From the NCBI GenBank assembly GCA_016214105.1, contig JACRPD010000025.1:1-32481 (forward strand): a stretch of 32,481 nucleotides of DNA, given 5' to 3'. The notes beneath the pieces are model-generated. The model was not told where the DNA came from, did not search any database, and saw only the letters and a program-made list of their open reading frames with translations. Shown piece by piece: positions 1 through 32,481 of this stretch; the stretch's first letter is position 1, and each line of letters opens with the position of its first letter. The translations under genes were made by a program, and so were the position numbers. This stretch comes from Candidatus Magasanikiibacteriota bacterium. Its GTDB lineage: Bacteria; Patescibacteriota; Patescibacteriia; Magasanikbacterales; UBA922.

Positions 1-102
1 GTCATTGCGAGGAAGTTTACACTGAGCGAAGCGAAGTGAAGCAATCCAGGCATAAACGTTTAACGAGTGTGGATTGCTTCGCCTGGGAAGGCTCGCAATG
101 AC
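1..102. repeat. REP/RPE-like palindromic element (GTCATTGCGAG family)
   Basis: GTCATTGCGAG (1-11) pairs with CTCGCAATGAC (92-102); GAAGCAATCCA (38-48) pairs with TGGATTGCTTC (70-80); half copy at 20815-20855. Confidence 0.85.
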
Positions 103-112
103 AGTGCATCTA

Positions 113-141
113 TTGTCGCCCGGCTAGTTTTTTGGTATAAT
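113..141 (+). promoter_or_regulatory. sigma70-type promoter
   Basis: TTGTCG-17bp-TATAAT with extended TG, 15 bp before the ATG at 157. Confidence 0.55.
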
Positions 142-156
142 AGTGGCTAATAAAAT

Positions 157-930
157 ATGTCTATCTTTTACTACACCGTGGTATTTTTTGCCGGTCTAGC
201 TTTTGGCAGTTTTTTGAATGCCTGGGTTTTTCGTAAGCGGGAGAACATCCGAATCGTCAGCGGACGCTCTTTGTGTATTTTTTGCCATCACCAGCTGGCG
301 TGGTATGAAAATATTCCAGTCTTCAGTTTTATTTTTTTAAAAGGCAAATGCCGGACTTGTCGAAAGCAAATTTCTTGGCAATATCCGCTGGTTGAATTGG
401 CTTTGGCCGTCGTTTTCGTTTTGACCGCGTGGTGGCACTGGACAGGGCCATTTGTCTTGACGGTGGAGCTTTTGCGCGATTGGATTTTGGTATTTAATCT
501 GGCGTTTATTTTTCTTTATGATTTAAGGTACGGCGAAATTTTAGACGGCCCGACCATCCCCACGGCGATTCTTCTGTTTTTCTTTTCTTTGCCGCTTGGC
601 TGGCACACTTGGCAAAGCATGTTGATCGGCATTGCCGTTGGCGCCGGCATTTTTTTATTTCAATATCTAATTTCTAGTGGCAAGTGGATTGGCGGTGGCG
701 ATATTCGCTTGGGGTTGTTGATGGGCGTAATTTTGGGCTGGCCGAATATTTTAGTCGCTTTGCTATTAGCATATGTTTTCGGCGGTTTTATCAGTATGAT
801 TTTGGTTTGGGGCAAGAAAACAAATTTGCAAAGCGAAACGCCGTTCGGCACCTATCTAACCGCCGCGACTTTTGTGGCGATGTTTTTCGGAGAAACAATA
901 ATTAATTGGTATTTGGGGATGTTGGGGTGA
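157..930 (+). CDS. pilD: Type IV prepilin peptidase (A24)
   Basis: GSFLN, two CxxC pairs, ISWQYPLVE, GGGDIRL, PFGTYL; multiple TM segments. Confidence 0.92.
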   Translation: MSIFYYTVVFFAGLAFGSFLNAWVFRKRENIRIVSGRSLCIFCHHQLAWYENIPVFSFIFLKGKCRTCRKQISWQYPLVELALAVVFVLTAWWHWTGPFVLTVELLRDWILVFNLAFIFLYDLRYGEILDGPTIPTAILLFFFSLPLGWHTWQSMLIGIAVGAGIFLFQYLISSGKWIGGGDIRLGLLMGVILGWPNILVALLLAYVFGGFISMILVWGKKTNLQSETPFGTYLTAATFVAMFFGETIINWYLGMLG

Positions 931-943
931 CACGATTCATTGA

Positions 944-3034
<2,091 letters not shown>

Positions 3035-3035
3035 C

Positions 3036-3158
3036 ATACTAATATACTAATGGCACTAATGATACTAATGTTATACTAATTTTTGTTAAGCTAGTGTTTA
3101 ACAATAACAAGCTTCAGCGCGCATTTGTATAGCATTGGTATAATTAGTATATTGGTAT
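3036..3158. repeat. Inverted array of (AT)ACTAAT units
   Basis: Five forward ACTAAT units (3036-3080) and four reverse ATTAGTAT/ATTGGTAT-like units (3123-3158). Confidence 0.75.
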
Positions 3159-3170
3159 ATTTTTATTAAA

Positions 3171-4888
3171 ATGTTTAAAAACCATTACGCTTCGGGACAT
3201 ATGTTAGCCAAGGAACCCAAAGACCTTCGTCTTCGGCTTATTTTTATATTTTTTACACTGTTAGCCGTGGTGATAACTGCGCGTTTGTTTTACCTAATGA
3301 TTCTCCAGCGCGATTTTTACGCGGCGTTGGCCGGCGGTTCGCGCGAAGTGTTCAGTGATCTTTTTCCCAAGCGCGGTCAAATTTTTATTCAGGACTCGCG
3401 CACCGGCGAGCAGTTTCCCGTCGCAATGAATCGCGACTATTTTATCGTCTTTGTTGAAACCAGAGAAATTAAAAATGATACGGATGCCGAAAACGCGGCG
3501 AATAAATTAGCGGAAGTTTTTGGTTATGACGAAGAAAAAAAACTGACGGTGTTTTTGCAAGTTAATAAGCGCGATGACCCGTATGAACCGATTGAAAATA
3601 AAGTTGACGAGGCGGCGGTGGATAAACTAAAGGAATTAAATTTGCCCGGATTGGGATTTGTCCGCAAAACATTCCGTTTTTATCCCGAAGGAAAACTTGC
3701 CTCGCAAGTAATCGGGTTTTTAGGCAAAGATAAAAACGGTAATGATGTCGGTCGATATGGCATTGAAGGTTATTGGCAGAAAGAACTGGCTGGTAGCGGG
3801 GGATTCATTGCCGGAGCGAGAAGCCCGGCCGGCGGTTTGATTCCTTTGGCGGGTTGGTCATTTTCTTCAGCGACAGATGGCGTTGATTTGTTGTTAACCA
3901 TTGATAGAAGTTTGCAATATAAAGCGTGCGAGAAATTAGCGCGAGCAACACAAGAATATGGCGCGGTCAGCGCGGCTTTGGTTATTATGGATCCGAAAAC
4001 CGGCGCGATTCGCGCGATGTGCAGCGTTCCGGAGTTTGATCCCAATCAATACGGCAAAGCGGATTCAGCGGGAGGATATAATAATTCCACGATTTTTACT
4101 CAATACGAACCAGGTTCTGTGTTTAAGCCGATCACCATGGCCGCGGCGCTGAATGAAGGAGCGGTAACCGCGGAGTCTGGTTTTAATGATACTGGCTCGC
4201 GTTCGGGTTTGTGTTCCAAACCGATTAAAAACGCCGCGGAAAAAGTTTATAATTATCAAAGCCTGAGCGAGATATTGGAAAATTCCGTGAATACCGGCGC
4301 GGTTTATTTGGCGGAAAAATTGGGTAAGAAAAAATTTGTTGAGTATGTGGAAAATTTTGGATTTGGAATTAAAAGCGGTGTTGAATTAGACAGCGAAGTC
4401 AGCGGCAATATTGATACTCTGTTTGAGAATAAACCTGAAAAAGTTGATTGTTACACTGCCACCGCGTCGTTCGGCCAGGGCATTACCGCGACGCCTTTGC
4501 AATTGGTTTCGGCGTTTTCCGCGATTGCCAATGGCGGAAAACTTTTTAAGCCGTTCATTATTGATGAAATTAGGCGTCCCGACGGCAGTGTGGATAAAAT
4601 CAAGCCAAAAGAAATTCGGTTGATAAAGGCCACGCGAAACAGGCTGGTGTGAAAGGTTATTATGTGGGCGGCAAAACCGGCACCGCGCAAATTTCCGGTC
4701 CGGGTGGTTATACCGCTGAAACGAATCATACTTTTGTCGGTTTCGCTCCGATTGTTGATCCGAAATTCGCGATGATTGTTAAATTTGAGAAACCTCAGCG
4801 AACTTGGGCCGATAGCACTGCCGCGCCGGTGTTTGGCGAGATCGCGGATTTTATCTTAGATTATTACCATGTGCCGCCGGAGCGATGA
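3171..4888 (+). pseudogene. ftsI: Class B penicillin-binding protein (FtsI/PBP3-like), split by a deletion-frameshift near 4618
   Basis: SVFK and SVN motifs lie in ORF 3171-4652; GGKTGTAQ lies in another frame that reads VDKGHAKQAGVKGYYVGGKTG from 4619; may be an assembly error. Confidence 0.8.
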
Positions 4889-4899
4889 ACAGTTTGACA

Positions 4900-4928
4900 T
4901 TGACAAACGATGTTATTTTTGGTATAAT
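4900..4928 (+). promoter_or_regulatory. Consensus sigma70 promoter for the tRNA pair
   Basis: TTGACA-17bp-TATAAT. Confidence 0.85.
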
Positions 4929-4948
4929 TTTTTCGTCTTGAAAATAAT

Positions 4949-5023
4949 GCCGCCATCGTCTAATGGTTAGGACACATGGTTCTCAACCATGTAATACGGG
5001 TCCGATTCCCGTTGGCGGTACCA
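4949..5023 (+). tRNA. tRNA-Glu(CTC)
   Basis: GCCGCCA/TGGCGGT acceptor stem, CATGG-TT-CTC-AA-CCATG anticodon arm, ACGGG/CCCGT T stem, encoded CCA. Confidence 0.92.
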
Positions 5024-5030
5024 ACAAAAT

Positions 5031-5104
5031 GTCAGAGTAGCTCAGATGGTTAGAGCGTAGCATTCATAACGCTAAGGTCGAGAGTTCGATCCTCTCCTCT
5101 GACA
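5031..5104 (+). tRNA. tRNA with CAT anticodon (elongator Met or Ile2; not initiator)
   Basis: GTCAGAG/CTCTGAC acceptor stem, GCTC/GAGC D stem, TT-CAT-AA loop, GAGAG-TTCGATC-CTCTC T arm; CCA not encoded. Confidence 0.9.
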
Positions 5105-5108
5105 CATT

Positions 5109-5864
5109 ATGATGGACACAAAAAAAGTCTATCTTTCTCTATTAAAAAAATATGGCCAACAGGGATGGTGGCCATTGTTCATAACTCAGGACACAAATAA
5201 CAAAACACATAGAGATTGGCGAGTGGAGAATGGTTTGACTTATGGTATTTCATATCTTGATTTGAAAAAGCATCAAACAGGATTTCGTGATCCGTGTTTT
5301 GAGATTGCCGTTGGCGCGATATTGACGCAGAATACGGCGTGGAAAAATGTGGCGGTGGCGATAATTAATTTATACAAAGCTAAAGCGCTGACACCGCAGA
5401 AATTATTAAAACTACCGACCGCGAAGTTACAAAAATTAATTAGACCGGCAGGATATTTTAGGCAGAAAACGAAGAAGTTGAAATTATTCGCGGAGTGGCT
5501 GATTAAAAATCATGATGGTGAAATCAAACAACTCGGTCGTAGTCCGTCGTCTGTGCTCCGTAGTCTATTATTGGCGAGGTGGGGGATTGGGAGAGAAACG
5601 GCGGATTCAATCATTCTTTACGCGTTAAATAAGCCGGTTTTTGTCATTGATGAATATACCCGCAGATTATGTCGACGGTATGGCGTTGAGTTTGAAGATT
5701 ATGATGAGTATAGACAATTTTTTGAAAAAGCGTTTTTAAAACAGAATTATTCAAAACAGAGATTGAGTAAAATTTATCAGGAGTATCATGGGTTGATTGT
5801 GAGGGCGGAAAAGATTTTCCCCTCTCCTCGTCAGAGGAGAGGGCGAAGGCCTTCGAGGCTCTGA
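5109..5864 (+). CDS. Endonuclease III-like HhH-GPD DNA glycosylase without an Fe-S cluster motif
   Basis: GAILTQNTAW, RPAGYFRQK, GIGRETADSI, VIDEY; C-terminus is supplied by a palindromic repeat. Confidence 0.9.
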   Translation: MMDTKKVYLSLLKKYGQQGWWPLFITQDTNNKTHRDWRVENGLTYGISYLDLKKHQTGFRDPCFEIAVGAILTQNTAWKNVAVAIINLYKAKALTPQKLLKLPTAKLQKLIRPAGYFRQKTKKLKLFAEWLIKNHDGEIKQLGRSPSSVLRSLLLARWGIGRETADSIILYALNKPVFVIDEYTRRLCRRYGVEFEDYDEYRQFFEKAFLKQNYSKQRLSKIYQEYHGLIVRAEKIFPSPRQRRGRRPSRL

Positions 5865-5953
5865 GGAGCCCTCAGGCTCTCGAAGAGGTGAGGTCTCGTC
5901 GCGGTTGGCGAGAGAGACCTCTCCCAACCCTCCTCTGTGCGCAGTGGAGGGAA
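5818..5953. repeat. Composite palindromic element (CCCTCTCC family doublet with a nested TTCG..CTCA hairpin)
   Basis: CCCTCTCCTC-GTCA-GAGGAGAGGG; GAGGTCTC/GAGACCTC; CCCTCCTCTG-TGCG-CAGTGGAGGG. Confidence 0.8.
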
Positions 5954-5964
5954 CCTATACCGCC

Positions 5965-5994
5965 TTGACAAATCACCCTTTTTTATGTTATAAT
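5965..5994 (+). promoter_or_regulatory. Consensus sigma70 promoter
   Basis: TTGACA-18bp-TATAAT with extended TG. Confidence 0.85.
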
Positions 5995-6035
5995 ATATTT
6001 ATTAAAATTTAATTTTTAATCTTAATTTAGACTCT

Positions 6036-6194
6036 ATGAAGTGCCAAAAGTGCGGCATTGAGCTGACCGACGACACTATGTGTTGCGAGGGCAGCGGCAG
6101 TTGCCAGGCATGTTGCAGCTGCAACGAACCAGCCAAGGATGAGAAATGCGACGATTGCGGGGATGACGACTCCGGTTGCGGCGATAAAGAGTAG
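6036..6194 (+). CDS. 52-aa Cys-rich, acidic metallothionein-like protein (not in the ORF track)
   Basis: MKCQKCGIELTDDTMCCEGSGSCQACCSCNEPAKDEKCDDCGDDDSGCGDKE; 11 Cys; own promoter and terminator. Confidence 0.85.
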   Translation: MKCQKCGIELTDDTMCCEGSGSCQACCSCNEPAKDEKCDDCGDDDSGCGDKE

Positions 6195-6201
6195 CGGGTT
6201 T

Positions 6202-6239
6202 AAAGCGCCCCGACGTAACGTCGGGGCGCTTTTATTTTT
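6202..6239 (+). terminator. Intrinsic terminator
   Basis: AAAGCGCCCCGACG-TAA-CGTCGGGGCGCTTT followed by a T tract. Confidence 0.85.
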
Positions 6240-6246
6240 GCCGAAT

Positions 6247-6293
6247 TTATCCACAGCGCGGCCTTGACAGTTATCATACCAAAAAGGTATTAT
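6247..6293 (+). promoter_or_regulatory. DnaA box followed by a sigma70 promoter
   Basis: TTATCCACA (6247-6255); TTGACA (6264)-18bp-TATTAT (6288). Confidence 0.65.
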
Positions 6294-6326
6294 ATATTTG
6301 ACAATTAATTCTTTAATTTCAATTAT

Positions 6327-6356
6327 ATGGCAGGCGGAGGATGCGGCGGGTGCTAA
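6327..6356 (+). CDS. Putative 9-aa micropeptide MAGGGCGGC (or small RNA)
   Basis: ATG in the AATTAT context typical of this genome; GC-rich island between a promoter and a terminator. Confidence 0.45.
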   Translation: MAGGGCGGC

Positions 6357-6362
6357 GCGCCC

Positions 6363-6395
6363 AAAAAAATCAGGTCTATACAACCTGATTTTTTT
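6363..6395 (+). terminator. Intrinsic (bidirectional) terminator
   Basis: AAAAAAATCAGGT-loop-ACCTGATTTTTTT. Confidence 0.7.
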
Positions 6396-6410
6396 GTTTT
6401 AGAATTTGTG

Positions 6411-6439
6411 TTGACAATTATTTTTTTGAGTGGTATAGT
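6411..6439 (+). promoter_or_regulatory. sigma70 promoter for tRNA-Asn
   Basis: TTGACA-17bp-TATAGT with extended TG. Confidence 0.8.
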
Positions 6440-6496
6440 ATCCGCGGTTCTTAACAATTCATTCGTCGGTAGCTCAGCGGTAGAGCAGTTGGCTGT

Positions 6497-7046
6497 GAAT
6501 ACTTTATTTTGTTATAATTTTAGAGTTATGACAAAAGAAAAAAGAAAATACCGTGACCGCGCTTTATATCTCATTAAGGCTGTTAACAAAAGGCGAAAGA
6601 AATTACGGCAAATGGCAATTGAACATAAGGGCGGTAAATGCATACTTTGTGGTTACAAAAAATGCGCGCAAGCATTTGATTTTCATCATCTCAATGCTGC
6701 ACAAAAAGATTTTGGCATTTCCATGAATGGTTTGACCAGATCTTGGTTGAGGGTGGGGAAAGAATTAGACAAATGTGTAATGCTGTGCGCCAATTGTCAT
6801 CGTGAGGTTCATGTTGGTATAACGCAGCTTCCGGTTGTAAAACCGGTTGAAAATGGGGTGAATTCAGGGAAGCCTAAAATCGTAAGATGACGGTAATCCT
6901 GAGCCAAGTCCTAGAGGGAATTTGTTCTAGGAAAGGTGCAGAGACTAGTTGGTGAGTCCCAACAATAATCCAACATTAGCGCCCTATCTCCCTATTAATT
7001 GGGAGAATGAGATAGTCCACTCTATCATGAAAATGGTAGGCAAGTG
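6497..7046 (+). mobile_element. Group I intron (550 nt) at anticodon position 35/36
   Basis: Exon ends in U, intron ends in G; P AATTCAGGGAA (6861), Q AATCCTGAGC (6895), R GTGCAGAGACTA (6936), S GAGATAGTCC (7009); P3 GGGGTG/CGCCCT; GNRA-capped P2 and P9. Confidence 0.93.
6528..6890 (+). CDS. Intron-encoded HNH (putative homing) endonuclease, 120 aa
   Basis: Basic N-terminus, CILCG, FDFHH, LCANCHREVH; start reassigned to 6528 because the listed start overlaps the promoter and exon. Confidence 0.88.
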   Translation: MTKEKRKYRDRALYLIKAVNKRRKKLRQMAIEHKGGKCILCGYKKCAQAFDFHHLNAAQKDFGISMNGLTRSWLRVGKELDKCVMLCANCHREVHVGITQLPVVKPVENGVNSGKPKIVR

Positions 7047-7111
7047 TAACCAATTGGTCGCCGGTTCGAATCCGGCCCGACGAGCGCAGTTTATTAACTA
7101 AACCAAAAAAT

Positions 7112-7597
7112 ATGGGTCATTTTAACAAATTTGACAAAGGTCGCGGCGGTTTTGACAGGGATCGCGGCAATCGAGGCGGTGGTTTTAGCGGCGGACGAGG
7201 ATTTGACAGGCGCGATGACGGCTCTAAGCAAATGCACCACGCTACTTGCAGCGAGTGCGGACAGGATTGCGAAGTGCCGTTTAGGCCGACAGGGGATCGT
7301 CCGGTTTTTTGCAGTAATTGCTTCAAAAGCAAAGGCGCTCCTGCCCGCAGTTTTGCTCCAAAAAGTTTTGATAGAGGCGATCGGCGCGGTAGTTTCAGCT
7401 CTGGCAATACCGGCGGCGGTGTTTCCAAAGCGCAGATTGACTTGTTGAATATAAAGTTAGATAAAATTTTATCTCTACTGACCGGCGCAAAAGTTGAAGC
7501 GCCAAAAGCGGATGTTTCAGAAGTGAAAGAAAAAAAAGAAATCGCGAAAAAAGCGAAAACTCCAGCGAAAAAAGCTCCAGCCAAAAAGAAAAAGTAA
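7112..7597 (+). CDS. CxxC-x17-CxxC zinc-ribbon protein with RGG-rich N-terminus and Lys-rich tail
   Basis: MHHATCSECGQDCEVPFRPTGDRPVFCSNCF. Confidence 0.88.
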   Translation: MGHFNKFDKGRGGFDRDRGNRGGGFSGGRGFDRRDDGSKQMHHATCSECGQDCEVPFRPTGDRPVFCSNCFKSKGAPARSFAPKSFDRGDRRGSFSSGNTGGGVSKAQIDLLNIKLDKILSLLTGAKVEAPKADVSEVKEKKEIAKKAKTPAKKAPAKKKK

Positions 7598-7614
7598 ATT
7601 TTTACGGACACAAC

Positions 7615-7645
7615 AAAAACAGACTATATACAGTAGCCTGTTTTT
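7615..7645 (+). terminator. Intrinsic terminator
   Basis: AAAAACAGACTA-loop-TAGCCTGTTTTT. Confidence 0.6.
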
Positions 7646-7648
7646 AAT

Positions 7649-7698
7649 TGTGGATAAACTAACTTGACAAAAAATTAGATGTACGTTATTATGTACAT
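7649..7698 (+). promoter_or_regulatory. TA promoter with palindromic operator and upstream DnaA box
   Basis: TGTGGATAA (7649); TTGACA (7664)-17bp-TATTAT (7687); ATGTAC-N8-GTACAT flanks the -10. Confidence 0.7.
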
Positions 7699-7714
7699 AT
7701 ATAACATTTTAAAT

Positions 7715-8074
7715 ATGCTTCTACATCAAACATTGTCAATTACCGATGCCCGCTCGAAAATTTTTGCTTTGGCGGAAAAGGTTCAACGGCCGGGCACATT
7801 TTTCACTCTTACGGAAAAAGGCCGCGCTAAGGCGGTCGTAATGTCCGCTGAAGAATTTGAATCATGGCGGGAAACTCTGGAGATTAGGAGAGCGTTTCCG
7901 AACTTACGCGAGGATGCGGCATTAGCTCGCCGTGATTATAAAAAAGGCAACTATATCACCTTGGAAGATCTTTTAGCCAAAGAAGGTTTTGTGTTAGCTA
8001 AAGGCGTTCATAAAAATTATGCGGTACCAAATAATAATACCAAAAAAAGTTCAAAAAGATATTGCAAAAATTGA
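7715..8074 (+). CDS. Phd/YefM family antitoxin
   Basis: LSITDAR...LTEKGRAKAVVMSAEEFESWRETLE; start moved downstream of the promoter. Confidence 0.88.
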   Translation: MLLHQTLSITDARSKIFALAEKVQRPGTFFTLTEKGRAKAVVMSAEEFESWRETLEIRRAFPNLREDAALARRDYKKGNYITLEDLLAKEGFVLAKGVHKNYAVPNNNTKKSSKRYCKN

Positions 8075-8270
8075 CGGCAGGTATAAGCAAAGAATCTTAT
8101 CCGCCCTGGCAGTACTTAGCGACAGCCCGCATATCGGAAAAAAGCTGGTTGGCGAGTACGCGAGCTTGCGTTCGTATGAGGTTTGGCCGTATCGGATTAT
8201 TTATGAAATTTATGAACGTAATTTGCTCATAAATATTATCAGGGTCGGTCATAGACAGGGAGTCTACTAA
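8019..8270 (+). CDS. RelE/ParE family toxin
   Basis: GKKLVG, YRIIYEI, IRVGHRQGVY; overlaps the antitoxin. Confidence 0.9.
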   Translation: MRYQIIIPKKVQKDIAKIDGRYKQRILSALAVLSDSPHIGKKLVGEYASLRSYEVWPYRIIYEIYERNLLINIIRVGHRQGVY

Positions 8271-8372
8271 TAACCGGACGTAAATTATCATTGACAAAAT
8301 TTTTTATTTGTTGTATCTTGTAAACAGTCCGCCATGGGGGGCGGATTGTTTGTTTGGATTTATTCTAAATTT

Positions 8373-10202
8373 GTGGAAATAAGAAACATCGCCATTATCG
8401 CTCACGTTGACCACGGCAAGACTCGCTTGACTGATGCTTTGATGCGTCAAACCGGCATGGTAACGGATGACAGCGTCAGCATGGATTCAAACGCTCTGGA
8501 ACAAGAGCGCGGAATTACGATTTATTCAAAAAATACTTCTATCTTCTATCCTTCGGCCATTCGGCAAGCTCATGGCTCAGGACAGGCATCAACAAAAATA
8601 AACATCGTTGACACGCCCGGCCATGCGGATTTTGGCTCGGAAGTTGAGCGGGTTTTGCGTTCCATTGATTCGGTGCTGTTAGTCGTTGACGCGCAAGAAG
8701 GGCCGATGCCGCAGACTAAATTTGTTTTGAAAAAATCTCTCGCGCTTGGCATCAAGCCGATCGTGGTGATTAATAAAATTGATAAGCCGGCCGCTCGGCC
8801 GGAATGGACGCACGAAAAAGTTTTGGAATTATTTATGGACTTGGGCGCGAATGACGAGCAGTTGGATTTTGCCACGGTTTACGCGATTGCCAAACAGGGG
8901 ATAGCGAAGCTTAATTTGCAAGATGAATCAAATGATTTGACGCCGTTATTAGAGACGATTTTAGCCAAAGTTCCGCCGGCAAAAGGAGATGTTTCATTGC
9001 CGTTTGCTTTTCAACCGTTTAATCTCGCTTATGATAATTATCTCGGCCGTTTAGGCATTGGCCGTGTGTATCAAGGCACATTGAAAGTGGCGGATAAAGT
9101 TTTTTTGAAAAAATCATCCGGTGAAATTATTCCCGGCAATATAACCAAATTGTTTACCTTTGAAGGACTTAATCGCAAAGAAGTGCCGGAAGTTATTGCC
9201 GGCGATATTGTAATGATCGCGGGTTTGCCGGATATTTATATCAGCGATACGGTTTGTATTGAAAAAGAGCAGTCTCTTTTGCCGGCGATTAAAGTTGACG
9301 AACCGACCATTTCATTGAATTTTTTAGTAAACAGCTCTCCATTTGCCGGAAAAGAAGGTAAATTTGTCACCAACCGGCAGATCAGAGAAAGACTGGAAAA
9401 AGAGTTAGAAGTGAATGTGGGTCTGAAAATTGACTTTTCAGCCGTGGATTATTACAAAGTTTTTGGCCGCGGCGAGCTTCATATCGCGATTCTTTTGGAA
9501 AATATGCGGCGCGAGGGTTTTGAAGTGCAAGTTTCCCAGCCGCAGGTTATTTTGAAAGAGATTGACGGTGTTACGAATGAGCCGTATGAAGAAGTGACGA
9601 TTGACAGTCCGCAGGAATCTTGCGGAATAATTATTGAAAAAATGGCCAAGCGCAAAGGCCAGATGAAAGAAATGTGGCCGGAACAAAACCACACTCGTTT
9701 GGTTTATGAAATTCCAACTCGCGGGCTTTTGGGTTATCGCAATGAATTTGTTACTGACACGCGCGGCGAGGGGATTTTGTGCAGTGAATTTGTCGGCTTT
9801 AAACCTCATGCAGGAGAAATTATTAAACGTTCGGTCGGCTCCATGATTTCCGGCGAAATCGGCACGGTTCTTTCTTATTCTTTGGCTAATTTGCAAGAGC
9901 GCGGGGTTTTATATGTTGGGCCGAATGTTGAAGTTTATGAGGGTCAAGTAATCGGCAACACTGCCAAGGGGCAGGATATGACGGTTAATCCGATCAAAGG
10001 CAAGCATCTTACCAATATGCGGTCTTCAAATTCTGATATTGCCATTCAGCTTATTCCGCCGATGGAATTATCGTTGGAACGCGGGTTGGAAGTGATGGCC
10101 GAAGACGAATATTTGGAAATCACACCAAAGAGTGTTCGTTTGCGAAAACAAATTTTAACCGAGACCGGCAGGGTGCAGAAGGGGAGGAAGAAGAGTGTGT
10201 AA
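8373..10202 (+). CDS. typA: Translational GTPase TypA/BipA
   Basis: IAHVDHGKT, ERGITI, DTPGHADF, NKID, GRGELH, EITPKSVRLRK; GTG start inferred. Confidence 0.97.
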   Translation: MEIRNIAIIAHVDHGKTRLTDALMRQTGMVTDDSVSMDSNALEQERGITIYSKNTSIFYPSAIRQAHGSGQASTKINIVDTPGHADFGSEVERVLRSIDSVLLVVDAQEGPMPQTKFVLKKSLALGIKPIVVINKIDKPAARPEWTHEKVLELFMDLGANDEQLDFATVYAIAKQGIAKLNLQDESNDLTPLLETILAKVPPAKGDVSLPFAFQPFNLAYDNYLGRLGIGRVYQGTLKVADKVFLKKSSGEIIPGNITKLFTFEGLNRKEVPEVIAGDIVMIAGLPDIYISDTVCIEKEQSLLPAIKVDEPTISLNFLVNSSPFAGKEGKFVTNRQIRERLEKELEVNVGLKIDFSAVDYYKVFGRGELHIAILLENMRREGFEVQVSQPQVILKEIDGVTNEPYEEVTIDSPQESCGIIIEKMAKRKGQMKEMWPEQNHTRLVYEIPTRGLLGYRNEFVTDTRGEGILCSEFVGFKPHAGEIIKRSVGSMISGEIGTVLSYSLANLQERGVLYVGPNVEVYEGQVIGNTAKGQDMTVNPIKGKHLTNMRSSNSDIAIQLIPPMELSLERGLEVMAEDEYLEITPKSVRLRKQILTETGRVQKGRKKSV

Positions 10203-10260
10203 GACGATTCATTGAACATGGAGAATGGGACATGGAAGAAACGAGCGGTGTTTGTTACAA

Positions 10261-10291
10261 AAAAACAATCGACTAAATGTCGGTTGTTTTT
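10261..10291. terminator. Bidirectional intrinsic terminator
   Basis: AAAAACAATCGAC-TAAAT-GTCGGTTGTTTTT. Confidence 0.75.
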
Positions 10292-10294
10292 ATT

Positions 10295-10365
10295 GATGAG
10301 GTTCGGTCGTTGCATTCTCTATCATTTTAAAATGCCAGAGAATGTGAAGGGACCGAACGCGCATC
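10295..10365. repeat. Long imperfect palindrome
   Basis: GTTCGGTC/GACCGAAC, CATTCTCT/AGAGAATG, CATTTT/AAAATG. Confidence 0.7.
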
Positions 10366-10380
10366 CCTCCGATGGATTAC

Positions 10381-10602
10381 CTATTTGGCAGGAGGACCGA
10401 GATTGCGAGAAAAGTACCAGTCGTCGAAGTCCGGACAGGTGAGTGGCCGGTGATTGGGCGGTTTGTTGGCGGGCTGATGATTATCATGAAACCGTAGAAC
10501 GCCGGGCAGTTCGCAACACACACCTTGTGCGTTGCAACTCGCGATGTCGCCTGTCTCATGACACTCGCAAGAACAGTTAATTGTTGAAGTTCTCGCGCAC
10601 AT
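10381..10602 (-). CDS. Small Cys-rich hypothetical protein (CxCxCH...CC)
   Basis: AGGAG 5 nt before ATG; fills an otherwise empty gap; 8 Cys in 73 aa. Confidence 0.55.
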   Translation of the reverse strand: MCARTSTINCSCECHETGDIASCNAQGVCCELPGVLRFHDNHQPANKPPNHRPLTCPDFDDWYFSRNLGPPAK

Positions 10603-10730
10603 TTTTTCTCCTTCTACGGCTGTTTGCGCCGATGGTAGTAGTTAATCATATGTAACGGTCATTGTCAATACAATATTTGACTTTGAGCTAATTTTGGCGC
10701 ATTATATATGCATTAAAAGCGCGTAAAATT

Positions 10731-11486
10731 ATGTCTCACAAAATTATCGTGATTAAAATCGGCACTAATGTTATTACCAATAATCAAGGTTTGCTGGAAG
10801 AATCTGTAATAGGTAAACTGGCAACGCAAGTCGCCGCGTTGAAGCGCAAACATTATGGCGTTATTTTGGTTACCTCCGGAGCAATGGGTGCCGGACGCTC
10901 GTTGGTCAAACCAAGTTTAAAATTAAATAAAGTGGAAACACGGCAAGTGTTGGCGGCAGTCGGGCAGATAAAATTGGCCGGTATTTATTTATCGCGTTTT
11001 CAAAAACTTGGTATTTCCTGCGCGCAGGTTTTGACTTGCAAGGAAGATTTTCGCGATAAAAAGCACTATCTCAACATGAAAAGCTGTTTAACGGCTTTGC
11101 TAAAAAGCGATTTAGTTCCAATCGTGAATGAGAATGATGTGGTGGCGGTGGAAGAATTGATGTTTACTGACAATGATGAATTGGCCGGTCAGATTGCCGC
11201 GATGGTGAAAGCCGATCGTTTAATAATTTTAACTACGGTTGACGGCGTTAAAGATAATCGAGGCCAAGTTATTAAAGAAATAAAAAAGCAAAGCGATTAT
11301 CAGCATTTTGTTACAACGGAAAAATCATCGTTCGGCCGCGGCGGCATGTCAGCCAAATGCGCCACGGCAATGCGGTCAGCGAAGCTTGGCATTAAGACGC
11401 ATATTATGAACGGTAAAATTCAGAATGGTATTTTAAAAGTTGTGGCAGGAGAAAAAATCGGCACTGTTTTTACTGTTACTCGTTAG
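10731..11486 (+). CDS. proB: Glutamate 5-kinase without PUA domain
   Basis: VIKIGT, VTSGA, AAVGQ, IVNEND, TDND, GRGGM. Confidence 0.95.
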   Translation: MSHKIIVIKIGTNVITNNQGLLEESVIGKLATQVAALKRKHYGVILVTSGAMGAGRSLVKPSLKLNKVETRQVLAAVGQIKLAGIYLSRFQKLGISCAQVLTCKEDFRDKKHYLNMKSCLTALLKSDLVPIVNENDVVAVEELMFTDNDELAGQIAAMVKADRLIILTTVDGVKDNRGQVIKEIKKQSDYQHFVTTEKSSFGRGGMSAKCATAMRSAKLGIKTHIMNGKIQNGILKVVAGEKIGTVFTVTR

Positions 11487-11515
11487 TTGATAGTTGTTAA
11501 TTGTTAGTTTTATCT

Positions 11516-12313
11516 ATGAAAAAAACTATTGGTATTATCGGCGCCGGCAATATGGGTGGCGCGATTTATCGGATTTTAAAACAAAGCCGTTTGGCGAAGC
11601 GAGTTTATATTTACGATAAGCACGCGAATAAAACTAACGCGTTGAAAGCGCGCGCGGATGTTCTGGGTTTGCAAGATTTATTAACACAGTCTGATATTAT
11701 AATTTTGGCCGTCAAACCCCAGTCATTTAAAGATTTAGCGGATGAGATTGGAGTAGAAATAAAAAATAAATTGATTGTTTCTGTCATGGCCGGCGTGTCA
11801 ACACAAACCATATCCGGCTTGTTAAAATCAAAAAAAATCATTCGCGCTATGCCTAATATGGCCGCCCGAATCGGACAAGGAGTGGTTGGTTGGTTCGCCA
11901 ACAAACCTGTTTTGAAATCTGAAAAAACTGATATCGCGCGGTTGTTGTCGGTTTTGGGCTTGGCTGTGGAAGTTAAAAAAGAGCCATTGTTGGATGTTGT
12001 GACAGCCGTGAGCGGTTCCGGTCCGGCTTATTTTTTCTATTTGTGCGGTTTATTGGAGGCACAAGCGGTTAGGTTAGGATTAGACAAAAAGAGCGCCAGG
12101 GTATTTGCCACGCAAACGTTTATTGGCAGCGCGACATTATTGAAAGTCAGTGAACAAGACGCCGGACAATTGTGTTTGTCCGTTATCTCCCGCAAAGGCA
12201 CGACTGCCGCGGCGATGGAGGTATTGAAAAAAAATGGCTTTGCCAAAATTTTTGAACGTGCGTTGTCGGCCGCTTTTAAACGCGCGCGGGAATTAAGCAA
12301 ACTGTATGAATAA
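11516..12313 (+). CDS. proC: Pyrroline-5-carboxylate reductase
   Basis: IGAGNMG, LAVKPQ, RAMPN, SGSGPAY, GTT. Confidence 0.95.
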
Positions 12314-13556
12314 AATCAACAGCCAATTAAGTAAAGCGAAATTATCAGCTGTGGCTTTAGGATTAATACCTGTTAGCAAAATTAATAAAGCATTACGCGC
12401 CGTAGCAGTAGCTATTTTGCGTGAGCAAAAAGTGATTTTGTCAGCTAACAAAAAAGATTTGCTTTCAATTAACAAAGTCGATCTCCGTTATGATCGCGCC
12501 TTATTGACACCGGCAAGAATAAGCGGAATTGCCGGCCAGTTGCGCGATGTGGCTAAATTGCCATCGCCATTAAATCAGATTTTGGAACAGCGGACAATCA
12601 AGAGCGGTTTGCGTTTATCAAAAATAACCGTGCCGCTTGGCGTGGTTGGCGTGATTTATGAATCTCGGCCGAATGTTACTGTAGAAGTTTTTTCGTTATT
12701 ATTCAAGTCCGGCAATGTTTGTGTTTTGAAAGGCGGAAAAGAAGTAAACCGCACCAATACTGCGTTTATAAAAGTTATTCAAAAAGTTTTGACAGCCAAT
12801 AAAATTAATTCCGGTTGCGTCGTTCTTCTACCAAGTAATCGGACTACTGTAAATCAGTTATTGAAATCCGATAAGTATATTGATGTTTTGATTCCGCGCG
12901 GAAGCGCTGGATTGATTAAGTACGCGCGCGAAAATTCCACAATACCGGTGATAGAAACCGGCGCCGGAGTAGTGCACACGTATTTTGATAAAAGCGGTAA
13001 CGCGAAAATCGGCGCGAGGATTATTGTTAATGCCAAAACGCGCCGGCCGAGCGTTTGTAATGCTTTGGATACATTAATTATTCATAAAGCGCGATTAAAA
13101 GATTTACCGGCATTAACAGCTCCGTTGGTAAAGTTTAAAGTTAAAATTTTTGCTGATGAATCAGCTTATAAGGCGTTGAAAGGCGATTACGATGAGGACT
13201 TGTTGAAACTGGCCAGTGCCAAAGATTTTGGCCGCGAGTTTTTATCTTTACAAATGTCCATCAAAACGGTCGTGTCAGCTGAAGAGGCGATAGATTTTAT
13301 TAATCGGCACAGTTCCAAACACAGCGAAGCGATTGTCGCGCGAGATAAAAAAATCACTGAAGAGTTTTTTAATCAAGTTGATGCCGCCGCCGTGTATAGC
13401 AACACATCCACCGCGTTCACTGACGGCGGACAGTTCGGATTGGGCGCGGAAATCGGCATTAGCACGCAAAAACTGCACGCTCGCGGGCCTCTAGGATTAA
13501 AAGAGTTGACGAGCTATAAATGGGTGGTGAGAGGGGATGGACAAGTGCGCTCTTGA
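12306..13556 (+). CDS. proA: Gamma-glutamyl phosphate reductase
   Basis: [36 protein letters not shown]. Confidence 0.97.
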
Positions 13557-13581
13557 CAAAATCTATTCTTTGTGCTATACT
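13553..13581 (+). promoter_or_regulatory. sigma70 promoter for csp
   Basis: TTGACA-17bp-TATACT with extended TG, overlapping the proA stop. Confidence 0.75.
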
Positions 13582-13650
13582 GTTGCCATATCAGTCAGAA
13601 ACTTAGTCGACCTCTACTTGGTATATTTAATTCATAAAAAATTTTTTCCT

Positions 13651-13851
13651 ATGAAAGGTGTTATCAAAACCGTGATTGCCGAGAAGAATTTTGGCTTTAT
13701 TACTCCGGAAGACGGAAGTAAAGACATCTTCTTTCATGCCACTTCTTTGAGTGGTGTTGAATTCTCTCAATTGAAGCAGGGTGATGCTGTCAACTTTGAC
13801 GTGGAGCAGTCTGAAAAAGGACCTCGCGCCGCCAATGTGACTCTTGCCTAA
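13651..13851 (+). CDS. csp: Cold-shock protein
   Basis: RNP1 KNFGFI, RNP2 IFFH, KGPRAANV. Confidence 0.95.
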   Translation: MKGVIKTVIAEKNFGFITPEDGSKDIFFHATSLSGVEFSQLKQGDAVNFDVEQSEKGPRAANVTLA

Positions 13852-13867
13852 GACTTTACAAACGAAC

Positions 13868-13899
13868 AGGCCGCCTAATTGGCGGTCTTTTGTTTTTTT
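13868..13899 (+). terminator. Intrinsic terminator
   Basis: AGGCCGCC-TAATT-GGCGGTCT followed by a T tract. Confidence 0.8.
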
Positions 13900-13951
13900 G
13901 ATTAATTTTGATTATTATTGTATATTATACTGGATATTTAAATTGTTTTCT

Positions 13952-14539
13952 ATGCCCGGCAAAGAAGTGGTGTTTGATATTGAGACCATCGGCGACATCA
14001 AAGATTTTAACAGCCAAAAAGTTACGGTAGTGTCTGTTTATTGTTATGAGAATGATTCTTATCGTTCTTTTGAGGAATCAGAGCTCGGCAGTCTGTGGCC
14101 GATTTTGGAAAAGGCCGAGCGGATTATCGGTTTCAACAGCGAGCATTTTGATTTGCCGATTTTGAATAAATATTACGCGGGAGATTTGTTGAAGTTTCCG
14201 CATCTGGATATTTTAAAAGTGGTGAAAGAAGTTACCGGTTCGCGCTTTAAGCTGAACGATTTAGCAAAGGCGACTTTGCAGATAGAAAAAAGCGCGGACG
14301 GTCTGCAGGCGCAGAAATGGTTTGCGGAAGGGCGGCTTGATGAAATAAAGAAATATTGCGAGCAAGACGTGAGAGTAACGAAAGAATTATATGAGTATGG
14401 ACGAAAGAATCGGATGCTGTATTACGAGACTTTAACCGGAGAATTGCGGCCTTTCGCCGTAAATTTTGATTTTCAACCGTTATTTAACGCGGCGGCCCAG
14501 TCAGGTGGGAAAAATATTAATTTAACTCTGCCGTTTTGA
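13952..14539 (+). CDS. RNase H-like DEDD exonuclease domain protein (YprB-like)
   Basis: FDIET, GFNSEHFD, YCEQDV. Confidence 0.85.
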   Translation: MPGKEVVFDIETIGDIKDFNSQKVTVVSVYCYENDSYRSFEESELGSLWPILEKAERIIGFNSEHFDLPILNKYYAGDLLKFPHLDILKVVKEVTGSRFKLNDLAKATLQIEKSADGLQAQKWFAEGRLDEIKKYCEQDVRVTKELYEYGRKNRMLYYETLTGELRPFAVNFDFQPLFNAAAQSGGKNINLTLPF

Positions 14540-14630
14540 CATCTTTTCAATTTTGTTATATCATACGAAGCAGGTATTAGTTCACCGAATAAAACATGGA
14601 AATGCGTGATCCATGTTCCATTTAACGAGT

Positions 14631-14914
14631 ATGTTGCAATTCACCAAGGAAACAGACTATGGTATCCAGCTATTGCTCGCTTTGGCTAAATTAAAAGACA
14701 GGCAGGTTTTGAGTTTGCGGAAGTTTTCCGCCGCAAATAGAAAGAGGCGGTGGAAGCGATTGATGGGGAATGCGCGGTATCAAACTGTCTGCGTCCGGAG
14801 CCGGACTGTCGTTGTGTCAAAGAAAATAATTGCGGCGTAAAAAATATTTTTTGCAAAGTAAACAAACAACTTGTTAGCTATCTGCAGAGTATAAAATTGA
14901 GCGATTGCATTTAA
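14631..14914 (+). pseudogene. Rrf2/IscR family regulator with internal deletion and frameshift near 14735
   Basis: N-terminal part MLQFTKETDYGIQLL...; C-terminal part in another frame from 14741, KEAVEAIDGECAVSNCL...CRC...C...LSDCI*; recognition helix and GGY wing are absent. Confidence 0.8.
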
Positions 14915-14916
14915 TT

Positions 14917-16200
14917 ATGTTTCCACGCAAGCCAATTAAAAAGCGTTTAGTATATCTTGATCACGCCGCGACTACGCCGGTTGATTTGGCGGTCAAGAAA
15001 GCAATGGATCCGTATTTTTGTGAACATTACGCGAATCCGTCCGGTTTATACGCATCAAGCCGCGAAGTCAACTACGCCTTGAATGACGCGCGCCGAAAAG
15101 TGGCGGGAATTTTACAGGCTTTGCCGGATAATATTATTTTTACCGGCGGCGGTAGCGAGTCGGACAATTTGGCGATATTCGGCGCAGCTCATAAGCAGAG
15201 TAAGCATGGTAAGCCCTTTGGCTCCGCTCAGGGTAAACACATTATCACGACAAAAATTGAACACCATGCCGTTCTTTTGCCGATGGAACAGTTACAGAAA
15301 GAAGGTTTTGAAGTAACTTTTTTGGCTGTTGATGAACAGGGGCGTGTTACCGCTGAACAAATTAAAAAAGCCTTGCGTCCGGACACAATTTTAATTTCAA
15401 TAATGTATGCTAATAATGAAATCGGCACAATTGAACCAATCGCCGAGATCGGACGAGAAATTTTAAAATGGCGCAAGCAAAATAATACTGTCTATCCGTT
15501 TTTTCATACTGACGCTTGCCAAGCGGCCGGCGCGCTGGATTTAAATGTGGAGAAGTTGCACGTGGATTTGATGACTTTGAACGGCAGTAAAATTTATGGT
15601 CCTAAAGGCGTGGGGATTTTATTTAAGCGGCGCGGAGTGGAAATCAAACCGTTGGTTCTTGGCGGTGGCCAGGAAATGCGTTTGCGTTCCGGAACGGAAA
15701 ATGTGCCTGGAATTGTCGGTACCGCGAAGGCGCTGGATAACGCGCAAAAGAATAGTAAAAAAGAAAATTTACGGTTGCGTAAATTGCGCGATTATTTTTG
15801 GCAGGAGATTCAAAATAAAATTAAAAAAGTTCGGCTGAACGGTCCGGAGTTGGGCGATGAAACGGTACGTTTGCCCAACAATCTTAATGTGTCTATTTTG
15901 GATGTGGAAGGCGAGGCTTTGCTGTTATATTTAGACGAATATGGGATAATGTGTTCAACCGGTTCAGCCTGCACTTCGCAATCGCTGGAACCATCGCATG
16001 TTTTAACCGCTTGCGGTCTGCCCTATGAATACGCGCACGGCAGTTTGCGATTTACTTTGGGAAAATCAACAATAAAACAAGACATAGATTATGTGATGAA
16101 ATATTTGCCGGGAATAGTGGAGAGGTTGCGGGAGGTTTCGCCGGTAAATTTGACTTGCGATCCAAAAAAAAATTTACATCCGAAGTATCACCAACGATAA
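14917..16200 (+). CDS. iscS: Cysteine desulfurase
   Basis: YLDHAATT, NNEIG, HTDACQ, KIYGPKG, GGGQE, RSGTEN, STGSACTS. Confidence 0.96.
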   Translation: MFPRKPIKKRLVYLDHAATTPVDLAVKKAMDPYFCEHYANPSGLYASSREVNYALNDARRKVAGILQALPDNIIFTGGGSESDNLAIFGAAHKQSKHGKPFGSAQGKHIITTKIEHHAVLLPMEQLQKEGFEVTFLAVDEQGRVTAEQIKKALRPDTILISIMYANNEIGTIEPIAEIGREILKWRKQNNTVYPFFHTDACQAAGALDLNVEKLHVDLMTLNGSKIYGPKGVGILFKRRGVEIKPLVLGGGQEMRLRSGTENVPGIVGTAKALDNAQKNSKKENLRLRKLRDYFWQEIQNKIKKVRLNGPELGDETVRLPNNLNVSILDVEGEALLLYLDEYGIMCSTGSACTSQSLEPSHVLTACGLPYEYAHGSLRFTLGKSTIKQDIDYVMKYLPGIVERLREVSPVNLTCDPKKNLHPKYHQR

Positions 16201-16201
16201 T

Positions 16202-16672
16202 ATGTCAAACAACGAAGCAAAAATCAGAGACCGGGAGGGTAAAGCATGGCTTTACACTGACGTGGTTAAAGAACATTTTTTTAATCCTAAAAATTTATTA
16301 AAACACGGGGAAGAGAAAGACTATAAGGCCGACGCGTTAGGGCGGGTTGGCTCGCCGGCTTGCGGGGATGAAATGGTTTTGTGGTTGAAAATTGATAAGA
16401 AAAGTGAGAGAATAACTGAATGCAAGTGGCAGACTTTCGGGTGCGCCAGCGCGATTGCTTCCACTTCAATGTTGAGTGTGATGGTCTTGGAGAATGGCGG
16501 GATGACGATTGAGGAAGCGTTAAAAATCAGGCCGCAGGATATTTTAGCGCGATTGGGCGGTTTGCCGGCGCGGAAAATTCACTGTTCCGTGCTTGGCGAT
16601 CAGGCATTACGATCAGCTATAAACGATTGGTTTCAAAAGACGGGGCAACCTAAGCGCACTGTTACTGTTTAA
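16202..16672 (+). CDS. iscU: IscU/NifU N-terminal Fe-S scaffold
   Basis: SPACGD, FGCASAIAS, KIHCS. Confidence 0.92.
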   Translation: MSNNEAKIRDREGKAWLYTDVVKEHFFNPKNLLKHGEEKDYKADALGRVGSPACGDEMVLWLKIDKKSERITECKWQTFGCASAIASTSMLSVMVLENGGMTIEEALKIRPQDILARLGGLPARKIHCSVLGDQALRSAINDWFQKTGQPKRTVTV

Positions 16673-16688
16673 TACATTAAAAAATATT

Positions 16689-16874
16689 ATGAAAATCAAC
16701 ATTGACCAGGAGAAATGCATCGGTTGCGGAACGTGTGTGGCCATAGCGCCAAACACTTTTCGCATGAACGATGAAACGAACAAGGCTGAAGTTATCAATC
16801 CGCCTGGCGACAGCGAAGAAATTATCAAAATGGGCGTGGAAAGTTGTCCAACCGCGGCAATAGTCATTGAATAG
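16689..16874 (+). CDS. Mono-cluster ferredoxin
   Basis: CIGCGTC...CP. Confidence 0.92.
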   Translation: MKINIDQEKCIGCGTCVAIAPNTFRMNDETNKAEVINPPGDSEEIIKMGVESCPTAAIVIE

Positions 16875-16877
16875 TAT

Positions 16878-17543
16878 ATGGGTAACCTGTTTGTAGTTGC
16901 TACCCCCATCGGCAATTTAGGCGACATAACTCTGCGCGCGCTTGAAACACTTAAAAGCGTTGATTTTATTTTATGCGAAGACACCAGACATACGCAAAAA
17001 TTATTGAATCATTTTGAAATTAAAACACCGACGATTAGTTATCATCAACATAGTGATGAAAAGAAAGTTAGAGAGATTAAAGAGCTGCTAAGCGCGGGTA
17101 AGAATTTGTCGCTGGTTACTGATGCCGGGACTCCTGGAATTTCCGACCCAGGCAGTTGGCTCGTTCGCCAATTAACAATAGAACAATTTAACAATTTAAC
17201 AATAATACCAATACCAGGTCCATCAGCCCTAACCGCCGCGTTATCTCTGTGTGGTTTTGATACAAGTAAGTTTCTATTCCTTGGCTTCCCGCCGCACAAA
17301 GGTAGAGCGAAGTTTTTTCAAGAAATCGCGGAAGCGAAACACACGGTCGCGTTTTATGAATCATCGCACCGAATTAAAAAATGTTTGACCGAACTGTCTG
17401 GTGTTTTAAATAAACATCAACAAATTTGCGTTGGTCGCGAATTAACCAAACAATTTGAAAGCATTTACCGCGGGACGATTGAAGAGATTTTAGAAATGAA
17501 TGTGCCGGAGAAAGGGGAGTTTGTTGTTATCGTTAATAAATAA
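16878..17543 (+). CDS. rsmI: 16S rRNA C1402 2'-O-methyltransferase
   Basis: ATPIGNL, CEDTR, DAGTPGISDPG, RELTK, KGEFV. Confidence 0.96.
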   Translation: MGNLFVVATPIGNLGDITLRALETLKSVDFILCEDTRHTQKLLNHFEIKTPTISYHQHSDEKKVREIKELLSAGKNLSLVTDAGTPGISDPGSWLVRQLTIEQFNNLTIIPIPGPSALTAALSLCGFDTSKFLFLGFPPHKGRAKFFQEIAEAKHTVAFYESSHRIKKCLTELSGVLNKHQQICVGRELTKQFESIYRGTIEEILEMNVPEKGEFVVIVNK

Positions 17544-17547
17544 AAAT

Positions 17548-18207
17548 ATGGGCAATCCAGAATCTTTCAATCCATTGAAAACGGAAGAATCTTACGGTTT
17601 GATTCCAAAGTTGGGTTCAGCGGAAATAAATGGAAGACCGATGGAGTCGCCGAATGTTGCCGGTAATTTAGAAGCTGTGGATGAGCTGGCAACTATTCTT
17701 GAATCCATTGAGGATAGAACGCACAGACAAAGATTGGAGGCGATATTTAAAGGATTGATAAACGGAAGATCTGATGAGGAAATATTAGATGAGCTTGAGA
17801 GGGTAGAAGGGAAAAGAATTAACCGACCAAGGCTGCGTTCCGTCTATAGGTATTGTAGAAAAAAATATTTACGTGGTAAATTTCCAAACATACCGGCCAC
17901 TTTGGGAGAACTAAGAGAGTTTGTAAGAGGTAAAGCCACAGAGAGATCAGAGGAAAAGAGAAAGAAGCATTTGGCGCAGCTGTCAGATGAGTTGATAAGA
18001 TTAGCCGGCGAAAAACAAACCGAACAAATCAAACTGGAACAATTAATCATTGAGTATTTGCTTAGCGGAGGATCAAGAGAGTATCTGGCTAATGCGGGAT
18101 TACGCACGGATGAGGAAATATTAAAAGTAAAAGAGGCGGTACTAAATCGTTTAGGAATACCATTAGGTTTTAAAAAACAGAGAATCGTTGGTCTCTCCAG
18201 AATCTAA
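17548..18207 (+). CDS. Hypothetical charged, probably helical protein
   Basis: 219-aa ORF between rsmI and metG; no motif recognised. Confidence 0.7.
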   Translation: MGNPESFNPLKTEESYGLIPKLGSAEINGRPMESPNVAGNLEAVDELATILESIEDRTHRQRLEAIFKGLINGRSDEEILDELERVEGKRINRPRLRSVYRYCRKKYLRGKFPNIPATLGELREFVRGKATERSEEKRKKHLAQLSDELIRLAGEKQTEQIKLEQLIIEYLLSGGSREYLANAGLRTDEEILKVKEAVLNRLGIPLGFKKQRIVGLSRI

Positions 18208-18261
18208 TCCCTCATGACAGCTTGTACTGCCCGAGCAAGCGCTACAGATTCGAGAGAGACC
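18190..18261. repeat. Palindromic element overlapping the ORF end
   Basis: GGTCTCTC..GAATCT / AGATTC..GAGAGACC with inner GCTTG/CAAGC. Confidence 0.65.
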
Positions 18262-18303
18262 AAATATATTAAACAAAAAAATCTTGATTTAGTCAATTAA
18301 ATT

Positions 18304-19833
18304 ATGCCAAAAACTTTTTACCTCACCACCACGCTGCCTTATGTGAACGCCGATCCGCACATTGGTTTTGCTCTGGAAATCATCCAGGCTGACGCGCTGG
18401 CGCGTTACCACCGATTGTTAGGCGAAGAAGTGGTGTTTAATACCGGCACTGACGAGCATGGCTTAAAAATTTATCGCAAAGCGTTAGAGAATCATGAGGA
18501 TCCGCAAACGTATTGCGATCGATATGCCGCGCGGTTTGACGCGTTAAAACAGGCGTTGAATTTAAGTTATACCAATTTTATCCGCACCACAGACGATCAT
18601 CACACCAAAGCGACGCAAGAGTTTTGGCTGAGGTGTTTTAAGAACGGGGATATTTATAAAAAAAATTATAAAATAAAATACTGCGTTGGTTGCGAGCTGG
18701 AAAAGACTGATTCAGAGTTGGTTGATGATAAATGTCCGGTGCATCCAAATTTAAAAATAGAATTAATTGAAGAAGAAAATTATTTTTTTAAATTTTCTAA
18801 ATATAAAAAACCATTATTAAAGTTTTACAAAAAAAATCCGAGTTTTGTCGTCCCAGGCAATCGTCTGCAAGAAATTAAAAATTTTGTAGAAAGGGGATTG
18901 GAGGACTTTAGTATTTCCCGCTTAAAATCCAAAATGCCTTGGGGGATTCAGGTTCCAAATGATGAAGACCACGTGATGTATGTTTGGTTTGACGCGCTTA
19001 TTAATTATATATCAACACTCGGTTGGCCCAATGATGAGAAAAAATTTAAAAACTTTTGGCCGGGCGTGCAGGTAGCTGGGAAAGATAATCTGCGACAACA
19101 AAGCGCGATGTGGCAAGCGATGCTGATGTCTGCTGATCTGCCAGCTTCAAAACAAATTTTTATCCACGGTTTTATCACTTCCGACGGGCAAAAAATGAGC
19201 AAATCGCTTGGTAATGTGGTTGATCCGTTTGAATTGGTGGAAAAATATGGTTCGGCAAGCTCACCACGAGTTGGCACGGACGCGGTTCGTTATTTTTTAC
19301 TTGGCGCTTTGCCGCCGGATGATGATGGCGATTTTAGTATTGAGCGTTTTGAGAAATTCTACACCGCGCATTTGGTAAATGGCGTGGGCAATCTGACTTC
19401 GCGGATTTTGACAATGATAGAAAAGTACTGCGACAGCCGCGTGCCTGACGGAAAGGCGGAGGACATAGGACACAAGACCGAGGAATTTTGGAAAAGATTT
19501 AATGCGTATTTCAGCGAGTACAAGTTTGATGAGATTGTTAAATTGGTAAATGGTTTTGTGGCAGAACTTGATACTTTAATTTCCGAAGAAAAGCCATGGG
19601 AGAAAATAAAGAACGGCGTGAATATTCAACCGATGTTGTATCAATTGGCGGAAAGCTTGCGTCAAATCGCTTTGGCGCTTCTGCCAATAATTCCCGAAAC
19701 CGCGGAGAATATTTTGTCACAGCTGGGGATTGACGCGGATAAATTGGATATATTAGAGAAAGAGATAGAACGAGGCAAATTAAAATCCGGCGCGAAAATA
19801 AGAAAGAGCGGGATTTTGTTTCCACGGCTATGA
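18304..19833 (+). CDS. metG: Methionyl-tRNA synthetase (short form)
   Basis: PYVN..HIG, GTDEHG, YVWFDAL, KMSKS. Confidence 0.97.
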   Translation: MPKTFYLTTTLPYVNADPHIGFALEIIQADALARYHRLLGEEVVFNTGTDEHGLKIYRKALENHEDPQTYCDRYAARFDALKQALNLSYTNFIRTTDDHHTKATQEFWLRCFKNGDIYKKNYKIKYCVGCELEKTDSELVDDKCPVHPNLKIELIEEENYFFKFSKYKKPLLKFYKKNPSFVVPGNRLQEIKNFVERGLEDFSISRLKSKMPWGIQVPNDEDHVMYVWFDALINYISTLGWPNDEKKFKNFWPGVQVAGKDNLRQQSAMWQAMLMSADLPASKQIFIHGFITSDGQKMSKSLGNVVDPFELVEKYGSASSPRVGTDAVRYFLLGALPPDDDGDFSIERFEKFYTAHLVNGVGNLTSRILTMIEKYCDSRVPDGKAEDIGHKTEEFWKRFNAYFSEYKFDEIVKLVNGFVAELDTLISEEKPWEKIKNGVNIQPMLYQLAESLRQIALALLPIIPETAENILSQLGIDADKLDILEKEIERGKLKSGAKIRKSGILFPRL

Positions 19834-20957
19834 TAAAGAAAAAAGAAAAGGTGTTAGTGGCAATGAGTGGCGGCGTGGATTCTTCCGTGGCCGCTGCTTT
19901 ATTATTAAAGCAAGGTTATGATGTGACGGGAATGTTTGCTGTAAATTATAATGCTAATATACAAATGAATGCTAATGCTACTAATGGTGATTGCTGGTTG
20001 CCGGATTATAGAGATGCGGTGCGGGTGGCGGCGAAGCTGAGGATTAAATTGATTAAATTGGATTTTCAAAAAGAGTATAAAAAACTAGTTTTGGATTACA
20101 TGTTTCGCGAATACCGCGTCGGCCGGACACCCAATCCGGATGTGACGTGCAATAAATTTGTGAAGTTTGGGGTGTGGTTGCGAGCGGCAAAGCGGTTGGG
20201 ATATGCAAAATTAGCTACGGGGCATTATGCGAAATTGAGTCAAAAGTCTATAAAGTCAAAAGTCTATAAAGTCAGATTGCTACAGGCGAAAGATAATAAT
20301 AAAGACCAGACTTACTTCTTGCACCAATTGAATAAAAAACAATTACAGCATGTTTTGTTTCCACTCGGCAATTATTTGAAGTCGGAAGTCCGAAAGCTGG
20401 CGCGAAAATTTGATTTGTCCACAGCTGATAAGGAAGAAAGCATGGGGATTTGTTTTGTCGGCGAAGTGCCGATGAGAGAATTCTTGCAAGCATCGATTGC
20501 ACAGAAGAAAGGAAAGACTTCACTGAGCGATGGCACGATTGTGGGCGAACATGACGGATTGGCGTTTTATACGATTGGTCAACGCGAACGATTGGTAATT
20601 ATGAATTATGAGTTAGGAATTAAGCGCGACGAGCCATTGTTTGTCGTGAATAAAGATGTAAAAAATAATCGCTTAATTGTCGGCTACGAAGATGACGCTC
20701 TGTTATACAAAAAAGAGATTAAAGTCGGTAACGTTAGTTGGATTAGTGGACATTCTCCCAAGTTTCCGTTAAAATGTATGGTGAGGTTGAGGCATAGACA
20801 ACCGCTACAGGAGTGTCATTGCGAGGAGGAGCTCGCGCGACTACGAAGCAATCTCTTGGTACGATTCGCGAAACCACAACGGGCGGTAACGCCCGGACAG
20901 TTCGCGGTATTTTATAAAAATAATGAATGTTTAGGCGGCGGTGAAATTTTATTATGA
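19830..20957 (+). CDS. mnmA: tRNA 2-thiouridylase
   Basis: SGGVDS, TPNPD..CN, TGHYA, KDQTYFL, SMGICF, TPGQ. Confidence 0.96.
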   Translation: MIKKKEKVLVAMSGGVDSSVAAALLLKQGYDVTGMFAVNYNANIQMNANATNGDCWLPDYRDAVRVAAKLRIKLIKLDFQKEYKKLVLDYMFREYRVGRTPNPDVTCNKFVKFGVWLRAAKRLGYAKLATGHYAKLSQKSIKSKVYKVRLLQAKDNNKDQTYFLHQLNKKQLQHVLFPLGNYLKSEVRKLARKFDLSTADKEESMGICFVGEVPMREFLQASIAQKKGKTSLSDGTIVGEHDGLAFYTIGQRERLVIMNYELGIKRDEPLFVVNKDVKNNRLIVGYEDDALLYKKEIKVGNVSWISGHSPKFPLKCMVRLRHRQPLQECHCEEELARLRSNLLVRFAKPQRAVTPGQFAVFYKNNECLGGGEILL

Positions 20958-22891
20958 TAATTTCAAACGAACTTCGCCAAAAATATCTAGACTTTTTCAA
21001 AAGCAAAGCCCACGCGATTATTCCGAGCGCTTCTTTGATTCCGGAAAATGATCCAACAACTTTATTTACCAGCGCGGGGATGCAGCCGATGATTCCGCAT
21101 CTTTTGGGCGAACCGCACGCGCAAGGGACGAGAATCGTTAATTCGCAAAAATGTTTTCGCACGCAAGATATTGACGAGGTGGGGGATAATCGGCATACAA
21201 CTTTTTTTGAAATGCTCGGCAACTGGTCTTTGGGCGATTATTTTAAAAAAGAACAAATTGAATGGATGTGGGAGTTTCTTATCAAGAAATTAAATTTTGA
21301 TCCGAATAAAATTTTTATCACTTGTTTTAGAGGAGATGTAAAAAACAATATCCCTCGCGATGAAGAAGCGGCAAAAATTTGGCAGGAATTATTCAAATCA
21401 GTTGGCGTCAAAGCCGAGATTGTTAATAACTCAGAAAAAGATGGAATGAAAGGCGGACGGATTTTTTATTATGCAGCTGATAAAAACTGGTGGAGTCGCG
21501 CTGGTGTGCCGGAAAAAATGCCGGAGGGCGAGCCGGGCGGGCCGGACAGCGAAATGTTTTTTGATTTTAGCCCTTCGACAAGCTCATGGCAAGCGCACCA
21601 CGATGAACAAAAATACGGTAAACACTGTCATGTAAATTGCGACTGCGGTCGTTTTGTGGAGATCGGAAACAATGTTTTCATGCAATATGTAAAAACCAAA
21701 AACGGCTTTAATGAATTAAAACAAAAAAATATAGATTTTGGCGGCGGGCTGGAGCGGATGACCGCGGCTTTGAATAATAATCCGGATATTTTCAGAATTG
21801 ATTTATTTTCCGGCGCGTTGAAAAAAATTGAAGAATTATCCGGCAAAACATACGGCGCGGATGAAAAAGAAACTTTCGCGTTCAGAGTTATTTTAGATCA
21901 TCTGCGCGCGGCCGTTTTTTTAATCGCTGACGGCGCTGTGCCGTCCAGAAAAGATCAAGGATATTTTACTCGCCGTTTGATTCGCAGAGCGGTGCGGTTT
22001 GCCGCTAATCTCGGCATCAGTCAGCTTTTTACGCCTGTTATCGCCAAAGAATATATCGAAACCTACAAAAATGTGTATGCGGATTTATTTAGCCAACAAA
22101 ATTTAATTTTATCTGAATTGGAAAAAGAAGAAAGTAAATTTAGAGAAACGCTTGAGCGAGGAATTATGAATTATGAATTAGGAATTAAGGGCTTGGCGGC
22201 CAAAGTGATTCCCGGGGATGTTGCGTTTGATCTTTATCAGTCATACGGTTTTCCGATTGAGATGACGATTGAGTTGGCCAAAGAGAAGGGAATAGATGTT
22301 GACGTGGCGGGTTTTAACGAAGAGATGAAAAAACATCAGGAGGTTTCCCGCATAGGCGCGGAACAAAAATTCAAAGGCGGATTGGCCGGGACAGGGGAGA
22401 TGGAGACAAAATATCACACGGCCACGCATTTGCTTTTGGCGGCGTTGAATCGCGTGTTGGACGGCTCTTCGGCCATTCGGCAAGCTCATGGTGGTGAGTC
22501 GTATCGAACTGCAAGCTCAGAGCGGGGCGGGATTTTTCAAAAGGGGAGTAATATTACAGTGGAAAGATTACGATTTGATTTTAATTATCCGGAGAAATTA
22601 ACTGTGGAACAAATTAAATCCGTGGAAGATTTGGTTAATGAAAAAATAAAAGAAGATAAAAAAGTTGAGATGTTGGAGATGCCGAGAGATGAAGCATTAA
22701 AAACAGTTAAAGTTTCTTTTGACCCGAGCAAGTATCCGGAGATTGTTAAAGTATATAAAATCGGAGATTTTAGTATGGAACTTTGCGGCGGTCCGCATGT
22801 TGAACACACCGGAGCTCTGGGTCAGTTTAAGATCGTTAAAGAAGAAGCCAGCAGCGCGGGAGTAAGGAGAATAAAGGCCATTCTTCTCTAA
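20954..22891 (+). CDS. alaS: Alanyl-tRNA synthetase (short, no C-Ala domain)
   Basis: FTSAGMQP, FFEMLGNWS, GLER, HTATH, ELCGGPH, GVRRI. Confidence 0.97.
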   Translation: MIISNELRQKYLDFFKSKAHAIIPSASLIPENDPTTLFTSAGMQPMIPHLLGEPHAQGTRIVNSQKCFRTQDIDEVGDNRHTTFFEMLGNWSLGDYFKKEQIEWMWEFLIKKLNFDPNKIFITCFRGDVKNNIPRDEEAAKIWQELFKSVGVKAEIVNNSEKDGMKGGRIFYYAADKNWWSRAGVPEKMPEGEPGGPDSEMFFDFSPSTSSWQAHHDEQKYGKHCHVNCDCGRFVEIGNNVFMQYVKTKNGFNELKQKNIDFGGGLERMTAALNNNPDIFRIDLFSGALKKIEELSGKTYGADEKETFAFRVILDHLRAAVFLIADGAVPSRKDQGYFTRRLIRRAVRFAANLGISQLFTPVIAKEYIETYKNVYADLFSQQNLILSELEKEESKFRETLERGIMNYELGIKGLAAKVIPGDVAFDLYQSYGFPIEMTIELAKEKGIDVDVAGFNEEMKKHQEVSRIGAEQKFKGGLAGTGEMETKYHTATHLLLAALNRVLDGSSAIRQAHGGESYRTASSERGGIFQKGSNITVERLRFDFNYPEKLTVEQIKSVEDLVNEKIKEDKKVEMLEMPRDEALKTVKVSFDPSKYPEIVKVYKIGDFSMELCGGPHVEHTGALGQFKIVKEEASSAGVRRIKAILL

Positions 22892-22953
22892 ACCTCCCCC
22901 TCGTAGGGCTTCGTCGTGAGCGCCCAGCCGAACGGGGAGGCGGGGAGGGGGTC
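22892..22953. repeat. CCTCCCC-family palindrome with nested TGAG..CGAA hairpin
   Basis: CCTCCCCC...GGGGAGG-CGGGGAGGGGGT; CGTGAG-CGCCCAGC-CGAACG at 22915-22934. Confidence 0.7.
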
Positions 22954-22980
22954 TCAGCGAGTGTAGAAAAAAACAAGCCT

Positions 22981-23928
22981 ATGTTTTTCAAGTTTTTAGA
23001 AATAAAAAAATCGTCCATAGCTGGAAAAGGGATTTTTAGCAACAAGAATTTTAAAAAAGGGGAAGTAATTTTTACCGTGCATGGTCCTATTGTCAAATAT
23101 TCAAAAGATCCTGATTGGAGAATAGGGGAAGATTGGTTACAAATAAGTCAAAACGCTTGGAAAATTCCCTATCGGGATAATCCGTGGATTTTTATTAATC
23201 ATTCTTGTCAACCGAATGTCGGTCTTAAGGGAACCTCAACAGTTGTCGCCATTCGTTCAATCTATAAAAATGAAGAAATTGTTATTGATTATTCGTGGAC
23301 CGAAGCCTCTGAGAAAGGTTGGCACATGATATGTCACTGCGGAGCGCCAAACTGTAGAAAACTGATACAAAGTGTACAATTTTTGCCAGTAAATATATTT
23401 AAAAAATACAGACAGTATATACCTGCCTATCTGCGCAGTAGATATATTAAAAATAAGGTGTACGAAAAAAGAGATAAAAAAGGCGATTACAGATTGTATG
23501 CCAAAGATGTGATTAAAAAAAATGAGTTGGTATTTCAGGTAGAAGGGACGAAGATAACGTACCCGAAAAGTCCAAATTATAAAATTGGGTACAAATGGCT
23601 TGGGATTGGTAAAAGAGAGTGGATAATACCTTATCAGAATAATCCATGGTGTTTTTTCCGACATTCATGTACTCCGAATGTAGGTTTACGCGACAGAGAT
23701 AAAGTAGTCGCCATGAGGAAAATTCGTGCTAATGAAGAGATTACTATTGATGACTCTATTTCCGAAGTTGATGTCAATTGGTCGATGACATGTGCTTGTG
23801 GCGCAAAAAATTGCAGAAAGATAATTCGATCCATACAATACCTTCCATTGCGACTTTTTCAAAGGTATAAATCATATATACCTCCGCTTTTTAAAAAAGT
23901 GTACAAGGAATATAATAATTATGTTTAA
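22981..23928 (+). CDS. Tandem SET + post-SET domain protein
   Basis: Two repeats: FINHSCQPN..EEIVIDY..CHCGAPNCR and FFRHSCTPN..EEITIDD..CACGAKNCR. Confidence 0.9.
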   Translation: MFFKFLEIKKSSIAGKGIFSNKNFKKGEVIFTVHGPIVKYSKDPDWRIGEDWLQISQNAWKIPYRDNPWIFINHSCQPNVGLKGTSTVVAIRSIYKNEEIVIDYSWTEASEKGWHMICHCGAPNCRKLIQSVQFLPVNIFKKYRQYIPAYLRSRYIKNKVYEKRDKKGDYRLYAKDVIKKNELVFQVEGTKITYPKSPNYKIGYKWLGIGKREWIIPYQNNPWCFFRHSCTPNVGLRDRDKVVAMRKIRANEEITIDDSISEVDVNWSMTCACGAKNCRKIIRSIQYLPLRLFQRYKSYIPPLFKKVYKEYNNYV

Positions 23929-24355
23929 AAAACTCATCACCAACGCCTGGTCTCTCCGCCACCAATTTTTTCGCTATTTCTGCGTCGGTTTTTCCGCGTT
24001 TATTTTAGATATGGGTTCGTTGATGCTGTTAAAAGAAGTTTTTGACTGGAAACCTATCACTGCGGTCATTGCCAATCAAGTGTTTATTATCGCCTACGTT
24101 TTTTTGTTAAACAAGTATTGGTCGTTTGACAGCAAGGAATTAGATCATCGCCAGCTTGTCCGTTTTTTGATATTGGTTGGTTTTAATTACGCCGTCTCAA
24201 TAACGACAATGTATATATTTAATCATCGTTTGGCTTTTGATTATCGGTTAGTCAGAATTGGCACAATTATTTTAGCAACTTGCTGGAATTTTTTGAGCTA
24301 CAAATACTGGGTTTATCGTTCAAAATCACCAATACTGAATAATCCGCTTAATTAA
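23921..24355 (+). CDS. GtrA family membrane protein
   Basis: QFFRYFCVG, FLLNKYWSF, WNFLSYKYWVY; about 4 TM segments. Confidence 0.88.
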   Translation: MFKKLITNAWSLRHQFFRYFCVGFSAFILDMGSLMLLKEVFDWKPITAVIANQVFIIAYVFLLNKYWSFDSKELDHRQLVRFLILVGFNYAVSITTMYIFNHRLAFDYRLVRIGTIILATCWNFLSYKYWVYRSKSPILNNPLN

Positions 24356-24393
24356 GCAAAAAAACTTATTCACATCCGGCGCGGAGATTTTAC

Positions 24394-24422
24394 TTGACAG
24401 ATTTTCAGCTTTACTGTAAAAT
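24394..24422 (+). promoter_or_regulatory. sigma70 promoter for the infA/alpha operon
   Basis: TTGACA-17bp-TAAAAT; DnaA-box-like TTATTCACA at 24366. Confidence 0.75.
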
Positions 24423-24445
24423 AGCGCCAGATTAATTTCCTACCC

Positions 24446-24664
24446 ATGACAGCCAAGAACGACGTTCTTGAAGTCCGCGGCATGATTGAAGAATTATTGC
24501 CCGGCGCGAAATTCAGGATTAAATTGGAAAATGGCCATGAGGTCATCAGCCACTTGTCAGGCAAGATGCGGATTAACCATATCCGCCTCGGTGTCGGCGA
24601 TGAGGTTAAAGTGGAAATGACGCCTTACGATTTATCCAAAGGCCGGATAATTTACAGATTCTAA
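24446..24664 (+). CDS. infA: Translation initiation factor IF-1
   Basis: [19 protein letters not shown]. Confidence 0.97.
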
Positions 24665-24670
24665 ATTAAA

Positions 24671-24774
24671 AAGTATCAACCAGTGCGGTGTAGTTTGACC
24701 TCCTTCACGCTTACGGCCATATGTCCGCGTGAAGAGACTGTCGGACGCCGATATCGCGGCAGTGGTTGGTATTT
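24671..24774 (+). ncRNA. Candidate structured RNA (long rod hairpin) between infA and rpmJ
   Basis: Four stacked helices with several G-U pairs. Confidence 0.5.
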
Positions 24775-24787
24775 TTTGTTCTAATTT

Positions 24788-24925
24788 ATGAAAGTAAGAG
24801 CAGGAGTGTCGGTTCGTTGCAAGAAATGCAAAGTCGTTCGCCGCGGCGGTGTTGTTTATATTATTTGTGAAAATCCCCGCCACAAACAGCGCCAGGGAAC
24901 TAAACAGCGCAAAAAATCCGCTTAG
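24788..24925 (+). CDS. rpmJ: 50S ribosomal protein L36 (not in the ORF track)
   Basis: [45 protein letters not shown]. Confidence 0.96.
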
Positions 24926-24940
24926 TTAATATTTTGATTT

Positions 24941-25327
24941 ATGAGAATCGCAGGCGTTAATATTCCGCGTGAAAAAAAAATCGTAGTCAGCCTGCCATAT
25001 ATTTATGGTATTGGTCCGACTTTGGCTAAAAAAATATTGTCTGTTGTTAAAATAGACGAGAATATCAGAGTTAAAGATTTGACTCAAGAACAAGAAGACA
25101 AAATCCGCGCTATTGTTGAAAAACAATATAAGACCGAAGGTGATTTACGACGCGAGGTCGCTGAAAATATCAAACGGATGAAAGATATTAAATGTTATCG
25201 CGGTTCTAGGCATGCCAAGCATCTGCCGGTCAGAGGACAGCGAACACGGACCAATTCCCGCACCGTGCGCGGCAACAAGCGCAATATCGCGACAAGCGGG
25301 AGAAAACAATCCGCGCAGAAAACATAA
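24941..25327 (+). CDS. rpsM: 30S ribosomal protein S13
   Basis: [24 protein letters not shown]. Confidence 0.98.
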
Positions 25328-25335
25328 TAAATACT

Positions 25336-25737
25336 ATGGCAGAGAATAAAGATACAAAAAAAAATATTAAAAAAAAGAAAGCTGTGAAGCAGGTTTCGCA
25401 TGGCCGCGCTTATATTCAGGCATCTTTTAATAATACCATCGTTACTATCACTGATCAAAATGGCGATGTGCTTGGTTGGGCGAGCGCCGGCATGACGGGT
25501 TTTAAAGGTCCGAAAAAAGCCACCCCTTACGCCGCGCAACAGGTGGTTAAAAAAGTGATTGATTCAATCGCGCCTTGCGGTTTAAGAGAAGTAAATGTTT
25601 TTATTAAAGGCATTGGCGCCGGCAGAGAAGGCGCGATCCGCGGTTTTAACGCGAATGGAGTTCAAGTTTTGTCCATCAAAGATATTACTCCGATTCCGCA
25701 CAATGGCTGTCGTCCGCCAAAAAGACGCAGAGTATAA
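25336..25737 (+). CDS. rpsK: 30S ribosomal protein S11
   Basis: [29 protein letters not shown]. Confidence 0.98.
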
Positions 25738-25746
25738 CAAAAAAAT

Positions 25747-26370
25747 ATGGGAAGATATATCGGTCCAAAAAATAAAATTGCCAGACGATTCGGCATTAAT
25801 CTTGGCTTGAAGACAAATCCGACCAAAGTCGCCAAACGTTTAAGCCAGCCGCCGGGAGTTCATGGTCCGGGCAAGCGTCCGAAGGCCGCGACCGGATTCG
25901 GCAAACAGCTTTTGGAAAAACAAAAAGCCAGGATTGTTTATGGTTTGAGAGAAAGCCAATTCCGCGGTTATGTGGATAAAGCGACAACTTTGAAAGGCGA
26001 TTCCGGCGTTAATTTGCAAAGATTACTGGAAACGCGGCTGGATAATGTGGTCTATCGCCTTGGCTTTGCCGTTACCAGAGCGCAAGCCAGGCAAATGGTG
26101 TCTCATAAAATGTTTAAAGTTAACAGCAAACCACTGAACGTGCCTTCTCATATTTTGAGCGTTGGCGATGAAATCGCTTTGAAAGAAAATAAAAAGAAGA
26201 AAAAGATTTTTGACGGCATGACTGAAAAATTACTAAAAATGGACCGGCCGTCTTGGTTAAAAATGGACGCGAACACTTTGACCGGAAAAATATTAAATCA
26301 GCCGGGCGAAATTGATTTTGAGAAAGTGTTTGACGTCAAGCTGATTATTGAATACTATTCAGCAAGATAA
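25747..26370 (+). CDS. rpsD: 30S ribosomal protein S4
   Basis: PPGVHG, EKQK, LETRLDNVVYRLG, IIEYYS. Confidence 0.98.
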   Translation: MGRYIGPKNKIARRFGINLGLKTNPTKVAKRLSQPPGVHGPGKRPKAATGFGKQLLEKQKARIVYGLRESQFRGYVDKATTLKGDSGVNLQRLLETRLDNVVYRLGFAVTRAQARQMVSHKMFKVNSKPLNVPSHILSVGDEIALKENKKKKKIFDGMTEKLLKMDRPSWLKMDANTLTGKILNQPGEIDFEKVFDVKLIIEYYSAR

Positions 26371-26393
26371 TTTTTCAACATAATACCTGTCAT

Positions 26394-27242
26394 ATGGAAA
26401 AAATCTTTCTGCCGTCTTCAATTGAATTTATTACCACCGATAATCCCAATATCGGCAAGGTTGTTATCACTCCTTGTCACCAGGGCTATGGCACAACTTT
26501 GGGCAACGCGTTGCGCCGTGTGCTGTTATCTTCTTTACCTGGCGCCGCGGTGGAATCAGTTAAGATAAGAGGAGTACAACATGAATTTTCAACGATTGAA
26601 GGCGTGTTGGAAGACGTGGTGGAAATAATTTTAAATTTGAAACAGCTGGCCGTCCGCAGTTTTTCCGATGAGCCGGTGACTCTAAAACTTGAGAAAAAAG
26701 GCAAAGGAGAAGTAACCGCGGCGGATTTTGACAAGAACTCCGATGTGGAAATCGCCAATCCGGATTTAAAACTTTTTACCATTACGAATGACAAAGTTAA
26801 AATAGAAATGGAAGTTGTTATTGGCAAAGGCCGAGGCTATGTGCCGGTGGAAGAAAAGAAAAACGCCAATTTGGATTTAGGCACGGTTTTGGTTGATTCG
26901 CTTTACACGCCAATCCGCGATATTGGCTACAAAGTTGAGTTGACCCGTGTTGGCGACGTTACCGACTACGAAAAATTAACGATTACTATAGAAACAAACG
27001 GGACGATCGCTCCTAAAGACGCAGTGCGCCAAGCGGTTAATGTCTTGATGGATCATTTTGCTTTAATTTTGGAAGCAAGCAACGAAGACGCCGCTGTCCC
27101 GGCGCTTGACAACGAAGTTTCGTCGGAGGAAGTTGAAACCACGGAAGAAAAAATAGAAGCGAAAGAAGAAAAAGAAACCGAGAGCGAAGATAAAAAAGAA
27201 GTTAAGAAAACAAAAAAAGCGAAGAAACCGGCTAAAAAATAA
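26394..27242 (+). CDS. rpoA: RNA polymerase alpha subunit, apparently without alpha-CTD
   Basis: GYGTTLGNALRRVLLSS, HEFS, GRGY; acidic then Lys-rich tail. Confidence 0.96.
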   Translation: MEKIFLPSSIEFITTDNPNIGKVVITPCHQGYGTTLGNALRRVLLSSLPGAAVESVKIRGVQHEFSTIEGVLEDVVEIILNLKQLAVRSFSDEPVTLKLEKKGKGEVTAADFDKNSDVEIANPDLKLFTITNDKVKIEMEVVIGKGRGYVPVEEKKNANLDLGTVLVDSLYTPIRDIGYKVELTRVGDVTDYEKLTITIETNGTIAPKDAVRQAVNVLMDHFALILEASNEDAAVPALDNEVSSEEVETTEEKIEAKEEKETESEDKKEVKKTKKAKKPAKK

Positions 27243-27244
27243 TT

Positions 27245-27598
27245 ATGAGGCATAATAAGAAAAAAATTACTTTAGGCAGAGAAAAGAAGCCCCGCGAAGC
27301 GATGTTCCGCAATTTGGCGCAGAGTTTGGTTTTGCACGGCAACATCCGCACCACGCAAGCCAAAGCGAAAGCGCTACGCAGCGTCATTGAACCTTTGATA
27401 ACAATCGCCAAAAAAGCCAATGGACTGATCGCTCGCCGACAAATTCAAGCTTTTTTATACACAGACGAGGCAATTAATAAGTTGGTTAAAGAGATCGGGC
27501 CGAAATACAAAGACCGTCAAGGCGGTTATACCCGCGTGATTAAATTGCCTCCGCGCAAGAACGACGGCGCTCTGATGGCGCGAATTGAATTAGTTTGA
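27245..27598 (+). CDS. rplQ: 50S ribosomal protein L17
   Basis: MRH, TTQAKAK, GGYTRVIK. Confidence 0.98.
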   Translation: MRHNKKKITLGREKKPREAMFRNLAQSLVLHGNIRTTQAKAKALRSVIEPLITIAKKANGLIARRQIQAFLYTDEAINKLVKEIGPKYKDRQGGYTRVIKLPPRKNDGALMARIELV

Positions 27599-27609
27599 TA
27601 GCTTTAAAT

Positions 27610-27966
27610 ATGACAGTCAAAAGAAACCACATTCAGATTGACGCCACCGAGCAAGCGGTCGGACGATTGGCAACGCAAATTGCTAAAATTTTACGCGGAA
27701 AAAATAAAGCCGGCTTTGATCCTTGTTGTGATGAAGGAGATTGTGTGGTGGTTTTGAACGCGGATAGAGTAAAGTTTACCGGCCGTAAGTTTGTGCAAAA
27801 AGATTATTATCATCACACTATGCATCCGGGCGGAATCAAGCGCGTGCCAATGAAAAAGATTTTTGAGAAAGACCCGACCGAGGTGATAAAGCGCGCGGTT
27901 AATGGCATGCTGCCAAAAAACAACCGACGAGTTGAGCTGATGAAGCGTTTAACTTTCAAAAAATAA
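27610..27966 (+). CDS. rplM: 50S ribosomal protein L13 (short)
   Basis: IDA..GRLA, LRGKNK, HPGG, GMLPKN. Confidence 0.97.
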   Translation: MTVKRNHIQIDATEQAVGRLATQIAKILRGKNKAGFDPCCDEGDCVVVLNADRVKFTGRKFVQKDYYHHTMHPGGIKRVPMKKIFEKDPTEVIKRAVNGMLPKNNRRVELMKRLTFKK

Positions 27967-27975
27967 TTTTGTTTT

Positions 27976-28398
27976 ATGGTTGAGAAAGCAGAAAAAAAAG
28001 AAGTAAAACAGGAAGACATTGTCAAAACTTTGGGCAGGCGTAAAACGTCAACCGCGCGTGTTCAGTTGGCTTTGGGCAAAGGAGAAATAATCGTTAATGG
28101 AAAAACATTGGTCGGTTATTTTAAGATTAAATATTGGATGGACAAAGTGCTTTCTCCATTGATAGCGGTTGGCAAGGAAAAAAGCTTTGCTATCAGTATT
28201 AAGGTGAATGGCGGCGGCATTACTTCGCAAGCGGAAGCGGTCAGACACGGAATCGCGCGCGCGTTGGAAAAGTGGAATAAAGATTTTAGAGCGATTTTGA
28301 AAGCCGAAGGATTTTTAACCAGAGATTCAAGAGCTAAAGAACGGAAGAAATTCGGTTTGCACCGCGCTCGCAGAGGACATCAGTGGAGAAAGCGTTAA
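27976..28398 (+). CDS. rpsI: 30S ribosomal protein S9
   Basis: GRRKTS, GGG..SQA, LTRD.R.KERKK, QWRKR. Confidence 0.98.
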   Translation: MVEKAEKKEVKQEDIVKTLGRRKTSTARVQLALGKGEIIVNGKTLVGYFKIKYWMDKVLSPLIAVGKEKSFAISIKVNGGGITSQAEAVRHGIARALEKWNKDFRAILKAEGFLTRDSRAKERKKFGLHRARRGHQWRKR

Positions 28399-28440
28399 GA
28401 TATGTGAACATACGAAAGGAATACGAAATTACGAACTACG

Positions 28441-28462
28441 AAAACCGCCGAAAGGCGGTTTT
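28441..28462 (+). terminator. Intrinsic terminator
   Basis: AAAACCGCC-GAAA-GGCGGTTTT. Confidence 0.85.
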
Positions 28463-28502
28463 GTTGTAATTCAGTGTGTTTTCAGGTAAAATATACCAAA
28501 CT

Positions 28503-29933
28503 ATGGATAAATCAATCACTCGCAACACCGCGTGGATGACGGCGGCATCAGTCGGGCAAAAGATAATTTCTTTCGTTTATTTTACGATTCTCGCCCGGAA
28601 TATCGGCGCGGAAAATATCGGCAAATATTTTTTCGCTTTGTCTTTTACGACTATTTTTGTTGTCTTTGTTGATTTAGGGTTAAATAACGTCTTGATTCGC
28701 GAGGGGGCGAGAGAAAAGAGCAAAATACAGCAATATCTTTCCAGTGTCCTGTTTGCAAAAATTTTTCTAGGCGGCTTAAGTTATTTGGGAGTCTTCTTTG
28801 TAATTAATCTAATGGGCTATCCGATTGAAACAAAATATCTGGTCTATTTATCCGGTTTGACCATGCTGTTTGATTCTTTGCACCTTTCAATTTATGGCGT
28901 TTTGCGCGCGCTAGGAAATTTAAAATACGAAGCGCTGGCTATCACCGGCAGCCAGTTTCTGACTTTGATTTTAGGCACAACGTTTTTATATATGCGTTTA
29001 CCCCTGATTTACTTGATCCTTGCCTTTACCATCCCCAGTTTTTTCAATGTCTGTTACGTCGGCGCGGTATTATATAAAAAATATCAGATTAAATTAAAAC
29101 CGCGCTGGGACAAGGAAGTAATTAAATTTTTCGGACGGGTCGCGGTTCCATTTGCCATGGCTGCGGTTTTTGCCCGCGTTTATTCATACGCGGATTCTAT
29201 TCTGTTATCAAAATTGGCCGGCGATGTCGCGGTCGGCTGGTATAGTATTCCTTACAAAATCACTTACGCCTTTCAGTTTATTCCGCTGGCGCTGGTCGCG
29301 GCATTATATCCTAAATTCAGTGAGTATTTCGCGTCTGACAAACAAAAATTAGCTTTAATTTATGAGCGTGGGATTAAATATTTGCTGTTGATTGTCATGC
29401 CGATCGCTATTGGGATTGGAATCTTGGCCAAACCGATTATTTTATCTCTTTATACGCCGGAATATCTTAACTCAGTTTTACCTCTGCAAATACTTTTGGC
29501 CGGCTTAGTATTTTCTTATATCAGTTTTCCCATTGGCGCTTTTTTGAACGCCTGTAACCGGCAAGCGACACAAACGCTGATCGTCTTTTTTGTGATGATT
29601 TTGAATATCGCGTTGAATTTGTTTTTAATTCCTCGCTATGGCATTATCGGCGCCGCGTCCTCCGCGTTAGCGGGAAATTTTGTTTTAACAATTTGGGGTT
29701 ATGTCGTTGCCCGGAGAATGACCGCGATATCGCATCGGTTTTTATTCAAAACATCCGTTCAAATTATCATCGCCGCGCTTGTCATGGGCGCTGTCGTTTA
29801 CCAGATTAATATTTTGTCCAATTATTTCATTGCAATTTTTGCGGGCGCGATAGTTTATTCGGCGATGCTTTTTATCACCCGCGCAGTGACAGCCGGCCAG
29901 CTTAAAGATGCTCTGCAAATAATTAGGCGCTAA
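28503..29933 (+). CDS. Wzx/RfbX-type polysaccharide flippase
   Basis: ITRNT, LAR.IG....G.Y, DLGL, DSILLS, VGWYS, LIPRYGIIGAA; many TM segments. Confidence 0.9.
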   Translation: MDKSITRNTAWMTAASVGQKIISFVYFTILARNIGAENIGKYFFALSFTTIFVVFVDLGLNNVLIREGAREKSKIQQYLSSVLFAKIFLGGLSYLGVFFVINLMGYPIETKYLVYLSGLTMLFDSLHLSIYGVLRALGNLKYEALAITGSQFLTLILGTTFLYMRLPLIYLILAFTIPSFFNVCYVGAVLYKKYQIKLKPRWDKEVIKFFGRVAVPFAMAAVFARVYSYADSILLSKLAGDVAVGWYSIPYKITYAFQFIPLALVAALYPKFSEYFASDKQKLALIYERGIKYLLLIVMPIAIGIGILAKPIILSLYTPEYLNSVLPLQILLAGLVFSYISFPIGAFLNACNRQATQTLIVFFVMILNIALNLFLIPRYGIIGAASSALAGNFVLTIWGYVVARRMTAISHRFLFKTSVQIIIAALVMGAVVYQINILSNYFIAIFAGAIVYSAMLFITRAVTAGQLKDALQIIRR

Positions 29934-29943
29934 CTAATAAGCT

Positions 29944-31077
29944 ATGAAAAAACTTATAATCACAATGGAATTTCCGCCACAGATCGGCGGCATCGCGAGC
30001 TATACGCATCAATTCGCGTCCGCGCTTAAACCGGAGGAAGTCGTTATTCTCGCGTCAAAACATAAACAAGCGAAAGAATTTGACGCAAACTGCGCGTTTA
30101 AAGTCGTCCGGCATAATTTTTATTTTCCGCCGTTCATTTGGCCTCGTTGGCTGAAATTATTTTGGCACGTGTTTTGGCTGGCGCGCAAAGAAAAAATTGA
30201 CATTATTTATTTGCATCATGTCTTACCGGTCGGTTATGTCGCTCGGTTGATTAAAAAATTTCTGCATACGCCATTTTTAATTTTTTCTCATGGCACGGAT
30301 GTTCTGTTGGCTTCGCGTTCAAACTGGAAGAAAAATAGAATGCGATCAGTGGTAAATCAGGTGGAAGCGATAATTTTCAACAGCGCCAGTTTGCGGCAAA
30401 GATTTTTACGCGTTTGGCCGGAGTTCGCGGACAAAAGCTTGGTATTGTATCCTTGCCCGGACGATGATTTTTATCAAGCGCCGGCGGGAGATGTGATTGA
30501 TAAACTAAAATCTCAATACGCTTTGGAAGGTAAAAAAGTGATTTTAACCATCGCGCGCATGGATGATGGCAAAGGCTATCCGCATTTGGTTAGGATTTTG
30601 TCAAAAGTTTTGGAAAAAGTTCCTAATTTGGTTTGGCTGGTAATTGGCGATGGGCCGAAATGCGAGTCTATTTTGAAGGAGATACAGAAAAATTTCTTGC
30701 AAAATGTCGTTCGTTATATCGGCATGGTACCGCACAAAGAATTAAAACAATTTTATTATCTCGCTGATTTATTTGTGCTTTTAACGCACCCTGATGAAGG
30801 CAGAGAAGAGGGGTTGGGTTTGGTGTTTCTTGAATCAGCCGCGGCCGGTCTGCCGGTAATCGCCGGCCGGAGCGGAGGCGTGGAAGAAGCGGTTTTAAAC
30901 GGCCAGACCGGTCTGGTGGTTGATATTTATCAGGGTGATAAAATTGTGGCGGATTCAATTATTGAGCTATTAAAAAATGAAAAATATGCCAAAAATCTCG
31001 GTATGAATGCCAGAATGAGATTAGAGGCGGATTTTAAATGGGAGAACCAGTTGAAGGTGATTGGGAGGTGGGTGTGA
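29944..31077 (+). CDS. GT4 family glycosyltransferase
   Basis: FPPQIGGI, HGTD, EGLGLVFLESAAAGLPVI..GGVEE. Confidence 0.93.
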   Translation: MKKLIITMEFPPQIGGIASYTHQFASALKPEEVVILASKHKQAKEFDANCAFKVVRHNFYFPPFIWPRWLKLFWHVFWLARKEKIDIIYLHHVLPVGYVARLIKKFLHTPFLIFSHGTDVLLASRSNWKKNRMRSVVNQVEAIIFNSASLRQRFLRVWPEFADKSLVLYPCPDDDFYQAPAGDVIDKLKSQYALEGKKVILTIARMDDGKGYPHLVRILSKVLEKVPNLVWLVIGDGPKCESILKEIQKNFLQNVVRYIGMVPHKELKQFYYLADLFVLLTHPDEGREEGLGLVFLESAAAGLPVIAGRSGGVEEAVLNGQTGLVVDIYQGDKIVADSIIELLKNEKYAKNLGMNARMRLEADFKWENQLKVIGRWV

Positions 31078-31139
31078 ATTGGGGGTAATCAATTTATGTC
31101 TAGTCCCGTAGGGACGGCAGAATTTGATTAACAAAAACT

Positions 31140-32255
31140 ATGCAAAAATGGCTGAAAAAAAATTTCAAAGTCTGGTGGCTGCAAGCGCTGTTGGCTTTTG
31201 CCACTTTTGGGTTTACCTCCGTGCTGTTCGTTTACTTCGTTAAAAAAGACGTTACGTTTTTTCAAATATTCTTGGCTGATTTTTTTTCATATTCTCTAAT
31301 CGTCGCGTATTTGCTTTTCAGAAGAACTTTATTTTCTCGCGGGACTATTTTGACTGGGTATCTGTTGATAGTCGTCGGAATGTTAATTTTACTCTTGCCT
31401 TTTCCGGCGACTGCGCTTTTGTTTCCATATACAATAATATATGGCTTGGGTGTAATAATGTTTTTCGCGCCCTATAACATTCTTTATTTTAAGAGTATCC
31501 AACGAGGCAATTTGGAACACATGACAATTTATTGGTCAATTGGAATTATTACCGGATTGGTTGCGCCGCTGATTGGAAGTTTTGTGTTGGCTAAATTTCC
31601 GTTGTGGATCTTTATTTCCTGCGCTGTGCTTATTCTATTGTCTGCTGCGTATCTCACAAGGTTTGTTGAGCGCCAAAAATATTCCTACACCACTAAAGAA
31701 GTTTTGACCCATATCCGCGGCTTACGGACGTTGTCCATCATTGACGGCTCTTTGCACAAAACAAGTTTGATAGTCGTGACAGTTTTTTCATTGCAGTATA
31801 TAACCACGGAATTAAATTTCGGTCGGTTTTTGTCCATCGCGGCTTTGGCCGGAATAATTGTCGCTTTGCCGATGGCCAGAATCTCCGACCGCTGGCAAAA
31901 ACGAATGATTTTTATCTGGCCGCTTTCAATCATGTCGGCCGGCGTGGTTTTTTCTTTTATTTTTGTAAAAAGTTTTTTAGGTTTTTTTGCTTTGGCGCTT
32001 TTACTAAAAGCCATTTTGAGTTTGTTGGAGCCAATCCGCGGAAATGTGATACTGGACAAGAAAGAAACGGGCAACGCCATTACTTGGATTTCCCGCGAAC
32101 TTTATCTTAACATTGGCCGGCTGATGATGATGGGCGTAATCGCGGTGTTTATTTATTTTGGCAATTACACGGCAATTTACAGTTTCATCGCCCTACAAAT
32201 GGTTTTGTATCCGATTATTTTGTATTTTAAAAAGACCTATGCAGTCGTTGATTAG
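31140..32255 (+). CDS. MFS-type membrane protein
   Basis: About 12 hydrophobic segments, APLIG, ARISDRWQKR. Confidence 0.75.
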   Translation: MQKWLKKNFKVWWLQALLAFATFGFTSVLFVYFVKKDVTFFQIFLADFFSYSLIVAYLLFRRTLFSRGTILTGYLLIVVGMLILLLPFPATALLFPYTIIYGLGVIMFFAPYNILYFKSIQRGNLEHMTIYWSIGIITGLVAPLIGSFVLAKFPLWIFISCAVLILLSAAYLTRFVERQKYSYTTKEVLTHIRGLRTLSIIDGSLHKTSLIVVTVFSLQYITTELNFGRFLSIAALAGIIVALPMARISDRWQKRMIFIWPLSIMSAGVVFSFIFVKSFLGFFALALLLKAILSLLEPIRGNVILDKKETGNAITWISRELYLNIGRLMMMGVIAVFIYFGNYTAIYSFIALQMVLYPIILYFKKTYAVVD

Positions 32256-32481
32256 CATTATCATTCCGGTTTTTAATCAAGCGAGAGAACTTCGTCTGGC
32301 TTTGGATTCAATCGCCAAACAAACTTACAAAAATTTAGAAGTGATCGTCGTTGATGACGGGAGTGTTAGCGGACTACGGACTACGGACTACGGACTACGG
32401 CACGATATACGAATACACTTTGTCAGACAGGAGAACAAGGGTGCGCCGGCGGCGAGGAATAGGGGATTGGAAATGGCAAAA
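32239..32481 (+). CDS. GT2 family glycosyltransferase (partial, runs off the window)
   Basis: MQSLISIIIPVFN, EVIVVDDGS, NKGAPAARNRG; (CGGACTA)x4 follows DDGS. Confidence 0.92.
   Translation, partial: MQSLISIIIPVFNQARELRLALDSIAKQTYKNLEVIVVDDGSVSGLRTTDYGLRHDIRIHFVRQENKGAPAARNRGLEMAK

What the first reader, a model, noticed from the sequence alone, without database searches (positions are those of the whole stretch)
6463..7084. tRNA-Asn split inside its anticodon by a group I intron that carries an intact HNH endonuclease
Seen: exons 6463-6496 and 7047-7084 rejoin into a complete tRNA-Asn(GUU). The 550-nt insert sits between anticodon bases 35 and 36, follows a U, ends in G and has P/Q/R/S core motifs, P3, P7 (GACTA/TAGTC), P8, P9 and an extra hairpin between P7 and P3 (IA-like). 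It holds an uninterrupted 120-aa Zn-finger HNH ORF. Known: the classic bacterial tRNA introns (Leu, fMet, Ile, Arg) use other sites and are mostly ORF-less. I recall 35/36 tRNA-Asn introns being reported in Patescibacteria, mostly without endonucleases; this needs checking. Inference: a potentially still-mobile homing element whose host tRNA standard scanners would miss.
Basis: partly seen in the sequence, partly recalled or inferred. Interest (0 to 1): 0.88.

Follow-up and report, generated by a model that had tools for sequence, protein, structure and literature searches.

The report
HNH-carrying group I intron in tRNA-Asn
A tRNA-Asn gene of a small groundwater bacterium is split in its anticodon by a self-splicing-type intron that carries its own DNA-cutting enzyme gene; this element is real and complete, and it turns out to be common in such bacteria rather than unique.

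Summary
Window 6463-6496 and 7047-7084 are the two halves of tRNA-Asn(GUU). A related genome carries the same 72 nt uninterrupted, which fixes the insertion between U35 and U36. The 550-nt insert (6497-7046) passes Rfam's group I intron cut-off (80.6 bits). Its fold is backed by compensatory changes in 49 of 60 pairs over 80 sequences. The 120-aa ORF (6528-6890) matches HNH endonuclease families (PHROG E 2e-27).

The element is not rare. At least 564 loci in species genomes encode the protein, and 79 of the best 80 lie inside a split tRNA-Asn. Among 100 relatives, short ORF-less introns outnumber ORF-bearing ones, and uninterrupted alleles also occur. A 2025 preprint, seen by title only, probably describes the site.

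Observations I found in no held paper:
- The guide sequence lies inside the ORF.
- A conserved extended -10 box sits just before the ATG.
- A sister intron splits the only tRNA-Phe gene found.
- Phage homologues of the HNH sit beside tRNA-Asn genes (7 of 7 loci).

Splicing and cleavage are inferred, not shown. Verdict: a new member of a known kind.

The parts
6411..6439 (+). Promoter-like site TTGACA-17-TATAGT (with TG) about 24 nt upstream of the tRNA
   Evidence: Consensus scan, 11 of 12 matches. A consensus match only.
6463..6496 (+). tRNA-Asn exon 1 (positions 1-35, ends CUGU)
   Evidence: ARAGORN on the joined exons. Identical to the uninterrupted gene of G008.
6497..7046 (+). Group I intron, 550 nt
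   Evidence: Rfam RF00028 at 80.6 bits. Covariation over 80 sequences.
6510..6518 (+). Extended -10 box TGtTATAAT, 9 nt before the ORF's ATG. Proposed intron-internal promoter for a leaderless HNH mRNA.
   Evidence: The same element ends 4-10 nt before the ATG in 42 of 66 loci (33 with TG), against shuffled means of 4.4 and 0.33. Function is inferred.
6528..6890 (+). HNH endonuclease ORF, 120 aa. It starts in the P1 loop and reads through the guide sequence, P2, P3, P4 and P5; its stop lies in P5a.
6824..6829 (+). Internal guide sequence GCAGCU (3' strand of P1). It pairs with GGCUGU 6491-6496, with U6496.G6824 at the 5' splice site. It lies in the codons for T-Q-L.
   Evidence: Q100 and L101 are invariant in the protein alignment.
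6831..6846 (+). P2 hairpin with a GUAA tetraloop
   Evidence: 97.7% of cells paired; 6 of 6 pairs show compensatory changes.
6853..6860 (+). P3 5' strand (pairs with 6980-6987)
   Evidence: 82% paired; 6 of 7 pairs compensatory.
6864..6902 (+). P4-P5-P5a domain (P4 6864-69/6897-6902; P5 6873-74/6892-93; P5a 6879-81/6886-88 with a GUAA loop)
   Evidence: P4 and P5 100% paired. Rfam alignment.
6903..6937 (+). P6 and P6a
   Evidence: 100% and 90% paired.
6943..6947 (+). P7 5' strand GACUA (pairs with UAGUC 7013-7017)
   Evidence: Paired in every cell with letters; four of the five pairs are invariant in all 80 sequences.
6948..6974 (+). Extra hairpin between P7 and P3' (stem 6948-52/6970-74, conserved 17-nt loop)
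   Evidence: The stem differs but stays complementary in the window, L002, L005, L024, L032 and L058 (read by eye). Most other relatives have two hairpins here.
6980..6987 (+). P3 3' strand
6988..7005 (+). P8
   Evidence: 84% paired; 4 of 5 pairs compensatory.
7013..7017 (+). P7 3' strand UAGUC
7022..7039 (+). P9 with a GAAA tetraloop
   Evidence: 83% paired; 6 of 7 pairs compensatory.
7046..7046 (+). Terminal G of the intron (omega-G)
   Evidence: G in 79 of 79 loci.
7047..7084 (+). tRNA-Asn exon 2 (positions 36-73, starts UAA; no encoded CCA)

Best explanation
This is a tRNA-Asn(GUU) gene interrupted between anticodon bases U35 and U36 by a 550-nt group I intron that carries an HNH homing-endonuclease gene.

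Proposed working:
- The gene is transcribed from its own promoter.
- The ribozyme folds. The guide sequence GCAG(CU) pairs with C32-U35 of the anticodon loop, giving a U35.G wobble at the 5' splice site.
- The intron excises itself by the standard two-step guanosine-initiated reaction ending at G7046. This leaves a normal tRNA-Asn.
- The ORF fills the P1 loop and runs on through the guide sequence to P5a, so its last 24 or so residues are read from ribozyme sequence.
- The ORF is probably expressed from an intron-internal extended -10 promoter as a leaderless mRNA. That mRNA lacks the 5' exon and cannot splice.
- The enzyme is expected to cut uninterrupted tRNA-Asn genes near the anticodon. 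Repair would then copy the intron in (homing).

Shown here: the sequence anatomy, family membership of the RNA, covariation, the exact insertion site, and the distribution.
Inferred: splicing, promoter use, nuclease activity and its target.
For: RNA fold and splice sites:
- Rfam group I intron at 80.6 bits, above the cut-off of 50.
- 88.8% of cells paired against 67.9% in shuffles and 34-45% in slid controls. 49 of 60 pairs show compensatory change; 0 of 500 shuffles reach this.
- The last intron base is G in 79 of 79 loci.
- The guide sequence GCAGC is conserved and complementary to the universal C32-U35.

Insertion site and tRNA identity:
- The uninterrupted gene in G008 is identical to exon 1 plus exon 2.
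- DNA contigs of the same and other groundwater samples join across the intron.

Endonuclease:
- PHROG HNH families at E 2.3e-27, 9.6e-25 and 6.8e-20.
- CxxC...HH...CxxCH...H is conserved in 29 of 29 aligned sequences.
- The model shows strand-strand-helix over residues 50-96.
- 79 of 80 homologous loci sit in a split tRNA.

Mobility:
- Relatives show ORF-bearing introns (5), short introns (21 plus 2) and uninterrupted alleles (20) among 100 genomes (my tally; 20 loci checked).
- Phage homologues lie directly beside tRNA-Asn(GUU) genes in 7 of 7 loci examined.

Activity of this intron type in this organism: a sister intron interrupts the only tRNA-Phe gene found in the genome, so that type must splice here.
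Against: - No RNA data exist, so neither splicing nor ORF expression was observed.
- The genome has a second, uninterrupted tRNA-Asn(GUU) on C47. The interrupted copy therefore need not be functional.
- I found no convincing P10 pairing with the 3' exon.
- Pfam HNH scores below its cut-off (14.6 against 21.4 bits). NCBIfam has no relevant match.
- In the profile alignment to a solved HNH domain, the central Asn of the motif is replaced by Lys.
- The structure model is of moderate confidence (pLDDT 66.7). Foldseek finds HNH nucleases only at non-significant E-values of 0.5-3.
- The loci counted are related to one another, so the shuffle controls overstate independence.
Confidence: 0.88

Rival explanations
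1. The host is tRNA-Thr(UGU) and the intron sits at 33/34. This is the same sequence read two bases to the left, which the TGT repeat allows.
For: ARAGORN's intron mode calls the window and about half of the related loci this way. The sister intron in tRNA-Phe does sit at 33/34.
Against: - The uninterrupted G008 gene reads CTGTTAA, not CTTGTAA.
- The would-be terminal G is present in only 55 of 79 loci.
- U33 pairs with A in P1, so the wobble pair is lost.
- The tRNA body has U1-A72 and G73. The genome's three tRNA-Thr genes start GCC and have U73.
Confidence: 0.01
2. The interrupted gene is a relic. The ribozyme no longer splices efficiently, and the cell relies on the uninterrupted tRNA-Asn on C47.
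For: A second tRNA-Asn(GUU) exists in this genome. The same type occurs in 48 of 100 relatives, including genomes whose first copy carries the intron. No RNA evidence is available.
Against: - The exons are identical to a functional-looking uninterrupted gene in another genus and to those of G030.
- All core helices pair, and P7 and the terminal G are intact.
- The promoter-like site is intact.
- The same intron type is the only route to tRNA-Phe in this genome.
Confidence: 0.07
3. The ORF is conserved but is no longer a homing nuclease. It could be an inactive remnant, a splicing helper (maturase), or a nuclease with another role.
For: - The central Asn of the motif is Lys in this family.
- Pfam scores below its cut-off.
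- Part of the apparent protein conservation (T-Q-L) is explained by the RNA guide sequence.
- ORF-less introns are commoner among relatives, so the ORF is dispensable for the intron.
Against: - The Cys pairs and His residues are invariant over 29 of 29 sequences at 55-73% identity.
- There are 1035 homologous clusters with open frames.
- Free-standing homologues beside tRNA-Asn genes in unrelated phages (7 of 7) fit a nuclease that targets this gene.
Confidence: 0.15

Closest known systems
tRNA-fMet group I intron of Synechocystis PCC 6803 with I-Ssp6803I
   Same: A bacterial chromosomal tRNA gene split in the anticodon loop by a group I intron that encodes a homing endonuclease specific for that tRNA gene. 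The sizes are similar: a 655-nt intron and a 150-aa ORF (table and text passages of PMC1995217).
   Different: That enzyme is of the PD-(D/E)XK family, whereas this one is HNH. The host tRNA and site also differ: fMet there, Asn 35/36 here.
Classical ORF-less bacterial tRNA introns (tRNA-Leu, -fMet, -Ile, -Arg)
   Same: Small group I introns in anticodon loops, each following a U. [quoted passage not shown]
   Different: Asn is not among the four. From recall, those introns are of subgroup IC3 and lack helices between P7 and P3'. This family has one or two helices there.
[quoted passage not shown]
   Same: [quoted passage not shown] It may describe this very site.
   Different: I saw only the title, in the reference list of PMC12641178. 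The text is not held. I cannot say which tRNA or site it reports, or whether it mentions HNH ORFs.
HNH endonucleases of phage group I introns (I-TwoI, I-BasI and others) and free-standing HNH genes in phage tRNA clusters
   Same: The same enzyme superfamily and the same life style. PMC1995217 lists I-TwoI and I-BasI among endonucleases encoded in phage group I introns; that they belong to the HNH family is my recollection. The closest phage homologues of this ORF (46-58% identity) are free-standing genes directly beside tRNA-Asn genes.
   Different: Here the gene lies inside an intron of a bacterial tRNA gene and overlaps the ribozyme core.
LAGLIDADG-bearing group I introns in rRNA genes of CPR bacteria
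   Same: The same bacterial group, with the same combination of a self-splicing intron and a homing endonuclease (passages of PMC11270868).
   Different: The host gene and enzyme family differ. That paper has no occurrence of 'HNH' or 'tRNA'.

Membership tests
Group I intron (Rfam RF00028) | Score above the curated cut-off of the covariance model | tested here: met
   80.6 bits against 50, E 3.6e-19, full model 1-253.
Group I intron (Rfam RF00028) | Conserved core helices P3-P9, including the P3/P7 pseudoknot, supported by covariation | tested here: met
   49 of 60 pairs show compensatory change. 88.8% of cells paired against 34-45% in slid controls. P7 is paired in every cell with letters, and four of its five pairs are invariant in all 80 sequences.
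Group I intron (Rfam RF00028) | 5' splice site after a U that forms a U.G wobble with the guide sequence; intron ends in G | tested here: met
   U6496.G6824 in the P1 helix GGCUGU/GCAGCU. Terminal G in 79 of 79 loci.
Group I intron (Rfam RF00028) | Guanosine-dependent self-splicing | not testable with these tools
   No RNA run holds the stretch. This needs an in vitro assay.
Subgroup IA (extra helices P7.1/P7.2 between P7 and P3'; definition recalled) | Two additional hairpins between the P7 5' strand and the P3 3' strand | tested here: inconclusive
   Most of the 78 related tRNA-Asn introns show two hairpins there, for example UCCC-GAAA-GGGA followed by a second. The window, the tRNA-Phe intron and four others have one hairpin with a conserved 17-nt loop (read by eye). 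No subgroup-specific model was available.
HNH endonuclease | Match to curated HNH profiles | tested here: inconclusive
   PHROG HNH families at E 2.3e-27. Pfam PF01844 scores only 14.6 bits against a cut-off of 21.4. 7 of the 120 listed homologues carry a precomputed PF01844 hit.
HNH endonuclease | Two Cys pairs for zinc, a catalytic His on the first strand, and a His on the helix | tested here: met
   C38, C41, H53, H54, C87, C90 and H91 are invariant; H95 is nearly invariant.
HNH endonuclease | Central Asn of the H-N-H motif | tested here: not met
   In the alignment to the HNH domain of 6me0, the position of LDN is LDK in this family. From recall, variants of this residue are known in the superfamily.
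HNH endonuclease | Beta-beta-alpha metal fold | tested here: inconclusive
   The model has strands 50-54 and 83-87 and helix 88-96, with pLDDT 66.7. The best Foldseek matches are HNH nucleases, but at E 0.5-3.
Homing endonuclease gene | Encoded within a self-splicing intron, with intron-plus and intron-minus alleles of the same site in related genomes | tested here: met
Homing endonuclease gene | Cleaves the intron-less allele at or near the insertion site | not testable with these tools
   Needs purified protein and a cleavage assay.
tRNA-Asn | Cloverleaf with anticodon GUU; U1-A72 and G73 as in the genome's other tRNA-Asn | tested here: met
   (U1-A72 in 73 of 79 loci, G73 in 73 of 79). U1 is conserved in cyanobacterial tRNA-Asn according to the abstract of PMC5733544.

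The most novel reading that the evidence does not exclude
This HNH lineage is a specialist of the tRNA-Asn gene, and it is caught at three stages of becoming an intron gene:
1. Free-standing beside tRNA-Asn in unrelated phages (7 of 7 loci).
2. Free-standing just upstream of a tRNA-Asn that carries an ORF-less intron (L061).
3. Fused into the P1 loop of the intron.

At the third stage its 3' end now encodes the ribozyme's guide sequence, so one stretch is under both protein and RNA constraint. There the gene is expressed from its own intron-internal extended -10 promoter as a leaderless mRNA that cannot splice. This would keep translation and ribozyme folding on separate molecules.
Probability: 0.4. 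Interest if true: 0.62.

Novelty: new member of a known kind. Interest (0 to 1): 0.5.

Why it matters
- Annotation: standard scanners miss this gene (PMC8450103). Genomes of these bacteria can therefore appear to lack tRNA-Asn or tRNA-Phe. The ORF is filed as 'hypothetical' or 'McrA' with no hint that it lies in an intron.
- Scale: at least 564 loci in species genomes, which suggests this may be one of the most abundant bacterial tRNA intron families.
- A system for study: the family offers intron-plus/minus, ORF-plus/minus and free-standing forms side by side. This natural series can show how endonuclease genes invade introns and how overlapping RNA and protein constraints are reconciled.

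Tried and rejected
- Thr(UGU) 33/34 register: considered and rejected.
- Protein libraries: the Pfam HNH match is below its cut-off. NCBIfam gave only an irrelevant weak match.
- Solved structures: the PDB profile search gave only weak matches, 6me0 at E 0.006 and 6ghc at E 0.012. Foldseek on the model gave nothing with E at or below 0.001.
- P10: I looked by eye for pairing between the 3' exon (UAA...) and the bases 5' of the guide sequence. I found no consistent helix. Those bases are also codons.
- First structure count: one search used one bracket type, so the P3/P7 pseudoknot was mis-nested. It was repeated correctly.
- RNA evidence: no RNA holder is listed for the stretch. The four runs laid were contigs of DNA or of guessed kind, so nothing can be said on expression or splicing. 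The two joints in run X1 that skip 268 and 286 nt of the ORF region have short sides (31-32 nt) at 85% likeness. They may come from other organisms, and I do not build on them.
- Literature: searches found no held paper on a group I intron in tRNA-Asn of bacteria or on an HNH gene in a bacterial tRNA intron. Only the title of the 2025 preprint was found, and its text is not held. Supplements were closed and not requested.
- ORF beside the tRNA-Phe gene: I guessed that the 228-aa ORF (L002:418-1104, minus strand) is a LAGLIDADG-type endonuclease. Pfam gives only weak helix-turn-helix matches, so the guess is dropped.
- My tally was made by hand from the match table. 13 matches were not listed there, and genomes with only one exon matched were left unclassified.
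Full report
**Observation**

The window is contig C20 of an 840-kb, 84-contig genome with 44% G+C. Its closest relatives include a genome labelled Candidatus Magasanikiibacteriota: locus L005 and G030:C1 are the same place.

Default ARAGORN and the Rfam tRNA model find only tRNA-Glu and tRNA-Met in the window. Rfam's group I intron model matches 6767-7039 on the + strand at 80.6 bits (cut-off 50, E 3.6e-19), over the full model.

Joining 6463-6496 to 7047-7084 in a script gives a 72-nt cloverleaf that ARAGORN calls tRNA-Asn(gtt). The insert is 550 nt (6497-7046), follows U6496 and ends in G7046. An open frame of 120 codons runs from ATG 6528 to the stop at 6888-6890.

**Which register**

The sequence reads CTGT|G...GTG|TAA. 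Moving both splice sites two bases to the left also gives a cloverleaf, tRNA-Thr(UGU) with the intron at 33/34. ARAGORN's intron mode prefers this reading for the window and for about half of the related loci. Four results decide for Asn:

1. A same-family genome of another genus (G008) has an uninterrupted gene identical over all 72 nt to exon 1 plus exon 2 in the Asn register. It reads GGCTGTTAACC, and ARAGORN calls it tRNA-Asn.
2. In 79 related loci the last intron base in the Asn register is G in 79 of 79. The base that would be last in the Thr register is G in only 55 of 79.
3. The conserved guide sequence GCAGC(U) at 6824-6829 pairs with GGCUGU 6491-6496. U35 then forms the U.G wobble that marks a group I 5' splice site, while U33 pairs with A.
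4. The body has U1-A72 and G73, like the genome's other tRNA-Asn. Its three tRNA-Thr genes start GCC and have U73.

**The ribozyme**

I aligned the part from the guide sequence to the tRNA's 3' end for 80 sequences: the window, the genome's second intron, and 78 loci found through the ORF. I then counted pairs for a structure derived from the window and the Rfam alignment.

- 88.8% of 4634 cells form standard pairs, against 67.9% in shuffles and 34-45% when the 3' partners are slid by 1-3 columns.
- 49 of 60 pairs show changes on both sides.
- 0 of 500 shuffles reach the observed values.
- P2, P4, P5, P6 and the T arm (a control) are 98-100% paired. P3 is 82%, P6a 90%, P8 84% and P9 83% paired. 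P7 (GACUA/UAGUC) is paired in every cell with letters, and four of its five pairs are invariant in all 80 sequences.
- P2 and P5a end in GUAA loops and P9 in a GAAA loop.

Between P7 and the 3' strand of P3, most relatives have two small hairpins, the arrangement I recall as the hallmark of subgroup IA. The window, the second intron and four other loci have a single hairpin. Its stem differs between sequences but stays complementary, and its 17-nt loop is conserved (read by eye).

The sequences are related and the structure was derived from one of them. The controls therefore overstate the case somewhat.

**The guide sequence and the ORF**

The guide sequence does not change when tRNA position 31 is G, A or C. 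The constant part of P1 is thus four pairs with C32-U35, which every tRNA-Asn(GUU) has.

The guide sequence lies inside the ORF, in the codons for Thr-Gln-Leu. Gln100 and Leu101 are invariant in the protein alignment, which is better explained by the RNA than by the protein. The ORF begins 31 nt into the P1 loop and reads on through P2, P3, P4 and P5 to a stop in P5a. The variable C-terminal tails of homologues (for example VNSGKPK and GEFREA) are translations of the conserved P3-P4 sequence in different frames.

ORF-less relatives have a P1 loop of only a few bases, for example L061.

**The protein**

- Pfam gives HNH only below its cut-off (14.6 against 21.4 bits), and NCBIfam gives nothing relevant.
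- Three PHROG families annotated as HNH endonuclease match at E 2.3e-27 to 6.8e-20.
- A search of 5.8 billion proteins finds 1035 relatives at E 0.001 or better. The best are 55-73% identical, and those with names are mostly from Patescibacteria.
- Two Cys pairs and the His residues are invariant in 29 of 29 aligned sequences.
- In the profile alignment to the HNH domain of a solved group II intron maturase, the central Asn is Lys in this family.
- The AlphaFold model (pLDDT 66.7) has the expected strand, strand, helix over residues 50-96. Foldseek's best matches are HNH nucleases at non-significant E-values.

**Distribution**

- ARAGORN's intron mode finds a split tRNA around the ORF in 79 of 80.
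- My own exon finder places 78 of these, plus the window, as CTGT|...G|TAA in tRNA-Asn. L073 failed, and ARAGORN called no split tRNA in L080.
- By record title, hosts include many Patescibacteria lineages. They also include Elusimicrobia, Omnitrophota, Methylomirabilota, Aerophobetes and a 5.5-Mb Pyrinomonadaceae chromosome. Some labels of co-assembled bins may be unreliable.

Among 100 relatives of the same family and order, searched with the whole element, I read the following from the match table:

- 5 genomes with an ORF-bearing intron;
- 21 with 217-403 nt between the exon matches, plus 2 with about 480 nt;
- 4 with only the intron's 3' end and exon 2 matched;
- 20 with abutting exon matches, that is, uninterrupted genes;
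- the rest matched one exon only or nothing.

ARAGORN on the 29 fetched loci confirms 5 long and 15 short tRNA-Asn introns. Contigs of the likely source sample and of another groundwater sample join across the intron, and one continues after 6496 with TAACCAATTGG. These are DNA contigs, probably of other organisms. They show only that uninterrupted target sites coexist in those communities.

**Is the interrupted gene needed?**

The genome has a second, uninterrupted tRNA-Asn(GUU) on C47 with a different anticodon stem and an encoded CCA. This second type occurs in 48 of 100 relatives, and every match listed over most of its length lies in one uninterrupted piece. It is present in genomes whose first copy carries the intron. 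Splicing of the Asn intron is therefore not demonstrably essential here. About half of the genome's tRNA genes lack an encoded CCA, so its absence in the interrupted gene means nothing.

By contrast, the genome's second group I intron (C2:1206-1445, minus strand, 70.4 bits) splits the only tRNA-Phe(GAA) gene that ARAGORN finds in this 91%-complete genome. It shares the core and the single-hairpin variant with the Asn intron. It sits between U33 and G34, with P1 GGACU/GGUCC. The same Phe intron occurs in 8 of the 29 fetched relatives' loci, and in L104 the register is unambiguous. This intron type must therefore work in this organism.

**Expression**

A near-consensus promoter-like site (TTGACA-17-TATAGT) lies about 24 nt upstream of the tRNA. 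Inside the intron, TGtTATAAT (6510-6518) ends 9 nt before the ATG, and no Shine-Dalgarno sequence is evident.

Of 66 loci with an ORF of at least 95 aa and a leader of 16-70 nt:

- 42 have a -10-like hexamer ending 4-10 nt before the ATG, against a shuffled mean of 4.4 and a maximum of 12 in 500 shuffles;
- 33 of them have the TG extension, against a shuffled mean of 0.33 and a maximum of 4.

I infer an intron-internal promoter that gives a leaderless mRNA. From recall, intron ORFs of phage T4 are likewise expressed from promoters inside the introns. This is an inference from sequence only.

**A tRNA-Asn specialist?**

The ORF has relatives below 60% identity in 405 phage records. I examined seven loci from the twelve best rows: Bacillus phages BCU4 and Bastille, Cronobacter phage CR3, Klebsiella phages phiKp_21 and Muenster, and Vibrio phages F86 and PG216. 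Two of the twelve rows were duplicates of the same phages, and three were not opened.

In 7 of 7 loci the gene is free-standing and directly adjacent to a tRNA-Asn(GUU) gene. The two Klebsiella phages are of one genus and the two Bacillus phages of one subfamily, so the independent cases are fewer than seven. In one Sungiibacteriota genome (L061) a free-standing homologue lies just upstream of a tRNA-Asn that carries an ORF-less intron.

This fits an endonuclease lineage that recognises the tRNA-Asn gene and has repeatedly settled beside or inside it.

**Comparison with what is known**

[quoted passage not shown] They list one with an endonuclease, the tRNA-fMet intron of Synechocystis with I-Ssp6803I of the PD-(D/E)XK family. 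The same table lists endonucleases of phage group I introns such as I-TwoI and I-BasI; that these are HNH enzymes is my recollection.
- PMC11270868 (passages) describes LAGLIDADG-bearing introns in rRNA genes of these bacteria and does not contain the words HNH or tRNA.
- The title of a 2025 preprint points to a novel tRNA insertion site in Patescibacteria. I could not read it. My searches found nothing else.

**Verdict**

The finding is real and correctly interpreted. It is a member of a very common, poorly annotated family rather than a rarity. Its kind, a group I intron with a homing endonuclease in a tRNA anticodon loop, is known. I found four things in no held paper: the overlap of guide sequence and ORF, the conserved internal promoter, the sister intron in tRNA-Phe, and the link to phage genes beside tRNA-Asn. 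These give it moderate interest.

Noticed in passing
G000 contig C2:1166-1477, minus strand (L002): A second group I intron (240 nt, ORF-less, Rfam 70.4 bits) splits a tRNA-Phe(GAA) between U33 and G34. This is the only tRNA-Phe gene ARAGORN finds in the genome. The same intron occurs in 8 of 29 fetched relatives' loci.
   Followed up: partly
G000 contig C47:3385-3459 (L113:1501-1575): A second, uninterrupted tRNA-Asn(GUU) with a different anticodon stem and an encoded CCA. This type is found in 48 of 100 relatives and was never seen interrupted.
   Followed up: partly
L061:1498-1815 and 1850-2151: In a Sungiibacteriota genome, a free-standing HNH homologue lies about 35 nt upstream of a tRNA-Asn whose intron is ORF-less (230 nt). 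This could be an intermediate between the free-standing and the intron-borne gene.
   Followed up: partly
L114-L120 (Bacillus phages BCU4 and Bastille, Cronobacter phage CR3, Vibrio phages F86 and PG216, Klebsiella phages phiKp_21 and Muenster): The closest phage homologues of the HNH are free-standing genes directly beside a tRNA-Asn(GUU) gene in tRNA clusters, in 7 of 7 loci examined.
   Followed up: partly
L002:418-1104, minus strand: A 228-aa ORF lies directly downstream of the intron-bearing tRNA-Phe. Pfam gives only weak helix-turn-helix matches. My guess that it is a LAGLIDADG-type endonuclease is unsupported.
   Followed up: partly
window 7112-7597 +: A Gly/Arg-rich 161-aa protein with a treble-clef zinc finger (PF23477, E 1.6e-17) lies just downstream of the tRNA.
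   Followed up: no
L016, L042, L050, L059, L062, L065, L066, L070, L075, L078 (mostly labelled as non-Patescibacteria): In these loci the element between P7 and P3' and the ORF's start region differ from the Patescibacteria form. In some the frame opens in exon 1 or very close to the splice site. L054, L068 and L079 have a Shine-Dalgarno-like GGAGG before a likely TTG or GTG start, instead of the -10 box.
   Followed up: no
L018, L037, L022, L060, L065 in alignment A2: Some relatives carry large extra insertions in peripheral loops of the ribozyme (after P3/J3-4, in P5, P8, or between P7 and P3').
   Followed up: no

Follow-up and report, generated by a model that had tools for sequence, protein, structure and literature searches.

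The window analysed here, the whole 32,481-nt stretch of contig JACRPD010000025.1 from a Candidatus Magasanikiibacteriota bacterium, raises the question of how one short motif, TTCG and CTCA arms within complementary flanks, came to lie inside the reading frames of four unrelated housekeeping genes. The original prediction was that the motif marks a family of hairpins inserted in frame into typA, iscS, metG and alaS. It was found at each of these places, and the quoted peptides were confirmed by translation. Allowing up to two mismatches, TTCGGCAAGCTCA gave 6 matches in the window against 0.99 expected, and none of 100 shuffles (0/100) reached 6. The typA, metG and two alaS copies account for four of these matches, whilst the minus-strand matches at 734 and 14710, with two mismatches each, look like chance. 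The coding copies are as follows.

8550..8591, plus strand: insertion in typA, 42 nt in place of the 6 nt of relatives (AAA GGC/GAC), net gain 36 nt, encoding PSAIRQAHGSGQAS.
15214..15237, plus strand: 24-nt insertion in iscS, CCCTTTGGCTCCGCTCAGGGTAAA, encoding PFGSAQGK.
19248..19271, plus strand: 24-nt insertion in metG, TGG-TTCGGCAAGCTCA-CCA-CGAGT, coding for (G)SASSPRVG and flanked by a direct repeat, TGG.
21571..21594, plus strand: first alaS copy, CCCTTCGACAAGCTCATGGCAAGC, encoding PSTSSWQA and replacing a loop that is variable in all relatives, net gain 3 amino acids.
22461..22523, plus strand: second alaS insertion, 63 nt encoding the 21 amino acids SSAIRQAHGGESYRTASSERG, a cluster of three cores.

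The typA and second alaS copies proved to be nested or multi-unit clusters rather than single units. In typA the outer unit, CCTTCGG...CTCAGGACAGG, holds an inner one, CCATTCGGCAAGCTCATGG (8557-8575), in its loop. The outer core of the alaS cluster, GCTC-TTCGG...CAAGCTCA-GAGC, encloses an antisense TTCGATACGACTCA core as well as a sense unit that repeats the inner unit of typA exactly, and an identical 25-nt stretch occurs at 8551-8575 (typA) and 22467-22491 (alaS).

Alignment with orthologues revealed empty sites, as had been proposed. At typA, 26/28 relatives lacked the insertion and read FYK(G/D)TKINIVD; the congener G002 (94% amino acid identity) carried one 27-nt unit, the genome under study (G000) carried the double, and a further relative, G024, had a different double unit in the same place. 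The iscS insert matched a 24-nt gap in G002 and an 8-residue gap in 20/29 relatives, with the motif in 0/29; a GGTAA direct repeat allows its boundary to be placed anywhere within 5 nt. For metG an exact 24-nt (8 amino acid) gap was seen in 28/29 relatives, G002 included, and G024 had 24 nt of diverged sequence there. The comparison with G002 thus bore out 24-nt inserts between GGTAA (iscS) and TGG (metG) repeats. The second alaS insertion was absent from all 29 of the 29 relatives spanning the site, again including G002. The first alaS copy carries the motif but, as a net gain of 3 amino acids in a variable loop, is no clean insertion. Contigs from three DNA runs of one groundwater study served as a read-derived check. 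In what is probably the source run, contigs span the metG and alaS inserts but do not count as independent support. Among the contigs listed from that study there was no insert-free variant. Depth peaks over the motif traced to the contigs of other organisms.

All coding inserts are multiples of 3 and map to predicted loops of TypA, IscS, MetG and AlaS. In AF2 models the MetG insert forms the loop between helices 308-315 and 321-334, and AlaS residues 209-214 (first copy) and 506-524 (second insertion) have pLDDT <50. The inserts are best explained as adding short, flexible predicted loops to essential proteins.

Across the 0.84-Mb genome, 31 copies had 3-bp complementary flanks. Their consensus is YCC-TTCGRC-loop-GCTCA-GGR plus a 3' tail, and the architecture comprises a variable, complementary closing stem of 3-4 bp, two conserved arms, TTCGRC and GCTCA, on either side of an apical loop that varies, and a short tail, YARR, at the 3' side. 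The modal unit is 24 nt, although units of 21 nt and nested multiples also occur. Stem pairs were mostly CCC/GGG (16), TCC/GGA (8), TCC/GGG (2) and CCC/GGA (1), the others being CCA/TGG (3), TGG/CCA (1) and TCG/CGA (1). The predicted covariation of the flanks held (Fisher p = 1.7e-4, in counts that include copies related by descent). On folding, the hairpins proved thermodynamically weak and non-significant, with DNA z-scores that ranged from -1.8 to +1.2. A pattern search gave 24 matches in this genome, with 0 for the reversed control in all 41 relatives, and in a class sample of 201 genomes it gave 602 matches against 7 for the reversed control. No Rfam family covered the motif in a scan of the window, where the sole matches were two tRNAs and one group I intron.

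Congeners were also compared. Of 27 sites alignable with G002, 18 were empty there, 6 were shared, 2 were ambiguous and 1 was typA (single versus double), so that turnover within one genus is fast. Seven clean gaps measured exactly 24 nt, and five further copies in a second congener, G001, matched exact 24-nt gaps in G000 or G002. Since relatives have no insert at the orthologous sites and each of the three frames is used, these comparisons support the copies being recent, lineage-specific insertions at the DNA level. They also show that, from one genome to the next within a genus, new copies turn up where the site had been empty. One locus was found in three states, empty in G002, single in G000 (contig C11) and nested in G001 (contig C2), and there was a second such locus (L326); from these three congeners it follows that the repeat inserts into its own loop too. 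At L334 a terminator apex was swapped for the core, which was then flipped, between G000 and G001, and stacked left and right arms were seen in other phyla at L134 and L216. A favoured target is thus a hairpin loop, whether that of a copy already present or that of a different hairpin, for example a terminator.

Direct repeats at the seven clean 24-nt events measured 5, 3, 2, 5, 2, 0 and 0 nt (random mean 0.82). Repeats of at least 5 nt thus flank 2/7 events, against a probability of 0.015 per event, and the fixed-length target duplication that, together with terminal inverted repeats, marks a classical MITE was not found at these seven. Several events (typA, the first alaS copy, nested loops) replaced native bases instead of being plain insertions, a pattern that suits templated repair as well as transposition. 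With a comparator, G002, that is only ~80% identical in DNA, the ends of the inserts can be placed no closer than to within a few bases.

The position and orientation of copies relative to genes were then considered, genes being taken as long ORFs, with no gene finder. Of the 31 copies, 29 lay inside long ORFs, which make up 0.90 of the genome, so genes are not avoided. The three sense frames were used 12, 8 and 6 times, and sense copies encode small polar peptides such as PSASSGQ, LRQAQGK and PFG.AQGK. Sense copies outnumbered antisense ones by 26 to 3 of the 29 (p = 4.7e-4, where stop codons by themselves would lead one to expect 60%), the counts including copies related by descent, and the ratio was 18:4 in G001, 5:1 in G002 and 9:0 in other CPR lineages. 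As for an account of this bias through the replication strand, GC skew was confounded with coding strand, and four sense copies lay in slightly negative skew. Intergenic copies formed the tips of terminator-like hairpins followed by T-runs.

The exact 21-nt core occurred in at least 120 loci from at least 15 phyla, against ~0.5 expected by chance on our own arithmetic for a 21-mer. One of these loci (L176) is in a Nostoc isolate, and another (L162) in a Sphingomonas isolate. The distribution was patchy, with 0 to 82 copies per genome and none in 30/41 relatives or 95/201 class members. The high-copy genomes G064 (82 copies) and G131 (58 copies) frequently held (-,+) doublets ~43 nt apart, in which every core caps its own stem within a composite repeat of ~120 nt, whereas G000 held mostly singles.

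We next sought a gene that could mobilise the repeat. The original prediction saw none in the window, and Pfam analysis of 20 window ORFs agreed. TnpB had no match in the G000 genome (91% complete). A RAYT-type transposase flanked by the motif had been envisaged; the sole intact IS200/RAYT-like gene of G000 (contig C49) proved instead to be flanked by GTAG-type REPs of other sequence. Among the 41 relatives, intact Y1 genes (E<1e-30) were present in 6/11 element-bearing and 0/30 element-free genomes. This association vanished in the 201-genome class sample, where the element was found in 12/22 genomes with Y1 and 93/178 without, and the high-copy genomes G064 and G131 gave no Y1 matches. As Y1 presence was unrelated to the element in the wider sample, RAYT/IS200 was dropped as a candidate mobiliser. 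Small GIY-YIG genes were present in 138/201 class genomes and correlated with the element (odds ratio 3.5, uncorrected for phylogeny), but seven genomes with at least 5 copies lack one. At the loci where the flanks were read, a tRNA-like sequence lay beside the gene in 5/6 and the core in 2/6; two such loci (G000 contig C59 and G064 contig C19) carry GATTCCGC...GCGGAATC hairpins. Physical linkage does not back the association, leaving the small, Ssn-like GIY-YIG nuclease as a weak lead only. The proposal of a mini-element mobilised in trans is thus partly supported: the copies are recent insertions, with turnover and nesting, but a transposase acting in trans is unsupported.

Several known systems invite comparison. 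In a MITE review, Rickettsia palindromic elements (RPEs) are described as palindromes without a transposase of their own, in frame in housekeeping genes, whose peptide segments are read through and were considered tolerable within the fold of the protein (Ogata et al., 2000, 2002, via PMC10969869). The TTCG...CTCA repeat is likewise palindromic, in frame in unrelated housekeeping genes and predicted to be read through. RPEs, however, are ~100-150 bp long, use a single frame to encode a peptide conserved in the family and are restricted to Rickettsia and relatives, whereas the present unit is ~24 nt, is read in three frames (12/8/6), nests in itself and shares its core with many phyla. The SDRs of Nostocaceae reportedly are dispersed repeats of 21-27 nt that behave as mobile with no known mobiliser; they are said to lie inside other repeats and genes, and to have been described within heterocystous cyanobacteria. 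On that definition, the likeness is one of behaviour only: the 24-nt units are dispersed, insertion-polymorphic and have no associated transposase. We know of no cross-phylum identical core or systematic in-frame insertion in essential genes in the SDR description.

REP/REPIN sequences are described as ~20-nt extragenic hairpins with a 5' GTAG-type tetranucleotide that flank a RAYT gene (PMC3116915). Our repeat resembles them in being short hairpin DNA that may serve as a target. REPINs are inverted doublets folding into one larger hairpin, and the doublets of G064 and G131 may correspond to these; each core there caps its own stem. The repeat differs in that 29/31 copies are intragenic, GTAG is absent from its consensus, and the RAYT-like gene is flanked by other hairpins. 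Ssn systems pair 20-50-nt NTS/SRM hairpins in many phyla with a tiny single-domain GIY-YIG nuclease (PMC11893778). Small GIY-YIG genes are indeed common in the class and correlated with the element, but the GTC-led start of the SRM pattern is, by eye, absent from this family. DUS/USS number hundreds to thousands of copies per genome, lie in both orientations, are species-specific and arise by point mutation. The present repeat has 24-31 copies, arises as 24-nt insertions and has a core common to phyla. Among the papers listed in a literature search, none was found that prints the core or its complement, describes the repeat or links coding palindromes to CPR.

Taken together, the TTCG...CTCA copies are probably a mobile, miniature insertional repeat, best read as closest to the RPEs of Rickettsia and the SDRs of Nostoc. 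The length and codon content of the unit make every sense insertion frame-preserving: a 24-nt unit that is stop-free in every sense frame would keep a host gene readable wherever it lands. Selection would then retain only copies in tolerant surface loops, mostly in the sense orientation. Copying may, with lower confidence, involve a hairpin of single-stranded DNA that an enzyme acting in trans recognises; this enzyme would be neither a Y1/RAYT transposase nor clearly one of the small GIY-YIG nucleases.

A possible, though less probable, account dispenses with a transposase. The copies would then arise through template switching, or through short-patch illegitimate recombination guided by microhomology, either at stalled forks or on imported single-stranded DNA. 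Hairpins would act both as stall sites and as abundant donors, with selection keeping the frame-preserving events. SPDIR is a precedent for such short-patch recombination; the phrase was not found among the literature matches listed. The direct repeats of 0 to 5 nt, modestly enriched, agree with this account, as do targets that often resemble the 3' end of the unit (GGTAAA, TGGCA), the replacement of native bases, the unrelated short repeat IMNYELGIK also in frame in alaS and mnmA, and the fruitless mobiliser searches; loop inversion within one stem is moreover a classic outcome of a hairpin template switch. It leaves unexplained the identical 21-nt core across at least 15 phyla, the constant 24-nt length despite differing internal loops, and the spread from 0 to 82 copies among similar genomes. 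Rather doubtful, in our judgement, is a bolder version of the mobile repeat, in which a pan-bacterial, "frame-neutral" 24-nt hairpin element homes to hairpin loops, its own included, through an unrecognised ssDNA enzyme or host replication and repair alone. If true, no smaller self-propagating unit of DNA would be known, and streamlined bacteria would have in it a general means of gaining new surface loops in their essential proteins.

A selected functional motif, whether it binds a protein, serves in uptake, forms the loop of a terminator or, as a hairpin in mRNA, tunes translation or decay, would account for the cross-phylum conservation and the sense bias, and both the co-varying closing stem and the intergenic copies tipping terminator-like hairpins with T-runs suit it. 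We nevertheless judge it improbable: 30/41 close relatives and 95/201 class members have no copy, the hosts are unrelated genes hit at non-homologous positions, copies differ between congeners, the ~30 copies per genome are far below known uptake sequences, and the hairpins are weak. That the peptides are instead native to these proteins, as ancestral or convergent low-complexity coding sequence, can draw on the variability of the first alaS loop in all relatives and on the few copies shared with G002. This reading, the ancestral form of which the original prediction had named as its own counter-case, is contradicted by orthologous sites empty in nearly all relatives; the same DNA moreover gives unrelated peptides in three frames and is also intergenic, making a native origin extremely unlikely.

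To our knowledge, coding palindromes are textbook material only for Rickettsia. The mobile repeat preferred here would extend RPE-like behaviour to an ultra-small bacterium from groundwater and to a unit one-sixth the size, and its identical core in at least 15 phyla without a recognisable mobiliser poses the question of how very short DNA spreads. Such inserts also make proteins look more divergent than they are, give rise to spurious ORFs and hamper phylogenies built on alignments of CPR markers, for example aminoacyl-tRNA synthetases and TypA.

The window also holds other repeats. Three further copies had been assigned to the family, at 21-37, 5849-5877 and 22915-22934; these turned out to be TTCG...CTCA modules within other, larger composite repeats, listed here with a different short family.

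1..104, no strand assigned: long palindromic repeat of a different family, GTCATTGCGAGG...CCTCGCAATGAC, holding an antisense TTCGCTTCGCTCA module.
5820..5920, no strand assigned: GC-rich composite intergenic repeats downstream of a HhH-GPD gene, holding CC-TTCGAGGCTCTGAGGAGCCCTCA-GG, a loose relative only.
22897..22950, minus strand: intergenic composite "family B", CCCCG-TTCGGCTG(A/G)GCGCTCA-CGACGAAGCCCTACGAGGGG, downstream of alaS.
22162..22192, plus strand: different short family, AATTATGAATTATGAATTAGGAATTAAG, which contributes IMNYELGIK to the alaS reading frame, with a second copy at 20597-20627 in mnmA.

Genome-wide there are 15 occurrences of CCTCGCAATGAC. Family B is present in about 13 near-identical copies, and its stem (CG/CG) and flanks differ from those of the TTCG...CTCA family. 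The AATTATGAATTATGAATTAGGAATTAAG family likewise lies outside the TTCG...CTCA family, and other repeats too are therefore read in frame here.

The genome under study, G000 (840 kb, 84 contigs, 91% complete, 44% G+C), of which the window is contig C20, was contained only in sequencing runs from groundwater metagenomes. Its size and habitat suggest a Patescibacteria/CPR-type bacterium. All large ORFs of the window lie on the + strand, and those named by Pfam encode a prepilin peptidase, LigA, a PBP, an HhH-GPD glycosylase, ProB/ProC/ProA, IscU, an RsmI-like methylase and MnmA, among others. A TTCG...CTCA hairpin repeat had been predicted within typA, iscS, metG and alaS, and its sequences were confirmed at the coordinates claimed. 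The motif TTCGGCAAGCTCA, allowing at most 2 mismatches, occurred 6 times in the window against 0.99 expected, a number reached by 0/100 shuffles; 25 nt were identical between typA (8551-8575) and alaS (22467-22491). Genome-wide there were 9 exact matches, 21 with one mismatch and 52 with two mismatches, and a profile search gave the wider consensus CCC-TTCGRC-(loop)-GCTCA-GGG-YARR, with variable loops.

The family was defined as those 31 of 103 loose core regex matches with three complementary bases on both sides. A further 13 matches represent family B, a distinct and longer repeat that includes the copy originally placed at 22915-22934; the copies proposed at 21-37 and 5849-5877 proved to be TTCG...CTCA modules within other composite repeats. 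Co-variation of the flanks was borne out, with closing stems of CCC/GGG (16), TCC/GGA (8), TCC/GGG (2) and CCC/GGA (1) (Fisher p = 1.7e-4, a statistic that overstates independence because the copies are related by descent). The closing stems CCA/TGG, TGG/CCA and TCG/CGA also occurred. Hairpin stability was not unusual (fold z-scores -1.8 to +1.2).

To align the four window sites, orthologous loci from 40 relatives were fetched per protein. TypA read FYK(G/D)TKINIVD, without the insert, in 26/28 relatives, and the same-genus genome G002 (TypA 94% identical) had a single 27-nt unit (PSASSGQVP) compared with 42 nt in G000. The predicted 24-nt insert in MetG corresponded to a gap of exactly 8 residues in 28/29 relatives including G002, and to 24 nt in DNA. 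That in IscS corresponded to a 24-nt gap in G002; here 20/29 relatives had an 8-residue gap and 0/29 the motif. At the second AlaS site 21 residues were missing from 29/29 relatives spanning it. The first AlaS site does not hold as a clean insertion, adding only 3 residues in a loop variable everywhere. G024, a more distant relative, has a different double unit at the site in typA and, at the one in metG, 24 nt that have diverged. Two histories would fit: independent hits on the same permissive loops, or an old insertion precisely lost in several lineages.

AlphaFold2 models of AlaS and MetG, built from 29-sequence alignments, agreed with the proposed addition of peptide loops. In AlaS (mean pLDDT 82) the segments below 50 were 209-214 and 506-524, which are the two inserts, and 468-479, which holds none; helix 482-503 precedes the second insert and strand 529-534 follows it. 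In MetG (mean pLDDT 92) the insert, 317-324, falls in a loop between helices 308-315 and 321-334, with a mean pLDDT of 77 for the local block. In these predicted structures, then, the inserts resemble tolerated surface loops.

Comparison of the whole of G002 with G000 (DNA ~80% identical) aligned 27 G000 sites, of which 18 were empty, 6 shared and 2 ambiguous, with typA different in form. Clean gaps measured exactly 24 nt in seven cases, 21 nt in two and 63 nt in one, and copies in G001, the other congener, gave additional exact 24-nt gaps at matching sites of G000 or G002. ORFs of at least 100 aa hold 29/31 copies, matching the fraction of the genome in long ORFs (0.90), and genes are therefore not avoided. 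Within ORFs 26 copies were sense and 3 antisense. The sense frames were used 12, 8 and 6 times (PSASSGQ-, LRQAQG- and PFG.AQG-type peptides), and as all three are used the repeat is an element of the DNA rather than a peptide motif. The preference for sense orientation exceeded the 60% expected from stop codons alone (p = 4.7e-4) and recurred in G001 (18:4), G002 (5:1) and nine unrelated CPR loci (9:0). In our view it reflects selection acting on the encoded peptide, with strand-specific insertion as a possible alternative.

Nesting was seen at a three-state locus at which G002 was empty, G000 had a single unit and G001 had a second unit within the loop of the first, and at another where G000 was empty, G001 single and G002 nested. 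Of the same kind are typA (G002 single, G000 double) and the three-core alaS cluster of 63 nt. Serial stacks of left and of right arms (L134, L216), as well as 24-nt tandem arrays (L161, L220, L227), occurred in other phyla. The tip of an intergenic terminator hairpin common to the three congeners was occupied by the core in G000 (C59:8342) and G001 (C12; L334), in opposite orientations, and by another sequence in G002; the difference between G000 and G001 is a small inversion inside an otherwise conserved stem. Nested units and cores on the terminator tip thus indicate that existing hairpin loops are favoured entry points. Direct repeats flanking the seven clean 24-nt events measured 5, 3, 2, 5, 2, 0 and 0 nt (random mean 0.82; P(5 or more) = 0.015), so that microhomology is enriched at junctions but there is no fixed target duplication.

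The stricter pattern CCTTCGRC-N2-8-GCTCAGG matched 24 times in G000. It was present in 11 of 41 relatives (24, 26, 7, 11, 12, 14, 9 and a few) with no match in the other 30, and read backwards as a control it gave 0 matches in 41 related genomes. Even sampling of the class gave 106/201 genomes with the element, and copy numbers per genome ranged from 0 to 82. The exact 21-mer CCCTTCGRCAAGCTCAGGGCA occurred at at least 120 loci in species-representative genomes (~0.5 by chance, by our own arithmetic); among the matches listed were Acidobacteriota, Chloroflexota, several CPR groups, Pseudomonadota, Cyanobacteriota (a Nostoc isolate), Planctomycetota, Verrucomicrobiota, Bacteroidota, Actinomycetota, Chlamydiota, Gemmatimonadota and others. 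In these genomes the core mostly caps a longer, lineage-specific stem, and in G064 and G131, two CPR genomes with high copy number, it forms inverted doublets within ~120-nt composite repeats.

The original prediction envisaged mobilisation in trans. As it had stated, no mobile-type transposase or nuclease was found by Pfam among the 20 window ORFs scanned. Elsewhere in G000 there is one intact IS200/RAYT-like Y1 transposase gene (C49:8159-8503; locus L126 1489-1938), with inverted GTAGTCCCGTAGGGAC-type and CCAGGGGC...GCCCCTGG hairpins on both sides. It is thus flanked not by the motif, as had been suggested for a RAYT, but by GTAG-type REPs of another sequence, a classical RAYT-REP arrangement separate from the element. 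A family-level co-occurrence with Y1 was lost in the class sample (element in 12/22 Y1-positive versus 93/178 Y1-negative genomes), Y1 had no match in the highest-copy genomes, and TnpB was not found in G000 (91% complete). Small single-domain GIY-YIG nucleases (Ssn) are reported to cut hairpin repeats (PMC11893778). Such genes were present in 138/201 class genomes, with up to 9 per genome, and in 85/105 genomes with the element versus 52/95 without (odds ratio 3.5, rho 0.37, uncorrected for phylogeny). They were missing in seven genomes with at least 5 element copies, and the core adjoined the gene, as proposed for a nuclease, at only 2/6 loci. A tRNA-like sequence lay beside the gene at 5/6 loci with flanks examined, and those at G000:C59 and G064:C19 have their own hairpin, GATTCCGC...GCGGAATC.

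The main rival to mobilisation in trans is spread without a transposase, by template switching or short-patch illegitimate recombination. Such copying fits the variable microhomology at junctions and the replacement-type events, yet it is at odds with the unit's constant length, the identity of the core across phyla and the burst-like distribution.

Among known systems, Rickettsia palindromic elements are nearest in behaviour, and differ from the element in size and in their single frame. REP/REPIN-RAYT systems differ in location, GTAG and RAYT association, and classical MITEs in their fixed-length duplication. The small dispersed repeats of Nostoc are nearest in size. Our literature search found no paper printing the core, and none tying coding palindromes to CPR bacteria.

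Several minor observations were made alongside. GIY-YIG genes at G000:C59:8517-8774 (L125), L346, L348 and L351 lie next to tRNA genes or to duplicated pieces of tRNA (tRNA-Glu at G000:C59) and resemble tRNA-invading Ssn-type or homing-type nucleases. A second repeat family, AATTATGAATTATGA(A/G)TTAGGAATTAAG, whose 12-mers occur up to 29 times in G000, lies in mnmA (20597-20627) and alaS (22162-22192) with the predicted in-frame translation IMNYELGIK; AlaS of G039, another genome compared, has a related NYELRI segment at the same position. The AlaS match in G002 (C13:5510-7363, L123) was split, being 53% identical to that of G000 in the N-terminal and 79% in the C-terminal part, and its N-terminal catalytic core belongs to the other subtype of AlaS (WLEIWNDVFMQY) found in several relatives, which suggests a domain replacement. 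On G000:C38, ~130 nt upstream of the copy at minus-strand offset 8251, lies an in-frame PSTPSGRSGRASS (9 residues, missing in G002), a second lineage-specific segment within that gene which probably derives from another repeat family. An A/C-rich repeat, CA(A/T)AAC(A/T)CA..ACACAA(T/A)TAACAAAACACA, was present in ligA (1654-1683), where the LigA adenylation domain begins only at residue 70, and in the HhH-GPD ORF (5180-5209). By ARAGORN there was no tRNA at 6767-7039 (+), where a full-length group I intron (Rfam RF00028, 80.6 bits, E 3.6e-19) lies between ORF 6408-6890 (no Pfam match) and a zinc-finger ORF.
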